Shown: piece after piece, positions 1-64,000 of the stretch
Numbering within the stretch: position 1 is the stretch's first letter
Layout: every line of letters begins with the position of its first letter
Assembly (NCBI GenBank): GCA_020635535.1
Contig: JACJZP010000011.1
Location: 6,780-70,779, forward strand
Length of the DNA: 64,000 bases
Direction of reading: 5' to 3'
Source of the DNA: Flavobacteriales bacterium
GTDB taxonomy: Bacteria > Bacteroidota > Bacteroidia > UBA10329
Notes under the pieces: model-generated
The model's database searches: none
Seen by the model: the letters and a program-made list of their open reading frames with translations, nothing else
Told to the model about the DNA's origin: nothing
Made by a program: the position numbers and the translations under genes

Positions 1-80
1 ACCAGAAGCTGGTTTCAAGCGAAACCGAGATAATGGAACAAGACGAAATTGCGGTGCTGCCGCCTTTTGCCGGAGGATGA
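1..80 (+). CDS. moaD: MoaD/ThiS-like sulfur-carrier protein, 3' end only (gene begins upstream of window)
   Basis: Frame ending at 80 reads ...EIAVLPPFAGG*. The C-terminal Gly-Gly is the hallmark of MoaD/ThiS. TGA overlaps the ATG of the next gene (ATGA at 77-80). Confidence 0.5.
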   Translation, partial: QKLVSSETEIMEQDEIAVLPPFAGG

Positions 81-838
81 GATACGACAAGCAAATAGCG
101 TTGCCCGAAGTGGGAGAAACCGGTCAACAGAAGTTGGCTGAGGCCAAGATTCTGGTGGTCGGTGCTGGCGGATTGGGTTGTCCTGCACTTCAGTATTTAG
201 CCGCTGCTGGAGTTGGAAACATCGGGATTGTTGATGGAGATGTGGTGAACGAAACGAATCTGCACAGACAAGTGCTTTACACCAATTCCGATGTTGGGAA
301 GCCTAAAGTTGAAGTTGCGGCTGAGCGATTGAAACAGCTCAATCCAGAAGTGGAAATCCACACATTTTCCGAGTTTCTTACTGCTGGAAATGCCATGGAT
401 ATTGTTTCGAATTACGACCTGATTGTGGATGCTACAGACAATTTCGCAGCGCGTTATCGCATCAACGATGTCTGCCTGAAATTGGACAAGCCGTTCGTTT
501 ATGGAGCCATTCATCGGTTTGAGGGACAGGTTTCGGTGTTCAATTACAAAGGCGGCCCAACGTACCGCTGCTTGTTTCCAGATAAGCCTGCCGAAAACCA
601 GATTCCCAATTGCAATGAAACGGGTGTTCTGGGTGTGCTTCCCGGAATAATTGGCACATATCAAGCGACCGAAGTTTTGAAAATCATTCTCGGAATCGGA
701 GAGGTGCTGTCAGGAAAACTGATGACGCTGAATCTTCTCACAAATTCTACCCGAACGTTTGAGGTTTCTCGAAATGACGAACAGGTTCAGAAAGCGAAAG
801 AAAAAGGCCTTGCCGCACGCGAAAAACATACACTATGA
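77..838 (+). CDS. moeB: MoeB/ThiF-family adenylyltransferase (molybdopterin-synthase adenylyltransferase)
   Basis: Rossmann motif KILVVGAGGLGCPALQYLAAAGVGNIGIVDGDVV and a CxxC pair near the C-terminus. Sits in the Moco operon context. Confidence 0.85.
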   Translation: MRYDKQIALPEVGETGQQKLAEAKILVVGAGGLGCPALQYLAAAGVGNIGIVDGDVVNETNLHRQVLYTNSDVGKPKVEVAAERLKQLNPEVEIHTFSEFLTAGNAMDIVSNYDLIVDATDNFAARYRINDVCLKLDKPFVYGAIHRFEGQVSVFNYKGGPTYRCLFPDKPAENQIPNCNETGVLGVLPGIIGTYQATEVLKIILGIGEVLSGKLMTLNLLTNSTRTFEVSRNDEQVQKAKEKGLAAREKHTL

Positions 839-1281
839 CCAAAGAACGAAAACCGAAAAACGTATTTGTGGAAGGGGCAATTCCGCCCGAAAAGATTGCG
901 ACTTCCATTGCGCATCATCAGGTAAAAACCAATATCGGTGCGCACGACATTTTCCTTGGACAAATACGTGCTGATGAGATTGATGGTAAGATAGTTACAG
1001 CCATCGAATACTCGGCTTATGAAGACATGGCAAGTCAGGCAATCCATGAAATCCGGGAAGCAGCTTTCGAGAAGTTCGATTTGACCTGCATGCATATTTA
1101 CCACAGTTTGGGACGAGTGAAGGCTGGCGAGATCTGTCTGTTTGTCTTCACTTCATCGGCTCATCGCAAGGAATGCTTTGAAGCAACACGCTTCATTGTA
1201 GAAGAGATAAAATCGAAGGCGCCCATTTTCGGGAAAGAGGTTTTTGAGGACGAAACGCATGTTTGGAAAGAGAACAGATGA
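835..1281 (+). CDS. moaE: molybdopterin synthase catalytic subunit MoaE
   Basis: 148 aa, the size expected for MoaE. ATGA-coupled to moeB and to the downstream gene. Lies between moeB and moaC. Confidence 0.65.
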   Translation: MTKERKPKNVFVEGAIPPEKIATSIAHHQVKTNIGAHDIFLGQIRADEIDGKIVTAIEYSAYEDMASQAIHEIREAAFEKFDLTCMHIYHSLGRVKAGEICLFVFTSSAHRKECFEATRFIVEEIKSKAPIFGKEVFEDETHVWKENR

Positions 1282-2189
1282 TTGACATTACGCACAAATC
1301 GAGCACGCTGAGAAGCGCCACGGCACAAGCGGTGGTCAAGGTCAGCAAGCCTGAAACCATCGAAGCTATTCAGAACCGAACCGTTCCAAAAGGCGATGTG
1401 TTGGAAATGGCAAAAGCCGCAGGATTATTAGGCGTGAAGAAAACTCCTGATCTGCTGCCCGATTGCCATCCGTTGCCCATCGAACACGCGAGTATTGAAT
1501 ACAAGATCGATGGGCTGGAAGTGACCATTCTGATGCACGTGAAAACCATCTACAAAACGGGTGTTGAAGTGGAGGCGATGCATGGCGCTTCGGTGGTGGC
1601 GCTCACTATGTATGACATGCTTAAGCCGATTGATAAAGGAGTTGAGATCCACCACATCAAACTGCTGGAAAAGAAAGGCGGAAAATCAGATTTCAACAAC
1701 CGTTTCAGGGAAGACCTGCGAGCAGCTGTGGTTGTGTGTTCGGATACGATTTCGAAAGGTCAGAAAGAAGATAAGGCTGGAAAGGTCATCGTCTCCAAAC
1801 TGGAAGATTGTGGCGTGAAATCAGAACGATATGTGGTCATTCCTGATGAGGTTGAGGCTATTCAGAATGAGGTTAAGAATGCCGTTGATTCTCAGATGGA
1901 CCTCATAATTTTTACAGGCGGAACGGGACTTTCCAAACGGGATGTAACACCCGAGGCGATTGTCCCCATGTTGGAAAGAGATATTCCAGGAATTGCCGAA
2001 GCAGTGAGAAACTACGGACAGGAACGAACGCCTTATTCCATGCTTTCGAGAACGCTTTCAGGAGTGATCGGAGAAACGCTGATTTTGGCGCTTCCAGGTT
2101 CAACCAATGGAGCAAGAGAAAGCATGGACGCACTATTTCCGCCCTTGCTGCACATTTTCGGTGTACTGAAAGGAGCACGACACGATTGA
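1278..2189 (+). CDS. moaC: bifunctional MoaC (cyclic pyranopterin monophosphate synthase) / MogA-MoaB-like molybdopterin adenylyltransferase fusion
   Basis: N-terminal half carries MoaC motifs (HASIEYK...EVEAMHGASVVALTMYDM). C-terminal half carries MogA/MoaB motifs (VVVCSDTISKG...IFTGGTGLSKRDVTPEA...LPGSTNG). Likely start at ATG 1278, coupled to the moaE stop. Confidence 0.8.
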   Translation: MIDITHKSSTLRSATAQAVVKVSKPETIEAIQNRTVPKGDVLEMAKAAGLLGVKKTPDLLPDCHPLPIEHASIEYKIDGLEVTILMHVKTIYKTGVEVEAMHGASVVALTMYDMLKPIDKGVEIHHIKLLEKKGGKSDFNNRFREDLRAAVVVCSDTISKGQKEDKAGKVIVSKLEDCGVKSERYVVIPDEVEAIQNEVKNAVDSQMDLIIFTGGTGLSKRDVTPEAIVPMLERDIPGIAEAVRNYGQERTPYSMLSRTLSGVIGETLILALPGSTNGARESMDALFPPLLHIFGVLKGARHD

Positions 2190-3193
2190 GCGAAACCGCG
2201 AACATATTGACCGATCAGTTCGGGCGTAAGCACGATTACCTGCGCATCTCGCTCACGGAACGTTGCAATCTGCGCTGCACCTATTGCATGCCAGCTGAAG
2301 GAATTCAGCTTCGGCCACGCGATGAGTTCATGCGAACGGAAGAGGTGGTTTCCATAGCCAAGACATTCGTTGATTTGGGAGTTAAAAAGATTCGACTTAC
2401 GGGTGGTGAACCGTTTGTGCGGAAGGACGCAGGAGCGGTCATTGAGGCACTTTCTGAATTACCAGTTGAGCTGAGTGTTACCACTAATGGAATTCTCGTT
2501 GACCAGCACATCGAGCGGTTGAAAGCCTGCGGAGTGAAATCCGTGAATGTGAGTTTGGATTCGCTGAAAGCAAAACGGAACACGGCCATCACCAGACGAA
2601 ATTATTCCGACCGCATAATGGCGAACATTAACCTGCTTGTTGAAGAAGGTTTTGATGTGAAGGTCAACTGTGTGGTGATGAAAGGCGTGAACGATGATGA
2701 GGTGGTCGACTTCATCGCATGGACAAAAGACGCGCCTGTTCACGTTCGTTTCATAGAGTTTATGCCGTTTGATGGCAACAACTGGGATTGGAGCAATGGA
2801 GTTTCGCTCAACGAAATGCTTGAACGCACAACCAAAGCATTCGGTCCGTTCGGTTTTGAACGGATAATCGACCGTCCGAATGATACTTCAAAGAACTATC
2901 GCCTCAAAGATGCTGTTGGAACCTTTGCTATTATCAGCACAGTGACCAACCCGTTCTGTGACACCTGTAACCGCATTCGCATAACGGCAGATGGTAAGTT
3001 GAAGAACTGCCTTTTCTCCACTTCAGAAACGGATCTGCTTTCTGCCCTTAGGAATGGAGAAGACATCATTCCACTGATCACTTCATCAGTTCAAAACAAG
3101 AAGGCTGTCCGTGCCGGAATGGAATCGCATGAAGATTTCTCAAATACCGATGAGCATGCTTCCAACCGGCAGATGGTGGCGATTGGTGGCTAA
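2186..3193 (+). CDS. moaA: GTP 3',8-cyclase MoaA (radical SAM)
   Basis: CNLRCTYCMP radical-SAM cluster motif, GGEP, and a C-terminal second cluster (CDTCNRIR). Confidence 0.9.
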   Translation: MSETANILTDQFGRKHDYLRISLTERCNLRCTYCMPAEGIQLRPRDEFMRTEEVVSIAKTFVDLGVKKIRLTGGEPFVRKDAGAVIEALSELPVELSVTTNGILVDQHIERLKACGVKSVNVSLDSLKAKRNTAITRRNYSDRIMANINLLVEEGFDVKVNCVVMKGVNDDEVVDFIAWTKDAPVHVRFIEFMPFDGNNWDWSNGVSLNEMLERTTKAFGPFGFERIIDRPNDTSKNYRLKDAVGTFAIISTVTNPFCDTCNRIRITADGKLKNCLFSTSETDLLSALRNGEDIIPLITSSVQNKKAVRAGMESHEDFSNTDEHASNRQMVAIGG

Positions 3194-3298
3194 AAACCAC
3201 TGAATTTTCGACCAACAGTACTGAACAATGCCACAAATACGGTGTTCCGCGTAGTCTAAACACCTAAAAACCACGAACTTCGCGTTCCAATTTCAAAC

Positions 3299-5749
3299 AT
3301 GAGAAGATCTCTATCCCCATTTCTTCTACTGTTGTTGCCGTTGTTTGCCTTTTCGCAAACGCAGTCCATTCGTGGTACCGTTACCGATCTTGAAAGCAAG
3401 ATTCCGATCATTGGGGCTGCCGTGGTTGTTCTTGGAAGCGATCCGATCATTGGAACTACAACCGACATTGACGGAAACTTCAAACTTGACAAGGTTGAGG
3501 TAGGTAGGGTTGATGTTCAGGTTACCTATCTGGGCTATTCTCCAAGAACCTTTTCAGGACTGGTCTTGCAAAGTGGCAAAGAGCTCGTGCTCAATGTACA
3601 GATGCAAGAAATGGTGATGAAGAAGGAAGAGGTTGTAGTAAAAGCCACCCGAAAGAAAGATGAGGTTCTAAATACCATGACCACTGTTTCTGCCCGAGTG
3701 TTCTCCACTGAAGAAGCATCGCGCTATGCGGGTACTCGAAATGACGTATCCCGAATGGCGACCAACTTCGCGGGGGTTCGTGGTGCGAATGATGCCACCA
3801 ATGATATCGTCATACGTGGTAACTCGCCAACGGGTCTGTTGTGGCGGTTGGAGGAAATAGACATTCCAAATCCTAACCACTTCGGTAATCTTGGGTCAAC
3901 AGGTGGTCCTGTGAGCATGCTCAATGCAAACGTACTTTCCAATTCAGACTTCCTTACGGGAGCGTTTCCATCTGAATACGGCAACGGGGTTTCTGGTGTT
4001 TTTGACCTGAAAATGCGCCATGGGAACAATGAGAAACATGAGTTCTTAGGACAGATCGGTTTCAATGGAGTAGAACTTGGTGCAGAAGGCCCATTCTCCA
4101 AGAAAAGTGGAGCTTCTTATCTGATCAATTTCCGCTACTCTACGCTGGCGTTGTTTGCGCTTGGCGGAGTGGATTTTGGTACGGGCGATGCCATCCCAGA
4201 ATACTCAGACGTCAGTTTCAAAGTGCGAATTCCTACCAAACATGCCGGAATCTTTGAAGCTTTCGGAATGGGAGGCATTAGCAGCATCGAGTTTCTGGCC
4301 AGCCAATCTGAAGATGACGCAAGCAATTTCTACACCCAAGGTGGCATTGATGTGTATGACAGGACGATGACAGGTGTTGCCGGTCTATCGCACACCTACC
4401 TTTTCAAGAACAACAGCTATTTGAAAACGGTAATTGCTGGAAGTACACAGCTTAATCAGGATGTGATCGATAGTGTAGATCTTAACAAGCATCCGTTCGA
4501 CTGGTACAAGCAGAATTTTCAAGACCATCGGTTTCAAGGGCTGATGTATTACAAGAAGAAGTTCAATGCCAAGCACAATCTTAAGGTCGGTAATAGAACC
4601 ACGGTCTTCTACTCCATTCTGCAAGACAGTGCTTTTATTCCCGATTGGAACGACTACCAAACGCTGACCGATTTTGATGGCGTAACGGCTCTGATCCAAC
4701 CTTTTGCCCAGTGGCAATGGCGATGGAACGACTCATGGACAATGAACACCGGTTTGCACGCACAGGTGTTGACATTGAATGGTTCGTACACCATTGAACC
4801 ACGCTGGGGATTGCGTTGGGCAGTTAACCCGCGTCATAAACTCTCGCTTGCTTATGGTCTGCACAGCCAGATGGTAGCCTTGGACAAGTACTTCCTTGTA
4901 ATGGAAGACTCCATTGGAAATCGTGAAATGCCCAACAAGAACCTCGACTTTGTGAAGAGCCATCATGTGGTTTTGGGCTATGATTGGAGCCTACCGTTCG
5001 ATATGCGATTGAAGCTGGAGGCTTACTACCAGTACATCTACGATGCTGGAATTGACAGTGACAGTTCATCATTCTCCACACTTAACATTGGAAGCTTCTC
5101 TCAAGACGGCCCCGATAATATTGTCAACGGAGGAGTGGGCACCAACTATGGTCTTGAACTTACATTCGAAAAGTTCCTCTCAAAAGGTTACTACTGGCTG
5201 CTTACAGCTTCTTTGTACGACTCAAAATACCGTGGGAGCGATGGTGTTTGGCGGAACACCGTCTTCAACGGTAATTATGTTGTGAATGTGCTTGGTGGAT
5301 ACGAATTGAACCTCAAGCGAAAGAACTTCAAGGTGAAAACACCACCTCCGCGTATTGAGCAGAAGGATAAGCGTTTGGCCCGCTGGAACAAGAAGCAGGA
5401 CAGAAAAAAGAACTCTCAGTATTCGTTGAAGTTCGATGCGAAATTCACCTTGGCAGGAGGCTCACGTTACACACCTATTGATATCAACGCATCGGCACTT
5501 GTCAAACGAGCAGTTTATGTAGATGAATCTGCCTATTCAAAGCAGTTTGAGCCTTACTATCGTTTAGACCTTAGCATGACTTTCAGAATGAGTAGTGGCC
5601 GAATTACGCAAGAATTCATGGCTTCTTGCCAGAATGTTACCGACAAGAAGAACCCGTTGTACAATCAGTACAACCCAGACCAGAACCGACTTGTTAACGT
5701 GAATCAGCTGGGAATTTACCCGCTTTTGCAGTACCGGATACTTTTCTGA
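3299..5749 (+). CDS. TonB-dependent outer-membrane receptor (CarboxypepD_reg-like N-domain + plug + barrel)
   Basis: Signal peptide, IRGTVTD CarbopepD_reg motif, plug motif NDIVIRGNSPTGLLWRLEEIDIPNPNHF, and C-terminal aromatic residue. Paralogue of the gene at 39913-42283. Confidence 0.8.
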   Translation: MRRSLSPFLLLLLPLFAFSQTQSIRGTVTDLESKIPIIGAAVVVLGSDPIIGTTTDIDGNFKLDKVEVGRVDVQVTYLGYSPRTFSGLVLQSGKELVLNVQMQEMVMKKEEVVVKATRKKDEVLNTMTTVSARVFSTEEASRYAGTRNDVSRMATNFAGVRGANDATNDIVIRGNSPTGLLWRLEEIDIPNPNHFGNLGSTGGPVSMLNANVLSNSDFLTGAFPSEYGNGVSGVFDLKMRHGNNEKHEFLGQIGFNGVELGAEGPFSKKSGASYLINFRYSTLALFALGGVDFGTGDAIPEYSDVSFKVRIPTKHAGIFEAFGMGGISSIEFLASQSEDDASNFYTQGGIDVYDRTMTGVAGLSHTYLFKNNSYLKTVIAGSTQLNQDVIDSVDLNKHPFDWYKQNFQDHRFQGLMYYKKKFNAKHNLKVGNRTTVFYSILQDSAFIPDWNDYQTLTDFDGVTALIQPFAQWQWRWNDSWTMNTGLHAQVLTLNGSYTIEPRWGLRWAVNPRHKLSLAYGLHSQMVALDKYFLVMEDSIGNREMPNKNLDFVKSHHVVLGYDWSLPFDMRLKLEAYYQYIYDAGIDSDSSSFSTLNIGSFSQDGPDNIVNGGVGTNYGLELTFEKFLSKGYYWLLTASLYDSKYRGSDGVWRNTVFNGNYVVNVLGGYELNLKRKNFKVKTPPPRIEQKDKRLARWNKKQDRKKNSQYSLKFDAKFTLAGGSRYTPIDINASALVKRAVYVDESAYSKQFEPYYRLDLSMTFRMSSGRITQEFMASCQNVTDKKNPLYNQYNPDQNRLVNVNQLGIYPLLQYRILF

Positions 5750-5758
5750 TTTCCTGTT

Positions 5759-6265
5759 TTACCTTGGATAGAGGCAGAAATCAGTAATCCTGATGTATCC
5801 CTCAATCTTGATCCAACCAACAAATTCTCGATTATCCGAGTCTATCTTGACTGTTATGTAATCCTCCAAATGACTAAGTGCTATTACTCCACCGTCAAAT
5901 TCTGAATCAAACGCAATCTCCGCACCATAATCATAGGTTTGAGTTACACCATCAACGGAACCTAAACTAGAGATGCCCGTTACCCTTATTGCATGAGATC
6001 CGTAATAGCTTCCGCCTGGACTGACTCCCCAACAATTTGAAACATTTAGAATATTGCCTTCAATTGGCGCAGACCCAATTAAACTGACCGCATAAGAGCC
6101 ACCATCGTAGCAATTTACACTTGGCATTTCTATCGGATCTGTCTTCATTGAAATCCCCCCGTCCTGATGCTCACCGACAATGAATGTGTTGAACGGCCTG
6201 TCTTTCTTACATGAGCCGAAACCACAGGCAAGAACCAATAGAAAAAAAGCAACTGATCTATTCAT
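5759..6265 (-). CDS. hypothetical lipoprotein
   Basis: Lipoprotein signal peptide LVLACGFGSC. Last gene of the RR-HK operon on the minus strand. Confidence 0.45.
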   Translation of the reverse strand: MNRSVAFFLLVLACGFGSCKKDRPFNTFIVGEHQDGGISMKTDPIEMPSVNCYDGGSYAVSLIGSAPIEGNILNVSNCWGVSPGGSYYGSHAIRVTGISSLGSVDGVTQTYDYGAEIAFDSEFDGGVIALSHLEDYITVKIDSDNREFVGWIKIEGYIRITDFCLYPR

Positions 6266-6268
6266 TGT

Positions 6269-6901
6269 TTAATCTCTTACCACACCCATCTTCAAGGCGT
6301 ATTTCACCAGGCCCACCACGTTTTTCACCTCCAGTTTCTTGATCAGATTCCGTTTGTGGGTGTCTACTGTGCGAATACCGCATCCTACTTTTTCAGCAAT
6401 CTCCTGATTTGTGTACTCCTGCGCGATCAGCTTCAACACCTCCGATTCCTTTTTGGTAAGCATTGGCGCTTTTTTGGTGTTTACCTGCGCAAACTCACTC
6501 GAGATCTTGGAAAGTACATCAGCACCGAAATGCTGTCGGTCACTGGCCACTTCACGGATTGCCCGCAGTATCTCATCCTTGGTTGAATGCTTCAGAATAT
6601 AACCCGAAGCCCCAGCCGCAATCAACTCTTTGATGAATCTGGGCTCATCATTGATGGTTACTGCAAGTACTTTCGTTTCAGGTCGTTTCTCCTTGATCAG
6701 GCGCGTGGCCTCAACCCCGTTCATCTCTGGCATCATAATGTCCATCAACGCTACGTCCACATCACGTTTTTCACAAAGCTCCACTGCTTGCTTGCCGTTC
6801 TCGGCCGTTTCCACCACGTGAATATCACTTTCGCCACGTATGAGAGATAGTAATCCGTTTCGGATCATCTCGTGGTCATCAGCTATCAGAACTCTTATCA
6901 T
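6269..6901 (-). CDS. response regulator, NarL/LuxR family (REC + HTH_LuxR)
   Basis: IADDH...D-box receiver domain and C-terminal LuxR HTH (ESEVLKLIAQEYTNQEIAEKVGCGIRTVDTHKRNLIKKL). Confidence 0.85.
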   Translation of the reverse strand: MIRVLIADDHEMIRNGLLSLIRGESDIHVVETAENGKQAVELCEKRDVDVALMDIMMPEMNGVEATRLIKEKRPETKVLAVTINDEPRFIKELIAAGASGYILKHSTKDEILRAIREVASDRQHFGADVLSKISSEFAQVNTKKAPMLTKKESEVLKLIAQEYTNQEIAEKVGCGIRTVDTHKRNLIKKLEVKNVVGLVKYALKMGVVRD

Positions 6902-9143
6902 GGTCGGTGTTGCTGCTCAAAGGTATTTCAATTGTGGTAACTGTGCCCTGCCCAGCGGCAGAGTCTATTTCTACCGTGCCCGCAAACACTTGCGCGCGAG
7001 AAATGATGTTCTTAAGCCCGAAGCCTTTCGTCCTTTCTGAGGTATCGAAACCAACCCCATCGTCTTCAACCGAAAGAACAAGAGAGGTTCCGTGGTTAAT
7101 GAACTGAACATAGATGTTGGAGCATTGTGCGTGGCGTGCCGAATTATTGATCAACTCTTGGCAAATGCGAAAAAGTGCTTTCTCAAGATCGTTCGAGAAC
7201 CGCTGATCCATATCTACCATTTCAAGCAGTATGCGAACTTCAGAAGTTGAATTCCACTTGTCTACAAGGTCTTCAACCGCAGGTTTCAAACCGAACTGCC
7301 TGAGCACATCCGGCATCAGGTTTCGGGATATGTTCCGAACCTCATCAAAGGCAATTCCGATGTTCGATTCGAGCTGGTTCATACCTTCAACCAGCCCCCC
7401 ATCCAAACACTCTCCCATGTTACTTCTTATCTGTTGCAGGTTGAGCTTAATAGCCGTAAAGAGCTGCCCCAAGCCGTCATGCAGCTCTTGCGATACGCGC
7501 ATACGCTCGTTCTCCTGGCCCTCGATCAATGCTTCTTTGGTCTGATTCTCAAGCCGCTTCATCTCGGTAATGTCGCGGGCAATGCAGATAATGGAGATAA
7601 CCCTTTTTCCGTGAAGAATGGGAGACATGGCAAGCCCGAACATGGTCTTCCTACCATCTCCGTTCAGGTCAATATCTATCTCTGTCTTTATTGGCGCTGC
7701 ATTCACAGCTACAGCATTCAAGAGTTCTCTGACGGCAATTGCATCATCCTTCGGAAGCACTTCCTCTATGGTTCTGCCAGCAAATCGTTTATCCTTGGGT
7801 AGCCCTTGAAAATCGTTTATCGAAAGGATGTACCCATCGGTATTTACAGTGAGAATAAGGTCATCAGCATGTTCGAACACTGAGCGCCAGCGGGCTTCCG
7901 ATGCAGCCAAGGCTTCCTGCGCGATCTTCCGAGCCGTTACATCCGTGCCTACTGCCTGATAGCCAAGCAATACTCCCGAAGTCCCGAAAAAGGAGGTTAT
8001 TGACCACTCTTGCCAAACCAAGGTACCGGTGGCATCATAATTCCTGAGTTCCAGGATGACCTGAGGTTCTGATGCGGAAAGTCGATTCAGTTCGCGCTCA
8101 CATTTTTCAAGTTCATCTGGTGGAAAAAGACTCACAAACCTTACACCTTCTCCTTTATCCTTGAACCCGAAAAATCGGGTAAACGCCACGTTCCTGAACA
8201 GTATCTTCCCCTTTGGCCCTACTCTACAGATCATTTCATTCTGAGCTTCCACAATGCTCTGATACCGATGCTTCATTCTGGAGAGCTCGTGCTCCATCTT
8301 TTTGGCGTGCGTCACATCAACCACTGAAACTAACACGAGAGAAAGGGTTTCCTCATGGCCGGGTAAGACATTAAGATTGAACAGCACGTCCAATACCTCC
8401 CCTTTCAAGTTGAAAATGGATGCTTCTGATCGGAACGAGGTCTTTCCTTCTGCCAAGGCAATGAACTCCTCAAGGAACACGTTCTCAGAATCCTTGGTAA
8501 AGTTCTTTCTCACCTGAGATATGATCTCATTCTTGTCGGCCGCTCGGGTCATTTCCACCGTTGCCCGATTGACGTTCAGCACCCGAATTAGCTGGATACA
8601 CTCATCCAATGACTCAGGGTGGGTCATGAAATGTCTTCTAAAATCTAAAACTCCTTTCTCTTTGAGTGCATCTAAATAGGCCTTGACCGCGCTGAAATCC
8701 TCCTCCCAAAAAGCAATGGGTGCATTATCGAAAATGAACTGATACTTGTCTTCGGCCAATTTGGCCTCGGTTATGTCTCTAGAAACTCCAATAAGTCCAA
8801 TGATCTTTCCTTGTGTATCGTACAAAGGCGATTTACTGGTAGAGAAGATGCGCGGTGGTGTTCCTCTTGCGCTTTGAGTTTCATAAACGAGAGATTCTCC
8901 GGTTTTGTAGAGGTTTTCGTCCCGCTCCATGTATTTCCATCCCTCCTCCCCCAGAAGTTCGTTATCCGTCTTACCTATCACCTCATCAACCGAAAGGCCT
9001 AGATAACTGGCGCCAGCCTCGTTAATGGTAATGTATCTTCCATCAACATCTTTAGCATATATGGAATCCGAAGCGCCTTGAATGATGCTGTTCAGCAGCT
9101 CATTCTCCCGCTCAAGGAATTTTATTCTGTCTTCGGGTTTCAT
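6879..9143 (-). CDS. multi-PAS sensor histidine kinase (HisKA_3 + HATPase_c)
   Basis: Several PAS/PAC-like blocks, H-box ELHDGLGQ, and HATPase N/G boxes. Probable start is Met20 of the ORF (ATG at 9143), in a TGATG overlap with the upstream ALDH stop. Confidence 0.8.
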   Translation of the reverse strand: MKPEDRIKFLERENELLNSIIQGASDSIYAKDVDGRYITINEAGASYLGLSVDEVIGKTDNELLGEEGWKYMERDENLYKTGESLVYETQSARGTPPRIFSTSKSPLYDTQGKIIGLIGVSRDITEAKLAEDKYQFIFDNAPIAFWEEDFSAVKAYLDALKEKGVLDFRRHFMTHPESLDECIQLIRVLNVNRATVEMTRAADKNEIISQVRKNFTKDSENVFLEEFIALAEGKTSFRSEASIFNLKGEVLDVLFNLNVLPGHEETLSLVLVSVVDVTHAKKMEHELSRMKHRYQSIVEAQNEMICRVGPKGKILFRNVAFTRFFGFKDKGEGVRFVSLFPPDELEKCERELNRLSASEPQVILELRNYDATGTLVWQEWSITSFFGTSGVLLGYQAVGTDVTARKIAQEALAASEARWRSVFEHADDLILTVNTDGYILSINDFQGLPKDKRFAGRTIEEVLPKDDAIAVRELLNAVAVNAAPIKTEIDIDLNGDGRKTMFGLAMSPILHGKRVISIICIARDITEMKRLENQTKEALIEGQENERMRVSQELHDGLGQLFTAIKLNLQQIRSNMGECLDGGLVEGMNQLESNIGIAFDEVRNISRNLMPDVLRQFGLKPAVEDLVDKWNSTSEVRILLEMVDMDQRFSNDLEKALFRICQELINNSARHAQCSNIYVQFINHGTSLVLSVEDDGVGFDTSERTKGFGLKNIISRAQVFAGTVEIDSAAGQGTVTTIEIPLSSNTDHDKSSDS

Positions 9144-10579
9144 CAGCTCAGAGGAATACAGACATTCTTTGGTTCGGTGAAGAAACGTAATGCTTCCCAT
9201 CCTCCCTCGCGACCAACGCCCGAATTCTTAACCCCTCCAAAAGGCGTTCTTAGATCGCGGACCAACCAGCAATTGACCCAAACAATTCCTGTGTGAAGGT
9301 GCGCGGCAATGCGATGTGCTTTGGTGAGATCGTTGGTCCAAACCGTAGAGGCAAGACCATACTTGGTGCCGTTGGCATAGGCCAAAACTTCTTCTTCCGT
9401 ATCAAACGGCTGTAACGTAACAACCGGCCCGAATATCTCTTCCTGATTGGTTCTACAGGTTTCAGTAAGCCCTTCGATAACGGTTGGTTCAATGAACCAA
9501 CCGTTCATGCCTGCTTCTACAGGTTTTCCCCCACAGAGAACCGTTCCCCCTTCTTCTTTAGCCAACTCAATGTATGATAGGATCTTCTCAAAATGAGGCT
9601 TGGAGACCACTGCTCCCAGCTTAACATCGGGAGATTGAGGATTGCCCACTTTCATCCTTTTTACCTCCTCCACAAACCGCGTTTTGAATTCATTATAAAT
9701 ACCACGTTGGATGTACATTCTTGAACCGCATAGGCAGATCTGGCCTTGATTGGCGAAACTGGAATTGAGCGAGGTTTTGAGCGCATTCTCCATGTCGCAG
9801 TCATCAAAAATGATGTTAGGATTCTTGCCTCCGAGCTCTAAGGAGAGCTTTTTGAACATTGGAGCCGCAGTGCGCGCAATGGTCTTTCCGGTTTCTGTTC
9901 CTCCAGTGAACGAAATGATCGGAACCTCAGGATGCTCTGTGATGGCCGAACCGACCTTTGCTCCCAAACCATGAACAATATTCAGAACGCCTTTCGGAAA
10001 CCCGACCTCATCACAGATCTGCGACAGTAGATAGGCTGACATTGGCGTTATCTCCGATGGTTTTGCCACCACCGTATTTCCTGAGGCCAGCGCGGGTGCG
10101 ATCTTCCAAGTGAATAGATACAGCGGTAAATTCCATGGTGAAATGCAACCCGCCACACCTATTGGCTGACGCAACGTATAATTCAAGTAAAGGCCGTCCG
10201 TGTCATGCAGTTCTGAGCTATCGTGGAGTATGGCGGTGGCGAAGAATTTGAAATTGTCTGTTGCTCGTGGAATGTCCACTTTCTTGGCCAGCCAAAGTGG
10301 TTTGCCGTTGTCGGTGCTCTCGGCCTCTGCCAATTCATCCAGCCGCTCAGAGATTCTTTTTGCCACGTTGAGCATGTGCTGCGAACGTTCCTCACGCGAT
10401 AGCGAACTCCAGCTGGGAAACGCTGCTTTTGCGGCCTGTACCGCAAGAGCAACATCTGCAGCATCCGAATCTGGGATCAGAGAATAAACCTCACCCGTAG
10501 CGGGGTTGTAATTATCCAGATATGCTCGAGACTCGGGTTCTGTGAATTGTCCGTTGATGTAGTTCAGAATTCGCTGCAT
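9143..10579 (-). CDS. NAD-dependent aldehyde dehydrogenase (2-aminomuconate/2-hydroxymuconate semialdehyde dehydrogenase-like)
   Basis: ALDH motifs: LELGGKNPNIIFDDCD, catalytic Cys in FANQGQICLCGSR, and EEIFGPV. It is a neighbour of the 3-hydroxyanthranilate dioxygenase gene. Confidence 0.85.
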   Translation of the reverse strand: MQRILNYINGQFTEPESRAYLDNYNPATGEVYSLIPDSDAADVALAVQAAKAAFPSWSSLSREERSQHMLNVAKRISERLDELAEAESTDNGKPLWLAKKVDIPRATDNFKFFATAILHDSSELHDTDGLYLNYTLRQPIGVAGCISPWNLPLYLFTWKIAPALASGNTVVAKPSEITPMSAYLLSQICDEVGFPKGVLNIVHGLGAKVGSAITEHPEVPIISFTGGTETGKTIARTAAPMFKKLSLELGGKNPNIIFDDCDMENALKTSLNSSFANQGQICLCGSRMYIQRGIYNEFKTRFVEEVKRMKVGNPQSPDVKLGAVVSKPHFEKILSYIELAKEEGGTVLCGGKPVEAGMNGWFIEPTVIEGLTETCRTNQEEIFGPVVTLQPFDTEEEVLAYANGTKYGLASTVWTNDLTKAHRIAAHLHTGIVWVNCWLVRDLRTPFGGVKNSGVGREGGWEALRFFTEPKNVCIPLS

Positions 10580-10661
10580 TTGCCGCTTTTTCGGTAAAAA
10601 TAGGCATCGTTAAAATGTGTTAAGTGCATAATAGCACCCCTACACCACTCGTACCTTTGAC

Positions 10662-12392
10662 GTGTTGGGACAGAATACCATAAAAGCAACCGTTATCCTT
10701 ATGTCCGTGGCCTTGGTTGGGCTGATCGGTATACAGGTGTATTGGATCAATAACGCGGTTAAACTGCGACAACAGAAGTTCCAATCTACCGTAAATGAGG
10801 CTCTCGGAAATGTGGTCTATCAGTACGAAAAACTGAAAACGGCCGAAAGTCTTGCCCTGAAAATGGATCTGCGCGAAAAGCGGCAACGCCTCATCTGGCA
10901 AATGGATTCCATCAATAACGCCATCATGCGCACGCAGGATAGTTTGAACCTGTTGCAGCGTTCAAAGTACAATGGCAAAAACGGCATTGCTCCAGCAGAC
11001 AAGCGGGCAGGGCTCGGACAGAACGCGTATTTCTCTCCGAATGATGAGTTTTCGCAATTCTTTGCAAACGATCCCAACAGCCATTTTCAGATAAGTGTGT
11101 ACGAGGAGTTTCTGGTAGATTCTGCAGGAACCTTTGTAAAACGGACACGGCAAAAGCACTTTGAGTCGCCCAATTATGGACCAATAAGAAAGCCCGTACT
11201 ACCAGAGTCAGAAGATGAAGCGGCCTATTACTTGGATTCTTTGAAACAGGCCCAAACCATGAACCTGCACTGGTTAGAGAAACGGGCCGATATGGTGAAC
11301 GAGATCTTTGAGGAGATCGTGAGTGTTGACCTCTACGACCGTGCAGACCAGATAGACACCGTTGCGTTAGACTCACTGCTACAGCAACAGCTGAAAGACA
11401 AGGGCATTGGTGCAGATTACGTTTACGGCATCTTCGACCCATTCATGAACGCATATCATGTGGTAGGCTCACGCGAAGATTACAATGGCATTCTGGCCTC
11501 TCCACATAAGGTCAATCTCACTCCTGGAAACGTGTTCAGCCAACCTAAATTCCTGAGCATCTTCTTCCCAAACCAGAACAAGTACCTACTGCGTACCATG
11601 TGGCTGTTGCTTACCATATCGGCCATGTTCATTCTGGTCATCATCTTCTCATTCTCATTCACTGTTTCAACCATCATCAGGCAGAAGAAAGTGTCAGAGA
11701 TCAAGAACGATTTCATCAATAATATGACCCATGAGCTGAAAACACCGATCAGCACCATTTCATTGGCATGCCAGGCGCTCAGCGACCCAGACATAAAGAA
11801 CCGCGAGGGGATTGTGGACAACTACATTAACGTGATTGCCGATGAGAACAAACGCCTTGCAATGGTGGTGGAAAATGTGCTACGCACCGCAGTTATGGAC
11901 AAGGGCGAACTCAAACTGAAGATCGTTGACCTTGATATGAACGAAATGGTCAGTCAAGTACTTCAGAACATGAAGATCCAACTAGAGCAGAGAGGCGGTC
12001 AGTTCATAACCGATCTACAGGCAACGGAAACTATGGTTCAGGCCGACAGAATTCACCTTACAAATGTGATCTTCAATCTCGTTGACAATGCTTTGAAATA
12101 CACAGAAAAGATTCCGTTGATCAAGGTTGGAACACGAAACGAGAAGAATGGAATTGTGATCTACGTTGAGGACAACGGAATAGGAATTTCCAAAGAGAAC
12201 CAGAGCAAGGTGTTCGATAAGCTTTACCGCGTACCGACCGGAAACATCCACAACGTGAAGGGTTTTGGCCTTGGCCTGAGCTACGTGAAAGCCATTGTTG
12301 ACAAGCATAACGGTTGGATAAACCTCCGTAGCGAACTCAACAAGGGCAGCCGATTTGAAATATTCATCCCCCATAAATACAACCAATTATGA
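10662..12392 (+). CDS. sensor histidine kinase (HisKA + HATPase_c), membrane-anchored
   Basis: TM segments, H-box NMTHELKTPIST, and N/G boxes DNALKYT...GFGLGLSYVK. Confidence 0.8.
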   Translation: MLGQNTIKATVILMSVALVGLIGIQVYWINNAVKLRQQKFQSTVNEALGNVVYQYEKLKTAESLALKMDLREKRQRLIWQMDSINNAIMRTQDSLNLLQRSKYNGKNGIAPADKRAGLGQNAYFSPNDEFSQFFANDPNSHFQISVYEEFLVDSAGTFVKRTRQKHFESPNYGPIRKPVLPESEDEAAYYLDSLKQAQTMNLHWLEKRADMVNEIFEEIVSVDLYDRADQIDTVALDSLLQQQLKDKGIGADYVYGIFDPFMNAYHVVGSREDYNGILASPHKVNLTPGNVFSQPKFLSIFFPNQNKYLLRTMWLLLTISAMFILVIIFSFSFTVSTIIRQKKVSEIKNDFINNMTHELKTPISTISLACQALSDPDIKNREGIVDNYINVIADENKRLAMVVENVLRTAVMDKGELKLKIVDLDMNEMVSQVLQNMKIQLEQRGGQFITDLQATETMVQADRIHLTNVIFNLVDNALKYTEKIPLIKVGTRNEKNGIVIYVEDNGIGISKENQSKVFDKLYRVPTGNIHNVKGFGLGLSYVKAIVDKHNGWINLRSELNKGSRFEIFIPHKYNQL

Positions 12393-13090
12393 GCGCAGAG
12401 AAAATAAACGTACTGTTGGCAGAAGACGACCCGAATCTGGGCATGCTGCTTAGAGAATACCTGAATGCTAAAGGCTACGAAACAGCTTTGGCTGAAAACG
12501 GAAAGGTTGCTTATGAGATGTTCATGCAAGGTGGATTCGACCTCTGTATTTTGGATGTGATGATGCCGATAAAGGACGGTTTCACGCTTGCGGAAGACAT
12601 CCGCCAGACAGACAAGCATGTTCCGATCATTTTCCTGACGGCCAAGAGCATGAAGGATGATAAAATGAAAGGGTTCCAATCTGGTGCAGACGATTACATA
12701 ACCAAGCCATTCAGTATGGATGAACTGCTTATGCGTATGCAGGCCATTCTTCGAAGAACAATTCCTGAGGTTGGTAAGGCCAAGAAGAAGGATACCATAA
12801 AAGTGGGCAGCTTCGATTTTGATTTTGACAAGCAGCTTCTTATTCTGGACGGCAAAGAACAACGGCTTACCACTAAAGAAGCCAACCTGTTATTGATGTT
12901 CTGCGAAAACCGATATGATGTACTAGACAGAAACTATGCGCTGAACAAGGTTTGGGGTGATGACAATTACTACAACTCCCGCAGTATGGACGTTTACATT
13001 GCCAAGCTGAGAAAATACCTTTCCCTTGACCCGGATGTGGAGTTGGTGAACGTGCACGGAAAAGGATTCAAGCTTTTAGCTAAGGAATAG
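12389..13090 (+). CDS. response regulator, OmpR/PhoB family (REC + winged-helix)
   Basis: LLAEDD...ILDVMMP receiver domain and C-terminal trans_reg_C-like domain. ATGA-coupled to the kinase. Confidence 0.85.
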   Translation: MSAEKINVLLAEDDPNLGMLLREYLNAKGYETALAENGKVAYEMFMQGGFDLCILDVMMPIKDGFTLAEDIRQTDKHVPIIFLTAKSMKDDKMKGFQSGADDYITKPFSMDELLMRMQAILRRTIPEVGKAKKKDTIKVGSFDFDFDKQLLILDGKEQRLTTKEANLLLMFCENRYDVLDRNYALNKVWGDDNYYNSRSMDVYIAKLRKYLSLDPDVELVNVHGKGFKLLAKE

Positions 13091-13151
13091 GCTAACCTCT
13101 GTCAGCTTTGTGGCGTAGGAATTCTGTACATTCAGATATTCCATTGCGCTG

Positions 13152-13463
13152 ATGCATTATATCATGTTCTCAAGGGGGCTCAAACCTGACCAACCAAGTT
13201 CACTTCTTGAGATTTCGGCAATTCCTGAACTGAAACTGATACACTTTGGTGACTATGACAGGCTCACTCAGTTGTATGTATTGGAAGGTCCTTTCAGACC
13301 TGTTGTGAGCGAATTTGAACACATCAAGGATAGAGAGGGGCCCTCTTGCGTATATGTTGGCGAAGGAGATGTTCCGTTCGACCTGGAAGATGCTCACACT
13401 TGGGTTTGGAAAGAGTTCATCAAGCAAACAGGCATGACCTACATCCCAACTGTTTCACTATAA
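13152..13463 (+). CDS. hypothetical protein
   Basis: ORF only. No recognisable motif. Confidence 0.3.
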   Translation: MHYIMFSRGLKPDQPSSLLEISAIPELKLIHFGDYDRLTQLYVLEGPFRPVVSEFEHIKDREGPSCVYVGEGDVPFDLEDAHTWVWKEFIKQTGMTYIPTVSL

Positions 13464-14246
13464 GCAGCCCGTTCTTCCACCATCAACCGGAACATTGATG
13501 CCGTTAATGTAACCAGCCAATGGCGATGCAAGGAACGTGGCTGCGGCAGCCACTTCCCACGGTTGAGCAAATCGCGCAGCAGGAACTTGGGCACGCATGG
13601 CGTTGGCAACCTCCTCTTCTGATTTACCTGTTTTAGATGCCTTATTGCTGATAATACTTGTAAGCCGTTCTGTTTCTGTGGCTCCAGGTAGTACGTTATT
13701 CACGGTAATGCCGAATTGGCCCAACTCGTTTGCCAATGTTTTGCTCCAATTGGCCACGGCACCTCGAATGGTATTCGAAACTCCCAATCCAGTCAACGGA
13801 ATCTTTACTGAAGTGGAAATAATGTTTATGATACGTCCATAACCCTCTGCTTTCATTCCGCCAACCACTGCCTGCACCAATATGTGATTGCACATCAAGT
13901 GCGAACGGAACGCACGTTCGAACTCATCCAACTCCGCATCAATGGCCAACCCTCCCGGAGGGCCGCCTGTATTGTTCAGAAGAATATGATAAGGATTGGC
14001 TGATTTCATATGATTCTCCACCACGATCTTCAGCGCTTCGGGTTTACTGAAATCCGCTACAAGGTAATCGTGGGTCTGGCCCGCACTTGAATCCAACTGG
14101 CTACAGACCCCTTTCAACTTCTCTTCATTCCTGGCAAGCAGCGTTACGGTAGCTCCGGCTTCAGCCAATTGCATGGCTACGGCTTTGCCAATTCCAGCTG
14201 TACTTCCGCTTACCAGCGCGCGCTTTCCTGTTAGATCGATCTTCAT
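13458..14246 (-). CDS. SDR-family oxidoreductase
   Basis: TGxxxGIG motif (VSGSTAGIGKAV), NNTGG, and catalytic YxxxK region. Confidence 0.85.
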   Translation of the reverse strand: MKIDLTGKRALVSGSTAGIGKAVAMQLAEAGATVTLLARNEEKLKGVCSQLDSSAGQTHDYLVADFSKPEALKIVVENHMKSANPYHILLNNTGGPPGGLAIDAELDEFERAFRSHLMCNHILVQAVVGGMKAEGYGRIINIISTSVKIPLTGLGVSNTIRGAVANWSKTLANELGQFGITVNNVLPGATETERLTSIISNKASKTGKSEEEVANAMRAQVPAARFAQPWEVAAAATFLASPLAGYINGINVPVDGGRTGCL

Positions 14247-14269
14247 CTTCGGGCTTTGGTCAAAGCTAC

Positions 14270-14836
14270 TTGAATTTCCTTACTTTGACCGAAACGAAAC
14301 CTATCATGGCAATACGCAGACCTTTCAATCTTAAACAGTGGATAGACGACAACCGCGACCTACTGAAACCACCCGTTTCCAACAAAAATCTATATACAGA
14401 GGCAGGAGATTACATTGTAATGATAGTTGGCGGCCCGAATGCCCGAAAGGACTATCATTACAACGAAACGGAGGAACTTTTCTACCAACTGGAAGGCGAT
14501 ATCAATGTTCGGATACAGGAAGATGGAAAGGCGGTGGATGTTCCGATCAAGGAAGGTGAAATGTTCCTGCTTCCGGCCAAGGTTCCGCATTCTCCAGGCA
14601 GAAGCGAGGGTTCAGTTGGTTTGGTCATTGAACGAGTGCGCATCGGTACCGAAATGAAAGACGGTTTGATGTGGTTTTGCGATAAATGCAACAACAAATT
14701 GCACGAAACCTATTTCCCGCTTACCAATATTGAGAAGGATTTTCTGCCGCGTTTCCGCGAGTTCTATGGATCGGAAAAACTTCGAACCTGTTCTAACTGC
14801 GGACACGTAATGGAAACCGACCCTCGCTTCGTTTAG
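14270..14836 (+). CDS. nbaC: 3-hydroxyanthranilate 3,4-dioxygenase
   Basis: Cupin core with iron-ligand His/Glu positions (MIVGGPN...YHYNETEELFYQLEGD...PHSPGR). C-terminal rubredoxin-like CDKC...CSNC Zn site. Confidence 0.85.
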   Translation: MNFLTLTETKPIMAIRRPFNLKQWIDDNRDLLKPPVSNKNLYTEAGDYIVMIVGGPNARKDYHYNETEELFYQLEGDINVRIQEDGKAVDVPIKEGEMFLLPAKVPHSPGRSEGSVGLVIERVRIGTEMKDGLMWFCDKCNNKLHETYFPLTNIEKDFLPRFREFYGSEKLRTCSNCGHVMETDPRFV

Positions 14837-14854
14837 AAATGGTGATAAAAAAGA

Positions 14855-14880
14855 AAGGCTCCCAAATTGGGAGCCTTTTT
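14855..14880. terminator. bidirectional rho-independent terminator
   Basis: GGCTCCC-aaatt-GGGAGCC hairpin followed by TTTTT, between convergent genes. Confidence 0.6.
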
Positions 14881-14900
14881 CATTTCAATCGCATGATCAA

Positions 14901-16058
14901 TTATTTGATCACGCTCAATCTTGAAGTGTGCGCAACCTTCCCTGCTTCGTCTACCATTTGGAAAACGTAAAGTCCGGTTGAAAGTCCATTAAGGCTCACT
15001 GATTGACCGTCAATGGTCAACAACTCTGTAACGAGCAGTTTTCCGGTCATGTCATATACATTGAACTCATAGATGTCTCCTCCTGTTCTAACACGAATAA
15101 AATCGGTGGTAGGATTAGGATAGATGACATTCTGACCAGCAGCAACGATTTCTTCAACACCTGTACAACACTGGCTCTGACCAGATTTGTGGGTTGCCGA
15201 GATCGGAGTTCCATTGGCTTCTGTAGTAATATCGGCCACATAATAACCCAATTCCTTACTCACAAAACGTGTTCTGTAAACAGTTACATTGCTTGGAACC
15301 CCAATCAGACCTTCAACGAATGAAGGAGGTCTTTCCCATCCGTTGGAAGCGGTCCAGCCCCAAAGTGTATCTATGCTGGTTTCTACCACTTCCATTTTCA
15401 AAACATTATGCGTTCCACCAAGTGCATCGGTCAAGGTGCCATCGCCAACAATTTCAGCTTCGTAATAGACAATCCGCTTCACTTGAACTGAGTCTGGGTC
15501 CCAGAAACTCGCAAACTGAGCAGGAACCAGACCGTCAGAGAAGAATTTTCCTTCAAAATGTGCAGTATCCATTAGAACAGGAGAGTTAACTGATGCTGGA
15601 AATTCAAAAAGTGTCCAAGGGTCTTGCGCAACAAGTGCAACCTCTATTGGAATTGGACTTCCCAACTGACCAGCGAAATCGCCACCAAGGCCGATTACCT
15701 CCACAGAACCCGCGCCTACTGATGTGAAAGCATAGATTCCGCCAATTTGATCCACCGCTACGTCAGCTGTTGGGAATGAAGACCCCCCCTGAACTGTTGA
15801 TGGGTCGTAAAAACCGACATCAAAAAGATCGTCTGTTTCCAATGTAGAGCAGTCAAATGTCTGACCTGATCCTGTAGAGCCCATGTCAAATGTCAGCGTA
15901 TCATCTGAAATGTCTGCATCATCACCAAACGTGATCACATCTCCCACGCCTGCAAAGTCAGCCTGGTCGATAACAACCTGGGCATTGGCCGAGGCAATTG
16001 TTCCAAGAACAAAAAATGGTATTAGTTTTTTCATAGTTGTGTTATTGTTGAGCATCAA
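14901..16058 (-). CDS. secreted protein with T9SS (Por) type-A C-terminal sorting domain
   Basis: Signal peptide. C-terminus ...IYPNPTTDFIRV...GKLL...LSTGLYVFQMVD...RLSVIK is a typical T9SS CTD. Confidence 0.7.
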   Translation of the reverse strand: MMLNNNTTMKKLIPFFVLGTIASANAQVVIDQADFAGVGDVITFGDDADISDDTLTFDMGSTGSGQTFDCSTLETDDLFDVGFYDPSTVQGGSSFPTADVAVDQIGGIYAFTSVGAGSVEVIGLGGDFAGQLGSPIPIEVALVAQDPWTLFEFPASVNSPVLMDTAHFEGKFFSDGLVPAQFASFWDPDSVQVKRIVYYEAEIVGDGTLTDALGGTHNVLKMEVVETSIDTLWGWTASNGWERPPSFVEGLIGVPSNVTVYRTRFVSKELGYYVADITTEANGTPISATHKSGQSQCCTGVEEIVAAGQNVIYPNPTTDFIRVRTGGDIYEFNVYDMTGKLLVTELLTIDGQSVSLNGLSTGLYVFQMVDEAGKVAHTSRLSVIK

Positions 16059-16090
16059 ATGTACACAATGCGCCCGTTTATATTTGTACT

Positions 16091-17905
16091 GTGAGCGTCA
16101 ATCAGGCACCCGAGCATATTCAGACCCTTCTGAAGACGATTCCCGAGTCTCCGGGGGTCTATCAGTATTTCGATGCTGACGGAACCATCATCTACGTTGG
16201 GAAGGCCAAGAATCTGAAGAAACGCGTGTCGTCCTACTTCACGAAAGACCGATACGATAGCCGCAAAACGGCCATTCTGGTCAGGCAGATTCGCGACATC
16301 AAGTTCATTGTAGTGAACTCTGAGTTGGATGCGCTGCTCTTGGAGAACAATCTGATCAAGCAGCATCAGCCCAAGTACAACGTGATGCTGAAGGACGATA
16401 AGACCTATCCGTGGATCTGCATCAAGAAAGAGCCATACCCGCGTGTTTTCCCAACGAGGAGAGTGGTGCGCGATGGCTCGCAGTACTTCGGGCCGTACGC
16501 CAATGTGAAGATGATGCACACGCTTTTGGAACTGGTGCGGCAGTTGTACCCGTTGCGCACATGCAACTTGAAACTCACGCAAGAGAATATTGAGGCTGAG
16601 AAATTCAAAGTGTGTTTGGAATTCCACATCGGCAACTGCAAAGGGCCGTGCGTGGGCAAACAGACGGAGGAAGATTACGACCTCGCCATTCAGAATGTGA
16701 AGAAGATCATCCGAGGCAACATCCGCGAAGTGCGCGAACACCTTCAAACCCTCATGACCGAATTTGCCGAGAAACTGGAGTTTGAGGAAGCGCAACTCGT
16801 CAAGGAGAAACTCGAAATACTGGAGAAATTCCAAAGCAAATCGGCTGTGGTAAGCCCCGTGGTATCGGATGCCGATGTGTTCTCCATCGTTTCAGACGTG
16901 AAATCGGCCTACGTCAATTACATGCGGGTCATTGAAGGTGCTATCGTGCAGGCACACACCATCGAACTGAAAAAGAAACTGGACGAAACCGATGAGGAAC
17001 TGCTGGAAATGGCGGTCATCGAGCTTTCGCAACGCTTCCAGTCGGATGCCAAGGAATACATCCTCCCGTTCGAACTAAACCTCGAAATTCCGAACGTGAA
17101 AATCACCGTTCCGCAGCGGGGCGACCGCAGCACGCTGCTCAAACTTTCGCAACGCAATGCCCTCACGTACAAGCGCGACAAGGACAAACAGACCGAGATC
17201 CTCGACCCCGAACGCAACGTAACGCGCATCATGGAGCAGATGCAGAAAGACCTACGCATGAAGGAGCAGCCGCGCCACATTGAGTGTTTCGACAACTCCA
17301 ACATACAGGGCAATTACCCCGTGGCGGCCATGGTGTGTTTCCGCAACGGCAAGCCGTACAAGAGCGACTACCGCCATTTCAACATCAAAACCGTGGAGGG
17401 CCCAGACGATTTCGCCTCCATGGAAGAAGTGGTCTACAGGCGCTACAAACGCATGTTGGATGAGGGCATTCCGCTGCCGCAGCTCATCGTTATCGATGGC
17501 GGCAAGGGCCAACTGAGCAGCGCGGTAAAGAGCCTCGACAAACTGGGGCTGCGCGGCAAGATCACCATCATCGGCATTGCCAAAAAGCTGGAAGAGATCT
17601 ATTTCCCAGGCGATTCGGTGCCGCTGTACATCGACAAGCGTTCGGAAACGCTCAAGATCATACAGCATGCGCGCAACGAGGCGCACCGTTTCGGCATTAC
17701 GCACCACCGTAACAAGCGCGCCAAGGCCACGGTCAAGTCAGAGCTTACCGACATCAAAGGCATCAGCTACAAGAGTTCGCAGCAGTTGCTATGGAAATTC
17801 CGTTCGGTAAAGAAGATCAAAGAAGCCACCGAGGCCGAACTGGCCGAAGCCGTTGGCAAGGCCAAAGCGAAGATTGTTTTTGAGCATTTCCACCAAGAAG
17901 GGTAA
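16091..17905 (+). CDS. uvrC: excinuclease ABC subunit C
   Basis: GIY-YIG motif (GVYQYFD...IYVGKAKNLKKRVSSYF), UvrBC-interaction region, RNase H-like endonuclease region, and C-terminal HhH. Confidence 0.9.
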   Translation: MSVNQAPEHIQTLLKTIPESPGVYQYFDADGTIIYVGKAKNLKKRVSSYFTKDRYDSRKTAILVRQIRDIKFIVVNSELDALLLENNLIKQHQPKYNVMLKDDKTYPWICIKKEPYPRVFPTRRVVRDGSQYFGPYANVKMMHTLLELVRQLYPLRTCNLKLTQENIEAEKFKVCLEFHIGNCKGPCVGKQTEEDYDLAIQNVKKIIRGNIREVREHLQTLMTEFAEKLEFEEAQLVKEKLEILEKFQSKSAVVSPVVSDADVFSIVSDVKSAYVNYMRVIEGAIVQAHTIELKKKLDETDEELLEMAVIELSQRFQSDAKEYILPFELNLEIPNVKITVPQRGDRSTLLKLSQRNALTYKRDKDKQTEILDPERNVTRIMEQMQKDLRMKEQPRHIECFDNSNIQGNYPVAAMVCFRNGKPYKSDYRHFNIKTVEGPDDFASMEEVVYRRYKRMLDEGIPLPQLIVIDGGKGQLSSAVKSLDKLGLRGKITIIGIAKKLEEIYFPGDSVPLYIDKRSETLKIIQHARNEAHRFGITHHRNKRAKATVKSELTDIKGISYKSSQQLLWKFRSVKKIKEATEAELAEAVGKAKAKIVFEHFHQEG

Positions 17906-17955
17906 AACGGGAAAAAGGAAATTCGGGAAAAGGTTATTGAATGTGTTGAAAATGA

Positions 17956-17987
17956 AGAAAGCCCGACCAGTTGGTCGGGCTTTCTTC
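17956..17987. terminator. bidirectional terminator hairpin
   Basis: AGCCCGACC-agtt-GGTCGGGCT with flanking A/T runs, between uvrC and a convergent gene. Confidence 0.55.
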
Positions 17988-18008
17988 TGCCAAAATTTAT
18001 GAGGAATA

Positions 18009-18983
18009 TTAATCTATTCCGAAGCAATAGACGAAATCAGGCGTACTTAAGGCATATTCACCTGAACGAAGCGGTTGATCAACCGCAATTAAATAATATC
18101 CATTAGCCAACTTTTTGTAAGACAGGGCAAGCCCCACCATATTTGTTCCTGTCACTCCAATCGTTGCTTTTCCCATAATGTATTCCCTATTTCCCCGTCT
18201 CTCGTTCTTCTGGAACTCAAGAAGTGTAAACAAACTTGATGGGTCACTCCCTTCAGGGTCAACCTTAACAACAACTAAAATTTTGGATCCATTCTTGAAG
18301 CGAACATTAGACTTTATCCCTGGTGCAAATGCAAGTGCTTCAGCCGAGAATAAACCTGTGGACCTACCCATGGTTTGAAGCTTTGTCTTCTCAAAAGACT
18401 TAACTAGCGAACAGGCCTCTCCGTCAATCCAATATGGTTGATTCGCAAAGTCTGGACGAAGCGCGGAGCATTTTTCAGATGGCGAAAGTTCAAACTGAAA
18501 ACCATAAACTTCATCTGATGAAAAAGCACCACCTCCATCGCTGGATGACATTGCCTTCTTTAACACCTCAATTAGCTTTGAGGCCGCTTCACTTGATGCA
18601 ACTGCAATTTTCACGTTTGGGACCCCTCCTTTTGCCTCACCCTTTCGCATCTTCACTAGTTGCTGTTCCGGATTTGAAACTGTAACCAAAACATACATTG
18701 AAGGCCCTTCCGTGACCTCTTTAAGGTCAGAGGTGATTATACCAGACAAATCCAAACGATAACTATAATTCATCTCCATGCCTCTATCGGTTGTTTTCTT
18801 AATGTCGAGATTGATAGTCGTGCCAATGTCCGGTGTTGCGTTCTGAACGAAGGTGAAATCCTTGTTACTCACATTGGAGATATGTTCATTGATTCGCGCA
18901 CAAACTTTTGTCAAATCAATTTGGGCAGTAGCGGACCCACTAATCAGACAAAATGCCAACAGCAATCCAAAAGCAGTCTTCAT
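18009..18983 (-). CDS. hypothetical secreted protein
   Basis: Signal peptide MKTAFGLLLAFCLISGSATAQ. No recognisable domain. Confidence 0.45.
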   Translation of the reverse strand: MKTAFGLLLAFCLISGSATAQIDLTKVCARINEHISNVSNKDFTFVQNATPDIGTTINLDIKKTTDRGMEMNYSYRLDLSGIITSDLKEVTEGPSMYVLVTVSNPEQQLVKMRKGEAKGGVPNVKIAVASSEAASKLIEVLKKAMSSSDGGGAFSSDEVYGFQFELSPSEKCSALRPDFANQPYWIDGEACSLVKSFEKTKLQTMGRSTGLFSAEALAFAPGIKSNVRFKNGSKILVVVKVDPEGSDPSSLFTLLEFQKNERRGNREYIMGKATIGVTGTNMVGLALSYKKLANGYYLIAVDQPLRSGEYALSTPDFVYCFGID

Positions 18984-19069
18984 AATTTTTAGTTTTAAGG
19001 GTTGTCTTTATCGATGAAAAATACACTTTGGTCGAAAGTATTAAAAATTCTTTGTTGACGTTCTTATAT

Positions 19070-19162
19070 GATACAAATGGCAATCCGCCCAGCGGCATCT
19101 ATCTGGTAGAGGTGTTTACACAGAACGGCCAGCGCTCGGTGCAGAAGGTGGTGGTGGAGTAA
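19070..19162 (+). pseudogene. remnant of a T9SS C-terminal sorting domain (gene fragment without start)
   Basis: Frame reads ...YDTNGNPPSGIYLVEVFTQNGQRSVQKVVVE*, a typical T9SS CTD tail. No Met start upstream and an in-frame stop about 25 codons before it. Confidence 0.4.
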
Positions 19163-19368
19163 TAAAAAACCTCCCCCAGCCCCTCCTTTCCAGGAGGGGA
19201 GCTGTCTCTTCGTTCAAACGTTGGATCAGCGCGCCAATTCTCCCCCTTCGAAAGGGGGAGTGGCCGCAGGCCGAGGGGGTCAATTATCAAAACTTCCTTG
19301 TGTAATACTCTTGTCTCTCTTTCCGTTAGTGGCATACTATTCGCTCTACCTTCGGAAAAACTCAAGCC

Positions 19369-19905
19369 ATGTCACGTCTTACAATACCTTTTCTCTTTTT
19401 CTCTTTTTTCCTCTTCACTTCAGCGCAAGCACAGCACACCGTCATTATGAAAGATGGCTCGCAGAAGAAGGGCGAAGTGAAGTCCATGCAGGGCCCAACC
19501 CTTACCATGATGCACAATGGAAGACCCGTTGAAATGCTGATCTCCGACATTCGAACGGTTCACTTTTATGATGAGGAAAAAGCCGCTTCGGCATCATCCA
19601 CCAACCTCCGCAAGAAGTTCAAAGAAGGCTTCAAGGAATACGAATACGAGATGGAAGGCCGCAAAATGATCAGCTTCCCGAAGATCGGCCTTGGCACCAA
19701 GGATGAGGGCGTGGTGGTGGTCGAAGTGACCATTGACAAATATGGAAACGTGCTTCGTGCCGAACCAGGAGCACCTGGCACCAAAACAACAGACGATAAG
19801 TACCTGTTCGCGAAAGCGAAATCTGCCTGTCAGCAGGCCAAATTCGATAGCGACCCGACCGCACCGCTTTCCACCACGGGCAAGATCTACGTTACGTTTC
19901 CGTAA
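19369..19905 (+). CDS. secreted protein with TonB C-terminal-like domain
   Basis: Signal peptide. C-terminal GVVVVEVTIDKYGNVLRAEPGAPGT...AKFDSDP...GKIYVTF resembles the energy-transducer TonB C-domain fold. Confidence 0.45.
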   Translation: MSRLTIPFLFFSFFLFTSAQAQHTVIMKDGSQKKGEVKSMQGPTLTMMHNGRPVEMLISDIRTVHFYDEEKAASASSTNLRKKFKEGFKEYEYEMEGRKMISFPKIGLGTKDEGVVVVEVTIDKYGNVLRAEPGAPGTKTTDDKYLFAKAKSACQQAKFDSDPTAPLSTTGKIYVTFP

Positions 19906-19991
19906 AGGCGTATGGCCATACGCCCTTACTCGTAAACATCCTTGCGATGTCCGAGTTCAATAACATCCACGAGTAGAATCTCATCTTCATT

Positions 19992-21484
19992 TTGCGGTTA
20001 GTCCCATTATGGATAATCCATAACTTATGCATCCTGAAGAAAAACCGAGCAAATGAGGTTATTTCCCCTCCTTTTATTGACCCTTTTTCCGCCTTTGCTT
20101 TGGCGCAGAACTATGATGAATGGTGGCAGAAAGAAGAAGAAGACCAATACACCGAAACGGCCGCGCCGAAATCTGCGCTCGAAGTGGTGCAGAAGATCCA
20201 CGACCGCGCTGTGGAAGAGGGTAACAGTCCGCAGTTGGTGAAAGCCGTGATCCACGAGATCAAGTTCCAGTCTGAGTTTGAGGAGGAAAGTCTGGTGGCG
20301 AGCATCATCCGACTGGAAGATGAGGCCAAAACCGCGCCCGAACCCACCAAGCAGATCCTGCATTCGCTGCTGGCCGAAATGCACTGGGGCTACTACCAGA
20401 ACAACAGTTGGCAGATACACAACCGCACCGCCACCGAAGCCGCAGGAGACAACATTCTGACATGGGATTTCAAGCGCATTGCCGAAGAGGCCGACAAGCA
20501 TTACAGACTTTCGTTAGAGAACCGGGAAGTGTTGAAATCCGCTGCGCTGAAGGATTATGAGGCGATTCTGACCGGTTCGGACAAGTACCGTGAACTGCGG
20601 CCATCGCTCTATCATTTGCTGCTATCGCGGGCATTGGACTTCTACAGCTCGGAAGAGCGCGAGCTCATCAACTTCGACCCATCGGGCATTTACAACGACC
20701 CGAAACTGTTGGGTTCTGTGGATGAGTTCCTAACATGGGAAGCCCCAAAGAAAACCGGACTGCAACCCGCGGCCTACAGCATTCATCTTTATCAGGGATT
20801 GCTTCGCGAAGCCAAGAAACTCGGAACAGAAGCCTTGGTCTCCGAAGACCTGAAACGCTTGAATTTCATCTACGGCCGTTCGCAGGCGCAGGCGGCCCAC
20901 AAGGACTACACACACAGACTCCAATCGTTGGTGCAGGAACATGCTGCGGATGCCGTCTCGGGCGAGGCTGCCTACTATCTGGCGCTGCTTTACCACGACC
21001 AAGGAAGTGCTGCCTCTGACCCTTCGCATCCCGCGCGTTGGAACTGGAAAACAGCCGATTCCATCTGTCAGGTTTACATTGAGAAATTCCCGAATTCGTT
21101 GGGTGCGAGGAATTGCCAATCGCTTTCCGAACGCATCCGCATGAAGGAATGGAGTGTGGCAGCCGAGCAGCACACGCTTGCCGAAAAGCCGTTCCGATTC
21201 CTGTTCCGCTACCGCAACATTGGCGAAGCTGATGCCGCCAATTGGAAGGTTTACACGCAAGTGGCCAAACTCGACCCCATCGAATACCGCGAGAATGCCC
21301 GCAGCAACTATGGCGAAAAGCTCATCAATTGGCTGAAATCGCATTCGCAGACCGTTTCGAAAAGACCTTCGAAGTTCCCAATCCAAAAGATTTCCGCGAG
21401 CACAGCATTGAACTTCCGTTGGAAGGATTGCCCATTGGCACCTACGTCATCTTCACACGGGTTCCGATGCCAAACTTTCCATGA
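19992..21484 (+). CDS. N-terminal alpha-helical segment, probably of the alpha-2-macroglobulin-family protein (frame-broken); otherwise a separate coupled hypothetical gene
   Basis: Coding-like frame of about 480 aa. A signal peptide MRLFPLLLLTLF(S)AFALAQ is recovered if the T5 run at 20084-88 is read as T6. There is a second -1 break near 21325. An ATGA junction at 21481 leads into the MG-domain ORF. Confidence 0.5.
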
Positions 21485-23688
21485 ACAAGGATGTGGTGTC
21501 GTATGCCATCGTCACGGTCACCGATCTGGCACTTATCACCCGTTCCATCAACGATGGCGAAACGGTGCTGAAGGTCGTTTCGCGCGATAGCGGAAAACCC
21601 ATCGCGCAAGCACGCATTGAACTGCTGAGTCTGGTGTACAACCGCAATTCGCGCAGCAACGATTACAAGCTGGAGCAAACGCTGACCACCGACCAGAACG
21701 GGGTGGCAGTTTGGAAAGGTCAGGCGCAGAATTACCGTGGTTACATGGTGGATGTGTACCATGGCGAGGATAAGCTGATCGGAGCCGATAATGTTTACGG
21801 CTACAGCAACCGCGAGGACATCCGCTGGAACGACCAGACGCATTTCTTCCTCGACCGTGCCATTTACCGCCCAGGGCAGACCATCCATTTCAAGGGCATC
21901 ATGCTTTCGAGCAATGGCAAGGAGGTGAAAACGCTGACCGAAAAGAACACGACCGTAAAACTCTTTGACGCCAACGGGCAGGAAGTGAGTTCACTTGATC
22001 TGAAATCGAATGGTTTCGGGACGTTTTCGGGAACGTTCATTGCGCCAACTGGCGGACTGAACGGCTACATCCGCATTGGCAATGAGAGCGGTTCGCATTC
22101 GTTCCGCATGGAAGAATACAAGCGGCCGAAGTTTGAGGTGAAGGTTGACCAGCCAAAGGAGCAATACCGCGTGAACGACACGGTATCGGTTTCGGGAACG
22201 GCCATTTCCTATTCAGGCGTTCCGTTGGATGGTGCGGAAGTGAAATACCGCGTCACGCGCACCGCCCGTTTCCCGTATCCGTGGTTGTGCTGGGGTTGGT
22301 TCCCGCAATCGCAGCCCAAGCAAGTGGCTTTCGGAACGGCAACGACTGATGCTTCAGGTGTGTTCCAAATGGAATTCGAAGCGCAGCCCGACCCGCTAAT
22401 CAAGGCCACGTACAAGCCTGTTTTCAACTACCAGATCGAAGTGGATGTGACCGACCAAAGTGGCGAAATGCAGACGGGGAACACGAGCGTTTCGGTGGGT
22501 TACCACGCGCTGAACATCGACATTGATATTCCTTCGGTCATCGAGCGGTATGACCTAGGCCGTTATAACGTTTCGGCCACCAATCCTTCTGGCGAGCCAC
22601 AAGCAGCAGAGGTTTCGGTAGATGTTTGGAAGCTCAAGCCGAATGACCGCATACTTCGCAAGCGCATCTGGCAAACGCCCGATCAGTTCTACCTATCGGA
22701 GGCCGACCACAAGCGCATGTTCCGCAACGAACCGTACAAGAATGAGGGCGATCATCAAACATGGGAGCGCGACCGGAATATGTTCCATGCCGTGCTGCAA
22801 ACCGCCACCGATAAGGATGTGAGTTTTGCTCCGCTCAACGGCCTCGGGCAGGGTTATTACATGGTGGAACTGACCGCCAAGGACGCGTTCGGCACCGAAG
22901 TGGTGCAAAAGGCGTATTACTGCCTGACAGAGAAGGACGCGAAACTGCCACCGTACTTCACCACGGCTTGGTTCCACTCCCTCCAAGACAAATATGAGCC
23001 AGGAGAAACACTCGAACTGCTGATCGGTTCGTCTTACGCTTTTGTGGATTTCAAGATTGAAATTGAGGTCAAGGACAAAGGATTCCAGACCAACAAGATC
23101 ATTTACACCAAGGAAATCTCCTGCACGGGAACGCAGCAAAAGCTGGAGATTCCAGTAACCGAAGAATGGCGTGGAAATGCGCAGATTCATATCACTGCTG
23201 TGCGGAACAACGAACTGCTGAGTTGGTCGAAAACCATTTCGGTACCGTACACCAACAAGCAGTTGGATGTGAAGCTCGAAACCTTCCGCAAGGAAATGGC
23301 ACCCGATGATGCCGAAGAATGGACGGTCAGCATCAAAGACAAGAACGGAAAAGCCGCCAAGGCCGAATTCCTGACCACGATGTATGATGCCTCATTGGAT
23401 GTGCTGGCCGCCAACAACTGGGGGCTTTCGCCTTACCATTTCCTGAACGCGCGCTACAACTGGAATTCCAATTCATTCGGCCAAGCCCAAACCCAGATAT
23501 GGAATCGTAATTGGATGAAATATCCGAGTTCGGCCATTGCGAGGGAATTTGAAAAAATCGATTGGTTCGGATACTATTTCGGTAGTGGGAATTTCTACGC
23601 GTTGGAGAGCGTTGCGATTCGCAGTGGTGGTGCAAGAGGAACAGCTGATGATGATATGATGGCGGTTGAAGAAAGTGAGATCAAATGA
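21481..23688 (+). CDS. alpha-2-macroglobulin family protein, MG-domain portion
   Basis: MG2-type motifs HFFLDRAIYRPGQTIHFKGIM and SFRMEEYKRPKFEV, plus repeated beta-sandwich modules. Confidence 0.8.
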   Translation: MNKDVVSYAIVTVTDLALITRSINDGETVLKVVSRDSGKPIAQARIELLSLVYNRNSRSNDYKLEQTLTTDQNGVAVWKGQAQNYRGYMVDVYHGEDKLIGADNVYGYSNREDIRWNDQTHFFLDRAIYRPGQTIHFKGIMLSSNGKEVKTLTEKNTTVKLFDANGQEVSSLDLKSNGFGTFSGTFIAPTGGLNGYIRIGNESGSHSFRMEEYKRPKFEVKVDQPKEQYRVNDTVSVSGTAISYSGVPLDGAEVKYRVTRTARFPYPWLCWGWFPQSQPKQVAFGTATTDASGVFQMEFEAQPDPLIKATYKPVFNYQIEVDVTDQSGEMQTGNTSVSVGYHALNIDIDIPSVIERYDLGRYNVSATNPSGEPQAAEVSVDVWKLKPNDRILRKRIWQTPDQFYLSEADHKRMFRNEPYKNEGDHQTWERDRNMFHAVLQTATDKDVSFAPLNGLGQGYYMVELTAKDAFGTEVVQKAYYCLTEKDAKLPPYFTTAWFHSLQDKYEPGETLELLIGSSYAFVDFKIEIEVKDKGFQTNKIIYTKEISCTGTQQKLEIPVTEEWRGNAQIHITAVRNNELLSWSKTISVPYTNKQLDVKLETFRKEMAPDDAEEWTVSIKDKNGKAAKAEFLTTMYDASLDVLAANNWGLSPYHFLNARYNWNSNSFGQAQTQIWNRNWMKYPSSAIAREFEKIDWFGYYFGSGNFYALESVAIRSGGARGTADDDMMAVEESEIK

Positions 23689-23749
23689 TGATGAAGTTCA
23701 GGTTCAAAAAGCGCCCCAGCAATTATGATGATGATGCATCAGCGGACTG

Positions 23750-26146
23750 ATGGCTAAGAATGCAGAAGATGACGATCAATCTGCTCCACCTAAAGACATC
23801 AAAATGCGTTCAGATTTCTCTGAAACGGTGTTCTTCCATCCGCATTTGGTGAGCGATGAAAAGGGAAATGTCAGCTTCAAATTCAATGCACCACAATCAC
23901 TCACGCGATGGAAGTTCATGGGTCTCGCTACCACCGAAGACCTGAAGATCGGAACCATCACGGAAGAGGTCGTTACCCGCAAACAGTTGATGATAACGCC
24001 CAACTATCCGCGTTTCGTGCGGGAAGGCGATAAACTCATTTTCCAAGTAAAAGTGAACGTGTTGGATAGCTTGGTCAAGAGCGCTTCTGCTTCATTGGAA
24101 TTGACAGACGGATTAACTGGTGAGGCCATTGAATCTCAAATCGTTAATCGTCAATTGTTATTCGCTAATAATCAAGCGGTAGCTTCTTGGGAAATCGATA
24201 TTCCCGAAGGAATTTCCGCCATCAAGTTCACTACCAAAGCATGGTCAGACAAGCATTCGGATGGAGAGGAAAAAACCATTCCTGTGCTTCCGAACCGCAT
24301 GTTGGTGACTGAAAGCATGCCGCTTCCAGTCAGAGGAAAAGGCACGCACACCTTCAGTTTCGATAAGCTGTTAGGGCTTGATGCATCAAGACACAGCCAA
24401 ACGCTGCGTACACAATCGTTAACGTTGGAATTCACACCCAATCCGATCTGGCTGGCCGTGCTTTCGCTGCCGTACATGATGGAATACCCGTACGAATGTT
24501 CTGAGCAGATTTTCAGTCGCTACTACGCCAATGCCATCGGTACCCATCTGGCCAATTCCGACCCGAAGATCAAAGCGGTTTTCGAGCAATGGAAGCACGA
24601 TGCGCAGAACGGAAACGGGGATGCATTCCAATCTGAATTGGACAAGAATCCAGAACTGAAACAGGCTTTGCTGACTGAAACACCGTGGGTTCGAGATGCG
24701 CAGAACGAAACAGAACAACGCAGACGGATTGGTGAACTGTTCGATACCGACCGCATGGAAACCGAACTGCAAACGGCTCTCAAAAAACTGAAGCAGAACC
24801 AACAGCCCGATGGCGGTTGGGGCTGGTTCAACGGGCTGCGCTCCGATATGTACATCACACGTTACATCGTTTCAGGATTTGGCAAAATGCGCAAGATGGG
24901 CGTTTGGCAAATGGATGATGAAACCGAATCCATGCTTCGCGAAGCAATCGTTTTCCTCGATGAGGAAATGGTGAAATTCTACGCCCGCAGAGACCTGAAA
25001 GACAAGGATTACGTACCGAGTTGGACGGATTTGCATATGACCTACGCGCGGTCGTTCTGGTTGGATGATTTTGCGCTGAACGGCAAGGCGAAAACCACTT
25101 ACAACCTCATTGTAAAGAACATCCGCGATAAGTGGACGAAATTGGATGCTTCACAGAAAGGATTGGCGGCCGTGGTTCTGAAGCGTTCTGGATTTGAGGA
25201 TGACGCGAAAAAGGTCATCGTCTCGCTGCGCGAAACGGCACTAACAAGCGAGGAATTCGGCACGTATTGGGCCATGGACAAGGGCTATTACTGGTATCAG
25301 GCACCAATTGAAAACCACGTGATGATCTTGGAGGCGTTTGATGAGGTGGCCAATGATGCGGAAATGGTCCGCGAGATGAACATCTGGTTGCTCAAACAGA
25401 AACAGACGCAAAGTTGGGAAACCACCAAGGCCACGGCCGAAGCGTGCTACGCGCTGATCTCAACTGGCAACACCGACTTTGAAACTGAAGCGAAAGTTTC
25501 CATCAAGTTGGGTAATGAAACCATTGACCCACGCAAAGACCCAGACCTTAAGACCGAAGCCGGAACGGGTTACTTCAAGACCAATTGGACGAAGAATTCC
25601 GTGTACTCCGATATGGGAAATGTCACCGTGACCAAAGACAACGATGGCGTAGCATGGGGCGCGGTTTACTGGCAGTATTTCGAGGACTTGGATAAGATCA
25701 CAGGCGCTACCGACAATCCGATAAAAATGCAGCGGGAAGTCATGCTGTTGGAAGACACGGAGAACGGCCCTGTGATGAAACCGTTGGGAGAGAACACCTC
25801 ACTTTCTGTTGGCGACAGAGTTCGCGTTCGCATCGTTCTGGAAACCGACCGCCACATGGAATATGTGCATCTGAAAGACATGCGCGCTGCCAGTTTCGAA
25901 CCACGCAAGCAACTTTCTGGGGTAGAATTCCAAGAAGGGTTGAGCTACTACCGTTCGACTACTGATGCGGCCATGAACTTCTTCTTCAGCTACCTGCCCA
26001 AAGGCACGTTCGTGTTTGAGTACGACCTGAACGTAACCCAATCAGGCACCTTCAGCAACGGTATTTCCCAACTGCAATGCATGTACGTGCCTGAGTTTAC
26101 AACGCACTCTGAGGGAGTGAGGTTGGAGGTCAGAAGGAAACAATGA
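23750..26146 (+). CDS. alpha-2-macroglobulin family protein, bait/thioester-like/receptor-binding portion
   Basis: RSDFSETVFFHP...LTRWKF motif (A2M bait-region boundary). YPYECSEQ, the thioester-motif position with Ser in place of Gly. C-terminal A2M_recep-like region. Separated from the previous ORF by a frame break inside a GATGAT-repeat stretch. Confidence 0.8.
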   Translation: MAKNAEDDDQSAPPKDIKMRSDFSETVFFHPHLVSDEKGNVSFKFNAPQSLTRWKFMGLATTEDLKIGTITEEVVTRKQLMITPNYPRFVREGDKLIFQVKVNVLDSLVKSASASLELTDGLTGEAIESQIVNRQLLFANNQAVASWEIDIPEGISAIKFTTKAWSDKHSDGEEKTIPVLPNRMLVTESMPLPVRGKGTHTFSFDKLLGLDASRHSQTLRTQSLTLEFTPNPIWLAVLSLPYMMEYPYECSEQIFSRYYANAIGTHLANSDPKIKAVFEQWKHDAQNGNGDAFQSELDKNPELKQALLTETPWVRDAQNETEQRRRIGELFDTDRMETELQTALKKLKQNQQPDGGWGWFNGLRSDMYITRYIVSGFGKMRKMGVWQMDDETESMLREAIVFLDEEMVKFYARRDLKDKDYVPSWTDLHMTYARSFWLDDFALNGKAKTTYNLIVKNIRDKWTKLDASQKGLAAVVLKRSGFEDDAKKVIVSLRETALTSEEFGTYWAMDKGYYWYQAPIENHVMILEAFDEVANDAEMVREMNIWLLKQKQTQSWETTKATAEACYALISTGNTDFETEAKVSIKLGNETIDPRKDPDLKTEAGTGYFKTNWTKNSVYSDMGNVTVTKDNDGVAWGAVYWQYFEDLDKITGATDNPIKMQREVMLLEDTENGPVMKPLGENTSLSVGDRVRVRIVLETDRHMEYVHLKDMRAASFEPRKQLSGVEFQEGLSYYRSTTDAAMNFFFSYLPKGTFVFEYDLNVTQSGTFSNGISQLQCMYVPEFTTHSEGVRLEVRRKQ

Positions 26147-26198
26147 AAATGACGGAGAATCGTAAATTGACAATCGACTTCCACATATCCCGACTCAT

Positions 26199-26206
26199 TA
26201 AATTTG
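26199..26206 (+). promoter_or_regulatory. candidate Bacteroidota -7 promoter element (TAnnTTTG) for the lytS-lytTR operon
   Basis: TAAATTTG lies 26 nt upstream of the ATG at 26232. Confidence 0.3.
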
Positions 26207-26231
26207 TTTGAATTAACAAGTCAATTCAAAA

Positions 26232-26948
26232 ATGGATTTTCAGAACGTTGACCATCTACAGATCCTTTTGGTATTAGCGTTTGCACTTGCTGTTTGGTCT
26301 TATTTCAGCATGAAGAAGGAGCGAAAAAAAAGCGCGCGTCTACATGACGAAAACGCGCAGCTTTTAGCTCAAAACGCTATTCTCGAAGCTGAGCAATTGA
26401 AATTCCAGCTGCAACCACACACCCTGAATAATATTCTTGCTAATCTGAAGGCTGTTGCTTCGAAACTACACAGAGGAATGGATGCTCTCTCAGAAACACT
26501 CGAATACATCATTTATAAAGGCAAGGGACATTTGGTAACTGTTGAGGACGAACTTGTTTTTATACAGAGATACCTCATTTTGAACGAGCTGTTCTTAACT
26601 CACATGGACTCCATCAAATTAGACGACACACGGGTGAATGCGAACAGCGAATTTTACCGAAAACCATGTCTGCCTCACCTTGTCACGGGCTATCTCCTTG
26701 AGAACGCATTCAAACATGGTGATACACGTGACCCAAATTTCTTGTCGATTAGTGTGTGTCTAAGCGACCGGGTTTTTGAGCTTCAGGTCTCGAATAAAGT
26801 ACGGTCGGGGCACAGTAATCGCAACGGTGGTATTGGACTACAGAACATGAGAAAGCGATTAGACCTACTTGCCTCTGGCAGCTACGAGCTAAATCACCAA
26901 CAGACCGATTCGGAATACATTTCGACCCTGACAGTGAAATTGAAATGA
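26232..26948 (+). CDS. LytS/YehU-type sensor histidine kinase (His_kinase PF06580-like + HATPase), single TM helix, no extracytoplasmic domain
   Basis: QLQPHTLNNILANL H-box typical of LytS-family kinases, N/G boxes LENAFKHG...NGGIGLQNMRKRLDL, and one N-terminal TM segment. Confidence 0.8.
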   Translation: MDFQNVDHLQILLVLAFALAVWSYFSMKKERKKSARLHDENAQLLAQNAILEAEQLKFQLQPHTLNNILANLKAVASKLHRGMDALSETLEYIIYKGKGHLVTVEDELVFIQRYLILNELFLTHMDSIKLDDTRVNANSEFYRKPCLPHLVTGYLLENAFKHGDTRDPNFLSISVCLSDRVFELQVSNKVRSGHSNRNGGIGLQNMRKRLDLLASGSYELNHQQTDSEYISTLTVKLK

Positions 26949-27703
26949 GCAAATTGAAAGTTGCCGTTCTGGAAGATAGCCCGCTTCTACTTGAAGAGTT
27001 GCGGTATATGCTACGTGATACAAACCTTGTTGATGTAGTAGTTTGTAGTCAGAGTTGCGAGGAATTCATTCAGAAGGTTAAACAGACCAAGGTTGACGCG
27101 CTGATATTGGACATAGACATTGCGGGCGACAACATGAGCGGAATGGATGTAGCCTATCACTTAAAGTTACCTGTACTTTTCGCAAGCGGTAAGACCAAGG
27201 ACAATCTGGAAGGTATTGAAGATTTGACCTTAGAGGAATGGAGCATTGTTGAACACCTTACCAAACCAATAAAGAAGGAAAAACTCGAACGAATGCTTCC
27301 ACAGTTCATTGAACAAGTGCAAGCCAAGGCTCGTAAAAGTGTTGTCAGTCTGAGTCTGAAAGATGGCCGAACATTCGTTGTTCCGATGAATAGTGTTGCA
27401 TACATCTGCTCTTGCACAGGAAGTGACGGTCGGTCCTTGAATAAAGAAATTCATTTTGTAGACAGAAAACCTGGAATATTGGTTGATGTTTCCTTTCCTA
27501 AACTGGAATCTATCGGCTTCACCAGCACCCAGTTTATACGTCCTCATCAATCATACCGCGTGAACGTAGACCACGTGATGGAATACAATCGCCTCTATCA
27601 TAAACTTATTGTCTCTTCATTAAGCTCAGAAGGAAAGACTGTGCAATCCGAAATAGATGTTTCAGAAAACTACCGCTCAGAAATTAAGCAGAAGTTCAGG
27701 TAG
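26945..27703 (+). CDS. LytTR-family response regulator (REC + LytTR DNA-binding domain)
   Basis: VAVLEDS...ILDIDI receiver domain. C-terminal FIRPHQSYRVNVDHV is the LytTR signature (cf. FIRIHRSYIVN). ATGA-coupled to the kinase. Confidence 0.85.
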   Translation: MSKLKVAVLEDSPLLLEELRYMLRDTNLVDVVVCSQSCEEFIQKVKQTKVDALILDIDIAGDNMSGMDVAYHLKLPVLFASGKTKDNLEGIEDLTLEEWSIVEHLTKPIKKEKLERMLPQFIEQVQAKARKSVVSLSLKDGRTFVVPMNSVAYICSCTGSDGRSLNKEIHFVDRKPGILVDVSFPKLESIGFTSTQFIRPHQSYRVNVDHVMEYNRLYHKLIVSSLSSEGKTVQSEIDVSENYRSEIKQKFR

Positions 27704-27757
27704 GCACTTGTCACTCAAAACAAGGCACTTGTCACTCTGATGGGGATGATGTCACCC
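27702..27757 (+). promoter_or_regulatory. three direct repeats (AGGCACTTGTCACTC x2 plus degenerate ATGTCACCC) at 21/20-bp phasing; candidate LytTR operator upstream of the viperin gene
   Basis: Perfect 15-nt repeat at 27702-16 and 27723-37, with a third half-site at 27749-57. The 21-bp periodicity matches LytTR/AgrA-type direct-repeat sites. Confidence 0.4.
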
Positions 27758-27813
27758 GCAATTAGGTAACCTTTACCGACACTGGGACATTCGTTGAAAC
27801 AAAACTCAACGAT

Positions 27814-29205
27814 ATGATTCCATCAGTCAATTTTCACCTCTGGCAGCCCTGCAACATGGCCTGCAAATTCTGCTTCGCTCGCTTTGAGGATGTAAAGCGT
27901 AAGTTCAACCTTCCGAAAGGTCACCTCCCTGAGGAGGACGCCTTGGCCGTGGTCGATGAGCTGGCCGACATCGGCTTCGAGAAAATCACGTTCGCAGGCG
28001 GTGAACCAACGCTCTGCCCGTGGTTGGACAAGCTGATCGTCCGTGCAAAGGAGCGTGGCATGACCACCATGATTGTAACGAACGGGAGCCGTTTGGACGA
28101 ATCTACGCTACTCCAGTTCAAACCCCATCTCGATTGGATAGCCCTCAGCATCGACAGTCTTGATGCAGAGACAAATGCCCAATCTGGCCGAGTACTGAAA
28201 AGTTCGGGCGGCTCTCCCGATTACTTCAAGCTTGTGGATGCTATCAAGGCACATGGCTTTGGGCTGAAGATCAACACGGTCGTCCATAGCCTCAACATGG
28301 ACGAGTCCATGCACGAATTCATTCGACATGCGCGGCCAAAGCGATGGAAGCTGTTCCAAGTGCTTCCCATCGATGGGCAGAACAATGGAGCTGTCGAGCC
28401 GCTGCTCATCTCGTCAGAGCAATTTCTGGGGTTTGTTGACCGCCATGCCGACCTCAACGGAGTGACGGAGGTGATTCCGGAGACCAATGATGACATGCGT
28501 GGTTCCTATGCGATGGTGGATCCCTCCGGACGATTCTATGATAATGTGGATGGCCACCACCACTACAGCCGCCCAATCCTTGAACTCGGGGCCAGACTTG
28601 CTATTCAACAGATGCGCTATGATTTCAAGAAGTTCCTTGGAAGAAAGGGGCAATATGACTGGGTCATTGACCGCAGGGTGCCGGCTCGCATCACTCTGTC
28701 GGGCGAGGTGGCCTCGGGCAAGAGCAGTGTCGGCAGAAAACTGGCAGAGCGGCTAAAGTATCAGTTCTTTTCCATCGGAGACAAAACGAGGGAGTTGGCC
28801 GCAAAGGAGGGAATGAACATCGTTGAGTTCCAGCGGAGATGCCAATTGGATCCCTCGATGGACAGACAGATCGATTCCAAATTTTCAGAGGACTGCAATA
28901 GTCGCAATGGCCTGGTAGTGGATTACCGTCTTGGATTCCGATTCGTCCGCAATGCCTTCCATGTGTTCCTAAAAGTCTCACAGGAAAAGGCCATTGAAAG
29001 GCTGAACGGGGCCAAACGTGCCGGTGAGACGAGTGCTACCGTGAAGGAACGTAACGACTCTTTCAAGTGTCAGTTCATCAATGCCTATGGCGTAGACTAC
29101 ACAGCAGAGAAACACTATAATCTTGTACTCGATGCGGATGACTCCACTGTGGATGAACTCGTGAATCGGATACTTGAACAATTTAACCCAATTCCTAATC
29201 AATAA
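27814..29205 (+). CDS. prokaryotic viperin (radical-SAM, ddhNTP synthase-like) fused to a C-terminal cytidylate-kinase-like P-loop NMP kinase domain
   Basis: N-terminal NFHLWQPCNMACKFCF (CxxxCxxC), GGEPTL, and viperin-specific blocks (LSIDSLDAETN, GLKINTVVHSLNMDESMHEFIRHARPKRWKLFQVLPIDGQN, IPETNDDMRGSYAMVD, FLGRKGQYDW) that track human viperin. The last ~175 aa, RITLSGEVASGKSSVGRKLAERLKYQFFSIGD..., resemble Cmk/cytidylate_kin2. Confidence 0.85.
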   Translation: MIPSVNFHLWQPCNMACKFCFARFEDVKRKFNLPKGHLPEEDALAVVDELADIGFEKITFAGGEPTLCPWLDKLIVRAKERGMTTMIVTNGSRLDESTLLQFKPHLDWIALSIDSLDAETNAQSGRVLKSSGGSPDYFKLVDAIKAHGFGLKINTVVHSLNMDESMHEFIRHARPKRWKLFQVLPIDGQNNGAVEPLLISSEQFLGFVDRHADLNGVTEVIPETNDDMRGSYAMVDPSGRFYDNVDGHHHYSRPILELGARLAIQQMRYDFKKFLGRKGQYDWVIDRRVPARITLSGEVASGKSSVGRKLAERLKYQFFSIGDKTRELAAKEGMNIVEFQRRCQLDPSMDRQIDSKFSEDCNSRNGLVVDYRLGFRFVRNAFHVFLKVSQEKAIERLNGAKRAGETSATVKERNDSFKCQFINAYGVDYTAEKHYNLVLDADDSTVDELVNRILEQFNPIPNQ

Positions 29206-29221
29206 CCGACAAACACTCATC

Positions 29222-29947
29222 ATGAAAACACGAACCTTCTCAAATCGAACCATGAAATACGGAAATCGCCCTACGATTACTCCAGACCCATTGCTTGTTA
29301 GTAAAGCACTTGCCGTTTCGAATCGGCCAACTGGAATTAACAACTTCGTTGTCATTGCACGCTACAAATGGTTGGTAGCAAATGGGGCGATCTACCCCAA
29401 GCGCATGGAAAAGCCCAACCTATTCATAACCATAAATGATGGTATGGTGGAAGATTGTAAGTTCAGCTGTGTGTTTGGAAGAACGCTCCAAAAGCAGAGC
29501 TTCCATATTGAGGTTCTCAATGGTCCGTCAGAGACAAGTAGCGCGACTAAAGAAAATCTTATCCTTAGTAGAGACCTAGGACTGGCCAACCTATGCAACA
29601 TGGCTCTTGATGAATTCCGTGAAAGGGACATCATCCAACCTGTGTTCCCTCTGGATTTCAACACTTACGCTGATGACAGCTGCAACCTAAGTCTGAAGAC
29701 CCGTCCTTCAGACAAGGCTGTTCTGGAAATTCTTCGAGAAGCAGATGTGAACCATTGGGACAAGAACCTCATCATCATCGCCAGACAACGCTGGTTGAAG
29801 GAACAAGGGATTAAGATTCCGACTCAAACTGGAAACCTGAATCTGTTGGTCAAGATTGTCAACGGCCATTTGACCAGCTGCTTCTACAGTCCTGATATGA
29901 TGAACATCATAAGAAAACAGAACTACTTCATTCAAATCCTGAATTGA
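29222..29947 (+). CDS. hypothetical protein with two tandem homologous ~110-aa repeats (unknown function)
   Basis: Starts 16 nt after the viperin-kinase stop. The internal duplication is visible by eye (NNFVVIARYKWLVANG...LFITINDGMVEDCKFS versus KNLIIIARQRWLKEQG...LLVKIVNGHLTSCFYS). Confidence 0.5.
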   Translation: MKTRTFSNRTMKYGNRPTITPDPLLVSKALAVSNRPTGINNFVVIARYKWLVANGAIYPKRMEKPNLFITINDGMVEDCKFSCVFGRTLQKQSFHIEVLNGPSETSSATKENLILSRDLGLANLCNMALDEFRERDIIQPVFPLDFNTYADDSCNLSLKTRPSDKAVLEILREADVNHWDKNLIIIARQRWLKEQGIKIPTQTGNLNLLVKIVNGHLTSCFYSPDMMNIIRKQNYFIQILN

Positions 29948-30027
29948 CTTATTGGGCGAGGAGACCCAAAAACGCGGTAGCCAAAAAGCGTGCAACGAGT
30001 AGGCATAAACCCCAAAATCTTACAGCG

Positions 30028-30159
30028 ATGTCAAAAGGCAAATCTGGAAGTAGCAAAGGATTCCCTGGATGGCCAAGTACAACCGGGAAGCCATCCGGGT
30101 CTGGTAGGGCAAATGGCACTCCGACACCGAAACCCGCTTCTTCTACATCGAAGAAGTGA
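30028..30159 (+). CDS. 43-aa Gly/Ser/Lys/Pro/Thr-rich small ORF (predicted disordered, basic)
   Basis: MSKGKSGSSKGFPGWPSTTGKPSGSGRANGTPTPKPASSTSKK, followed 10 nt later by a strong terminator hairpin. Confidence 0.3.
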   Translation: MSKGKSGSSKGFPGWPSTTGKPSGSGRANGTPTPKPASSTSKK

Positions 30160-30168
30160 TGTACTGTT

Positions 30169-30199
30169 GAGGGGAGGACATCATGTCACTCCCCTTTTT
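30169..30199. terminator. rho-independent terminator, bidirectional (small ORF / thiolase)
   Basis: GAGGGGAGGACAT-ca-ATGTCACTCCCC hairpin followed by TTTTT. Confidence 0.6.
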
Positions 30200-30241
30200 G
30201 CTGTCCATGAACCCGGAAGGCGAGAAGTTGGAAATCGGTCG

Positions 30242-31444
30242 TTAAACCCGCTCAATAATGGTGGCAATACCCATTCCGCCACCAACGCAAAGGGTTACAA
30301 GACCTGTTTGCTTGTCCTGACGTTCTAGTTCATCGATGAGTGTTCCTATAAGCATGGCGCCTGTGGCTCCAAGCGGGTGACCCATTGCAATGGCGCCACC
30401 ATTCACGTTGACCTTGCTTTCGTCAATGTTCAGGTCTTCGAGAAAGCGAAGAACAACCGATGCAAATGCCTCGTTTACCTCAATCAGGTCGATGTCACCT
30501 ATTTCCATTCCTGCCTTTTTCAACGCTTTGCGTGTAACAGGCGCTGGTCCGAGCAGCATGATGGTAGGTTCGGTTCCTGTCAACGCCATGGAACGGATGC
30601 GAGCACGTGGTTTCAATCCTTGAGCTTCGCCAGCTTCTTTTGTTCCGATGAGGGTGAGCGCAGCGCCATCTACAATGGCACTTGAGTTACCTGCATGATG
30701 TACGTGATTGATGGTTCCAACCTCTGGGTATTTCTGTAGCGCGAGTTGGTCAAATCCCATATCGCCCAGTTTCTGGAAGGCTGGGTTCAACTTCAACAAT
30801 CCTTCTGCGGTTGTTCCAGGACGGATCATCTGGTCTCTATCAAGCAGCGAATTTCCATCAGCATCTTTCACAGGAATAATTGACTTGGCAAATCGATTCG
30901 CATTCCATGCAGCATCAGCTTTGGCGTGTGATCGCGAAGCAAATTCATCCAACTGCGTGCGGTTGTAACCGAATTTAGAAGCAATGAGATCTGCAGAAAT
31001 TCCCTGTGGAACAAGCGCATGTTTGGTAATGAAATCACGGTCGTCATACATTGGGCCGCCATCGGATGCGATCGGCACACGACTCATGCTTTCCAAACCG
31101 CCAGCTACAAGCAAGTCAGCATTTCCGCTTCCCACATAAGCAGCTGCCATGTTGATGGCTTCCAAACCTGAAGCGCAGAAACGATTCACCTGCACACCGG
31201 CCGTGGTTTCGGCATAACCCGCCTCAATGGCCGCGGCCTTGGCAATGTTCGCGCCTTGCTCCTTCACGGGGCTCACACAACCGATAATGGCATCTTCCAC
31301 CAGATCGGTGTTGAGGTTATTCCGTTCTCGGATGGCCTTGAAGGTCAAAGCCAAAAGATCAACGGGTTTTACCGAAGCCAAAGCCCCGTCTAGTTTTCCC
31401 TTTCCGCGCGGTGTGCGCACCGCATCATATATATAAGCGCTCAT
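30242..31444 (-). CDS. acetyl-CoA C-acyltransferase (thiolase)
   Basis: N-terminal DAVRTPRGK, active-site Cys region VNRFCASGLEA, and C-terminal NVNGGAIAMGHPLGATG...CVGGGMG. Confidence 0.9.
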   Translation of the reverse strand: MSAYIYDAVRTPRGKGKLDGALASVKPVDLLALTFKAIRERNNLNTDLVEDAIIGCVSPVKEQGANIAKAAAIEAGYAETTAGVQVNRFCASGLEAINMAAAYVGSGNADLLVAGGLESMSRVPIASDGGPMYDDRDFITKHALVPQGISADLIASKFGYNRTQLDEFASRSHAKADAAWNANRFAKSIIPVKDADGNSLLDRDQMIRPGTTAEGLLKLNPAFQKLGDMGFDQLALQKYPEVGTINHVHHAGNSSAIVDGAALTLIGTKEAGEAQGLKPRARIRSMALTGTEPTIMLLGPAPVTRKALKKAGMEIGDIDLIEVNEAFASVVLRFLEDLNIDESKVNVNGGAIAMGHPLGATGAMLIGTLIDELERQDKQTGLVTLCVGGGMGIATIIERV

Positions 31445-31528
31445 TTTCTGTGATTTTGGACAAGTTTAGGTAATGAAATTGACGCATGGAAATGCAACAA
31501 AATTCACAGCGTAAAAAACTCTAAGAGT

Positions 31529-31536
31529 TACATTTG
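31529..31536 (+). promoter_or_regulatory. candidate -7 promoter element (TACATTTG) for the Rrf2-family gene
   Basis: TAnnTTTG-type motif 16 nt upstream of the ATG at 31552. Confidence 0.3.
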
Positions 31537-31959
31537 TGGCAAAATTCCGCCATGCAGATCGATTCAACTTTCACCAACGCCATCCACATTTGTGTTTACC
31601 TCGACCGCACCGACAAGCACTTGGTGAACAGCACGGAATTGGGTGAAAGTATCGGCACCAACCCCGTTGTTGTGCGTAGGATCGTGGGGCGATTGAAGGA
31701 GTTCGGCCTCATCAAAGTGAAGCAGGGAATAGGTGGTGGTTACTTCTTGGGCCGTCCAGCAGCAAGCATCTCACTTTGGGATATTTATCTGGCCATGAAG
31801 AAGGATAATCCGTTCCGCTGCAAGGTTGGAAACGAGGAAGACACCGTTTCTCTCAACCTTCCTGAAGCATTGGAAGACACCTTCGCGAAAGCTGAATATG
31901 CTTTGAAAACTCCGCTGGCCAATGTCACGGTCAAGCAGGTTTCGCAGCGAATTGATTAG
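31534..31959 (+). CDS. Rrf2-family transcriptional regulator (probable true start 31552)
   Basis: HTH region LGESIGTNPVVVRRIVGRLKEFGLIKVKQGIGGGYFLGRPAASISLWDI matches the Rrf2 consensus (...GGGYRLARPAEEISL.DV). Confidence 0.7.
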   Translation: MWQNSAMQIDSTFTNAIHICVYLDRTDKHLVNSTELGESIGTNPVVVRRIVGRLKEFGLIKVKQGIGGGYFLGRPAASISLWDIYLAMKKDNPFRCKVGNEEDTVSLNLPEALEDTFAKAEYALKTPLANVTVKQVSQRID

Positions 31960-33152
31960 TACAACAGCTTATCGAACGGATAACGCGTGATGTGAACCGC
32001 TTTCACGCGCTCGTAAAGCAATTCGCGTAGTTCGTCAATGTTCTGCTTTTTGGCCGCTGAGATGAATATGCAATCATCGCCCATTTTGCTCATCCAGCTG
32101 CTTTTCAGGTCGTCCAAACTCCAGTTTTCCCGGGTTGCCTCTGTCAGGTCATCCTCATCCTTCTTCACGTACGTGTAAGCATCTATCTTATTGAAAACCA
32201 GAATGGTCTGCTTGTCGCGCGCCCCGATCTCGGCCAGCGTTTCGTTCACCACATTGATGTGATCTTCAAACTCAGGATGCGAAATATCCACCACATGAAG
32301 CAGAATATCAGCTTCGCGAACTTCATCCAACGTTGATTTGAAACTCTCCACCAACTGGTGAGGAAGTTTTCGGATGAATCCAACCGTGTCTGACATCAGG
32401 AAAGGCAGGTTACCGAGCACCACTTTACGGACCGTGGTATCGAGCGTAGCGAAAAGCTTGTTTTCGGCAAGCACTTCCGATTTGCTCATCAGGTTCATGA
32501 TGGTGGATTTACCCACATTGGTATAACCGACCAGCGCCACTCGGATCAGTTGCCCGCGGTTCTTACGCTGCTGCTCCATCTGCTTGTCAATATCCTTCAG
32601 TTGCTTCTTGAGCAACGAGATACGATCGCGGATGATCCGCTTATCGGTTTCAATCTCCTTTTCACCAGCACCACCACGCGTTCCGGTGCCACCGCGTTGG
32701 CGCTCCAAGTGCGTCCACATACGTGTCAATCGCGGAAGCAGGTATTGATACCGTGCCAGTTCCACTTGCGTTTTGGCCTGCGCGGTTTGAGCTCTTGCCT
32801 GAAAGATATCGAGGATAAGAAGGCTACGGTCGTAGATCTTCACCTTGAAAACGTTCTCCAAGTTCCGAAGCTGCGATGGGCTGAGGTCATCATCAAAAAC
32901 CACCACATCGATCTTATGCTCCTTAACGTATGCATCGATCTCTTCTACCTTTCCGGAACCAACAAACGTGCGCGGGTCGGGCTTCTTCAGTTTCTGGGTG
33001 AACTGCTTTTTAGTCTCCAACCCAGCCGTCATGGAAAGGAACTCGAGTTCATCCATGTACTCGGCCACTTTCTCCTCCGTATCGTTGCCCTGTATGAGCC
33101 CGACCAGAACGGCCGTTTCCTGTACAGGCGCTGTATCAAAGTGCTTTCCCAA
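31956..33152 (-). CDS. hflX: GTPase HflX
   Basis: HflX N-terminal domain followed by G1 box LVGYTNVGKST, DTVGFI, and NKID. Confidence 0.9.
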   Translation of the reverse strand: MGKHFDTAPVQETAVLVGLIQGNDTEEKVAEYMDELEFLSMTAGLETKKQFTQKLKKPDPRTFVGSGKVEEIDAYVKEHKIDVVVFDDDLSPSQLRNLENVFKVKIYDRSLLILDIFQARAQTAQAKTQVELARYQYLLPRLTRMWTHLERQRGGTGTRGGAGEKEIETDKRIIRDRISLLKKQLKDIDKQMEQQRKNRGQLIRVALVGYTNVGKSTIMNLMSKSEVLAENKLFATLDTTVRKVVLGNLPFLMSDTVGFIRKLPHQLVESFKSTLDEVREADILLHVVDISHPEFEDHINVVNETLAEIGARDKQTILVFNKIDAYTYVKKDEDDLTEATRENWSLDDLKSSWMSKMGDDCIFISAAKKQNIDELRELLYERVKAVHITRYPFDKLLY

Positions 33153-33155
33153 ATC

Positions 33156-33464
33156 TCAATTCTGTTCTTTCAGTTGTTCCAAATAACCGGCCACAGCTTG
33201 AATCTGCTCTTCACTCAGAACCTCAGCAAATGCCGGCATCATGCTGCCACCTTTTCGGATGTTCTCCACCCGTTCTTCCATGCTCATTTTTGAAACGCTC
33301 AGGTTGGGCGCATCATTAAGCATCAACTTACCGTCCGGTCCATGACAAGCAACACAGTATGTCTTGTAAACCTGCTTCCCGAGATCGGTTCCATCACTTT
33401 GAGAACCGAAACTTCCGCACGAAAGCAGAACAATCGACACCAAGCCTATGAAAAGTGATTGCAT
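33156..33464 (-). CDS. c-type cytochrome (class I), lipoprotein signal
   Basis: CVACH haem-binding motif and LLSCGS lipobox. Probable start is Met67 of the ORF, in a TGATG overlap with the upstream gene. Confidence 0.65.
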   Translation of the reverse strand: MQSLFIGLVSIVLLSCGSFGSQSDGTDLGKQVYKTYCVACHGPDGKLMLNDAPNLSVSKMSMEERVENIRKGGSMMPAFAEVLSEEQIQAVAGYLEQLKEQN

Positions 33465-33919
33465 CAGAACCAACCTCGGCCCGCCCCTGAAGGCAAAAAC
33501 GGCCATGGAATGGTGGCCAAAATGATCAGCAAACCAATGCTGAAATAAAACAGCACTTTTTTGAACTTGGCTTGATCCGTAGCAGCCTTTTTGGACGCGA
33601 TGCGACCAATGGTGATCAATGCAATGGCCACTACCATTCCGAAGATGTGCTCTACCGCCCAAAACCGAATACCGCTTTCCTTCATGGCGGTTGAGGGGTC
33701 ATCCAGAATGATGCTTACCCAACCTCGACCCATGTAGAGAACCAACCCGAGCACGAGTTGTAAATGACTGAAAATGAGCGCAAAGAGACTCAACTTGTTG
33801 TCCAGTGAATCATAGGCTTTGCCCGATGACAGTGACATGGCGCTTTTCACGATGGCCCCTACAATGGCGGCAAGGACCAACCATCGTAATCCTGAGTGCG
33901 AACGAAGTAATATTTCCAT
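33464..33919 (-). CDS. hypothetical 4-TM membrane protein, coupled to cytochrome c
   Basis: Four hydrophobic segments. Start-stop overlap with the cytochrome gene. Confidence 0.45.
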   Translation of the reverse strand: MEILLRSHSGLRWLVLAAIVGAIVKSAMSLSSGKAYDSLDNKLSLFALIFSHLQLVLGLVLYMGRGWVSIILDDPSTAMKESGIRFWAVEHIFGMVVAIALITIGRIASKKAATDQAKFKKVLFYFSIGLLIILATIPWPFLPSGAGRGWF

Positions 33920-34028
33920 CTGATCTGAGATTGAACAACAAAGCTAAGCATTTCGCTTCCTGCAATGTTGCCGACACCCGTTCAGAATTCGAATTGAGTA
34001 GCTTTGCGCCCCTTATTAACTGATTGAA

Positions 34029-35585
34029 ATGAAGAGCATTGTTTTCTCGTTGTTGATGTTTGCGGGTCTATCCATTTCCCTAACTCAAGCACAGACAACT
34101 TTCCCTATTAACGGTGTGCAGGACAAGGACGCAGCCGTTTATGCTTTCACGCACGCCACGGTTCATGTGGATGCACAAACGATTTATGAAGATGCCACGC
34201 TGCTCGTAAAAGAAGGCCGAATTATTGGTGTCGGAACAGATGTTTCGGTTCCGAAAGGTGCCATCGTTACCGACCTGAAAGGCAAGCACATCTATCCTTC
34301 ATTGATCGATGCGTTTTCCACATACGGAGTGGAGCAGCCGAAAAAAGAGGGAAAAGACAGTCCTGGACCGGTTTACGATTCCGAAAAGAAAGGTGCCTAT
34401 GCTTGGAACGATGCATTGAACCCGGAAGCAAGTGCTGCCGAGAAATTCACGCCCGATGCCAAGAAAGCTGAGGAACTACGAAAGGCTGGTTTTGGAGCCA
34501 CCGTTTCGTTGATCCGGGATGGCATCGCCAGAGGAACTTCAGCGTTTGTGCTCACAGGTGATGGCTCGGCCAACGAGAACCTGTTGCAACCGAATGTCGC
34601 GGCCAATTATTCGTTCTCGAAAGGCACTTCCAACCAGAATTATCCGAGTTCGCAGATGGGTGCCATTGCGCTATTGCGACAAACGTATTTGGATGCGGGC
34701 TGGTACGCCAACCTGAACGACAACACCAAGGAAATGAACCTCGGGTTGGAAGCTTGGAATGGCATTCAGCAATTGCCGCAGGTTTTCGATGCACCAGACC
34801 TGTTGAGCATTTTCCGTGCAGATAAGGTCGGAGATGAATTCGGAAAGCAGTATGTTTTCCTCGGTAACGGAACAGAATATCGCAGAATTGATGCGGTGAA
34901 AAAGACGGGCGGTTCGTTCATTGTTCCGCTCAAATTCCCGGATGCGTTGGATGTAGAAGACCCGTTCGATGCACAATTGGCGAGCTACACCGAACTGTTG
35001 CATTGGGAATTGGCTCCGACCAACCCGAAAGCGTTGAAAGATGCGGGCGTTCCATTCGCTTTGACGATGGAAGGTTTGGAAAAGGAGGCTGAATTCTGGC
35101 CAGCACTTCGCAAAGCCATGGAAAACGGTTTGGACTCAGTCACAGCTTTAGAGGCGTTGACAACCGTTCCTGCCAAAATGCTGGGGCTGAAAGAGGTGGG
35201 AACCTTACATAAAGGCAACTTGGCCAACTTCCTGATCACTTCCGAAGATCTTTTCAATGAGAAAAACACCATTCTGGAGCATTGGCTCAAAGGCAAGCAG
35301 TACAAGATCAGCGAAGCGGCTGGCGATTCCATCAACGCCTATTATTCCCTCAAAATGGGAGGCAAATCTTGGCCGTTTGAACTTACTGGAACTTCCGACA
35401 AGCCAAGTGCGAAACTCGCTAAGAATGACACCACCAAATTGGATGTTTCTTTCAATCTGAAAGATGAATTAGTGACCATCTCATTTGCGGAAGAAAAGGA
35501 CGCGAAAGGCAAGTATCGCCTCACAGGAAGAAAGGACGGCAAGAACTTCAAGGAAAAGGCCAAACACCTGATGGCACGTGGGTAG
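34029..35585 (+). CDS. amidohydrolase-family module with degenerate metal-binding site (N-terminal half of a ~1000-aa two-module protein)
   Basis: Signal peptide. Amidohydrolase-like N-terminus but PSLIDAFSTYGV replaces the HxH motif. Ends in a K/E-rich low-complexity linker where the frame is lost. Confidence 0.6.
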   Translation: MKSIVFSLLMFAGLSISLTQAQTTFPINGVQDKDAAVYAFTHATVHVDAQTIYEDATLLVKEGRIIGVGTDVSVPKGAIVTDLKGKHIYPSLIDAFSTYGVEQPKKEGKDSPGPVYDSEKKGAYAWNDALNPEASAAEKFTPDAKKAEELRKAGFGATVSLIRDGIARGTSAFVLTGDGSANENLLQPNVAANYSFSKGTSNQNYPSSQMGAIALLRQTYLDAGWYANLNDNTKEMNLGLEAWNGIQQLPQVFDAPDLLSIFRADKVGDEFGKQYVFLGNGTEYRRIDAVKKTGGSFIVPLKFPDALDVEDPFDAQLASYTELLHWELAPTNPKALKDAGVPFALTMEGLEKEAEFWPALRKAMENGLDSVTALEALTTVPAKMLGLKEVGTLHKGNLANFLITSEDLFNEKNTILEHWLKGKQYKISEAAGDSINAYYSLKMGGKSWPFELTGTSDKPSAKLAKNDTTKLDVSFNLKDELVTISFAEEKDAKGKYRLTGRKDGKNFKEKAKHLMARG

Positions 35586-35793
35586 GATTGGACATTGACC
35601 TATTTCTGAACTCAGAAAGACGAGAAAAGGAAAAAGGAGAAAAGGAGAAAAGGAAGAGACGAAGAAAGACACCGTTCTTGGAGATGTGGTTTATCCGTTC
35701 ATGGCGTTCGGTTATACCGAAGCTCCGAAACAGGAAGCGGTTGTGATTCGCAACGCAACGGTTTGGACCAACGAAAAGATGGCATTCTAGAAG

Positions 35794-37047
35794 ATGCAGA
35801 TGTCTATTTCGAGAACGGAAATCAAGCCATGGCAAAGACCTTCGGTTCCAAGTGGTGTGAAAGAAATTGACGGAACAGGCAAACATGTCACTTCGGGCAT
35901 CATTGATGAGCATTCGCACATTGCCATCAGCAAGGGCGTAAACGAAGGCACGCAATCGGTAACGGCCGAGGTGAGCATTGGCGATGTGGTCAATTCAGAA
36001 GACATCAACATTTACCGTCAGCTGGCCGGTGGCGTTACCGCTTCGCAACTGCTACACGGCTCGGCCAATCCGATCGGTGGTCAGAGCGGCATCATCAAAC
36101 TCCGTTGGGGAAGATTGCCAGAGGAAATGAAGATCGCAGATGCGGCTGGGCACATCAAATTCGCGCTTGGCGAGAACGTGAAGCAATCGAACTGGGGTGA
36201 ATATTACACTTCGCGCTACCCACAGACCCGAATGGGCGTGGAGCAGGTCTTCTACGATGCGTTCTATCGTGCCAAAGCGTACAAGGCGGAATGGGCAACT
36301 TACAACGGACTTGCCAAAAAGGAAAAGGCTTCCGCCACTGCACCAAGGCGCGACCTTGAGCTGGAAACACTGGTCGAGATACTCGACAGCAAGCGCTTCG
36401 TGACGTGCCACAGCTACGTTCAGCAGGAGATCAACATGCTGATGCACGTGGCAGATAGCATGGGTTTTACGCTCAACACGTTCACGCACATTCTGGAGGG
36501 CTACAAAGTGGCCGACAAGATGAAGGAGCACGGGGCAAACGGTTCCACGTTCTCCGATTGGTGGGCGTACAAGTTTGAGGTGAACGATGCCATTCCGTAC
36601 AACGCTGCGCTGATGCACGATGCGGGCGTGAATGTGGGCATCAATTCGGATGACGCGGAGATGGGAAGACGCCTTAACCAAGAGGCCGCGAAAGGCGTGA
36701 AATACGGTGGTATGAGTCAGGAAGAAGCATGGAAAATGGTAACGCTCAATCCTGCCAAAATGCTGAAAATGGACGGCCAAACAGGAAGCCTGAAGGCTGG
36801 TAAAGATGCCGATGTGGTGGTATGGTCGGCCAATCCGCTTTCCATTTACGCGAGAGCCGAACAGACCTACGTGGATGGCATTCTGTACTACTCCATCGAG
36901 AAAGATGCAGCCGCGCAAGAGGCATTGAACAAAGACCGTAATCGCATCATTCAGAAGATGATAGCAGCTAAGAAAGGCGGTGCGAAAACCGACAAACCAA
37001 GTAAGAAAGAACACCTGTTGTATCACTGCGATACGATGGAAAACTAA
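35794..37047 (+). CDS. amidohydrolase-family catalytic module (C-terminal half; true N-terminus lies upstream in other frames)
   Basis: GIIDEHSHIAIS (HxH), the downstream His/Asp ligand region, and C-terminal DADVVVWSANPL. ...VVIRNATVWTNEK / DGILEDADVYFENG is encoded just upstream in two other frames. Confidence 0.7.
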   Translation: MQMSISRTEIKPWQRPSVPSGVKEIDGTGKHVTSGIIDEHSHIAISKGVNEGTQSVTAEVSIGDVVNSEDINIYRQLAGGVTASQLLHGSANPIGGQSGIIKLRWGRLPEEMKIADAAGHIKFALGENVKQSNWGEYYTSRYPQTRMGVEQVFYDAFYRAKAYKAEWATYNGLAKKEKASATAPRRDLELETLVEILDSKRFVTCHSYVQQEINMLMHVADSMGFTLNTFTHILEGYKVADKMKEHGANGSTFSDWWAYKFEVNDAIPYNAALMHDAGVNVGINSDDAEMGRRLNQEAAKGVKYGGMSQEEAWKMVTLNPAKMLKMDGQTGSLKAGKDADVVVWSANPLSIYARAEQTYVDGILYYSIEKDAAAQEALNKDRNRIIQKMIAAKKGGAKTDKPSKKEHLLYHCDTMEN

Positions 37048-37088
37048 GCCTGAATGAATCAGTTTAACTTTGTAAGAAACAACAGATC

Positions 37089-37295
37089 ATGTCGATAGAA
37101 CGCTCAAAGGACAACAAACTGGTTATCACACTACCCGAAAATCTGGACAGCGAAGTGGTGCAACGGGTTATTGATTTCTTCCGATACTTCGAACTTGCCA
37201 GTGGCAGTAAGGCCACTCAGGAGGATGCCGACCGTTTGGCTGAAGAAAGCAATGCGGCCTGGCTCAAAAATCGTAAGAAGAACGAGCGACCATGA
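37089..37295 (+). CDS. putative type II antitoxin (small acidic protein)
   Basis: 68 aa. ATGA-coupled to the downstream PIN-domain ORF. Confidence 0.45.
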   Translation: MSIERSKDNKLVITLPENLDSEVVQRVIDFFRYFELASGSKATQEDADRLAEESNAAWLKNRKKNERP

Positions 37296-37661
37296 GAATT
37301 GTGGTGGATGCCAATATCGTATTCAGCGCCATTCTTAACAAGCAGAATTCACTTTGAACCTTGCAGATGTCAGTTGCTCCGATACTTTCCATGAGATACC
37401 ACATTCAATCTTCTTGCTTCGTGTATGGATATCAACACATCTTCCATACTATTCATTTCAGAAGCTCAAATCCCACTCGATATGTTGGAAAGAGCTGAAA
37501 AGTTGGTTTCAGACATTGATCCGAAAGATGCCCTTTATGTAGCATTGAGTGATTTTTTTCATTGTCCCATCTGGTCTGGAGACCTCAAACTGAAAGACGG
37601 TCTGACCAATAAAGGGTTTGACAGATTCATCGCTATTGAAGAACTTCTACGTAGCAAATAA
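37292..37661 (+). pseudogene. PIN-domain toxin (VapC-like), interrupted by at least 2 frame breaks
   Basis: MRIVVDANIVFSAIL (PIN N-terminal Asp motif) in one frame, stop at 37355. C-terminal DIDPKDALYVALSDFFHCPIWSGDLKLKDGL in the frame of ORF 37425-37661. Confidence 0.55.
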
Positions 37662-37665
37662 TGCC

Positions 37666-38989
37666 ATGAACAAACAGGAAACGGCCTTTTCATCATTTCA
37701 TTTTTTACCAACACTCATCCTTTGGATGATGCTCGGACTCCCTTCTATGGCCCAGATCCCCTCACCCGGTGAAATGCCCGAGAAAGCAATCATCCTGACG
37801 GGCGGAATTGCCCACATCGGCAACGGACAAGTGCTAGAAAATGCCGCCATTGGAATGGAAAACGGCAAGATCACTTTCGTGAAACCGATGGGTTCGGTGA
37901 AGCTGAATCCTGAGGAAGCTGACATTATCGACATCACAGGAAAACACGTTTATCCTGGATTCATCAGTCCGAACAACACGCTTGGCCTGACGGAAATTGA
38001 GGCTGTTCGCGCCACAAACGATTATGCCGAAACAGGTGCTTTCAATCCTGAAGTTAGAGCGTTGACTTCATTCAACACCGACAGCAAGATCTCTACAACG
38101 GTTCGTTCCAACGGTGTTTTGATCGCGCAGGCAACGCCACGTTCTGGTCGCATTTGCGGAACAAGTTCTGTGATGCATTTGGATGGCTGGAACTGGGAAG
38201 ATGCGGTGCTCGAGCAGATGATGGCGTTCATATCAACTGGCCGAACCGTTTCCAGCACACGGGCTGGTGGGCAGAACCGGACCGACCAAACCGAACGAGA
38301 ACTACGGCAAGCAGGTTGATGAACTAAGAGCATTTCTGACATCGCGCGAAAGCCTATTCGGAAAATCCGAATGCGGAATTCAACCAGAAACTGGCGGCAT
38401 GCAAGGATTGTTTGATGGAAGTCAGAATCTCTATTGCATGTTGATGATGCCAAAGGAATCATGGAATCGGTGCTGTTTGCCGAAGCTGCTGGCGCGAAAA
38501 AACCTGTGGTTGTTGGTGCCAATGAAGCTTGGCTGGTTGCCGATTTCCTCAGCGCGAAGAACATTCCGTGATCTGGAAAGAACACATTCACTACCAACAG
38601 ATAGCGACACGGATATTGACCAACCGTTCAAAACCGCCAAGACACTTTTCGACAATAAGATCCTTTTCTGCTTCAGCTACGCTGGCGATATGGAAGCGAT
38701 GGGTTCGCGCAACCTTCCTTTCTCTGCTGGAACAGCTGTTGCTTATGGACTGAAGTACGAAGAGGCGGTAAAAGCACTGACTCTCAATACAGCCAAAATC
38801 CTTGGGGTTGATGCTTCCTGCGGCACCCTGGAATCAGGAAAAGATGCAACCCTTTTCGTCTCTTCAGGCGATGCGTTGGACATGATGACCAATGATGTGA
38901 TCTATGCTTGGATCGCAGGCAGAACCGTTGATCTGGACAATCCGCAGAAGTATCTGTACAGGAAATTTAAGGGGAAAGCAGAGAATTGA
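37666..38989 (+). pseudogene. amidohydrolase-family protein with degenerate metal site, interrupted by at least 5 frame breaks (38215-38600)
   Basis: Signal peptide. GFISPNNTLGL replaces HxH. Recognisable segments lie in three frames (DGVHINWPNRF, KAYSENPNAEFNQKLAA, VDDAKGIMESVLFAEAAGAKKPVVVGANEAWLVADFL). The C-terminal 130 aa are intact (SYAGDMEAM...GKDATLFVSSGDALD). Confidence 0.6.
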
Positions 38990-39906
38990 AAGCCAAACCT
39001 TGGTCTGAATGGTTTTTAGGAGCCGGTTTGGTCCTGCTTTCCATAAGTCATTGGTTTCCTCTAGGAATCAACCCGCTTGAATTGCTGGGAGCATTTGCGC
39101 ATTTTACGCTGCTTCTGTCAATCGCTGTAGTTGCGATTTCCGCGGTTTTTCGATCTCGGATTCTGGGGCTTTCGGCACTCACCGCGTCTGTAATAAGCGG
39201 AGCCTTAGTAATACCTCATTTTCTTCCAACTGATTATTCGGGAGACGCTGTTCTGACTGTGGGCCACTTCAACCTATATCACAATAATCCTACTTCAGCC
39301 TTGGCCATCAATTCTATTGTTGAATCCGCTCCTGATATTTTCACTATTCAGGAACTGAATGAAGAATGGTCAACCATAACGGATTCTGTTTTTTCATCGT
39401 CACACCCCTATATGGTTGAAGCGCCCATGGAATCCTGCTGTTACGGAATTGGGCTTTACTCCAAGTTTCCGCTCGTTTCCTACAAAGTGTTGGAAATAGA
39501 GCGCACTCCTGTTATTACCGCTCAGGTCTTGGTCCAAGAACGAATAATCACCGTTGTTTCTTTGCATACTCTACCACCTGCATTTCCGAATGAAACCCAA
39601 GAACGTGATCTGCAACTACAGACCGTGGCAAGCATTGCTGCTACCGGAGAAACAGACTGTTTGGTAATCGGTGATTTTAACGTTGTTCCATGGGATGACG
39701 CATTCAGCTTTTTTCTAAAGTCTGGAAAATTGCATGCCGCCAGAAACGGCTTTCAAGCAACCTTCCCAACGGATTTCGGAATTCCTCTCATTCCCATCGA
39801 CCACATCACCTATTCTGACAACTTGATTCCAGTTTCTAGTGATGTAGTGACCATTATTGGCTCTGACCACCGAGGATTGGTGGCAGGATTCGCATTTGCG
39901 GATTGA
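38986..39906 (+). CDS. endonuclease/exonuclease/phosphatase (EEP) family protein, membrane-anchored
   Basis: N-terminal TM helices and EEP motifs (VGHFNL, VIGDFNVVPWD, IDHITYS, GSDHRGL). Confidence 0.75.
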   Translation: MKAKPWSEWFLGAGLVLLSISHWFPLGINPLELLGAFAHFTLLLSIAVVAISAVFRSRILGLSALTASVISGALVIPHFLPTDYSGDAVLTVGHFNLYHNNPTSALAINSIVESAPDIFTIQELNEEWSTITDSVFSSSHPYMVEAPMESCCYGIGLYSKFPLVSYKVLEIERTPVITAQVLVQERIITVVSLHTLPPAFPNETQERDLQLQTVASIAATGETDCLVIGDFNVVPWDDAFSFFLKSGKLHAARNGFQATFPTDFGIPLIPIDHITYSDNLIPVSSDVVTIIGSDHRGLVAGFAFAD

Positions 39907-39912
39907 TCAACT

Positions 39913-42283
39913 TTGCAGACCATGTTCCGGATAGCTGTATTTCTTCCGATGATTCTGGGTTCGCTTTTAGCTCAGGGCCAGATCACGCAAACCATCCGCG
40001 GAAAAGTGGTTGATGCTGTTTCGCAGCGACCATTGCCAGAGCAAGCGTGGTGGTTACAGACTCAACCAAATTCCAAGGATCGCAGCGGACTTTGATGGCA
40101 ATTTCCATTTGGAGAATGTTCCCATTGGGAGGGTTTCGTTGAAGGTGAGCTTCATCGGTTACGAAGACCAATTCTTGCAGAACCTTGTGCTGAACCCTTC
40201 CAAACAGCTGGTACTGAACATTCAGTTGCAGGAGAAGATCAATAAGGTGGATGAAGTGGTGGTGAAAGCCGAACGCGAGAAAGGTGAGCCACTGAACGAA
40301 ATGGCGGTGATCAGTGCACGGGCATTTTCGGTGGAAGAAACCAGACGCTTTGCCGGTTCGTGGCAAGATCCAGCGAGTGCTGCAGCTGCCTACGCGGGGG
40401 TTTCGGGTGGATCGGATGAACGGAACGACATCATCATCCGTGGTAACTCGCCAACCGCTGTGCTGTGGCGATTGGAGGACATCAACATTCCCAATCCCAA
40501 CCATTTGAGTTTTTCGGGGAGCACGGGCGGCCCGGTCAGCATCCTCAACAATAACATGTTGGCCAATAGCGATTTCTTCACAGGCGCTTTTCCTTCCGAA
40601 TACGGAAATGCCAATGCAGGTGCGTTCGACCTGAACCTGAGGCGAGGAAACAACGAGAAACGTGAATACTATTTCCAACTTGGGTTGAACGGTTTGGAGT
40701 TCGGTTTGGAAGGGCCATTTACCAAGAAACATCCTGCCTCCTACCTTGCTTCTTACCGCTATTCTACCATGGCACTTATTAGTCTGATGGGAATCAACAT
40801 CGGGATTTCTGCTGTGCCGCTTTATCAGGATCTAACGTTCGTCATTGACGTTCCGACCAAGAAAAAGGCGGGGCGTTTCACCCTTTGGGGAATCGGTGGT
40901 TTGAGTTCCATTCATATTGAGGACAACCCCGGTTTCAATGGTGGCGCAGAAGAAAAACGCGACCAAGACCTTGGCTCCGACATGGGTGCCGCGGGTCTTA
41001 CGCACCTCATCTTCTTGGGTGAGAAGACAAGTCTGAAAACCACCGTGGCGGCCACGGTGCTGCATCAATGGCAGGAGAAACTGGTGTTTCAGGAAACGGA
41101 TTCAACCTCCACGACCATCTTGGAGAACTTCAACAAGAATGTGAGTATCGGGGCCAGCATCCATTCGCAGTTGAACACGAAACTGAGCGCCAAGAGCAGC
41201 ATCCGAACGGGCATCATCTACGACCACAAATTCATCTCGTTCATCGATAGCATGTATGTGTACGAAACGGCATCGCACTATGTGAATCTCAATCTGAAAG
41301 ACAACTACGGACTGGCGCAGCTCTACTCGCAGTTCCATCATCGCTTTAGCGAAAAAACCTCAGGAACGGTGGGCGTTCACGCTCAGATGAGTACACTCAA
41401 CACTTCGTTTGCCGTTGAGCCGCGCATTGGTTTTAAATGGCAACCGCACCGCAGGCATGCGCTTTCTGTGGGTGCTGGTATGCACAGCCAGCTGCTACCA
41501 TCGCTCACGTATTTCTATCAGACGTACCTGCCAACAGAAAACCGCTACATCCGCACCAATGGCGATGTCGGTTTCACGCGAAGCGTACATGCCATTCTGG
41601 GTTACGATTGGAGCATTATTCCCAAGCTGCGCATGAAGGTGGAGGCCTACTACCAGTACCTGTACGATGTGCCTGTGGAGCCTACGGCCAGCTACTTCAG
41701 CATGGTGAATGCAGGTGAAAGCATTGGCGATGTGGCCGTTCGCGACAGCTTGGTAAACGATGGAATTGGGCAGAACTACGGACTGGAACTGACCTTGGAG
41801 AAATTCTTCGACCGTGGCTATTATTTCCTACTTACAGGTTCGTTGTACAACAGCACCTACCGTGGCAGTGATGGCATTTGGCGGAATTCGGCCTTCAACG
41901 GCAATTACAATCTGAGTGCATTGGGCGGTTACGAGTTCAAGATCAGCAAGAAGAATACGTTGGCCTTCGACAGTAAGATCACATGGACGGGCGGTGCGCG
42001 ATACGTGCCTATCGACCTCGATTCATCTGCAGTAGCAGGAGAGACTGTGCGTGATTATTCAAGAGCCTACGAACCGAAGTACAAGGATTACTTCCGAATG
42101 GACATCAAGGCCACCATTACCTTCAATGGTAAACGTGCATCGCACAGTTTGGCGCTCGATTTCCAGAATGTGTTCAACACCAAGAATGTGTTCGCTCAGA
42201 ATTATAACCCAGAGACCAACTCCGTGGAAACGAAGTACCAATTGGGTTTCCTGCCGCTGGTGTACTACAGGGTGGAGTTCTGA
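39913..42283 (+). CDS. TonB-dependent outer-membrane receptor (paralogue of 3299-5749), 2 frame breaks near 40050-40075
   Basis: Signal peptide and IRGKVVD in the frame of ORF 39913, the remainder in ORF 40010. Plug motif NDIIIRGNSPTAVLWRLEDINIPNPNHL. C-terminal ...YYRVEF. Confidence 0.75.
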
Positions 42284-42366
42284 AATGCAAACTTTCCGTT
42301 AAGAACGTCAGCTCAAGACCAACTATTCTTAGCACGATTGTAACTTGCGGTGTTTAAGCAATAATC

Positions 42367-43746
42367 ATGCGAAGTAGAAGAGACTTTATCCGCACAAGCG
42401 GTTACATCGGAATCGGATTTGTTGGATTGAAACTTTATGCCTGCGGTAATGCGGGTGGTGGAGCTGGAGAGGCCGCGGCAGATGCTGCTTTCGATTATGG
42501 TGCATTGGTATCAGATCCGGCTGGCATTCTTGACCTCCCAGAAGGATTCTCTTACAAGATAATCTCTCGCCAAGGCGATGCCATGGATGATGGATTGGTT
42601 GTTCCTGGTAAGCAGGACGGCATGGCCACTTTCCCATCGGAAGACGGTAAGGTCATCATTGTACGAAATCACGAGATCGTTCCTACGGACAAAGACCTGG
42701 GAGCTTTCGGACCTGATAACGCAAATTTGGGGGCAATTCCAAAAGAAGACCTGTACGAATTCGGTAAAGGAGAATTTCCCGGTCTTGGTGGAACCACAAC
42801 CTTGGTTTTCAATGAAGAAACACAAGAAGTAGAAAAGCAGTTCCTCAGTTTAGCTGGAACCTACCGAAACTGTGCGGGTGGCCCAATGCCATGGGGCAGC
42901 TGGCTTACTTGCGAAGAAGACGTGACCAAAGCGGGCGAATACGAGGGCAACGTGGAGAAAGAGCACGGTTTTGTGTTTGAGGTGCCGGCCACCACCGAGG
43001 TAATGCGAGCCGCCCCGAAACCCATCAAGGAAATGGGCAGATTCAACCACGAAGCTGTAGCCTACGACCCAGAAGCAGGGATGCTGTATATGACCGAAGA
43101 CCGCCACGATGGACTTTTGTATCGTTTCATCCCGAACAAGAAGAATGACCTCCATTCTGGCGGAAAACTTCAGGCTCTTGCCATAAAAGGTGAACCAAAA
43201 ATGGATACCCGAAACTGGCCCGAGACCGTTGGCCCTGATATTCTAACAGGGATTCCACTTAAGCTGGAATGGATTGACCTTGATAATGTTGAAGCACCCG
43301 AAGATGACCTACGAATACGTGGGCATGAGGCCGGTGCGGCCGTTTTTGCTCGTGGCGAAGGCATGTGGTATGATGAGGGCGTGATCTACTTTGCCTGCAC
43401 AAGCGGTGGTGACCTCCGCAAAGGTCAGGTGTTCAAACTTACACCAGCGGCAGATGGCGGTGTTCTTGAGCTTTTTATTGAGCCCAATAATGTTGACATC
43501 ATGAAGTATTGTGACAACCTGACGGTTGCTCCATGGGGAGATGTGATGATCTGCGAAGATGACGAAGATGCGTACTTGAGAGGCGTTACGCCTGACGGCA
43601 AGATCTTCACGTTCGGGCATTCCGTTCAGAAAGTTGGGGAGTTCACCGGTATCTGTTTTTCGCCTACAGGCAAAACCATGTTTGTCAATCTTCAGCACGA
43701 AGGGTTAACGTTTGCCATTACAGGCCCTTGGAAAACCCGAGCTTAA
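42367..43746 (+). CDS. phoX: PhoX-family (DUF839) phosphatase, Tat-secreted
   Basis: Twin-arginine signal MRSRRDFIRTSG. Conserved YRNCAGGPMPWGSWLTCEE block of PhoX/DUF839. Confidence 0.6.
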   Translation: MRSRRDFIRTSGYIGIGFVGLKLYACGNAGGGAGEAAADAAFDYGALVSDPAGILDLPEGFSYKIISRQGDAMDDGLVVPGKQDGMATFPSEDGKVIIVRNHEIVPTDKDLGAFGPDNANLGAIPKEDLYEFGKGEFPGLGGTTTLVFNEETQEVEKQFLSLAGTYRNCAGGPMPWGSWLTCEEDVTKAGEYEGNVEKEHGFVFEVPATTEVMRAAPKPIKEMGRFNHEAVAYDPEAGMLYMTEDRHDGLLYRFIPNKKNDLHSGGKLQALAIKGEPKMDTRNWPETVGPDILTGIPLKLEWIDLDNVEAPEDDLRIRGHEAGAAVFARGEGMWYDEGVIYFACTSGGDLRKGQVFKLTPAADGGVLELFIEPNNVDIMKYCDNLTVAPWGDVMICEDDEDAYLRGVTPDGKIFTFGHSVQKVGEFTGICFSPTGKTMFVNLQHEGLTFAITGPWKTRA

Positions 43747-45247
43747 GCTGATGAATCGGGCCATTGTTGTCCTGTTCCTTCTTCTTTCTGTACTCACTGC
43801 AAAGGGTCAATTCATAACGCACGGACCGGTTGTTGGCGCGGTTACCGATACCTCCGCCAGGATATTTCTACGCACCACGGTTGCAGAGGCCACCATCACC
43901 TTACAGGTAGATGACAATCCTATTTACCATCATCCGCAGGAAATAAAGGGTCGGCCTATTTTTCAAAACGATAGCTCAATCATCCTGAACATCGGCATGC
44001 TTCAGCCCAATACCTTGTACCATTATCGTGTTTACGTGAATGAGCGGTTGGATACAACGGATGGTTTGTTCCGAACTTTTCCGTCAATTGGACAGAAAGG
44101 CGATTTCACGTTTGTAACCGGCTCCTGCCAGGAAACGGAAAACATGAAGGTTTTTGACGTGATGCCATTGCACGAACCGTATTTCTTGATGCACACGGGA
44201 GACTACACGTATCCTGATTATCAGATAGCGCCAGATTATTCGTCTACCTGGAATGGAATGGCCTACAGCTACCGCAGAAGATATGATGAGAAGGAGATGA
44301 AGTACATGCTGCGCTCCATTCCCATCGATTACGTGTATGACGATAACGATTATGTGGGCGGAAGTGGCGGCCGATACTGCAAGAACGATATGCGCTCTTA
44401 CAAGGAGAACGGACACACGGTAAACGAAATGATGGCGCCCGAATTTCCAGCATTCTGGAGAAGGAACACCATTAAAGGCTATGATGAACTTTTTCCCCAC
44501 TATCCGTTGGTAGATACCAGCGAGGGCATCTACCACTCATTCAAATTCGGAAACGCGGAGTTCTTTGTCATAGACCGCAACAGCGCCAAAGACAGACCGA
44601 ACATGGACGGCTTTGTTTGGAACGAGAAGAAAAAGAAATGGCAATGGAACCCGCCTGAAGGGTACGCCCTATTTGGTAAAAAGCAGATGGATTGGCTTAA
44701 AGAAAGTATCAAAGCATCTGATGCTGATTGGAAATTCATTGTGAGTGGTGTGCCGCTGAATGGCGCGTGCGAGAAACTGATCCGTGCCGGGGTAAAGATT
44801 CAGAACATGAGCATGAAGGGTTTCTATGGCTTTCACATGGCTTGGGGTTTCAGTCAGTATTGGGCCGGTTTCCCAGAAGAGCGCAATGATTTCATGCAAT
44901 TCTTGGAGGATAATGACATCAAAGATGTGATCGTGATCAGTGGAGACACACATCACAACGTTATGGATGATGGTAAGAATGCAGGATTACCAGAGCTTAA
45001 CGCGAGCGGCCTGAGCGTGACAGGAACTGAATTGGCCTATTACCTTAAACTCATTGGAACCTTCACGTTCCAATACCGCATGAAGAAAATCTGGAACCAA
45101 GGAGGTAACGGTCTTGGCAATAAGAACCTGAAAAACGCTTTCGGAAAGGTCAGAATCGTTTCAGACGACTACGTTGAACTGAGCATCATTGATGAAGACA
45201 ATGACATTATCAGCAGTTTCCGGGTGCCACACTCTTCTAAAAAGTAG
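43712..45247 (+). CDS. PhoD-like alkaline phosphatase / metallophosphoesterase (probable start 43751)
   Basis: Signal peptide MNRAIVVLFLLLSVLTAKGQ, PhoD N-domain (ITHGPVVGAVTDTSARIF), and metallophos motifs (GDYTY, GDTHHN). Confidence 0.6.
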   Translation: MPLQALGKPELKLMNRAIVVLFLLLSVLTAKGQFITHGPVVGAVTDTSARIFLRTTVAEATITLQVDDNPIYHHPQEIKGRPIFQNDSSIILNIGMLQPNTLYHYRVYVNERLDTTDGLFRTFPSIGQKGDFTFVTGSCQETENMKVFDVMPLHEPYFLMHTGDYTYPDYQIAPDYSSTWNGMAYSYRRRYDEKEMKYMLRSIPIDYVYDDNDYVGGSGGRYCKNDMRSYKENGHTVNEMMAPEFPAFWRRNTIKGYDELFPHYPLVDTSEGIYHSFKFGNAEFFVIDRNSAKDRPNMDGFVWNEKKKKWQWNPPEGYALFGKKQMDWLKESIKASDADWKFIVSGVPLNGACEKLIRAGVKIQNMSMKGFYGFHMAWGFSQYWAGFPEERNDFMQFLEDNDIKDVIVISGDTHHNVMDDGKNAGLPELNASGLSVTGTELAYYLKLIGTFTFQYRMKKIWNQGGNGLGNKNLKNAFGKVRIVSDDYVELSIIDEDNDIISSFRVPHSSKK

Positions 45248-47657
45248 CCTTAAGCTGCAATGTAAAATTGCGCAAAGGCTCAGCTTTACTTGGCCTGAAG
45301 GAATACAGACGATTGGAAACGTTATTAACAATGAAGGACACCTTGAGTTGCTCAAGCACCTGATATGAAGCTCTGATATTGGCAACAAAGTCGCCTTTTT
45401 CATGCGCCTTGCTGTACCGCGCTGTTGCTCCAAACTCTCCCGAAATAAAGTCAACAGCTGTGGTTTCGGTCTGCGGAATATTCTCTGGGTAGCTTCCGTA
45501 AACAATGGTAACACCTGCGGAGGCCTTCTTATAATCGAGTTGGATGTCTCCTTTGACCAAATGGCGTGGGCGCAGCTTCAGTAGCTTCTGCGTATCTGGA
45601 TTGTCTGATTCCATTCGATTGGTCATGTACTTGAAAAACTCCTTCAAATACTGGTCTGCCCCATAACTTTTAGCAGAATCGAGATTAACCGGATAGTTGT
45701 ACGTGTAGCCTATCAGCGCTGTAACTCCAACAGGTCCTATTGACCCACGACTTGCCAAGCCGAATTCATAACCCGTTACAAGAGCATTACTCACGTTCTG
45801 CGGATAAAGACCAATGATATAGCTTGGAGGAAGCCCTTGAAATAGATCCGGTCTTGTGGTCTGAGAAACAAATCCATACTCAACCAGATTCTTGTATTGC
45901 TGATAGAAATATGCGAAGTCGATGTAGGCTTTCCACTTACTTACCGCAACCAGCTGCTTAAGTCCAAGTTCGGCACTCATTCCTTTTTCAGCCACAAGAT
46001 CTTTGTTAGGTATGATCTTGACCTGTGGATTCAGGTCATCATCCAAATATCGCTCTGCAACTGTTGGTATACGATATGATTGACCAAAGGAGACTCTTAA
46101 GAACGTTCCTGCTCCAAAGCGGTAATTGATGCCCGAACGGAAAACCGGTGTGCTTGTTTCCGTAAAGTCGTTTATTCCAATGATCTCATAGCGAAGACCG
46201 GCCACCGCGCTCAAACGCTCTGTTTTGAATTCGCCCTGAGCATAAACCGCGCCTGAGTAGGAAACCCTGAGTCCCGAGTAAAGGTTACTGGTTGAAAGGC
46301 CGACATTGACCGGAAGGCCTGTTGTGATCGACCATTTTTTCCACAGTTTTTGGAACTGGTAGTTCACCATGATCTGGTGCGATTTGGCATGAGGTGTTGT
46401 TTTGGGGCTTGTTGAAATACGCATGATGTACATGTATCTGGACATCAATGAGTGCTTATAACCCTTATCGTTCGTAGAGTGGAAATGTGGGTCGAGGTTT
46501 GACCTTAGATATCTGTCATTACTCGGCACTGCTGATCTCAGAGCTCCTTCATTAGGGTTCACCGCAAGGAAAAATCGCCCTGAATGCTCATAGACAATGT
46601 TTCCATTGATCCCGTAGTTCATTCCTGGGTGTTTCTTGTCATGTATACGGGTCTTGAAATTCAGACCGCCACGCAGTTCATCTGCATATTCAAGATAACT
46701 TCTGTCGTGCAGGAACATGCCACCGATAACAAGGTCAAGTTTCTTGATCTTCTGCTGAAAATTGAAGTTTACGCCAGCGGCACCTCTAACTGTACCGTTG
46801 TCCCACCATTTCAACGTGTCTTTGGGGTAGTGAATAATGGTATCGACCATAATTCCTGCGGAATCAACCTTTCGTGTGTAGGTCTGGTCGCTGTAAAGGT
46901 CTGGTGGGTTATCGTAGATCTTAGAAAAAACCGTTACTGTGGTACTTGGTTTGGTGTTCTTGGGCCAGCCCGTTATCACATTGACAACACCATTGAGAGC
47001 TGAGCTACCGTAAACCACACTCGAAGCTCCTTTAATAACCTCAATCTGTTCCACGTTCTGCATGGGTGCTTGGCGCAACTGCGGCTCACCAAGGTCTGCG
47101 CTCATCAGCGACATTCCGTCTTGCATTACTGCGGTTCGCGTACCCACACCGTAAGACCAACTACTACCGCCCCTTATGCTCACCTGGCTGTCCTGTATTG
47201 TAACTCCGGGGGTTTTGTTAATGGCCTCGCCAAGATCAGTAGCATTCGTGTTTTGAATCAACTTAGCGCTGACCACTTCCATCGAAACCGTTTCCTGTGC
47301 AATGCTCTTCTGATACTGGCTTGCAGAGACCACTACAATATCCAGTTGTTCCGATTTCATTTCGAGCTTAACATTCTTAGTAGCGGGTGCTCCAGAACTG
47401 AGGTCGATCTCCTTGATCTTAGGCTCGTACCCAATGAAGGAATACTGAACCTTGTGCATTGCCTTAGACAGCTTCAGAGAATATTTACCATCAAGATCGG
47501 TGGTTACTCCTTTGCCGTCAGGGGTTACAACACTCGCCCCAACCAACGGTTCTCCAGATTCGGCATCGGTCACAATGCCACTTAATGTCACCTCCTGCGC
47601 CAGTGCACTCACAGAGACAAAAAGCGTAATGATTACAGCTCGTAAAACTTTACTCAT
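45237..47657 (-). CDS. TonB-dependent outer-membrane receptor (CarboxypepD_reg-like + plug + barrel)
   Basis: Signal peptide, LSGIVTDAESGEPLVGASVV, plug domain, and terminal aromatic residue. Confidence 0.8.
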   Translation of the reverse strand: MSKVLRAVIITLFVSVSALAQEVTLSGIVTDAESGEPLVGASVVTPDGKGVTTDLDGKYSLKLSKAMHKVQYSFIGYEPKIKEIDLSSGAPATKNVKLEMKSEQLDIVVVSASQYQKSIAQETVSMEVVSAKLIQNTNATDLGEAINKTPGVTIQDSQVSIRGGSSWSYGVGTRTAVMQDGMSLMSADLGEPQLRQAPMQNVEQIEVIKGASSVVYGSSALNGVVNVITGWPKNTKPSTTVTVFSKIYDNPPDLYSDQTYTRKVDSAGIMVDTIIHYPKDTLKWWDNGTVRGAAGVNFNFQQKIKKLDLVIGGMFLHDRSYLEYADELRGGLNFKTRIHDKKHPGMNYGINGNIVYEHSGRFFLAVNPNEGALRSAVPSNDRYLRSNLDPHFHSTNDKGYKHSLMSRYMYIMRISTSPKTTPHAKSHQIMVNYQFQKLWKKWSITTGLPVNVGLSTSNLYSGLRVSYSGAVYAQGEFKTERLSAVAGLRYEIIGINDFTETSTPVFRSGINYRFGAGTFLRVSFGQSYRIPTVAERYLDDDLNPQVKIIPNKDLVAEKGMSAELGLKQLVAVSKWKAYIDFAYFYQQYKNLVEYGFVSQTTRPDLFQGLPPSYIIGLYPQNVSNALVTGYEFGLASRGSIGPVGVTALIGYTYNYPVNLDSAKSYGADQYLKEFFKYMTNRMESDNPDTQKLLKLRPRHLVKGDIQLDYKKASAGVTIVYGSYPENIPQTETTAVDFISGEFGATARYSKAHEKGDFVANIRASYQVLEQLKVSFIVNNVSNRLYSFRPSKAEPLRNFTLQLKATF

Positions 47658-47696
47658 ACAGGTAGGTTGATGTGCAAGGCGCTAAAAATATGAAAG

Positions 47697-48686
47697 TTGA
47701 CCATCTTTGGTTACCCGTTCATGACCACTGTAAGACACTTACTTAAAATGTATCATTTCCTGACCTGTTTAGGCTTGAGCACATTTTTGGCGTTGGCCGT
47801 AAGCGGCCAGCCACTACCAGATGGAGAGGAAACGCTTGCCATTGAGGCCCAGAATCTGGCTATCACCGTTCCTGATAAGGAAGCGTTTGAGGGCGGACAT
47901 CTTCAAGGAGTTCAGTTATTCAATGGCACTTTGATTGTTTCTGGCAGCTCTCAGGAATTCGGCTATTTGGCCATTTTCCAGTTCATTGGGGGTGAGTTCC
48001 GTTTTATTGCCACCAAGAAACTGGCCGCTGCTCCATTTGACCACGCAGGTGGTTTTCAGGTGGCCGAGAATTGGCTGGCGGTGGGTGTTGAAGACCCCAC
48101 CGGCAAACGGAGTTCCATTGTTCAATTAATTGATGTTTCAAGCTTTGGGAATCTTTCCAAACCTCCCGTCTATAGCTTGAAACGGCAAGGCGAATACAAA
48201 CGCAGCACAGCGGGAGCTGTGGCCTTGCTTAAGCGTGATGGACATTTTCTTTTGGCCGTTGGTTCTTGGGACAGTGCCATCATCGATTTCTACACGTCCA
48301 ATCATACCGACCCATATGCGGAGGATTTCAAATTTGAAGCTTGGACAAGTTGGGACAGTCGGGAAGCGAAACGTAAAGATTGGGTTAACCGCGATTATAA
48401 TAGCTACCAAAGTCTTCAACTGACTGAGGATTCAACTGGCGTTTATCTTACAGGCTTTGCCAAACGCGGTAACAGCAACCTTGCCGATGTGTTCAAGCTA
48501 AGAACAGATGCGGACCCTTACACACTGATACAAAAAGTGTCCACCTATTCTGTCCAGTGCAAAGGCGATGTCACTTTCAGGAACGGAGCGGGGTTATCAA
48601 CCTTCCTAGATCAACCTTCCATTGTGGCTGTTGGCCACAAGCTTACACCAACCACCAACATCCAGATCTTTCCCGTTAAGCGATAA
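47697..48686 (+). CDS. hypothetical secreted protein
   Basis: Probable start MYHFLTCLGLSTFLALAVSG (47748). No known motif. Confidence 0.4.
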   Translation: MTIFGYPFMTTVRHLLKMYHFLTCLGLSTFLALAVSGQPLPDGEETLAIEAQNLAITVPDKEAFEGGHLQGVQLFNGTLIVSGSSQEFGYLAIFQFIGGEFRFIATKKLAAAPFDHAGGFQVAENWLAVGVEDPTGKRSSIVQLIDVSSFGNLSKPPVYSLKRQGEYKRSTAGAVALLKRDGHFLLAVGSWDSAIIDFYTSNHTDPYAEDFKFEAWTSWDSREAKRKDWVNRDYNSYQSLQLTEDSTGVYLTGFAKRGNSNLADVFKLRTDADPYTLIQKVSTYSVQCKGDVTFRNGAGLSTFLDQPSIVAVGHKLTPTTNIQIFPVKR

Positions 48687-49336
48687 TGGCTAAATTCGAT
48701 GTTATGAAATCGATTTCTCCCAGTGGTCCACTTCTCACCCTGATCATTAAACCGCTTGGTGCCTCCAATACCAACGACCTCCTTGCAAGGTTCCACCCGA
48801 TTATGAAATCCATGGGTTACGGAAACTTTGAGATGGAAGAAAACGGACTTTATCAGGCGAGCAAAAATGCCGAGACACTGCTGGGAGCACCGCTTTTTGT
48901 ATTTGCAGAGAAAGATGGCGGCTCTCTGGTCATCAATATTGACGGACACTCGATATTTGGTCTGAAAGGCGTTGAAGAGCAGCTCAAAAAAATCAGATCT
49001 GAATACGAAAAGAGCATAGACTGTTCAACCGATTTGTTAGGGCCGAATTATGTCAGTGCACTTGTTGGAAACCTACTTTACACCGCACTGCCAATCTACC
49101 TGAGCGCAACGCTGATTGCAGTTATGTTCTACTTCATTGAATACGACCGCCAGATCATTTTCAACACGTACATGTACGCTACACTGGGAATTATCGGAGC
49201 GAAAACCCGATTCTGGGTCAATCAGAGAAGGAAACAACGGCCTGTTTGGCAGAGCATCCTGCTACTGGTTGTAGGAGCTCCCATCATTTTAGGTGTTGTG
49301 GTTGCATTGGTCTACGGAATAACCCGACTTACCTAA
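48686..49336 (+). CDS. hypothetical protein with C-terminal TM helices
   Basis: ORF coupled to the upstream gene. Two hydrophobic segments at the C-terminus. Confidence 0.4.
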   Translation: MAKFDVMKSISPSGPLLTLIIKPLGASNTNDLLARFHPIMKSMGYGNFEMEENGLYQASKNAETLLGAPLFVFAEKDGGSLVINIDGHSIFGLKGVEEQLKKIRSEYEKSIDCSTDLLGPNYVSALVGNLLYTALPIYLSATLIAVMFYFIEYDRQIIFNTYMYATLGIIGAKTRFWVNQRRKQRPVWQSILLLVVGAPIILGVVVALVYGITRLT

Positions 49337-50190
49337 AGGCTGTTCAACAACGAACGGAACCAATTTTCGTCTTCTGAAGCTTCCAGCTTTTTTATACGCA
49401 TTTTGGTGATGTCCAACTCCAGTTGCAGCTCAACCCGGTTGCGCACTTCCCAAAGCGTTTCTTCGTCCGTTTTACCCTCATACTCCTTGGTTGAAATACG
49501 ATTTCCGAACGCGTAGAACTGCTTTTCCGGTCGTGGGATCATGGTCGGACCGATTCCTCGAGCCAGCGGGAAAACCGTTTCGCCATCCTTCAGATACTTC
49601 TCCGCAATACCTTTTTCACGAAGCCAGTCTCCGAACTTACTGTCCATGATCTCGTCTCCGTCCATCACAATATCGAACGCATCTTCCTGTCCTACCTGTG
49701 CCACTGTAACAATATCGTAGCCGTTATCAATGGCCATTCGGGCAAAACCTGTTCGTTTTTTCCAGGTGAGGGTGTACTTCTCCCCTTTGCGCTTGCAGGT
49801 TTCCCTTCCTCCACCAGGATAGACCATGATGTGCTCTCCATGCTGCATCATTGCTTCGCAGTTCTCTCGAGTACCACGAACAAAGCCGAGTTTTGGGGCA
49901 AGGTCGCGCCAACCTGGCATCATGTAATGCAGATTGTCTACCAACGAACGCATGAAAATGTCCTTTTCAATATAAAGTTGGGCAGCCCAAAGCGTTCCGT
50001 CCAGCGCGCCCAGAACCGAATGGTTGGTAACGTACATGGCAGGCCTGTCTTTACTTACGTTTTCCATACCATAGAATTCTGGCTGGAAATAGGCGCGGCC
50101 CAAAGCCGTAACGCGTTCTACAAATTCTTTCGATGGTGGGTCAAAATCGGGAGTGTATTCTCCGAGTTGGGGGTCAAGGGATTCGCTCAT
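49333..50190 (-). CDS. lysophospholipid acyltransferase (PlsC-like) family protein
   Basis: Acyltransferase HX4D-like block NHSVLGALD and PGGGRE motif. Confidence 0.65.
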   Translation of the reverse strand: MSESLDPQLGEYTPDFDPPSKEFVERVTALGRAYFQPEFYGMENVSKDRPAMYVTNHSVLGALDGTLWAAQLYIEKDIFMRSLVDNLHYMMPGWRDLAPKLGFVRGTRENCEAMMQHGEHIMVYPGGGRETCKRKGEKYTLTWKKRTGFARMAIDNGYDIVTVAQVGQEDAFDIVMDGDEIMDSKFGDWLREKGIAEKYLKDGETVFPLARGIGPTMIPRPEKQFYAFGNRISTKEYEGKTDEETLWEVRNRVELQLELDITKMRIKKLEASEDENWFRSLLNSL

Positions 50191-50220
50191 GCCGCAAAGA
50201 TACGACCGAGAAAGTGTTCG

Positions 50221-50862
50221 CTAATAAATGACTGTTACCGTTGTGGTATCAAATGCTTGCACGTATGCTGTTTCGGCAATTTGATGCACTCCTCCGTTTT
50301 CGTCCACATAGTTGCCGGCAACGCTTATCTGCTGCTCACCGTAAACGGGACAGATGAATACGCTATCAACGTTAGCCCCTTGCACAATGGTGTTGCCGCC
50401 TGAGCAGCATTCTGTGCAGTTTCCGTTGTTGGCCACCACAGCAAACGTGGCTGTTTGCGACATGTTCTGGTTGATGAGGTGTGTGGCAATCCAAGCCTTG
50501 GGGTCGATGACAAACGTTTCCGAATATGCCGTGCTAAAGGGAACATCATCAGGATTAATGCTGAAACTTTCGTTAAAGTGGGTTGGGTGCGAAACATCCA
50601 CTCGGTATGCGTAGAACACGCCTTTTTCCACTTCAATGTAAAATCGGCCACTGGCATCGGTTGTGGCCGAACCCACTATCTCAAAATTCGGGTTGAACCC
50701 GCCATCCGCCCTTTGAACCAGCATCGTTACGCTGGCTCCAGAAACTGCGGCATCAACCCGCTCATCATAAACGGTGCAATCGAACATGAAGACATCCGAT
50801 TTCTTTTTACAGCCGACCATTGTGGTCAACACTAACATTACAGTAACGAGTAGAGTTCTCAT
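50221..50862 (-). CDS. hypothetical lipoprotein
   Basis: Lipobox LTTMVGCKK. Start trimmed to Met28 of the ORF. Confidence 0.4.
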   Translation of the reverse strand: MRTLLVTVMLVLTTMVGCKKKSDVFMFDCTVYDERVDAAVSGASVTMLVQRADGGFNPNFEIVGSATTDASGRFYIEVEKGVFYAYRVDVSHPTHFNESFSINPDDVPFSTAYSETFVIDPKAWIATHLINQNMSQTATFAVVANNGNCTECCSGGNTIVQGANVDSVFICPVYGEQQISVAGNYVDENGGVHQIAETAYVQAFDTTTVTVIY

Positions 50863-51461
50863 TGACCCGAAAAATAGAGCTTTCCTGTGATGTCTGATTC
50901 GGCAACTCCCAAAACTCTGAACACATAAACACCGGCCGGCCAAGTGGTCGGTTCAATCAAAAAATCGTTAGCTATTCGCGAATCTTGGTACATGATCTTG
51001 CCGGTAATATCAAAAACCTGTATGGTAGCTTCACGATTCCTGTCATTGCTGAAAAGCACCCGGTAGGTGTTCCGCTCAGCATCCGTAAGCAACAGATAAT
51101 TCTTTGAACCAAAGTCTTCAAAAAAAGCGGTCACGGTATCTGAAAAACCTTGATAACCCAACTCCAATCGGTAGTGATTGTAGGCGTTTGGAACCGGAAC
51201 GGTGTCGAAAAATGTATAGGTCTCATCATCCGTAAAACTTCCGCAAACACCAGGAATGTGGTTTATCTGTTCGAACATGAAAGAGTCATCTGCCCGATGA
51301 ACCTTGGTTCCTTGACACTGTTGCCCGCCTTTGATAACCCACTTAAGCAAAACACCATTCGTCTGTTTCACGGCCGAAAAGGAACGCAGAATGGGGTGCG
51401 GACCTTGCGCCATTCCGAAAAACGGGAGTGCGAGAAAAAAGATGATGGTGATGTTTCGCAT
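50859..51461 (-). CDS. hypothetical secreted protein
   Basis: Signal peptide MRNITIIFFLALPFFGMAQG. Confidence 0.4.
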   Translation of the reverse strand: MRNITIIFFLALPFFGMAQGPHPILRSFSAVKQTNGVLLKWVIKGGQQCQGTKVHRADDSFMFEQINHIPGVCGSFTDDETYTFFDTVPVPNAYNHYRLELGYQGFSDTVTAFFEDFGSKNYLLLTDAERNTYRVLFSNDRNREATIQVFDITGKIMYQDSRIANDFLIEPTTWPAGVYVFRVLGVAESDITGKLYFSGQ

Positions 51462-51542
51462 CAGTGAAATCGAACACCAAAATAACCATGGGTTTGCTCA
51501 GATGTTGTTGCCCTGCATACATTTTGCTTCCAATTCCTACGT

Positions 51543-51953
51543 TTGCAGCCAATGCGTAAAGACATTCATATACCAAAGGTGATTGACGTTTCAATGGCCG
51601 TGGTACGCGAAACGGAAGGCCCAGATGCTGAATGGGGCGTTTACCTCATCAATCAGAAAGATGTGGCGTTGAAGAACATCATTGTGGCCTCGAAGGGATA
51701 TGGTACGCTCAACGAGCAGGAGGTCAAAACCTCCACACTTCGGCACTTTTTTGATGATCTGGGGGCAAAATCGTTCACAAAAGTGGAAAAGATCATGCCT
51801 GATGTTTTTGGCCTCAATAACGAGTATATGCTCACGTTTTACATCGACCAGATGATCTATGACCGCAAATACATCTTTGTGCCCGACAGTATTGTGGAAG
51901 AAAACCTGATTCAGATACCTTTGATAGACAAGCCAGGAATTTTAATCAAGTAG
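51543..51953 (+). CDS. hypothetical protein
   Basis: ORF only. Confidence 0.35.
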   Translation: MQPMRKDIHIPKVIDVSMAVVRETEGPDAEWGVYLINQKDVALKNIIVASKGYGTLNEQEVKTSTLRHFFDDLGAKSFTKVEKIMPDVFGLNNEYMLTFYIDQMIYDRKYIFVPDSIVEENLIQIPLIDKPGILIK

Positions 51954-52026
51954 TTAATGGTTATTTGTTATTAAACAGCTAAAACGAATAACCCAATAAC
52001 GAGTAACCAATAACCGCCCAGCGAAA

Positions 52027-52746
52027 ATGCTTAATAACCTCGACCTCACCAAAATTCTGTTTCTCGATATTGAGACGGTGCCTCAGGTGAGTTCGTATGA
52101 TAGTTTGGATGAGGAAACCGCCAAGCTTTGGGACGACAAGGCCAATAAGCTTTCTCGGAGCGAGATGACTGGTGAGGAAATGTTTGAACGTGCTGGGATC
52201 TATGCTGAATTTGGAAAGATCATCTGCATTTCAGTGGGTTATTTTGTGCTTCGCGAGGGTGGAAAACGCGAATTCAGAATGCGGTCTTTCTATGGCGATG
52301 AGGAGAAATTGCTGCTTCGCGAATTTGCCGATCTGCTGAATAATCATTTCAGTTCGCCAACACAACTTTTGTGCGCTCACAATGGCAAGGAGTTCGACTT
52401 TCCATACATTGCCCGAAGACTGGTGGTGAATCGCATTCCGATTCCTGCCATTTTGAATTCGGTGGGTAAAAAGCCATGGGAAGTTCAGCATCTCGACACC
52501 ATGGAAATGTGGAAATTCGGTGATTGGAAGAGTTTCACTTCGTTGAAATTGCTCACGCACATTCTCGACATTCCAACACCCAAAACGGACATTGACGGAA
52601 GCGATGTAGCACGGGTTTATTATGAGGAGAACGACCTTGACCGAATTGAACGATATTGCAAACGTGATACATTGGCGGTGGCGCAATTGCTTTTGCGTTT
52701 CCGAGGCGAAGACATACTAACCGATGAGCAAGTGGTAGAAGCATGA
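52027..52746 (+). CDS. RNase H-like 3'-5' exonuclease family protein (PolB-exonuclease-like)
   Basis: ILFLDIETVP Exo I motif, with later acidic motifs (CAHNGKEFDFPYI, YCKRDT). Confidence 0.55.
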   Translation: MLNNLDLTKILFLDIETVPQVSSYDSLDEETAKLWDDKANKLSRSEMTGEEMFERAGIYAEFGKIICISVGYFVLREGGKREFRMRSFYGDEEKLLLREFADLLNNHFSSPTQLLCAHNGKEFDFPYIARRLVVNRIPIPAILNSVGKKPWEVQHLDTMEMWKFGDWKSFTSLKLLTHILDIPTPKTDIDGSDVARVYYEENDLDRIERYCKRDTLAVAQLLLRFRGEDILTDEQVVEA

Positions 52747-53213
52747 AAAAGTTGGTTTACATCATAGTTGCAATTGCGCTGGTTTCCTGCGGTGAGCAGA
52801 AAAGTACGGTAACAGATGTGATCGGAAGCGGACATTTCCGTGGAAACGAGATCGGTGACAAGCGTGAAAAAGTGGAAAAGCATGCGGCAGTAGACAACAT
52901 CGTTAACCGAACCGAGGCTTCCATAAACTGCGAACTGACCGTTGACGATATTGAGCTATTGGCACGCTACGATTTCGACCAAGAAGCGCTCTACTCCATT
53001 CAAGCAGACATGTTCTTTCCTGACACTTCAGAGATGAACGCATTTCAAGGTCAACTTATTAAACATTACAACGCCAAGTACGGAGAAGTAAATATGGATG
53101 GAGGCTTCCTGGTGTGGCAGGAAGAAGGAAAGGTGGAGTTCACCTTGGCGGATGAGAGCATTGAATTCGGACAGCCGAAACTCTCCCTCACAATCTATAA
53201 TTTTGACTACTGA
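52743..53213 (+). CDS. hypothetical lipoprotein
   Basis: Lipobox ALVSCGEQ. Confidence 0.4.
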   Translation: MKKLVYIIVAIALVSCGEQKSTVTDVIGSGHFRGNEIGDKREKVEKHAAVDNIVNRTEASINCELTVDDIELLARYDFDQEALYSIQADMFFPDTSEMNAFQGQLIKHYNAKYGEVNMDGGFLVWQEEGKVEFTLADESIEFGQPKLSLTIYNFDY

Positions 53214-53225
53214 TCAAACAAGCAC

Positions 53226-55043
53226 ATGGCTGAGAACAAATTGCTGGAGATAAAGAACCTCGTTACCGAGTTTCGAACGGATGGAGAAGTAGTGAAGGCG
53301 GTAAACGATGTGAGCTTCACATTGAATCGCGGAGAGACAATCGGAATTGTGGGCGAGTCCGGTTCTGGAAAGTCCGTTACATCACTTTCAGTAATGCGTT
53401 TGATTCCAAACCCTCCAGGGAAAATTGCCGGAGGCGAGATCATTTTCCATAAGAATGATGGTTCTACAACCGACCTGACCAAGATCAGCGAGAAGGAAAT
53501 GCGCGCTATTCGCGGCAATGACATTGCAATGATCTTCCAAGAGCCAATGACCTCGCTGAACCCCGTTTTCACCTGTGGAGATCAAGTAATGGAGGCTATT
53601 CTGCTGCATCAGAAGGTTAGCAAGAAAGAAGCGAAAGCCCTAACAATTGAGCTCTTCAAGGAAGTACAACTTCCAAGGCCAGAAGCCATTTTTGATCAGT
53701 ATCCGCATCAGATCTCTGGTGGACAGAAGCAACGGGTTATGATCGCCATGGCCATGAGTTGCAATCCGAGTATTCTGATTGCAGATGAGCCGACCACTGC
53801 GTTGGATGTAACGGTTCAGCAAACCATTCTCGACCTGATGCTGAAACTGCAGCGCGAGCACGATATGGGCATCATGTTCATTACACACGACCTTGGTGTC
53901 ATTGCCGAGTTGGCAGACAAGGTTGTTGTTATGTACAAAGGCAAGATCGTTGAGCAAGGACCCGTTCTGGAGATTTTCTCCAATCCGCAACATCCGTATA
54001 CAAAAGGGTTATTGGCCTGTCGTCCGCCATTGGATGTTCGTTTGAAGCGTTTGCCAATTGTTTCCGACTTCATGAAGGTCGATGATCAAGGTAACATTCA
54101 GGAAATTGAGCAAAGCGTAACGGAAGCCACCGAGAAAGAAATCCAAACGGAAGCAGAACGCACAAAGGACCACGAGGAAATGTACGCCAAGGAACCCGTG
54201 CTCAAGATCAAGAACCTAAAAACATACTTCCCCCTCAAGAAGAATTTCTTCGGAAAAGTGACCGAGGAAGTGAAGGCGGTTGATGATGTGACCTTTGACG
54301 TTTATCCGGGAGAAACACTCGGACTTGTTGGGGAATCTGGCTGCGGCAAGACCACTCTTGGAAGAACCGTTCTACGCTTGGTTGACCCAACAGATGGCGA
54401 GGTCATTTTCAAGGGAAAGCCGCTGCATTCCATGAGCACCGAAGAGCTTCGTGAGGTTCGGAAAGACATCCAGATCATTTTCCAGGATCCCTATTCATCG
54501 CTCAACCCGCGTATTACGGTTGGCGATGCCATTATGGAGCCCATGAAAGTGCATAAGCTTTATTCAAACGACAAAGAGCGCAAGGAAAAAGTGATGGAAC
54601 TGCTGGAGCGGGTTGGTCTATTGCCCGTCCATTTTTACCGCTATCCGCATGAATTCTCTGGTGGTCAGCGCCAGCGTATATGTATTGCCCGGGCATTGGC
54701 TTTACGCCCGCAGTTCATCATTTGCGATGAATCTGTTTCTGCATTGGACGTTTCCGTGCAGGCTCAGGTTTTGAACCTGCTGAACGAGTTGAAGCGTGAC
54801 TTCGATTTCACGTACATTTTCATCTCACACGACCTTTCTGTTGTGAAGTTCATGAGCGACCGCATGGTGGTAATGAACAAAGGTGTGGTTGAGGAAATGG
54901 GCGATGCCGACCAGATCTACTCCAATCCACAAACGGAGTACACCAAAAAGCTGATTGCAGCCATTCCGAAAGGACGGTTGGAAGACATTGAGGCTTCGAT
55001 CAAAGAGAAGGAGGAGTGGCGCTCTGGTGTTGCCGCCAGTTGA
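53226..55043 (+). CDS. ABC transporter ATP-binding protein with duplicated ATPase domains (peptide/microcin-type, YejF/DppDF-like)
   Basis: Two Walker A motifs (GESGSGKS, GESGCGKT), two LSGGQ signatures, and oligopeptide-type C-terminal extensions. Confidence 0.9.
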   Translation: MAENKLLEIKNLVTEFRTDGEVVKAVNDVSFTLNRGETIGIVGESGSGKSVTSLSVMRLIPNPPGKIAGGEIIFHKNDGSTTDLTKISEKEMRAIRGNDIAMIFQEPMTSLNPVFTCGDQVMEAILLHQKVSKKEAKALTIELFKEVQLPRPEAIFDQYPHQISGGQKQRVMIAMAMSCNPSILIADEPTTALDVTVQQTILDLMLKLQREHDMGIMFITHDLGVIAELADKVVVMYKGKIVEQGPVLEIFSNPQHPYTKGLLACRPPLDVRLKRLPIVSDFMKVDDQGNIQEIEQSVTEATEKEIQTEAERTKDHEEMYAKEPVLKIKNLKTYFPLKKNFFGKVTEEVKAVDDVTFDVYPGETLGLVGESGCGKTTLGRTVLRLVDPTDGEVIFKGKPLHSMSTEELREVRKDIQIIFQDPYSSLNPRITVGDAIMEPMKVHKLYSNDKERKEKVMELLERVGLLPVHFYRYPHEFSGGQRQRICIARALALRPQFIICDESVSALDVSVQAQVLNLLNELKRDFDFTYIFISHDLSVVKFMSDRMVVMNKGVVEEMGDADQIYSNPQTEYTKKLIAAIPKGRLEDIEASIKEKEEWRSGVAAS

Positions 55044-55093
55044 GTTATCAATTTTTAACGTCCATTCGTTAACATTTCACCCAAACCCGTGTT

Positions 55094-55999
55094 GTGGAGA
55101 AGAAGTGCGCATATAATTTTGCGCGCAAATTCCGTTACAGAAACATGAGACATTACATCATACTTGCCCTGACAGCCGTGTTGTTCACATCATGCGTGTC
55201 AACCAAAAAGCATAATGCTCTTAGCGATGAATACGTTGGGCTGAAAAACATCCACGAGAAGAACCTTTCTGACCTTGCCCGTGCACAACATGAACTGGTT
55301 TCGCTGAAAAAACAGGTGCAACGAGACAGCTTGGAATTGGCCCGTCTTCGTGCTCAGAACGACCGCTTGGTAAGCAACATGGGCGAGATGGCCACCCTCT
55401 CCAAGAAAGAAGCTGAAAACTTGGAGAAATCGTTGGAAAAGATCAACGAGAAAGACATGCACATTAAGCGTTTGCAAGACGCAATTGACCGTAAGGATTC
55501 GGTAACGTTTGCCCTGGTAACCAGCATCAAAGGAGCCATTGGCGACCTGAATGATGAGGATATTCAGATTCAGGTAGATAAAGGAGCTGTGTTCGTTTCC
55601 ATCTCTGACAAGTTCCTTTTTAAAAGCGGCAGCTACAACCTGAACAGCAGCGCTAAGACGATCATTTCTAAAGTGGCCAAGATCCTTGAATCGAAACCGG
55701 ATTTTGAAGTGATGGTTGAGGGACACACCGACAATGTTTCTTACCGCAAAGGCGAACTGTTGGACAACTGGGACCTGAGTACTAAACGTGCTACTTCCAT
55801 TGTGCGTGTGCTTCAGGAAGACTTCAAGATCGACCCTGCGCGTATGACTGCTGCCGGTCGTTCAGAATATGTTCCATTGACCGAGAACGAAACACCGGAA
55901 GGCCGTGCTGCCAACCGAAGAACACGCATCATTATCCTTCCAAAATTGGATCAGTTCTATGGAATGATCGAAGAAGGTTTGAAAGAGGCTGAGGAGTAA
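55094..55999 (+). CDS. OmpA/MotB-family protein with coiled-coil region
   Basis: C-terminal OmpA-like motif (TDNVS...NWDLSTKRATSIVRVL...GRAANRRTRIIILP). Lipoprotein-like start LTAVLFTSC. Confidence 0.8.
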   Translation: MEKKCAYNFARKFRYRNMRHYIILALTAVLFTSCVSTKKHNALSDEYVGLKNIHEKNLSDLARAQHELVSLKKQVQRDSLELARLRAQNDRLVSNMGEMATLSKKEAENLEKSLEKINEKDMHIKRLQDAIDRKDSVTFALVTSIKGAIGDLNDEDIQIQVDKGAVFVSISDKFLFKSGSYNLNSSAKTIISKVAKILESKPDFEVMVEGHTDNVSYRKGELLDNWDLSTKRATSIVRVLQEDFKIDPARMTAAGRSEYVPLTENETPEGRAANRRTRIIILPKLDQFYGMIEEGLKEAEE

Positions 56000-56023
56000 A
56001 TGAACGAGTACATATTTGCATAG

Positions 56024-56049
56024 AGCGGGGTTAGAAGCCCCGCTTTTTA
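56024..56049 (+). terminator. rho-independent terminator
   Basis: AGCGGGG-ttagaa-GCCCCGCT hairpin followed by TTTTT. Confidence 0.6.
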
Positions 56050-56050
56050 T

Positions 56051-57295
56051 TTGCTACCACCAACAAAACTGTTCCGTTCGGGTTACGGTTGTAATGCCCA
56101 CCTTTGCGGCCATCCATCCATGACCAAACAACTTTCCTACTTGCTGGCGTTTGTCAAGTTCACGCACATCATGGATTTCATGATCATGATGCCGCTTGGC
56201 CCACAGCTTGAGCGTATTTGGGAAATCACCGCCCAGGAATTCGGGCTGTTGGTTGCCGCATACACGTTCAGTGCTGGTATAGTTGGGTTGCTCGGTTCGT
56301 TCTTTATGGACCGCTTCGACCGTAAGCATGCGCTGTTGTTTCTGTACACGGGTTTCCTGATCGGGACGTTTGCCTGCGCCATTTCCAATACATACGAGAT
56401 GCTGCTCATTGCGCGCTGTGGAACTGGGGCTTTCGGTGGCCTGCTTGGTGCCACGGTACTTTCCATTGTTGGCGACCTGACACCGCTTGAAAAACGCTCC
56501 GAGACCATGGGGGTAATCATGGCGGCTTTCTCTGCGGCTTCTGTTTTCGGTGTTCCGTTCGGGTTGTTCTTGGCCAATCAGTTCGGCTGGCAATCCCCAT
56601 TCATTTTCTTAGGCGTGGTAGGCATTCCAGTATTGTTTACCAGCATTAAGATGATGCCGAACGTACAGGGTCATATTTCCAAGGCGCAGCAAAACCCAAT
56701 GATGCTGTTCTCGGAAATGATCGTTAAGCGCAACGCACTGACCGCGCACGTTTTCATTGTTCTGTTGATGTTGGGCCAGTTCAGTGTCATCACATTCATT
56801 GCGCCCTACATGGTTTCCAATGTCGGTTTTACCGAAGGTGAGCTGGCCTACATTTATTTGGCCGGTGGTTTTGTGACCTTCTTCTCATCGCCTTGGTTCG
56901 GAAAGTTGGCCGACAAGCACGGGCAATTCAAATTCTTTGTGGCTGTAACGCTATTGTCGTTGATTCCGCTTTGGATCATCACCAATTTGCCCAAGATGAA
57001 TCTTTACGCGGTTATTGTCATCACAAGTTTCATGTTCATTCTAATCTCTGGTAGGATTATTCCGGCAATGACCATGATTACCTCAAGTGTGCGACCAGAA
57101 AGGCGCGGTGGGTTTATGAGCATCAATTCTGCCATTCAACAGTTAGGTGCTGGAACTGCAAGTTATGTGGCGGGAGTAATTGTGGTGAAAACGGCCTCTG
57201 GCGAGTATCAGGACTATGACCTTGTCGGATACTTGGCCATTACCGCTTCAATTATTGCCATACTGATTGCCAGCAGGTTGCGCGCGGTTTCTTAA
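56051..57295 (+). CDS. MFS transporter (probable start 56123)
   Basis: 12 hydrophobic segments. MFS loop motif DRFDRKHALL (D-R-x-x-R-K-like) between TM2 and TM3. Confidence 0.75.
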   Translation: MLPPTKLFRSGYGCNAHLCGHPSMTKQLSYLLAFVKFTHIMDFMIMMPLGPQLERIWEITAQEFGLLVAAYTFSAGIVGLLGSFFMDRFDRKHALLFLYTGFLIGTFACAISNTYEMLLIARCGTGAFGGLLGATVLSIVGDLTPLEKRSETMGVIMAAFSAASVFGVPFGLFLANQFGWQSPFIFLGVVGIPVLFTSIKMMPNVQGHISKAQQNPMMLFSEMIVKRNALTAHVFIVLLMLGQFSVITFIAPYMVSNVGFTEGELAYIYLAGGFVTFFSSPWFGKLADKHGQFKFFVAVTLLSLIPLWIITNLPKMNLYAVIVITSFMFILISGRIIPAMTMITSSVRPERRGGFMSINSAIQQLGAGTASYVAGVIVVKTASGEYQDYDLVGYLAITASIIAILIASRLRAVS

Positions 57296-57963
57296 GCGTA
57301 ACGCTGATCAATGGCGAATTTCTCAGGGTGCTTGGGCGCAATGTCTTTGTAAAATGCCATGATCTTTCTGAGATCGGCATCCATATCGCCAGAAGGATGA
57401 ATGATCGGTCCTACGCCAGCGTGTTTGCGCTTGTAATCCAAATAGCCCAATGCAATTGGAACACCAGCCCCAACCGCTACATGATAAAAGCCGGTTTTCC
57501 ATTCGGTTCTTAACGAACGCGTTCCCTCAGGCGTAACCATCATGGCCAGCGTTTGATGTTCATCAAACAACTCGATCATAGCTTCGGTCATGCTTTTGCG
57601 AGGTTCGCCCGGTTGCTTCGGACTGCGGTCAATTCCCAAACCGCCCATTGCTTTAACCAACCAACCGAAAGGCGGACGCAACCATTCTTTCTTGATGGTG
57701 AACCGCAACGGAATTCCCATCAGGTAAAAAGCGGCTCGTGCGTAAACCAGGTCCCAGTTACTCGTATGAGGAGAGGCTATGATAACACAGCGTTGAACTT
57801 CAGGAGGAATGTTTTGATTGTCATCCTTGGTCCAGCCGCTGAGGAAAAAGATGAGTTTAGAAATAATGGTTCCCATGCGGCCAAATGTAGTAACCGTGTG
57901 GTTTTGACAATTGATGTTACTCCAAAAGCAACTGCGTAACAAATCTGTCGGTCTCTTCCACAA
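57292..57963 (-). CDS. 1-acyl-sn-glycerol-3-phosphate acyltransferase-like protein
   Basis: HTSNWD (HX4D) and PEGTR motifs. Confidence 0.7.
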   Translation of the reverse strand: MWKRPTDLLRSCFWSNINCQNHTVTTFGRMGTIISKLIFFLSGWTKDDNQNIPPEVQRCVIIASPHTSNWDLVYARAAFYLMGIPLRFTIKKEWLRPPFGWLVKAMGGLGIDRSPKQPGEPRKSMTEAMIELFDEHQTLAMMVTPEGTRSLRTEWKTGFYHVAVGAGVPIALGYLDYKRKHAGVGPIIHPSGDMDADLRKIMAFYKDIAPKHPEKFAIDQRYA

Positions 57964-59146
57964 ACTCGCTATAGTACTCGCCTGTTCCAGGGCCAGAAAA
58001 GCCTGTATGAATTCGCCTTACCTTTCCTTTCCTATCAATGAAAATTGCTGTTGGAAACGATAGCACATGGTTGAGCATAGGCAGTTTTTCAGAGGCTTCT
58101 TGCTTACTTGCCTTTCCTGCAAGCAGAAGCTCGTATGGAATACTGAAATGATCTTTCAACCGCTGTAGGGAATGCAGGTTGGTTTCCTTGTTGTCACTTT
58201 TTTCAAAAGCCAGAGAGATGATCTCCAATCCTTGCGGATTAAGCTTTTGATATAGGGATACCAGATAGGCGGTTTCGTCCATGCAGTTCGGACACCAGCT
58301 TCCCATCAACTGCACTATAACGACCTTATCTTGATACTGGGAATCACTGAGAGCTATGGTCTTCCCTTCCATATTCTCAAAAGCAAACTCCAGATTCTGA
58401 TAACCACTTTTCAAATAAGTGACCGCATTCGGATCAGGCAGTTCAAAATTCTCATCCCGTTCTCCGGTCCAGTTTTCCTGCCAATGAGTTCCAGACCAGA
58501 AGTCTCCGTAGATCCTGTCTCCATCGATCTTCGCCTTGAACAGAAAAACATGCGAACCATCAAAACACGAGAGAAACAGACTATCCCCTACAACATTTCC
58601 CTCCAAATAGCGGTAATCGCCCGTGGTAGTTAAAAACGTGCCTGTTGCATCATTGCCCTTTTGTTGGAAGTCACCGATGGCCATATAGGCATTATCGCTA
58701 TCAGGGCTGAATTGGACCCGCCACTTACCCACCACGCTAACTTCAGCTGGTTCGGGTGCACTGAATCTGGTTTGAAATTCACGTGAGGCCAAGAATGGTA
58801 TCTGATAATCTCCATTACGTGAATAATCGAAATAGCTTCCTTCAATGCCACCATCCTTAAACTTGCCAATAAGGGCAGTATTGAAAATGGGTAATCGAAT
58901 AAAAATACTGTCTCCCTTAATCTCAAAGACATCCGCACGGATACGTTCTTCACCGTTGATTGCAAAGAACTGCAGCTTACCCTCATTCTGAACTATTTCC
59001 GCATTGAACGGAAGGGTTTCTGCATGTATTTGGAACCTGAAAAGCCAGTTACCGACCAATTCTTCGGTAAGATTCCTTTGCGAGCAACCAGAGAAACACA
59101 GTAATGCCAGGCCAGCCCAAACAGCCCTAACTTTCAATGAACTCAC
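57917..59146 (-). CDS. TlpA-like thiol-disulfide oxidoreductase (redoxin/AhpC-TSA fold) lipoprotein
   Basis: C-terminal thioredoxin fold with WCPNC active site. N-terminal lipobox LCFSGC. Confidence 0.75.
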   Translation of the reverse strand: MSSLKVRAVWAGLALLCFSGCSQRNLTEELVGNWLFRFQIHAETLPFNAEIVQNEGKLQFFAINGEERIRADVFEIKGDSIFIRLPIFNTALIGKFKDGGIEGSYFDYSRNGDYQIPFLASREFQTRFSAPEPAEVSVVGKWRVQFSPDSDNAYMAIGDFQQKGNDATGTFLTTTGDYRYLEGNVVGDSLFLSCFDGSHVFLFKAKIDGDRIYGDFWSGTHWQENWTGERDENFELPDPNAVTYLKSGYQNLEFAFENMEGKTIALSDSQYQDKVVIVQLMGSWCPNCMDETAYLVSLYQKLNPQGLEIISLAFEKSDNKETNLHSLQRLKDHFSIPYELLLAGKASKQEASEKLPMLNHVLSFPTAIFIDRKGKVRRIHTGFSGPGTGEYYSEFVEETDRFVTQLLLE

Positions 59147-59681
59147 TTTCTATGGAGTATTCGGAATCGAACAGATAGCTCACCGAGAGTTTGCCTTTCA
59201 TCATGTAGCCCTCGCCCGTTGTGAAATAGAGACTTTGGTCTGATTGATAAAGGAAGTTCTTAGACCTGCGGTCCACTGTTACTTTCAAACACTGACGGGT
59301 GTCTTTGTCAATGGTTATGACCACATTTTTTACCGGAATCTGCTTGTTCTCTGTTTTGAACGTAATAACATATTCCCGTTCCAGGTCAATTGTGTCAACC
59401 CTGAACTCACCCCTCCAAGCAGGTCGGTTAATGTCTGATTCAATAAAAAGGTCGAGCTCTTCCTCCCAATCAACGTCTCCACGCTCAATAATGTGCTCAT
59501 GGCCATCTTTTGTTACATGCTTTCTTACCCACTGACCCTTGCTGCTCAGGCTCTGAATCTGCCGGTTAATGAATGAAGGAAGGTCGTAATAGTAACGGTC
59601 ATTCGCATAGTACACCTCGGTTGGATCCTTCTTACAGGAAACGAACATGCAAAGGAGTGATATGTAAACGATACGATTCAA
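59127..59681 (-). CDS. hypothetical lipoprotein
   Basis: Lipobox LCMFVSCKK. Confidence 0.4.
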   Translation of the reverse strand: MNRIVYISLLCMFVSCKKDPTEVYYANDRYYYDLPSFINRQIQSLSSKGQWVRKHVTKDGHEHIIERGDVDWEEELDLFIESDINRPAWRGEFRVDTIDLEREYVITFKTENKQIPVKNVVITIDKDTRQCLKVTVDRRSKNFLYQSDQSLYFTTGEGYMMKGKLSVSYLFDSEYSIESEFIES

Positions 59682-59687
59682 ATACTA

Positions 59688-61247
59688 TCAGATATCGAAT
59701 TTGATTCCTTGTGCCAATGGCAATTCGGTACTGTAATTTATGGTATTTGTTTGTCTTCTCATGTAAACTTTCCAAGCATCAGAGCCAGATTCTCTTCCAC
59801 CGCCAGTTTCCTTCTCTCCTCCAAAAGCTCCTCCGATCTCAGCTCCAGATGTTCCAATGTTCACATTTGCAATGCCGCAATCCGATCCCGAATAAGACAG
59901 GAATAACTCTGCTTGGCGCAAGTTTGTTGTCATTATAGCAGATGAAAGTCCTTGGTCAACTCCGTTCTGAATGGCAATCGCCTCCTCAATGGTACTGTAC
60001 TTCAACAGATACAAGATAGGTGCAAAGGTTTCCTGCTGTACGATCTTGAAATGATTCTGAGCCTCGGCAATGGCTGGTTTTACGTAGCAGCCGCTTTCGT
60101 AACCCTCTCCTGTTAGCACACCACCATCAACCAGCATTTTTCCTCCTTCGGCTTTTACTTGCTCAATGGCGTTGAGGTAGGCTTCAACGGCCTGACGGTC
60201 AATCAACGGGCCAACATGGTTGTTCTGATCCAATGGGTCGCCAATGCGCAGTTGGCCATAGGCTTTGACCAGGCTGTTCTTCACATCCTCGTAAATGCTG
60301 TCATGAATAATGAGTCTTCTCGTACTCGTGCATCGCTGTCCGCATGTGCCCACCGCTCCGAAGAGCGAACCGACAATGGCAATGTTCAGATCTGCATTTT
60401 CGGTAATGATAACCGCATTGTTTCCACCTAATTCAAGCAGCGTTTTACCCAAGCGAGATCCAACGGCTGCGGCAACTTTTTTGCCCATTCTAATAGAACC
60501 TGTAGCCGAGATCAATGGAACACGCTTGTCAGCCGTCATCATTTCACCAACCGTGTAATCGCCTTGAATGATGCAGCTTACGCCTTCTGGAACATCATTT
60601 TTCTTGAACACTTCTTTGATGATATTCTGACACGCAATGGCAGAAACAGGAGACTTCTCTGAAGGCTTCCACACACAAACATCTCCACAAACCCAGGCCA
60701 ACATGGTATTCCAACTCCATACTGCTACTGGGAAATTGAATGCTGAGATGATGCCAACAATACCCAGCGGATGGTATTGCTCATACATTCGGTGCAATGG
60801 TCGCTCCGAATGCATGGTCAGGCCATAAAGTTGGCGCGAGAGTCCAACGGCAAAGTCGCAGATATCGATCATTTCCTGCACTTCGCCCAAGCCTTCCTGA
60901 AGACTCTTGCCCATCTCAAAAGACACCAGTTTACCAAGGGGCTCTTTCTTCTCACGAAGGGCTTCACCGATCTGGCGCACAACCTCACCACGCTTCGGGG
61001 CTGGCCATTTACGCCATTCCTCAAAGGCTTTTTCAGCAGTTGCAATAACCGTGTTGTAATCTTCTTGTCCGCAAGAACCTACTGAAGCCACAAGGCTGGC
61101 ATCTACTGGAGAATAGGATCCGATTGGTTCTCCGCTTCCTTTGCCCTCTTTGGCTCCGGTCGAAAATCCAAAATTCAATTCTTTGATGTTAAGTGCTTTG
61201 AGAACCTCCTCAATTCCTGTTCCCGTGTTCGACAATACCTCTGGCAT
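59688..61247 (-). CDS. aldehyde dehydrogenase, ALDH7 (alpha-aminoadipic semialdehyde / piperideine-6-carboxylate dehydrogenase-like) family
   Basis: Blocks PAPKRGEVVRQIGEALREK and EVQEMIDICDFAVGLSRQ...GIISAFNFPVAV match the ALDH7A1 family closely. Catalytic Cys region GTCGQRCTS. Confidence 0.85.
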   Translation of the reverse strand: MPEVLSNTGTGIEEVLKALNIKELNFGFSTGAKEGKGSGEPIGSYSPVDASLVASVGSCGQEDYNTVIATAEKAFEEWRKWPAPKRGEVVRQIGEALREKKEPLGKLVSFEMGKSLQEGLGEVQEMIDICDFAVGLSRQLYGLTMHSERPLHRMYEQYHPLGIVGIISAFNFPVAVWSWNTMLAWVCGDVCVWKPSEKSPVSAIACQNIIKEVFKKNDVPEGVSCIIQGDYTVGEMMTADKRVPLISATGSIRMGKKVAAAVGSRLGKTLLELGGNNAVIITENADLNIAIVGSLFGAVGTCGQRCTSTRRLIIHDSIYEDVKNSLVKAYGQLRIGDPLDQNNHVGPLIDRQAVEAYLNAIEQVKAEGGKMLVDGGVLTGEGYESGCYVKPAIAEAQNHFKIVQQETFAPILYLLKYSTIEEAIAIQNGVDQGLSSAIMTTNLRQAELFLSYSGSDCGIANVNIGTSGAEIGGAFGGEKETGGGRESGSDAWKVYMRRQTNTINYSTELPLAQGIKFDI

Positions 61248-61293
61248 ACCATTGATTTTAAGTGATGTGGCAAAGGTAGCAATTCGGGCTGCT

Positions 61294-61341
61294 GGAAATG
61301 TCGGGAAACAAATACCCCCACCGAGTCAGCCGAAGCATCAT
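61294..61341 (-). terminator. hairpin + U-tract on the minus strand between the PAS-protein gene and the ALDH7 gene
   Basis: Minus-strand RNA CCCCCAUCG-[19 nt incl. GCUUCGGC]-CGGUGGGGG followed by UAUUUGUUU. Confidence 0.4.
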
Positions 61342-61441
61342 GCGATGGGGGTGAAACCAGGAATTGGAACTGTCCTTCAAAGTTAGAACATCAATTCGAA
61401 CTTTCACGATTTATTTTCACTTTTTTTCGATGAATGGGCAA

Positions 61442-61843
61442 TTACGACCTTTCAAAGGTTAAAACGAGTATAAACTCGAGCCCACTGGGGTCTTTTACCT
61501 GTCTACTGAAACTGGTTACCTCTTTGAACTTTCCATTGGGCATTTTTAGACGATAATCGACCATATCAATATCTGGGCGAACGGTCACTTTAGCATGAGA
61601 TTTCAGGATGGTCTGAAAATCATCCGGATGGAAATAGTCGTAAGGCGAATTGCCAATAAGATCCTTTGGTTTATAACCGATCAGTGTTTCACAGGTTTTG
61701 GAAACGGCATTATATATCCCGTTAGGGTCATGTGTTGAGACCATGGCATTTTCTGCACCACACGAAGCAATGAACTCATCGGCCTCTGCTCGGCTTTTAA
61801 TTTGAAAAAAGCGCTCTTCGAGTTTCTTAAGATCTGTAATCAT
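61442..61843 (-). CDS. PAS-domain protein (single-domain sensor)
   Basis: PAS-fold length and motifs (IGYKPKDLIGNSPYDYFHPDD). Confidence 0.55.
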   Translation of the reverse strand: MITDLKKLEERFFQIKSRAEADEFIASCGAENAMVSTHDPNGIYNAVSKTCETLIGYKPKDLIGNSPYDYFHPDDFQTILKSHAKVTVRPDIDMVDYRLKMPNGKFKEVTSFSRQVKDPSGLEFILVLTFERS

Positions 61844-61962
61844 GCTTTAGCTGATTGTAAAACTACTCCACAATTCCGTGTTGAAAAAAACGGCTTTAGA
61901 ACAAAGTTATAACCTGACATCCGAGGTTCAAAACAGTACATTTCGAATAGATTCAAAACTGC

Positions 61963-63297
61963 ATGGCCAAAAAGAAAGAGGAGCGCAAGATATTTGTGTT
62001 AGATACATCGGTGATCATTTACGATCATAACGCGATCAACGAATTTGATGAACATGATGTAGCCATTCCGATAACGGTTCTTGAAGAGCTCGACAACTTC
62101 AAGAAAGGGAATGACACCAAGAATTTCGCGGCACGCCAATTTATCCGACTATTGGATGATATGGCTGGAACCAAGACGCTTCAGCAATGGATTCCGTTGA
62201 AGGGAACAAAAAAGGGCTCTTTCAAGGTGATCATGAACGGAATTGGAAAAGTTGATGCAACCAAGGTATTTGCTGATGATAAGGCAGATCATAAGATCCT
62301 GAACTCTGCATTGGCGCTACAGGCTGAATTCACCGACAGGAAGGTGGTGCTTGTAAGTAAGGACATCAACCTGCGACTGAAGGCCAAGTCACTTAACATA
62401 TTCGCTGAAGACTACGAGACAGGAAAGATCAAGGATGTGGATGCCATTTACAAAGGCGAAAGCACCGTTGAAGGAATCAGTTCGTCCGTTATCAACGACC
62501 TGTATCAAGATGGCACCTGTGATCCGAATGATGTTGGATTGAAAGATGCTCCGCTCAATCATTACTACATTCTCAAAAACGGGAAAAAGTCGGCATTGGT
62601 GCATAATAACCCAGAGACCGGCCTGTTGCATCGGATCGAGAAAACCACTGCTTACGGAATACGCCCTTTGAATGCTGAACAGGTTTTTGCCCTGCACGCC
62701 ATACTCGACCCGAATGTGAAGTTGGTGACGCTACAAGGTGTGGCCGGAACGGGAAAGACACTTCTTGCCCTGGCCGGAGCCATGGAACAGAAACGGGATT
62801 ACCGCCAGATCTTCCTCGCGCGGCCAATCGTTCCGCTGAGCAACAAAGACATAGGCTATTTGCCCGGTGACATTAAGAGTAAGATCAACCCCTACATGGA
62901 ACCGCTTTGGGATAACCTGAAATTCATTCAGAACCAGTTTCCAGAAAAAGGCAAAGAGGCCAAACAGATTCAGCAAATGGTGGAGCAGGAAAAACTGCTG
63001 ATCACTCCGCTTGCATACATCCGTGGGCGCAGTCTGTCCAATATCTTCTTCATAATTGATGAGGCGCAGAACCTGACACCGCATGAAGTGAAGACCATCA
63101 TTACACGCGCTGGAGAGAACACCAAGATCGTCTTTACGGGAGATATCTTCCAGATCGATACGCCTTACCTCGATACGCAGAGTAACGGTCTATCGTACTT
63201 GATCGAGAAGGTGAAAGGAAACAAGCTTTGTGCTCATGTAACCCTTGAAAAGGGTGAGCGCTCTGAGTTGGCCAATTTGGCAAACGAGCTTCTATAA
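61963..63297 (+). CDS. PhoH2: PIN-domain + PhoH-like P-loop ATPase
   Basis: N-terminal PIN (VLDTSVII...LEELD). Walker A GVAGTGKT. C-terminal PhoH block (FIIDEAQN, GDIFQID). Confidence 0.85.
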   Translation: MAKKKEERKIFVLDTSVIIYDHNAINEFDEHDVAIPITVLEELDNFKKGNDTKNFAARQFIRLLDDMAGTKTLQQWIPLKGTKKGSFKVIMNGIGKVDATKVFADDKADHKILNSALALQAEFTDRKVVLVSKDINLRLKAKSLNIFAEDYETGKIKDVDAIYKGESTVEGISSSVINDLYQDGTCDPNDVGLKDAPLNHYYILKNGKKSALVHNNPETGLLHRIEKTTAYGIRPLNAEQVFALHAILDPNVKLVTLQGVAGTGKTLLALAGAMEQKRDYRQIFLARPIVPLSNKDIGYLPGDIKSKINPYMEPLWDNLKFIQNQFPEKGKEAKQIQQMVEQEKLLITPLAYIRGRSLSNIFFIIDEAQNLTPHEVKTIITRAGENTKIVFTGDIFQIDTPYLDTQSNGLSYLIEKVKGNKLCAHVTLEKGERSELANLANELL

Positions 63298-64000
63298 TCT
63301 ACCGCCAAGCACAGTGGAAAGCTTGTGAACGGCCTTGTCACCGTTTTCGCTGAACGCTTCAAATAAAATAATGTACGCTCCAATGCGAGCTTTCTCGCCC
63401 TTATCGGTTGTGCCATCCCATGTGTAGGTTCCTTCTGTAGCTAAAAGTTCATTCGTGGCCAGTTGTCGGGTTGGCCGTCCGTTTGAATCATAGATTCTGA
63501 TGGTTCCGACAAACCCCGGGCCTGAAAAACTGTAATTGATGTTCAGCACATCGTTGTATCCGTCCTGATCAGGTGAGAAAATTTCTGGTTCCAAACTCAC
63601 TTCGCCTACTGCCTCGCCAGTGGGGAAATACTGCGAGTTTTCCAGGCCCGGTGTTCCGAATCCGACCGTTTGAGCGGCAGAATGCCAATTGCCCATATCG
63701 TTTACCGGTCGATTTACATCCAGACGTTCAAGCGACACGCCATCCACATCATCCAGCAATGGGAAATGCATGTCTTCTGTGTAAGAGAATGATTCCGTTA
63801 CGATTGAATCCATATTCAGAAGATACACCGTGCCTGAATCATTGTTGTAGGACGGAAGATCGGCCTCAATGAAATTGTTGATGCCGTGCTGGATGTAGTT
63901 CATCATTACATCCGAAGTGTCTTCTGTAATCAACACATATCCACTGGCTGCAACTGAATAATTTGTGGTAATGATGGTTCGCAGGCTGCTAATACCATCT
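63292..64000 (-). CDS. C-terminal part of a large protein with T9SS type-B (CHU_C-like) sorting domain; N-terminus lies beyond window end
   Basis: FSPDQDGYNDVLNINYSF...IRIYDSNGRPT...GTYTWDGTTDKGEKARIGAYIILFEAF matches the gliding-motility/T9SS type-B CTD. The reading frame stays open to position 64000. Confidence 0.6.
   Translation of the reverse strand, partial: DGISSLRTIITTNYSVAASGYVLITEDTSDVMMNYIQHGINNFIEADLPSYNNDSGTVYLLNMDSIVTESFSYTEDMHFPLLDDVDGVSLERLDVNRPVNDMGNWHSAAQTVGFGTPGLENSQYFPTGEAVGEVSLEPEIFSPDQDGYNDVLNINYSFSGPGFVGTIRIYDSNGRPTRQLATNELLATEGTYTWDGTTDKGEKARIGAYIILFEAFSENGDKAVHKLSTVLGGRL

Follow-up and report, generated by a model that had tools for sequence, protein, structure and literature searches.

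A frame-broken alpha-2-macroglobulin gene in a Flavobacteriales MAG: most probably one intact gene carrying consensus errors of the assembly

The closest described bacterial systems are the type I alpha-2-macroglobulins (A2Ms) of Escherichia coli (YfhM, or ECAM) and Salmonella enterica (Sa-A2M), whose structures (PDB: 4ziu, 5a42, 4ziq, 4u48) contain a chain of MG domains, a bait domain, an A2M domain, a CXEQ-bearing thioester domain and a C-terminal bMG10 domain. In E. coli this motif is CLEQ. CXEQ is a hallmark of the bacterial family, and type I genes in Proteobacteria often adjoin pbpC (PMC5764988), which is a frequent association and not a strict requirement of the type. Type II A2Ms, to which MagD of Pseudomonas aeruginosa and YfaS of E. 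coli belong, are without CXEQ and lie within a six-gene mag operon (PMC5764988).

Here, we have analysed a window of 64,000 nucleotides from an NCBI MAG labelled 'Flavobacteriales bacterium' (locus tags H6601_08xxx), and found that positions 20053-26146 of the + strand, on which all parts of the gene described below lie, correspond to one orthologue of a Flavobacteriales A2M of ~2013-2043 aa. The first-pass annotation had followed the coding signal from frame to frame and had taken the pieces for one secreted A2M of ~2030 aa; both claims were borne out. The coding signal starts with the ATG at 20053 (MRLFPLLLLTLF), passes to the frame of 20091-21356, to a short frame at 21358-21457 and to the ORF at 21481-23688, and resumes after a stop-filled stretch (23686-23746) in the ORF at 23750-26146. 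The conceptual product of 2032 aa is 85-91% identical to intact single-ORF orthologues (2013-2043 aa) at 99-100% coverage. More than 100 full-length Bacteroidota homologues (~2000-2130 aa) cover 98-100% of the reconstruction, and they show that the N-terminal ~430-470 aa are part of the family architecture. Since intact orthologues span the reconstruction and, in DNA alignments with orthologues, every break is a 1-2-nt indel found in the window copy alone, the pieces belong to one gene. A2Ms of this clade are widespread in Bacteroidota, and the gene is an ordinary one among them. JGI labels orthologues 'uncharacterized protein YfaS (alpha-2-macroglobulin family)'.

The reading frame is disturbed by at least seven small indels in total, a number that follows from the corrected breaks, including a multi-indel break in the bait. 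The initial count of four breaks was too low. The first lies in the signal-peptide start (first 12 codons, 20053-20088), where the run at 20084-88 is a T5 and that of the orthologues a T6. Its proposed repair to T6 is exactly right, as the orthologous DNA of L002 has TTTTTT (CCCTTTTTTCC); orthologues P0002, P0004, P0006 and P0008 share the identical N-terminus MRLFPLLLLTLFSA. The second break, placed near 21325 at first sight, is located by DNA alignments at 21356-21357, where 1 nt is deleted between GTT TC and GAA AAG (..ACC GTT TC- GAA AAG..) and the orthologous proteins read SHSQTVSEKTFEVPNP. It is followed by a 33-codon segment in a third frame (21358-21457; EKTFEVPNPKDFREHSIELPLEGLPIGTYVIFT), identified by tblastn, in which orthologues are 97-100% identical to window 21359-21457. 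The third break is an insertion of 2 nt, CG, in ACA[CG]GGT at 21458-21459. L001, L002 and L083 are all without both bases, and the orthologues read VIFTGSD at this point; the correction by one T in the TTT run at 21476-78 that had been suggested is thus misplaced, and the ATGA overlap at 21481, which had been read as the junction of the ORFs, is incidental.

The last break falls in the acidic hypervariable bait segment at 23686-23746, which has stops in all three frames. That the gene is split inside 23686-23750 had been recognized correctly, but the split consists of several events (about +1, -1, +2 and -1 when intact orthologues are taken as the reference, hence three or more small indels) and not of one. 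The segment measures 61 nt in the window and 60 nt in three intact orthologues, and one of its indels falls in an orthologous G5 run. Recoding of TGA was considered as an explanation of the TGA TGA TGA runs. As TGA ends 5 of the 11 ORFs checked, it is an ordinary stop codon here, and recoding read-through is excluded. Projected onto the reference, the window copy seems to have an in-frame stop at codon 1437, and the intact L001 seems to have one too; both are artefacts that in-frame indels cause in this projection.

With the T run repaired, the N-terminus reads MRLFPLLLLTLFSAFALAQ/NY, which by eye looks plausible as a signal for signal peptidase I and lacks a lipobox cysteine. The end of the signal peptide (AFALAQ/NYDEWW) and the N-terminal helical-repeat domain occupy 20091-21356, where ~350 aa of helices precede the first beta strands. 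This region is matched by none of the Pfam families. Its AlphaFold model is all-helical (pLDDT 87.4) and finds only generic TPR/helical-repeat structures (E >= 0.008), and the domain is covered by all full-length homologues. The MG domains and the bait-region domain follow at 21460-23685, where Pfam detects MG2 (~21838-22083, 2.2e-19) and A2M_BRD (~22984-23331, 4e-13) in the middle ORF, together with a weak bMG3 (3.2e-07, 30.7 bits, under the cutoff of 34.9); the MG2 region also has a profile-to-PDB match to human A2M (1.5e-13). The C-terminal half (23744-26146, ending in the stop TGA) carries the A2M domain (Pfam 2.7e-19, ~23825-24076), the CUB/thioester-domain region and bMG10 (4.5e-30, ~25727-26095), as supported by Pfam and AlphaFold. 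While phmmer with the C-terminal ORF found no match among PDB sequences, a profile of 31 homologues did. The AlphaFold model of this half (pLDDT 78.9) matches best the native E. coli A2M from MG7 to the C-terminus (4ziu, E 1.3e-27), and also 5a42, 4u48 and native C3 (all four at E 1e-25 to 1e-27). The hallmarks of the superfamily are present: the chain of MG domains (Pfam MG2 and PDB profile matches); A2M_BRD and then a variable bait, 23600-23750 being acidic and, between orthologues, hypervariable in both its length and its sequence; and the A2M domain with the predicted C-terminal MG7-CUB-TED-MG8/MG10 fold (Pfam; AlphaFold).

The putative thioester motif, CSEQ within YPYECSEQ, lies at 24497-24508 and is supported by CxEQ conservation. 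In the predicted structure, it sits where the helical toroid region begins. CxEQ is carried by 111 of the 114 full-length homologues, and its C, E and Q are each at least 90% conserved in the homologue alignment. Serine in place of glycine had been taken for a peculiarity of this protein, yet CSEQ is the commonest form in the clade (54/114), followed by CAEQ (44), CTEQ (8) and CVEQ (6). By the CXEQ criterion, the protein would belong to the type I, thioester-containing class, with the thioester bond itself putative. The A2M would be exported through its cleavable signal peptide. By analogy with ECAM and Sa-A2M, it would act as a periplasmic protease trap, in which a cut in the exposed bait would set off a conformational change, and the Cys-Gln thioester of CSEQ would capture the protease covalently.

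We argue that the locus holds a single A2M that is most probably intact in the organism, at a probability of roughly 0.8, and that its at least seven breaks are most probably errors of 1-2 nt left in the consensus of the assembly. Draft metagenome assemblies can keep uncorrected small-indel errors, e.g. from long-read consensus or hybrid gap fills, and in the present record they would be concentrated in short patches of low quality. The breaks of the A2M resemble them in that the indels are clustered, 1-2 nt long, mostly deletions, often in homopolymers and unaccompanied by nonsense codons, and in that a second MAG looks alike. The CG insertion at 21458-59 is atypical in this respect, being no classic homopolymer error.

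The pattern is not confined to the A2M. Compared with short-read orthologues, which are intact, three further genes of the window have lost their frame to dense patches of small indels, namely amidohydrolase-1 (10 indels within 294 nt, 35549-35842), amidohydrolase-2 (7 indels, 38210-38572) and a CarboxypepD_reg receptor (-1 at each of 40037 and 40078), while the other window genes compared are all intact. Deletions make up about 85% of the indels, many lie in runs of A, T, C or G, the sizes are 1-2 nt, and the clustering is strong (approximate P 8e-9, 3e-3 and 3e-6). In the amidohydrolases, substitution identity is 0.91-0.92 inside the patches versus 0.85-0.90 outside, so that there is no drop; in the A2M it is 0.85 inside versus 0.89 outside, the A2M patches including the hypervariable bait. 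In the second MAG, GCA_020635495.1 (H6602 tags), the same A2M is found in at least nine called ORFs with ~20 single-nt indels, at sites that mostly differ from those of the window, and of its flanking genes only the 178-aa one directly upstream is split as well, the others being intact. The orthologous G5 run of the bait is miscalled in both MAGs. Adjacent locus tags and accession numbers suggest that the H6601 and H6602 MAGs come from one study.

The alternative that the A2M is a true pseudogene, i.e. that real small indels arose recently in this population and independently in the H6602 population, the trap being dispensable in the habitat of both, is unlikely in our view. It would account for at least seven frame-disrupting indels in one 6.1-kb gene among mostly intact neighbours and for a broken A2M in the second MAG, it agrees with the deletion bias that natural bacterial pseudogenes likewise have, and NCBI annotates the pieces as separate hypothetical proteins. 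That only some genes are affected, with the A2M among them in both MAGs, could also point to two independent losses of a gene that is dispensable. Against this, the window A2M contains no in-frame nonsense codon, and neither do the ~20 indels of the second MAG's copy come with one in the alignable part. Pairwise dN/dS between the window and intact copies is 0.07-0.09, equal to that among intact copies, and the lineage-specific nonsynonymous/synonymous counts (24/98 in the window; 46/142 and 48/183 in intact copies) give a ratio as low as in intact orthologues. By our own estimate, one would expect tens of neutral substitutions alongside seven real neutral indels, ~3/4 of them nonsynonymous, and this excess is not seen. 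Moreover, the same dense indel-only patches occur in three unrelated genes with no reduced identity in the amidohydrolase patches, and 10 indels in 294 nt are unlike independent neutral mutations. The hallmarks of a pseudogene, i.e. nonsense codons, a raised lineage dN/dS and mutations spread over the gene, are thus absent, and the indels are clustered in patches. Between error and pseudogene, the substitution and indel patterns lean clearly to error, and we infer that the indels are technical.

A functional split, either into separate chains (an N-half to 23688 and a C-half from the ATG at 23750, as in the two-chain complement C3) or with the T run and the GAT/ATG repeats as sites of phase variation or programmed frameshifting, is very improbable: the bait is a natural cleavage point of A2Ms, ATG 23750 comes after the stops, the ORFs overlap by ATGA and short repeats, (ATG)4 and T5, do exist, but no break is conserved, all close orthologues from other assemblies being one ORF and the second MAG breaking mostly elsewhere, which rejects programmed frameshifting and phase variation, and in addition the N-terminal piece has no signal peptide unless the T run is repaired, the segment 21358-21457 stays in its frame for only 33 codons, typical contingency loci have longer repeats than T5 and (ATG)4, trinucleotide slippage keeps the frame, and TGA is not recoded.

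The same strain occurs in an independent run, SRR15882951, a Logan contig of which aligns without gaps to window 25969-30301 and is 100% identical to it. The contig index contained no exact match to the 798-aa or the 735-aa ORF of the window, a pattern across breaks 2 and 3 allowing either state had no match in JGI metagenome contigs, and short protein queries over the bait and breaks 2/3 returned no same-strain fragment from short-read assemblies. The literature under the assembly or WGS accessions held nothing relevant on the sequencing platform. That the breaks are real, the related H6601 and H6602 populations having each accumulated small indels in this A2M independently, in part at one and the same G run of the bait, seems quite improbable to us; in that case, a gene otherwise strongly conserved in the clade would have been lost convergently and very recently, or its bait would be locally prone to indels (hypermutable).

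The position of the A2M directly upstream of a viperin cluster had been considered notable in the first-pass annotation. A block of histidine-kinase, LytTR and pVip-kinase genes (26232-30241) lies between the A2M and a thiolase gene in the window. Such a block beside the A2M occurs in only one of 86 related loci (L084), which is the same-strain contig; the adjacency is thus not conserved. In the close relatives L001, L083, L085 and L086, the A2M and thiolase genes are adjacent or parted only by other small cargo, and in L003 and L007 the thiolase gene is also inside the A2M flank. Judged from these loci, the viperin-kinase island is a strain-specific insertion, and we found no evidence for a functional link between it and the A2M. 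The neighbours of the A2M are a 178-aa hypothetical gene upstream and the thiolase gene or mobile cargo downstream. No transglycosylase/transpeptidase gene corresponding to pbpC/PBP1c was present among the window's immediate neighbours or among called genes within 10 kb in L001, L002 and L085, and the six-gene mag/yfa operon was absent around the A2M in the window and the orthologous loci examined.

In the public record, the A2M of ~2030 aa at present appears as three 'hypothetical proteins' (MCB9186750, MCB9186751 and presumably the accession after these); the two amidohydrolases are likewise in pieces, and the CarboxypepD_reg receptor is truncated at its N-terminus. Studies that draw on this MAG for its genes, its pseudogene load or the surroundings of its defence islands should treat these frame breaks as unverified. 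As to the biology, it is mildly interesting only that the whole clade has an uncharacterised ~350-aa helical-repeat domain before the MG domains and does without the pbpC partner of Proteobacteria.

Compared with ECAM and Sa-A2M, the window protein has the same MG chain, bait domain, A2M domain, CXEQ thioester domain and bMG10, and it would likewise be exported by an N-terminal signal. The predicted C-terminal half superposes best on ECAM and also on Sa-A2M, and profile-to-PDB searches reach YfhM at 7e-9 and Sa-A2M at 2e-4, although the sequences are remote. It differs in length (~2030 versus ~1650 aa), owing to an extra N-terminal helical-repeat domain of ~350-430 aa that has no specific solved relative, in having CSEQ where E. 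coli has CLEQ, in its gene neighbourhood, and in its putative signal, which by eye is of the signal-peptidase-I type (ALA/QN) whereas those of E. coli and Salmonella are lipoprotein signals. Some orthologues of the window A2M have a ...TGC/QAQ N-terminus. MagD and YfaS of type II belong to the same superfamily and have a bait region in common with the window protein, which differs from them by its CSEQ and by the lack of a mag operon. Anaphylatoxin and C345C domains were not detected in the window A2M. With the eukaryotic A2M, C3, TEP and CD109 proteins, the C-terminal half appears from its model to share the fold and the domain order (native C3, C5, A2ML1, CD109 and TEP1 at E 1e-21 to 1e-26), while the motif is CGEQ there and CSEQ here, and the window protein combines a bacterial bMG10 C-terminus with the additional N-terminal helical domain.

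The alpha-2-macroglobulin (A2M) locus at window 20053-26146 (+) is best read as one gene whose frame breaks are residual assembly indel errors (probability about 0.8). That it encodes a single protein came from searching a large protein collection with the conceptual 2032-aa product. The closest matches are single Flavobacteriales metagenome proteins of 2013-2043 aa (85-91% identity, 99-100% coverage), and over 100 others from Bacteroidota, ~2000-2130 aa long, cover 98-100% of the reconstruction at 37-40% identity. Since these homologues span the whole product, the N-terminal region belongs to the family architecture. This was the main test proposed by the first-pass annotation, whose joining of the split ORFs into one ~2030-aa A2M is largely correct.

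Six-frame translation of 19900-26300 shows the coding signal switching frame repeatedly. The gene starts at ATG 20053 with MRLFPLLLLTLF, passes into the frame of 20091-21356 and then into 33 codons of a third frame (21358-21457). The middle ORF (21481-23688) matches Pfam MG2, A2M_BRD and, weakly, bMG3. It is followed by a ~60-nt bait segment with stop codons in all three frames (23686-23746) and by the last ORF (23750-26146; Pfam A2M and bMG10), all on the + strand. The first ~420 aa of the product have no Pfam match, and the full reconstruction contains no in-frame nonsense codon. In the public NCBI annotation, where exact look-ups identify the window proteins as MCB9186736-788 (locus tags H6601_08xxx) of a metagenome-assembled genome, the pieces are separate hypothetical proteins of 496 aa and 735 aa, with the third presumably under the next accession.

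The breaks, all on the + strand, were placed from orthologue proteins and DNA alignments to four intact loci (L001, L002, L085 and L086). The first is a T5 run at 20084-88 that is T6 in orthologues; L002 reads TTTTTT and four orthologues start with MRLFPLLLLTLFSA, so that the T6 repair suggested earlier to restore a signal peptide is exact. The second, previously put near 21325, lies 30 nt farther downstream at 21356/57, where one base is missing relative to orthologue proteins reading ...SHSQTVSEKTFEVPNP... The third was attributed to a TTT run at 21476-78, but its cause is an extra CG at 21458-59 (ACA[CG]GGT; VIFTGSD in orthologue proteins), and the ATGA overlap is incidental. At 23686-23746, the sequence differs from orthologues by about +1, -1, +2 and -1, one of these indels falling in an orthologous G5 run, and the distance between the EIK and LMA anchors is 61 nt compared with 60 nt in orthologues. 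In all, at least seven indels disturb the frame, against the four breaks first described.

Similar damage is found elsewhere in the window on comparison with intact orthologues from short-read assemblies. Amidohydrolase-1 (34029-37047; 1006-1011 aa in relatives) is split into two ORFs by 10 small indels within 35549-35842, and amidohydrolase-2 (37618-38989; 431 aa in relatives) by seven within 38210-38572. These patches look like assembly errors. In a 787-aa CarboxypepD_reg/TonB-type receptor, the N-terminus (39922-40082) is shifted in frame twice (-1 at 40037 and at 40078), so the ORF at 40010-42283, with its TTG start, is an artefactual truncation. About 85% of these indels are deletions, many of them within short homopolymers of any of the four bases, and they are strongly clustered (approximate P = 8e-9, 3e-3 and 3e-6). 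Compared with the closest intact orthologue, both amidohydrolases show no drop in substitution identity within the patches (0.91-0.92, and 0.85-0.90 outside); for A2M the value is 0.85 in the patches, hypervariable bait included, and 0.89 outside. Every other compared gene is intact, among them UvrC, thiolase, HflX, aldehyde dehydrogenase, PAS kinase, PhoX, PhoD, TonB receptors and ABC ATPase.

A second metagenome-assembled genome, GCA_020635495.1 (JACJZQ010000001.1, locus L083), has H6602 locus tags in an accession range adjoining that of the window, and was therefore probably submitted together with it. The A2M of this genome is cut by ~20 single-nt insertions/deletions into at least nine called ORFs, at sites that mostly differ from those in the window. 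Together with the 178-aa gene directly upstream, also split, it forms at least 11 small ORFs (7960-14976); the other flanking genes are intact.

A true, recent pseudogene is the unlikely alternative. By estimate, a bacterial pseudogene with 7 or 20 real neutral indels should also have gained many neutral substitutions, most of them nonsynonymous, as well as a few stop codons. Such signs of relaxed selection are absent: pairwise dN/dS between the window A2M and intact copies is 0.07-0.09, equal to that among intact copies, and no A2M lineage compared has a nonsense change. Lineage-specific nonsynonymous/synonymous codon changes are 24/98 in the window and 21/61 in the second genome, and 46/142 and 48/183 in intact copies. 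That three further window genes are broken in the same manner, and the second genome's A2M at mostly other sites, also favours assembly error. A functional split or programmed frameshift is highly improbable, as the breaks all lack conservation. TGA serves as an ordinary stop in this genome, which also rules out TGA recoding as a route through the breaks. The same strain is present in an independent run, SRR15882951, whose Logan contig matches window 25969-30301 gaplessly at 100% identity and ends short of the breaks; exact look-ups and collection searches found no same-strain contig across them.

In relatives, the gene order is UvrC, the 178-aa gene, A2M, thiolase, Rrf2 and HflX, and no pbpC was found near A2M among the immediate window neighbours or among the called genes within 10 kb in L001, L002 and L085. 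The 178-aa hypothetical gene (19369-19905) lies directly upstream of A2M in the window, L001, L002, L083 and L085. It has no Pfam match and only a sub-threshold NCBIfam match, and is a possible functional partner. Between A2M and thiolase, a 4-kb block (26232-30241) encodes a histidine kinase of the LytS type (238 aa), a LytTR response regulator, a fusion of viperin and kinase that matches PADLOC pVip-kinase (6.8e-169) and, above its cutoff, NCBIfam viperin_w_prok, and a 257-aa ORF that matches no family. The block is identical in the Logan contig. The first-pass annotation had found its proximity to A2M notable, but among 86 related loci it occurs only in L084, a same-strain contig. In other relatives the site is empty or holds a Por_Secre_tail gene or a ParE toxin-antitoxin pair, so it is a cargo hotspot. 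The adjacency is therefore a coincidental, strain-specific insertion at a variable site, and nothing in it points to a functional connection between A2M and viperin.

The window A2M is an ordinary, widely conserved member of its family. A profile of 31 homologues matches human A2M (1.5e-13), A2ML1, E. coli YfhM (ECAM; 7e-9), CD109 and Salmonella enterica A2M (Sa-A2M; 2e-4) in the PDB. A model of the C-terminal ORF, built on a 50-sequence alignment (pLDDT 78.9), best matches the native E. coli A2M fragment from MG7 to the C-terminus (4ziu, E 1.3e-27), followed by full ECAM (5a42), Sa-A2M (4u48) and native complement C3, and fits native better than activated conformers. The N-terminal 422 aa are modelled well (pLDDT 87.4), as ~350 aa of helical-repeat solenoid and then the first beta strands, with only generic TPR/designed-repeat matches in the PDB (E >= 0.008, TM <= 0.34). 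This helical-repeat domain (20091-21150) is common to the whole ~2000-aa Bacteroidota A2M clade and has neither a Pfam family nor a specific solved structural relative.

The putative thioester motif, CSEQ, is at 24497-24508 (+). Its serine in place of glycine had seemed unusual, but it is the clade norm, since CSEQ is the commonest form among 114 full-length homologues (CSEQ 54, CAEQ 44, CTEQ 8, CVEQ 6, CMEQ 1 and CIEQ 1; three of the set lack CxEQ). CXEQ is the hallmark of bacterial A2Ms (PMC5764988). Just before the thioester domain, at 24370-24400, the window has its own in-frame 12-nt insertion in locally divergent sequence (…KLLGLDASRHSQTLRTQS… compared with …KLKNNDSKTLRNHS… in all relatives), which could be real variation or a further compensated error patch. 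The bait segment (23600-23750) and its L002 and L085 equivalents are hypervariable among close orthologues, with in-frame insertions/deletions of up to 42 nt and an unrelated sequence in L002. Hypervariability is expected of a protease bait.

YfhM and Sa-A2M are lipoproteins, whereas the predicted signal of the window A2M, …FSAFALAQ|NY after repair, has no lipobox cysteine and looks like a signal-peptidase-I substrate; TGC|QAQ is present in some orthologues. By analogy with ECAM and Sa-A2M, the window A2M may act as a periplasmic trap that, once its bait is cleaved, would bind the protease covalently.

Follow-up and report, generated by a model that had tools for sequence, protein, structure and literature searches.

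A two-component system and candidate promoter elements linked to a viperin-kinase gene in Bacteroidota

Described systems and the viperin locus

Animal viperin (RSAD2) and CMPK2 are induced by interferon signalling through JAK-STAT/IRF. Bacterial defence genes are mostly regarded as stand-alone units with constitutive expression. The association of a viperin with a nucleotide kinase is a recognised antiviral pairing (bioRxiv 10.1101/2023.09.13.557418). The viperin papers searched in full text contain no described regulator of bacterial viperins (pVips), and a broad viperin survey mentions neither regulation nor two-component systems nor histidine kinases.

Among regulatory systems, the closest relatives of the locus described here are AgrC-AgrA and ComD-ComE of the Firmicutes, in which a membrane histidine kinase is likewise paired with a REC-LytTR regulator. 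LytS-LytR and YehU-YehT share with it the PF06580 H-box region, a compact catalytic domain and a LytTR partner. Histidine kinases and receivers also occur in anti-phage loci. Detocs combines a kinase and a buffer receiver with a receiver that is joined directly to the effector enzyme, and there is no transcription step. In Ambrosia, a histidine kinase and a receiver are accompanied by a DNA-binding regulator proposed to control the effector genes (bioRxiv 10.1101/2025.09.30.679545). A further class, the HdrRM/BrsRM-type systems, consists of a receiverless LytTR regulator and a membrane inhibitor, autoregulated through repeats before their own operon (PMC6193735).

The window analysed here is a 64,000-nucleotide stretch of DNA from a Flavobacteriales bacterium. 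Between an A2M gene and a thiolase gene it contains four genes in the same orientation:

26232-26948, + strand: PF06580 histidine kinase gene, open reading frame of 238 aa
26945-27703, + strand: REC-LytTR response regulator gene, open reading frame of 252 aa
27814-29205, + strand: viperin-kinase fusion gene (pVip-kinase), open reading frame of 463 aa
29222-29947, + strand: gene for a two-repeat, 241-aa protein of unassigned function

The kinase and regulator genes share an ATGA overlap, which can be read off the sequence, and a gap of 110 nt (27704-27813) separates the regulator from the viperin gene. On both points the first-pass annotation was accurate: it had described a single-TM, 238-aa kinase ATGA-coupled to a REC-LytTR regulator whose stop lies 110 nt ahead of the viperin-kinase start.

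Several features set the locus apart from its relatives. Compared with AgrC and ComD, the kinase has a single TM helix and no multi-TM peptide-sensing domain, and no pheromone gene is present. Compared with AgrA and ComE, three candidate boxes are found rather than two, the promoter follows the Bacteroidetes -33/-7 pattern, and the predicted target is a viperin defence gene instead of a bacteriocin, competence or virulence locus. Moreover, regulator boxes ahead of the kinase gene would be a sign of autoregulation; a matrix scan finds none there, so positive autoregulation is not predicted. The 5TM sensor of LytS is missing, as are the GAF and periplasmic domains of the LytS/YehU group. Ambrosia differs in having a wHTH regulator, an XRE protein and restriction-modification-like effectors, and it comes from the Gammaproteobacteria (bioRxiv 10.1101/2025.09.30.679545). 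Membership of the Detocs group was considered and rejected, as kinase and regulator have no PADLOC match, the output domain binds DNA, and a second receiver gene is absent. The HdrRM/BrsRM type was likewise rejected, given the receiver domain, the kinase and the lack of boxes before the kinase gene. The cargo itself is as typical a pVip-kinase as the stand-alone pVips of PADLOC and DefenseFinder. In contrast to those, the Bacteroidota clade to which it belongs (at least 51% identity) has a dedicated two-component pair and a putative cis-regulatory platform, which more distant pVips lack. The animal RSAD2/CMPK2 pair likewise links viperin to a CMP-kinase-like enzyme, and signal induction is predicted here also. 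However, a two-component phosphorelay and JAK-STAT/IRF are unrelated machineries, and the likeness is a functional analogy only.

The kinase and the response regulator

The kinase matches Pfam PF06580 (His_kinase) with 38.4 bits against a cut-off of 25.2. It possesses the H-box QLQPHTLNN (LKFQLQPHTL), and the His63 in it is invariant across 53 relatives in the family alignment. In the AlphaFold model (pLDDT 86.5), residues 6-57 form one continuous helix, followed by the DHp and an alpha/beta catalytic domain. The short N-terminus has at most 8 residues ahead of the TM segment; a single TM helix follows, then a coiled coil that leads directly into the DHp helix with His63, and finally the compact catalytic domain. 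The model has no extracytoplasmic or sensor domain, in agreement with the earlier view of a kinase with essentially no periplasmic sensor. The earlier label "LytS-family" stands only in part: the protein is a PF06580-type kinase, but in place of the multi-TM (5TM) N-terminal sensor domain of the LytS type it has the single helix of residues 6-57.

Within the catalytic domain, E157/N158 of the N box and G200/G202 of the G2 box are invariant in the kinase alignment, and the G1 box has Asn188 at the expected Asp position. There is no Pfam HATPase_c match in the kinase, and ATP binding is assumed from the modelled fold. Nearly all of the 120 kinase relatives listed (212-248 aa) are about 235 aa long, and this minimal form is kept in considerably more than 100 sequence clusters.

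The regulator matches Pfam REC (PF00072) with 39.8 bits, above the cut-off, and LytTR (PF04397) with 27.6 bits against a cut-off of 22.6. In its receiver pocket, E10, D11, D56 and K107 are invariant in the family alignment, and S81 is found in at least 90% of the sequences. Sequence searches of the PDB were of no use for either the kinase or the LytTR domain, while predicted structures followed by fold searches gave matches for both proteins. The best match of the regulator model (pLDDT 86.9) is full-length ComE (4cbv, E 8e-12), and those of the kinase model are the kinases GanS, AgrC, DesK and BceS.

These features of the kinase bear on the signal. With the same wiring, it might report membrane fluidity or temperature, envelope stress or growth phase, and the viperin would then be part of a condition-dependent programme with a cue other than phage. 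The absence of anything but a TM helix and a coiled coil ahead of the catalytic core is in keeping with this, as are the matches to the membrane-state sensor DesK and to BceS. Also, the module often lies amid housekeeping genes and not in defence islands, for instance between rplT and infB or, in the window, between A2M and thiolase. The cargo, on the other hand, is defence-typed, and NYN-LOTUS, MkoA or DarT/Macro genes join or flank some loci. Furthermore, it is not obvious why a response to slow environmental variables would need the tight anti-leak hairpin discussed below. A cue unrelated to phage is possible but, on balance, doubtful. Our preferred guess is that the kinase responds to a disturbance of the membrane or envelope as a phage enters. 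The first-pass annotation had suggested that it may detect envelope stress or infection.

One candidate promoter element is found upstream of the pair:

26199-26206, + strand: TAAATTTG, candidate -7 box of the kinase-regulator promoter, matching the Bacteroidetes sigmaA TAnnTTTG and located 26 nt before the kinase ATG

Of 31 related loci, only 8 have a strict TAnnTTTG ahead of the kinase, and the kinase promoter is uncertain.

The region between the regulator and viperin genes

LytTR regulators bind direct repeats whose elements lie 11-13 bp apart, mostly 12, a few bp upstream of the -35 (PMC6193735; PMC4227749). The Bacteroidetes sigmaA promoter has a -33/-7 consensus, with TAnnTTTG at -7 (PMC6847099), and in mapped flavobacterial promoters the sigmaA box is at -12 to -5 (PMC9723704). 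The 110-nt gap contains candidates for both kinds of element, as well as a predicted hairpin:

27703-27716, + strand: box 1, GGCACTTGTCACTC, distal candidate regulator site, at roughly -95 to -82 relative to the predicted start
27724-27737, + strand: box 2, GGCACTTGTCACTC, middle candidate regulator site, aligned in 40 loci
27744-27757, + strand: box 3, GGATGATGTCACCC, proximal degenerate candidate site with core TGTCAC, 3 bp short of the -33 region
27760-27766, + strand: -33 motif AATTAGG, conserved as (T/A)ATTAG, 19 nt upstream of the -7-like box
27786-27793, + strand: -7-like promoter box GACATTCG, which predicts a transcription start near 27798
27788-27816, + strand: predicted hairpin with 5' arm 27788-27797, loop 27798-27805 and 3' arm 27806-27812

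Boxes 1 and 2 are identical over 15 nt and spaced by 21 bp, and the core of box 3 lies 20 bp downstream of that of box 2. Exact copies of the 15-nt repeat occur nowhere else in the window. Forty loci align as box 1, AAAA, box 2, box 3 and TATTAG, with the box consensus ccgcTTTCATTaCTC; distant family members have AATTCGGTA or ATTCTGCAA as boxes. The three repeats correspond to the usual layout of LytTR sites, in which AgrA and other LytTR regulators have direct repeats spaced by about 21 bp just upstream of the -35 equivalent, and they are candidate sites of the regulator. These repeats and the promoter, the strongest evidence at the locus, had gone unmentioned in the first reading.

Conservation extends through the promoter. 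The T, T, A and G columns of the -33 motif are at least 90% conserved in the 40 loci, and the most conserved block of the alignment is the -7-like box, with a family consensus nACATTTG compared to the sigmaA TAnnTTTG. The window copy departs from this, with TTCG instead of TTTG and without the leading T, and its -33 motif also differs from the canonical TTTG. A sigma70 scan gave 4 promoter-like sites where 5.5 were expected, under a model that is not applicable to Bacteroidota. No Rfam family and no terminator were detected in the gap.

A position matrix built from the boxes has 149 of its 515 matches within the 100 nt after the regulator stop, which make up 0.7% of the scanned DNA, although this enrichment is partly circular because the matrix was derived from the same sites it scores. 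Two further observations are free of this circularity. In a test for repeats, 35 of 61 loci exceed 95% of random windows drawn from their own locus. In addition, the box cores shift jointly with the regulator, all three being TGTCAC in the window and TGTTAC in the related locus L003. Clustered matrix matches are confined to the control region, and those elsewhere in the window and in the other loci are isolated.

The repeats might alternatively be scars of recombination or cassette exchange, with the regulator acting on genes elsewhere. Such an origin would suit a conserved two-component pair followed, past the repeats, by variable cargo. However, the conserved block extends through the promoter and the hairpin to the cargo ATG, which places the exchange junction at the start codon and not at the repeats. 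The phasing of about 21 bp, the position just upstream of the -33 and the concerted core change in L003 all fit recognition by a protein, and clustered matches are restricted to the control region. We consider scars very improbable. Regulator-dependent activation of the pVip operon is well supported in silico.

The hairpin follows directly on the promoter. CAT at 27788-27790 pairs with the pVip ATG at 27814-27816, and the 5' arm falls within the -7 box region (-10 to -1). Because the arm coincides with the -7 box, transcripts started at the pVip promoter would lack it. The window hairpin has a predicted energy of -9.4 kcal/mol (RNAfold, z -2.6), and most of 45 loci have a predicted equivalent, with a median z of -2.05. 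Pairing in the fixed register reaches 67%, compared to 39-46% when the register is slid. The covariation score was matched by 4 of 500 shuffles, with a register that varies among lineages, and between the window and L003 there is a compensatory change from TTGA/TCAA to TTGG/CCAA. Support for the hairpin is moderate, and its complementarity could alternatively work at the DNA level. In Flavobacterium, structure near the start codon reduces translation initiation (PMC6847099). Two other roles were considered. An intrinsic terminator of the kinase-regulator operon was rejected, as the stem is AT-rich, lacks a U-tract and ends in the start codon. An operator for the XRE/HTH protein of some cassettes is unlikely, since the inverted repeat is found without an HTH gene, in the window included, and its arms covary.

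Recurrence, proposed circuit and cargo

Of 54 informative regulator lineages, taken from 57 clusters at 90% identity, about 41 have the kinase, the regulator, a spacer of about 115 nt and then a pVip, in this order. The relatives were retrieved from the genome collection with a 21-sequence alignment as query, a single regulator sequence having returned none. The cargo, on the same strand, is a pVip, a pVip-kinase or a pVip-TauD, and the spacer is 108-128 nt in most loci. All named records with the module belong to the Bacteroidota, from several orders. Sampling from the kinase side returns the same gene order, including the module inserted between rplT and infB. The recurrence that the first-pass annotation had proposed to look for therefore exists. 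Its opposite expectation, that the pair might travel with the upstream A2M gene, is not borne out: upstream neighbours differ in every locus (HicAB, a MORN protein, proline dehydrogenase, rplT and others), and A2M precedes the module in the window alone. Full-text literature searches found no link between viperin and LytTR, consistent with its suggestion of an undescribed arrangement.

Bacteroidota genomes contain very many PF06580/LytTR pairs, and an ordinary pair of this kind could by coincidence lie beside a stand-alone, constitutive pVip. Abundance makes such adjacency conceivable at one locus. Against it, order, strand, spacer and cis-elements are kept in dozens of lineages with unrelated flanks. 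The adjacency is not due to chance, because the order recurs in dozens of independent loci. By the recurrence data, incidental adjacency is effectively refuted and its remaining probability is close to nil. The remaining lineages, about a quarter, share the control region but have non-pVip cargo, either TauD and UCP032817-like genes or small-protein/HTH cassettes, which indicates that the pair is dedicated to the cassette position and not to viperin itself. Conversely, 17 more distant pVips (38-44% identity) have neither kinase nor regulator within 4 kb. Some of the cargo is joined or flanked by the defence-type genes NYN-LOTUS, MkoA and DarT/Macro.

Based on these observations, we propose that a mobile two-component module activates the pVip promoter through the three boxes, a scheme that we consider likely as a whole. 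Its basis is in silico and consists of domains, linkage, repeats and their co-evolution with the regulator, and promoter and hairpin geometry. From these we infer binding, activation as opposed to repression, the start site, the role of the hairpin and the nature of the signal. The overlapping kinase and regulator genes are probably expressed constitutively. Upon a cue, the membrane-anchored, sensorless kinase would phosphorylate Asp56 of the regulator, which would then occupy the three direct repeats, on the same face of the DNA at about 21 bp, directly upstream of the weak -33 element. The bound regulator would activate the Bacteroidetes sigmaA-type promoter and thereby the viperin-kinase and c3-like genes. 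The viperin is expected to produce chain-terminating ddh-nucleotides from a nucleoside triphosphate substrate provided by the fused kinase. Transcripts begun at the promoter would have an open, A-rich leader of 16 nt, without the 5' arm. In contrast, read-through transcripts from the regulator gene would carry the arm, and their start codon would be paired and untranslated. Kinase, regulator, control region and cargo would form a self-contained, horizontally mobile module. The conserved linkage and cis-elements suggest that the viperin is probably made in response to a signal and not constantly.

A broader reading, which we offer tentatively and rate as rather unlikely, is that of a portable Bacteroidota platform that senses infection at the membrane, takes interchangeable immune cargo, uses the overlap of the -7 box and the anti-start arm as a fail-safe and is the counterpart of induced animal viperin/CMPK2. 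Its cargo would comprise pVip, pVip-kinase, pVip-TauD, TauD with UCP032817-like genes and the c3/c6/HTH/Ig-like cassette, and the non-viperin cargos would be new defence effectors. The fail-safe would limit translation to transcripts begun at the activated promoter.

The signal-switched scheme would give viperin a specific regulatory circuit, with a sensor, a regulator, candidate sites, a promoter and possibly an anti-leak device, conserved widely enough to be functional and parallel to the signal-induced animal viperin and CMPK2. It would also offer a handle on what a sensorless membrane kinase detects, possibly in phage attack. Through the swappable cargo, it points to TauD with UCP032817-like genes, the c3 family and the c6/HTH/Ig-like cassette as candidate effectors. 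The kinase, the regulator and the c3, c6, TauD-like, UCP and NYN-LOTUS proteins are not covered by any PADLOC model.

The cargo itself could serve something other than immunity, namely a regulated modified-nucleotide pathway for competition, signalling or self-imposed growth arrest. LytTR regulators typically govern bacteriocin and competence loci (PMC6193735), and this classical role at bacteriocin-like loci would fit. The control region also drives TauD-like dioxygenase and UCP032817-like genes, whether a pVip accompanies them or not, and in one locus pVip and TauD are fused, a mix that suggests further nucleotide tailoring. Nevertheless, an exporter, an immunity gene or a precursor peptide is not consistently present, and the radical SAM protein matches PADLOC pVip-kinase with an E of 6.8e-169. 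A viperin paired with a nucleotide kinase is the recognised antiviral combination (bioRxiv 10.1101/2023.09.13.557418). A role outside immunity is improbable.

The viperin-kinase fusion contains the Pfam domains Radical_SAM and Cytidylate_kin2, and its CxxxCxxC (CNMACKFC) and P-loop (GEVASGKS) motifs are intact. By its profile it is a typical pVip-kinase fusion, for which ddh-nucleotide formation and anti-phage activity are predicted, and its identity to the pVips that follow related regulators is 51-96%. The downstream 241-aa gene is probably co-transcribed with it. Pfam and PADLOC give no match for the 241-aa protein, and the c3 profile hits it in two stretches (E 1.7e-4), suggesting a distant tandem duplicate of the c3 protein of about 100 aa found after pVip in many related loci. 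At the equivalent position, L003 has an open reading frame whose product is 77% identical to the 241-aa protein.

The kinase-regulator pair and its recurrence with viperin

Three consecutive genes on the same strand make up the core of the module in the window.

Genes of the module in the window
26232-26948, +, kinase gene, 238 aa; PF06580 His_kinase (Pfam)
26945-27703, +, regulator gene, 252 aa; Response_reg and LytTR (Pfam)
27814-29205, +, viperin gene, 463 aa; Radical_SAM and cytidylate-kinase-like domain (Pfam)

The first-pass annotation had described a two-component pair immediately upstream of viperin. This observation is correct as written, since the ORF coordinates, the Pfam domains and the PADLOC match of 27814-29205 to a fusion of prokaryotic viperin and kinase (pVip-kinase; E 6.8e-169) agree. 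The ATGA overlap coupling kinase and regulator is read in the sequence, and the gap of 110 nt between regulator and viperin is likewise borne out. No PADLOC model fits the kinase or the regulator.

The GC content is 42-44% in the kinase and regulator genes, about 50% in the upstream alpha-2-macroglobulin (A2M) gene and in the genes after the cassette, and 49-54% in the viperin gene (window 26000-27800 against its flanks). This contrast suggests separate origins of the pair and its cargo, or recent acquisition of the pair. The A2M gene (19992-26146, +) is split into three successive ORFs (19992-21590, 21481-23688 and 23750-26146), which jointly encode MG2, bait-region, A2M and bMG10 domains; a frameshift could have left it a pseudogene, or the split could stem from misassembly.

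A search with the regulator retrieved 21 sequence clusters, in which the copy of the window itself carries the annotation of a Flavobacteriales MAG. About 80 loci were gathered by inspecting gene context and by scanning genome and metagenome collections with alignments. All named records among them are Bacteroidota (Flavobacteriales, Crocinitomicaceae, Fluviicola, Saprospiraceae, Cytophagales, Sphingobacteriales and Draconibacterium). The loci were processed by our own ORF calling, protein clustering and cargo classification, and the 75 complete regulators formed 57 clusters at 90% identity.

First gene 3' of the regulator, by regulator cluster
pVip, pVip-kinase or pVip-TauD: about 41/57
TauD-like dioxygenase: 4/57
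Small proteins (clusters c3 and c6): 7/57
Other: 2/57
Contig ends, no data: 3/57

The recurrence of the kinase-regulator-pVip order in other genomes, proposed as a check on the initial observation, is thus found in most clusters, with 37 of the 41 classified by script and four by hand (L012, L019/L062, L020 and L052). In most loci 108-128 nt separate the regulator stop codon from the start codon of the cargo. Two look-ups from the kinase side returned the identical gene order, with one module inserted between rplT and infB. The upstream neighbours differ in every lineage, and among the loci compared A2M lies upstream only in the window, so the alternative that the pair co-varies with A2M failed. 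Within 4 kb of 17 more distant pVips (38-44% identity, viral contigs), neither kinase nor regulator was found. Recurrence, differing flanks and bare distant pVips therefore indicate that the pair moves together with the cargo position, within a single clade of Bacteroidota pVips.

The closest relative, L003, carries HicAB upstream. Its identity to the window is 96% in the pVip domain, 87% in the fused kinase domain, 78-79% in the histidine kinase, 77% in the second cargo gene (29222-29947, compared with the gene at the equivalent position) and 68% in the regulator. Either selection constrains viperin much more strongly than its regulators, or viperin was recently exchanged.

A minimal kinase and a regulator with an intact phospho-acceptor pocket

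The kinase had been assigned to the LytS family. It is of the PF06580 type according to Pfam, but it is not a LytS orthologue, as its AlphaFold model (pLDDT 86.5) contains no sensor domain. Its TM segment and coiled coil form a single unbroken helix (residues 6-57), and behind this come the two DHp helices and a catalytic domain of alpha/beta fold. Among solved structures, the model is most similar to the kinase domains of GanS, AgrC, DesK and BceS. A database search gave 334 relatives. Almost all of the best 120 (45-99% identity) have a length near 235 aa, which makes the minimal architecture a property of the family. An alignment of 53 members shows invariant residues at His63 (LKFQLQPHTL box), at E157 and N158 of the N-box and at the G2-box glycines G200 and G202. 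Also invariant is N188, an Asn at the position of the expected ATP-binding G1-box Asp. HATPase_c was undetected by Pfam, though the model folds here like the catalytic domain of a kinase. The phospho-acceptor pocket of the regulator family is intact, with E10, D11, D56 and K107 invariant and S81 nearly so, and the top structural match of the regulator model (pLDDT 86.9) is full-length ComE (E 8e-12).

The candidate control region between regulator and cargo

The gap at 27704-27813 contains AGGCACTTGTCACTC twice at a spacing of exactly 21 bp, and 20 bp beyond the second copy is another TGTCAC core, the third. The 14-mer has no further exact copy in the 64-kb window. Between the regulator stop codon and the cargo ATG, 40 intergenic regions could be aligned. 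They share a layout of box1 CCGCTTTCATTACTC, AAAA, box2, about 6 nt and box3, with the three cores spaced by 21 bp, and then TATTAG, about 20 nt, nACATTTG and a hairpin ending in ATG. Established LytTR sites are direct repeats 11-13 bp (mostly 12) apart, a few bp 5' of the -35 (PMC6193735; PMC4227749).

With a position matrix, 149 of 515 matches fell within 100 nt after the regulator gene, a stretch that makes up 0.7% of the DNA scanned; since these same sites served to build the matrix, the enrichment is in part circular. A matrix-independent test, which looked for a 12-mer recurring after 20-22 bp, placed 35 of 61 loci above 95% of random windows drawn from the same locus. Additionally, the cores differ with the regulator, being TGTCAC three times in the window versus TGTTAC three times in L003, while distant members carry AATTCGGTA or ATTCTGCAA repeats at unchanged spacing. 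Matrix, repeat and box-regulator tracking together support these candidate boxes as real sites. Ahead of the kinase gene the matrix scan found no box clusters, and autoregulation is therefore not predicted.

Downstream of the third core lies AATTAGG, and 19 nt past it is GACATTCG (27786-27793). SigmaA promoters of Bacteroidetes have a consensus of TTTG around -33 and TAnnTTTG around -7 (PMC6847099), and the -7 box of mapped flavobacterial promoters spans -12 to -5 (PMC9723704). With GACATTCG taken as the -7 box, the start is predicted near 27798. Relative to it, ATTAGG would span roughly -37 to -32, with the cores of the boxes near -46, -66 and -87, positions that would fit an activator. Judged from sequence, the best explanation, and a likely one, is regulator-dependent activation, in which the regulator would act through the three boxes to switch on the viperin operon promoter. 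The first-pass reading of the pair as pointing to inducible viperin expression is supported to that extent. Hypothetically, the module may sense infection.

An inverted repeat follows GACATTCG; its 3' arm stops one base short of the viperin ATG, and CAT pairs with ATG. The hairpin is predicted in most of 45 loci (median z -2.05; 23 loci below -2). In a deliberately rigid-register test, 67% of cells were paired versus 39-46% when slid, and the covariation score was matched by 4 of 500 shuffles. Stems vary by lineage (GCTT/AAGC, GTGT/ACAC, GCGT/ACGC, CTTCGGC/GCCGAAG), and TTGA/TCAA compares with TTGG/CCAA in L003. Given the predicted start, the 5' arm (27788-27797) would be wholly upstream of it. 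Viperin mRNA from this promoter would have an open, A-rich leader of 16 nt. In read-through RNA from the regulator gene the hairpin would fold and pair the AUG. In Flavobacterium, translation starts less efficiently when the region of the start codon is structured (PMC6847099). A moderately supported hypothesis is that the hairpin may act as a fail-safe against read-through translation.

The module resembles AgrCA and ComDE-type LytTR systems in its way of working. It differs from them in a kinase without a sensor domain, three boxes rather than two, no predicted autoregulation, a promoter of the Bacteroidetes type and viperin as the target. Detocs was excluded, as the regulator output is DNA-binding, a second receiver gene is absent and PADLOC matched neither kinase nor regulator. 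An HdrRM-type system was also excluded; the module has a receiver domain and a kinase, and no boxes upstream of the kinase. Defence genes governed by a two-component system have a precedent in Ambrosia (bioRxiv 10.1101/2025.09.30.679545). The arrangement had been considered undescribed, which is consistent with full-text searches in which 'viperin' and 'LytTR' never occurred together in one paper, in a literature where subscription papers are mostly outside coverage and an earlier mention is possible. These searches returned nothing relevant on pVip with response regulators or on LytTR with anti-phage, and the words 'regulat', 'two-component' and 'histidine kinase' are absent from a broad survey of viperin evolution (bioRxiv 10.1101/2023.09.13.557418).

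Cargo genes and neighbours

Cargo in related loci
NYN ribonuclease with OST-HTH/LOTUS: L019 3655-4458; L047 2459-3196; L062 2306-3115; L067 8264-9076
TauD and UCP032817-like, without pVip: L011 2859-4054; L022 1557-2751; L024 865-2073
TauD only: L025 6510-7160
TauD and UCP032817-like pair after pVip-kinase: L004 4106-5412
pVip-TauD fusion, then UCP: L060 6502-8671
pVip, then UCP only: L038 7885-8376
Viperin-free cargo: L001 7880-9425; L021 6878-8455; L057 6878-8830; L077 7308-8333; L023 6889-8295

The second cargo gene of the window has no family match; the profile of c3, a protein of about 100 aa that follows pVip in many loci, matches it twice (E 1.7e-4). The NYN-LOTUS protein, which overlaps the pVip-kinase end in its four lineages, may be a second effector, and a shorter relative (L065 3627-4193) lies behind a pVip without kinase fusion. 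A Mokosh MkoA helicase directly follows pVip at L007 2202-5528 (E 6e-130), and a DarT/Macro pair lies downstream of the module at L004 7875-9484. TauD-like dioxygenase genes, in most cases with a UCP032817-like partner, stand behind the common two-component control region; they may serve to tailor a nucleotide or may be an alternative effector. The viperin-free cargo consists of c3, c6, an XRE/HTH_3 protein (PADLOC HTH_VI/capH-like) and an Ig-like SpaA/SdrD_B or PEGA protein, and lies behind the common kinase-regulator pair and boxes. Non-viperin cargos are also preceded by the common control region, -7 box and hairpin included.

Just past the cassette in the window is a DUF805b RNA motif (RF02914; 29971-30005, +; 34.6 bits, under the gathering score of 35.6), just before a small Gly/Ser/Lys-rich ORF of 43 aa (30028-30159, +). 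The motif is found again at L053 3078-3110 (43.9 bits) and L003 4523-4557 (28.8 bits), in both loci ahead of a Lys/Asn/Gly-rich ORF of about 45 aa (c7).

Follow-up and report, generated by a model that had tools for sequence, protein, structure and literature searches.

Three phased direct repeats between a LytTR regulator gene and a viperin gene: a candidate operator in Bacteroidota

In Gram-positive quorum-sensing systems, AgrA (at P2 and P3), ComE and PlnC activate transcription from paired imperfect direct repeats, about 21 nt apart centre to centre, beside the -35 element. Such LytTR regulators are, to our knowledge, abundant in Bacteroidota and largely uncharacterised there. LytTR operators consist of 9-11-nt repeats separated by 11-13 nt, and for YpdB of Escherichia coli the distal site is of high and the proximal site of low affinity (PMC4847170). 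A two-component pair has also been linked to defence: in Ambrosia, the defence effector is proposed to be under the transcriptional control of a kinase and a response regulator from the same cluster (bioRxiv 10.1101/2025.09.30.679545).

The question addressed here is how bacteria avoid harm from viperin before they need it. Viperin makes chain-terminating nucleotides, and the prokaryotic viperins tested by Bernheim and colleagues in 2021 were reportedly expressed from artificial promoters. A literature search returned no paper that joins viperin and LytTR, the text of Bernheim 2021 being outside its reach; for viperin and LytR it matched only unrelated animal papers. The prokaryotic viperins are known as pVip (Bernheim et al. 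2021, as cited in PMC10865869). The search brought up nothing relevant that connects pVip with either a histidine kinase or a response regulator, and a dedicated two-component switch for viperin appears to be undescribed. Here, we describe three direct repeats, R1 to R3, between a LytTR regulator gene and a viperin gene. Judged from the sequence and its relatives, they are very probably the operator of the regulator encoded upstream, at an activator-dependent promoter.

The two-component pair and its cargo

On the + strand of the window (the whole 64-kb stretch of DNA that was analysed) lies a gene for a LytS/YehU-type histidine kinase (26232-26948, 238 aa; Pfam PF06580 His_kinase, E 1.5e-9). 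The kinase has a single membrane helix, at its N terminus, and lacks a sensor domain; in particular, the multi-pass sensor domain of the LytS type is missing. Its stop codon overlaps the start of the regulator gene at 26945-26948, and in 51 loci the regulator gene is preceded by a kinase gene, the median kinase length being 237 aa. A PF06580 kinase encoded beside its regulator is the arrangement of LytS/LytTR-type two-component systems. Upstream of the kinase gene, a perfect Bacteroidetes -7 box, TAAATTTG (26199-26206, + strand; consensus TAHHTTTG, PMC6847099), probably serves the operon of kinase and regulator as a constitutive promoter.

The response regulator (26945-27703, + strand, 252 aa) combines a receiver (PF00072, 39.8 bits) with a LytTR domain (PF04397, 27.6 bits against a cut-off of 22.6), as the cognate protein of a LytTR operator should, and it carries the FxRxHxSxxVN signature. 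The profile of the regulator family matched ComE (4cbv, E 1.4e-7) as the best solved structure and also AgrA (3bs1, E 0.008). Comparison with E. coli YpdB/PyrR gave an hhalign probability of 97.9% and aligned D56 with YpdB D53; D56 is the predicted phospho-acceptor. A phage or prophage origin was sought in IMG/VR, which held no relative of the regulator.

Downstream, viperin (radical SAM) is fused to a cytidylate-kinase-like domain (27814-29205, + strand, 463 aa). The gene matches PADLOC PDLC02905 (E 6.8e-169) and PDLC02903 (E 2.7e-87) as well as Pfam Radical_SAM and Cytidylate_kin2, and its CxxxCxxC motif reads CNMACKFC at residues 13-20. A first-pass annotation had called a LytTR regulator with a viperin gene behind it, and Pfam and PDLC02905 uphold both calls. 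The fusion is the putative regulated cargo, a predicted pVip defence gene, and among the 63 loci with readable downstream DNA, 46 have a viperin gene behind the regulator gene. Starting 16 nt after the viperin gene, a 241-aa ORF (29222-29947, + strand), which gene calling also recovers, is probably part of the viperin operon; it is 77% identical to its homologue in locus L002, is duplicated internally (halves 32% identical, E 1e-10) and has no Pfam or PADLOC match.

Directly downstream of the repeat and promoter region, the cargo varies between loci. Alternative cargo has no PADLOC match, and its only significant Pfam matches are a TauD dioxygenase and a GRDP-like domain in L071.

Phased repeats at the regulator stop codon

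The sequence AGGCACTTGTCACTC occurs twice, at 27702-27716 and again at 27723-27737, with the two starts 21 nt apart, and this pair is the sole exact direct repeat of at least 13 nt at lags of 15-40 in the whole 64-kb window. Such a 15-mer repeat is expected 0.004 times per shuffled window and 0.0016 times analytically; the two perfect copies first reported are real. No further copy with up to two mismatches was found in the window, and the two matches with three mismatches compare with 1.58 expected. A third, weaker copy, ATGTCACCC, lies at 27749-27757 and means little alone: five occurrences of TGTCACYC were counted in the window, where 4.2 are expected.

The conserved repeat unit, refined from the first-pass annotation, is 14 nt. 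On the + strand, R1 (GGCACTTGTCACTC, 27703-27716) is promoter-distal, R2 (GGCACTTGTCACTC, 27724-27737) follows after 21 nt, and R3 (GGATGATGTCACCC, 27744-27757), the weakest copy, after a further 20 nt. They span about -95 to -82, -74 to -61 and -54 to -41, respectively, from the predicted transcription start. Intervals of 21, 21 and 20 nt had been claimed; the two-turn phasing stands, and the intervals are refined to 21 then 20 nt. As had also been claimed, the repeats begin at the regulator stop codon, the first base of R1 being the last base of TAG (27701-27703), and the distance from the end of R3 to the viperin ATG (27814), given before as about 57 nt, is 56 nt. The spacer between R1 and R2 holds an A-tract, AAAA (27717-27720, + strand), with spacer positions 2-5 being A in 38-42 of 45 loci, unlike the R2-R3 spacer, which shows no conservation across 45 loci.

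We compared about 70 related Bacteroidota loci, whose regulators are 30-72% identical, and scored 47 non-redundant loci for repeats, allowing 19-23 nt for each interval. Three 14-nt direct repeats, exactly 21 then 20 nt apart and starting from the regulator stop codon, were found in 45 of the 47. R3 thus lies exactly 20 nt after R2 in nearly every locus, which upholds the degenerate third copy that had been proposed. The repeat sequence drifts among loci, while the three-copy 21/20 phasing and the position are kept, even where the regulators share no more than 30-48% identity; within the 80 nt past the stop codon, self-similarity is maximal at lags of 20-21. The best conserved repeat is R1, with 17.9 bits of information across loci, followed by R2 (15.1 bits) and R3 (13.2 bits). 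The period of about 21 nt is that of LytTR operators, with three copies rather than two and a unit that, at 14 nt, is longer, and the LytTR-like periodicity noted at first pass agrees with the published 9-11-nt repeats and 11-13-nt separation (PMC4847170).

Triple sites numbered 59 in 886 kb, every one between a regulator gene and its cargo, with none outside such a gap. Nor was any triple site found upstream of the kinase gene, as for autoregulation, in any locus. A generic repeat scattered along the genome, which the first-pass annotation had named as the contrary case, is rejected, over these 886 kb, on this specificity and on the lack of close copies in the window. The repeats remain with the kinase-regulator pair at the non-viperin loci L003, L033, L044, L047, L071, L072 and L074; from this distribution, they follow the regulator rather than the cargo.

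Moreover, repeats are more alike within a locus than between loci (permutation p <= 0.0002), a value that, like all cross-locus p-values here, is optimistic because the loci are related by descent and are not independent samples. The distant regulator of L053 is accompanied by a different repeat, AATTCGGT, at unchanged spacing, and that of L075 by another, ATTCTGCA, in three copies at 20/20 (direct pattern search). The family consensus is GCTTTCATTaC, that is, GCTTTCATT(A/C)C. With the family matrix, the repeats of the window reach low scores of 8.2, 8.2 and 3.3 bits because the clade of the window has diverged, its repeat having become CACTTGTCAC.

Candidate promoter elements, a predicted start-codon hairpin and the direction of regulation

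Three nucleotides after R3 lies ATTAG (27761-27765, + strand), a candidate -33 element with TTAG against the TTTG consensus. ATTAG is present in 23 of 36 loci and nTTAG or AATAG in most others, at a fixed offset. Twenty nucleotides after it, GACATTCG (27786-27793, + strand) is a candidate weak -7 box, which also opens the 5' arm of a hairpin. The arrangement R3 - 3 nt - ATTAG - 20 nt - nAHHTTTG is fixed and gapless in 36 loci.

A sigma-70 promoter scan of the locus gave nothing relevant; since that model is unsuited to Bacteroidota, we used the Bacteroidetes/F. johnsoniae consensus instead, with TTTG at -33 and TAHHTTTG at -7, G being at -5 (PMC6847099). In housekeeping-sigma promoters, T-12, A-11, T-8, T-7, T-6 and G-5 are nearly invariant (PMC6847099). 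Over the 36 loci, A-11 is present in 31, T-8 in 34, T-7 in 36, T-6 in 33 and G-5 in 34, with T-12 in only 4; the box of the window has A-11, T-8, T-7 and G-5 and lacks T-12 and T-6. The loss of T-12 fits a deliberately weak, activator-dependent promoter. Counting 5 nt past G-5, a rule from the same source (PMC6847099), predicts a transcription start at 27798 (+ strand), and the predicted leaders across loci are 15-28 nt long. Conservation of TTTG could instead reflect a hairpin arm complementary to CAAAUG and not a promoter element; in the GC-rich loci L013 and L037, the hairpin is kept and TTTG is absent.

In the predicted hairpin (27783-27822, + strand; core arms 27788-27797 and 27806-27816), the viperin start codon is base-paired with the region of the -7 box. 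Its dG is -13.9 kcal/mol (z -4.47; 0 of 200 shuffles equally stable), and it is followed by coding sequence, without a U-tract, whereas RNA from 27798 is unstructured (-1.8 kcal/mol). The mean z across 36 loci is -2.8. Pairing energies average -7.1 kcal/mol for cognate and -3.5 kcal/mol for swapped arms (p 2e-11), and the AUG region is paired with a median probability of 0.94 in read-through RNA and of 0.43 in RNA from the predicted start (p 5e-8), with the shared descent of the loci again applying to both p-values. Covariation in a fixed register is modest, 26 of 500 shuffles attaining the observed score, because bulges shift the register in about one third of the loci; the register-free arm-swap test tells more. 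A comparison with Rfam 15 identified no curated RNA family, the sole match (snoU13, E 0.51, 16 bits where the cut-off is 46) being chance.

No + strand terminator was found between the regulator and viperin genes (27600-27900), so kinase-regulator transcripts should read through. Since the candidate -7 box also supplies the 5' arm of the hairpin, in which the AUG is sequestered, only these read-through transcripts should be silenced.

Sequence alone cannot give the direction of regulation, and the repeats start at the regulator stop codon, in a read-through path that holds no terminator. The regulator might thus bind them as a repressor or roadblock that stops read-through or occludes an upstream promoter, with viperin coming on once the regulator leaves. 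We regard this as unlikely: the three sites all precede the -33-like element and leave the -7 box and the predicted start uncovered, T-12, nearly invariant in housekeeping promoters (PMC6847099), is systematically missing from the -7 box, as expected of an activator-dependent promoter, and the rigid spacing between operator and promoter is typical of activation. Additionally, characterised LytTR regulators of the same layout, such as YpdB, are activators (PMC4847170). An operator for activation is the reading we prefer, and all computable predictions of the operator proposal made at first pass were borne out, namely conservation, linkage, co-variation, specificity, the literature rule and promoter-like geometry.

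Other readings, the proposed switch and known systems

The repeats might serve another protein, such as the XRE-type HTH regulator whose gene (family F6) recurs downstream in 11 loci, with the adjacency of the LytTR gene being incidental. XRE dimers, however, usually recognise inverted repeats, which three direct repeats at 21/20 nt do not resemble. The cassette of the window and that of L002 keep the repeats and have no XRE gene; moreover, the repeats are always linked to the kinase-regulator pair, and both spacing and motif agree with LytTR operators. We therefore consider an XRE binder very improbable. Less credible still is a site of recombination or cassette exchange, or a scar left by local duplication, where cargo was swapped. 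The cargo does differ between loci just downstream of the repeats, but the swap point is the start codon, about 56 nt past R3, since every cargo comes with the promoter-like elements and the hairpin. No integrase or recombinase was found in the cassettes, and a scar would decay, yet the 21/20 geometry is kept at 30-48% regulator identity. The least plausible reading, that the repeats act in RNA (as 3' UTR or leader of a read-through transcript) or are a functionless chance or slippage duplication, draws on the probable read-through of the region and on an 8-nt core that by itself is not enriched in the window, but is already largely refuted by a fold across the repeats no better than shuffles (z 0.13), the lack of an Rfam match, a chance expectation of 0.002-0.004 per window and conservation in about 45 loci.

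Under the operator reading, the small membrane kinase would phosphorylate the regulator at D56, and regulator molecules would occupy R1, R2 and R3 head to tail, on sites two turns apart on the same face of the helix, where the A-tract between R1 and R2 may aid bending. A strongest site at R1 and a weakest at R3 suggest cooperative filling toward the promoter. The regulator bound at R3 would then recruit RNA polymerase to the weak promoter (TTAG at -33, GACATTCG at -7, no T-12), and the viperin-kinase gene and the following ORF would be transcribed from near 27798. A second lock, of which we are less certain, would act on translation: read-through RNA from the kinase promoter carries the -7 sequence, which would pair with the viperin start and block translation, while transcripts from the regulated promoter, lacking the 5' arm, would be translatable.

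Taken together, this locus and about 45 related ones, which span at least six lineages of Bacteroidota, suggest a dedicated two-component switch with an operator resolved to the base. They suggest that bacteria may switch viperin on upon a signal, as animals do via interferon, and if this is true, it would parallel the interferon induction of animal viperin. A broader reading we hold only tentatively, as possible but somewhat short of probable: the pair, operator, weak promoter and hairpin would form a portable and tightly closed Bacteroidota sense-and-induce cassette, with viperin as the usual payload and others swapped in at the start codon, in which viperin is signal-induced in an interferon-like manner and the one-helix kinase senses infection or envelope stress. 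The operator, combined with a phospho-mimic regulator and a reporter, would offer a handle on the signal of the kinase, possibly an infection cue, and would give Bacteroidota a defined LytTR operator of strict geometry. A promoter element that doubles as the arm of an anti-read-through hairpin may be a design principle of use for annotation and for tight Bacteroidota expression systems.

For the hairpin, the system compared is the fold-back inhibition of IS10 transposase, reportedly described by Davis, Simons and Kleckner in 1985. The IS10 promoter is said to start transcripts within the hairpin, and only transcripts from outside are said to hold both arms, with the start codon sequestered. 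IS10 concerns a transposon gene, whereas the gene here would be a regulated defence gene; here, moreover, the 5' arm is the -7 box, and the mechanism is a proposed one.

As cargo, the gene in the window resembles the prokaryotic viperins (pVip), matching the PADLOC viperin and viperin-kinase models and carrying the radical-SAM CxxxCxxC motif. Ambrosia differs in having a winged-helix regulator, restriction-modification-like effectors, a Gammaproteobacterial host and an undefined operator; here, a LytTR regulator, a viperin effector and a predicted operator resolved to the base are found.

AgrA, ComE and PlnC share with this system a LytTR regulator and direct repeats, in line with the general rule (PMC4847170). 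However, those systems are autoregulated and peptide-driven, while the locus here has no operator upstream of the kinase and no peptide gene. Phylum and promoter type also differ, and here there are three sites at a strict 21/20 nt.

YpdB (PyrR) at the yhjX promoter of E. coli shares the REC and LytTR architecture of the regulator and direct repeats with a 21-nt interval, which closely precede the target promoter there and the candidate promoter here. Its distal and proximal affinities parallel the R1 > R2 > R3 gradient of conservation, its site GGCATTTCATTCC resembles the family consensus, and the family matrix detects the YpdB sites in 21-nt phase. The proteins are only 20% identical, however, and YpdA is a large multi-pass sensor, whereas the kinase here is a one-helix protein that lacks a sensor domain. 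YpdB targets a transporter gene, and the cargo here is a predicted defence gene; two sites are described for YpdB against three here, and the candidate promoter of the window belongs to the Bacteroidetes -33/-7 type.

Three phased repeats behind the regulator gene

The cassette, which lies in a Flavobacteriales MAG, comprises a 238-aa histidine kinase (26232-26948) with one N-terminal hydrophobic helix and a PF06580 domain, a REC+LytTR response regulator (26945-27703), a radical-SAM viperin fused to a cytidylate-kinase-like domain (27814-29205; PADLOC viperin-kinase model, E 6.8e-169) and, directly after the viperin gene, a 241-aa ORF without assigned product (29222-29947). Domain matches for kinase and regulator and the PADLOC hit thus bear out the gene calls of the first-pass annotation. 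The regulator-family profile matched the solved structures of ComE (4cbv, E 1.4e-7) and the AgrA LytTR domain (3bs1, E 0.008), and the family aligned end to end with Escherichia coli YpdB/PyrR (hhalign 97.9%), placing regulator D56 opposite D53, the YpdB phospho-acceptor (PMC4847170). The 241-aa ORF has no match in Pfam or PADLOC; it is internally duplicated, its halves being homologous at 32% identity over 60 aa (E 1e-10). G+C content is 42-44% in the kinase and regulator genes (26000-27500), against about 50% in the alpha-2-macroglobulin and thiolase genes that flank the cassette. The four-gene cassette recurs next to HicAB in L002, one of the related loci (L001 to L075) that carry relatives of the regulator; the low G+C and this neighborhood would fit horizontal movement of the cassette.

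From the regulator stop codon to the third repeat (R1, 27703-27716; R2, 27724-27737; R3, 27744-27757), the sequence reads TAG GCACTTGTCACTC aaaacaa GGCACTTGTCACTC tgatgg GGATGATGTCACCC. The two perfect copies reported by the first-pass annotation were confirmed: the 15-mer AGGCACTTGTCACTC occurs without mismatch at 27702-27716 and 27723-27737 and is the sole exact direct repeat of at least 13 nt at lags 15-40 in the whole 64-kb window, against a chance expectation of 0.004 per shuffled window (0.0016 analytically). No extra copy with up to two mismatches was found in the window. The degenerate third copy, ATGTCACCC (27749-27757), is weak taken alone, with the 8-mer TGTCACYC present 5 times in the window versus 4.2 expected; its meaning comes from comparison with related loci, which bore it out, and not from window statistics.

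A protein search defined a small regulator family, and context look-ups together with metagenome and GTDB contig scans yielded about 70 loci, all from Bacteroidota, including Saprospiraceae, Crocinitomicaceae, Flavobacteriales, Cytophagales, Sphingobacteriales and Draconibacterium. Nearly all share one layout in the 170 nt behind the regulator stop codon, the region compared in each locus. Self-similarity in the first 80 nt peaked at lags 20-21 (0.38-0.40 versus about 0.27), and 34 of the 53 non-redundant loci had their best lag at 20 or 21. When each interval was left free within 19-23 nt in a matrix search, 45 of the 47 non-redundant loci scoring >15 bits had intervals of 21 then 20 nt, identical to the window spacing. 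The family consensus is cGCTTTCATTaCTC, from which the window clade (L001, L002, L005) has drifted to GGCACTTGTCACTC, with intermediate repeats in L003 and L071 (CTTATTAC). Information content declines from R1 through R2 to R3 (17.9, 15.1 and 13.2 bits). The spacer between R1 and R2 nearly always contains AAAA (27717-27720 in the window; 45 loci) and that between R2 and R3 is unconserved; the tract may be an intrinsic bend aiding cooperative binding.

A scan for the triple site at fixed 21/20 offsets on both strands of 886 kb (loci plus window) returned 59 occurrences, 58 directly after the regulator stop codon and one (L063) about 90 nt past it but ahead of the viperin gene; the 886 kb contained no site elsewhere, nor any upstream of a kinase gene. 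The repeat scattered genome-wide that the first-pass annotation had named as a counter-indication was not seen in these 886 kb, all 59 sites being regulator-linked. Each of the three repeat pairs is more alike within a locus than between loci (permutation p <= 0.0002). Next to the most distant regulators (34-36% identity) the repeat sequences are unrelated and the spacing is kept (20-21 nt, after the stop codon), as in L053 (AATTCGGT at 4786 and 4807, AATTCAGT at 4827; region 4786-4846) and L075 (ATTCTGCA at 4776 and 4796, ATGCTGCA at 4816; region 4776-4823). A motif that varies with the regulator at constant geometry is the pattern expected of a cognate operator-regulator pair.

Promoter-like elements and a hairpin over the viperin start codon

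R3 ends 55-68 nt (most commonly 56) before the start codon, and the order R3, 3 nt, ATTAG, 20 nt, 8-mer is gapless across loci. ATTAG stands 3 nt past R3 in 23 of 36 loci, most others carrying near variants, and occupies the expected place of the -33 TTTG. The 8-mer exactly 20 nt past it (A-11 in 31, T-8 in 34, T-7 in 36, T-6 in 33 and G-5 in 34 of 36 loci) matches the Bacteroidetes -7 element TAHHTTTG save T-12, which only 4 of the 36 loci have and which is nearly invariant in Flavobacterium johnsoniae, the source of the positions and numbering (PMC6847099). Element spacing is rigid and the sequence between elements variable, typical of a promoter spacer. In the window, ATTAG (27761-27765) is the candidate -33 element and GACATTCG (27786-27793) the candidate -7 box; the predicted transcription start near 27798 places R1, R2 and R3 at approximately -95/-82, -74/-61 and -54/-41. 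The viperin -7 box is imperfect, in contrast to the perfect box TAAATTTG (26199-26206) 25 nt upstream of the kinase ATG. No repeat operator precedes the kinase gene, so the kinase-regulator operon is apparently not autoregulated via this motif.

We read the -33/-7-like pair as a putative, deliberately weak promoter that would depend on an activator. Repression by the same regulator is the less likely alternative, given where the sites lie and how weak the -7 box is.

Folding predicts a hairpin in which the candidate -7 box serves as 5' arm and the 3' arm terminates in the viperin start codon. The fold of 27783-27822 has -13.9 kcal/mol (z -4.47), with none of 200 shuffles equally stable, and the mean z over 36 loci is -2.8. 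Arm pairs vary by locus (CGTTGA/TCAACG in the window; TTTGCTT/AAGCAAA, TTGTGT/ACACAA and GCTTCGG/CCGAAGC elsewhere), and cognate arms pair at -7.1 versus -3.5 kcal/mol for arms swapped between loci (p 2e-11). A fixed-register count gives modest support (69% of cells paired versus 41-49% when slid); the covariation score was equalled or exceeded by 26 of 500 shuffles, the register being displaced by bulges in some loci. RNA from the predicted start lacks the 5' arm and is unstructured (-1.8 kcal/mol), and the median pairing probability from -3 through the AUG is 0.94 in read-through RNA versus 0.43 in predicted-start RNA (p 5e-8). Since no terminator was found between the regulator and viperin genes, we infer a role for the hairpin in silencing read-through: transcripts running on from the probably constitutive kinase-regulator promoter would be locked, and those from the regulated promoter would escape because they would lack the 5' arm. 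We give this hypothesis of a lock against translating read-through transcripts about an even chance. Its nearest known precedent is IS10 fold-back inhibition.

Cargo exchange and competing readings of the repeats

Of the 63 loci whose downstream DNA could be read, 46 have viperin as the next gene after the regulator. The repeats are retained before small proteins without assigned function (L003, L033, L044, L047, L074) and before a TauD-family dioxygenase (L071, L072). In three loci, TauD-family (L069 1557-3043; L071 865-2387, Pfam E 2.6e-17; L072 4862-6381), GRDP-like and ORF4-like proteins, the last resembling the ORF at 29222-29947, replace viperin behind the same kinase-regulator-operator module; in L071 and L072, the relatives of that ORF behind the dioxygenase and GRDP-like genes are single-copy and 100 aa long. 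L075 seemingly retains only a viperin start remnant (ATGATAACAACAGTCAATTTTCAC) and no intact viperin ORF. The commonest second gene behind viperin belongs to a family of proteins about 101 aa long that share the motif KTEHFLxRQWxR (L007, L009, L011, L018, L021, L025, L042, L048, L061), which is also the first gene past the operator in viperin-less loci (L003 6880-7200, L033 4878-5204, L044 2383-2648). Genes for an 83-aa protein, an XRE HTH regulator and small lipoproteins often come next.

The XRE protein of some islands is an unlikely binder of the repeats, no XRE gene being present in the window or in L002. A recombination site is likewise unlikely, since cargo is exchanged at the start codon, outside the repeats. 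Neither an RNA element nor chance accounts for the repeats: as RNA the region is no more stably folded than its shuffles (z 0.13), Rfam gave no match, the chance expectation is 0.0016-0.004 per window, and the repeats are conserved across loci.

An operator is supported as far as sequence comparison can reach, and we assign the three repeats, as a predicted operator, to the LytTR class as a new member. The comparisons support an arrangement in which a minimal kinase-regulator pair would drive viperin via a three-site operator of fixed geometry, and a promoter element may serve at once as a hairpin arm against read-through.

Comparison with known LytTR systems

No description of this combined arrangement was found in the literature searched, nor any paper linking viperin with LytTR or a two-component system, the primary prokaryotic viperin paper lying outside that literature. 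A two-component module has been proposed to control the restriction-like defence system Ambrosia.

As a rule, LytTR operators have two repeats, each 9-11 nt long and set 11-13 nt apart, that follow no common consensus (PMC4847170); the 21/20-nt period fits this rule, in agreement with the LytTR-type periodicity proposed by the first-pass annotation. A likeness is seen to YpdB, whose site GGCATTTCATTCC resembles the family consensus GCTTTCATT(A/C)C, and whose distal and proximal sites are of high and low affinity, respectively (PMC4847170). Scanned with the family matrix, the published oligonucleotide of its target promoter, yhjX, gives its three best matches at 8, 29 and 50, in 21-nt phase and on the YpdB sites. 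Besides the two published sites, this E. coli oligonucleotide (PMC4847170) contains one more, degenerate copy, GTCATTCATTCC; its TCATTCC core is found 21 nt upstream of the corresponding core in YpdB site A, suggesting that the yhjX promoter may also hold three phased sites. The system described here differs in having three sites, a 14-nt unit, a kinase without a sensor domain, no autoregulatory site, a putative Bacteroidetes-type promoter and a defence gene as its predicted target.
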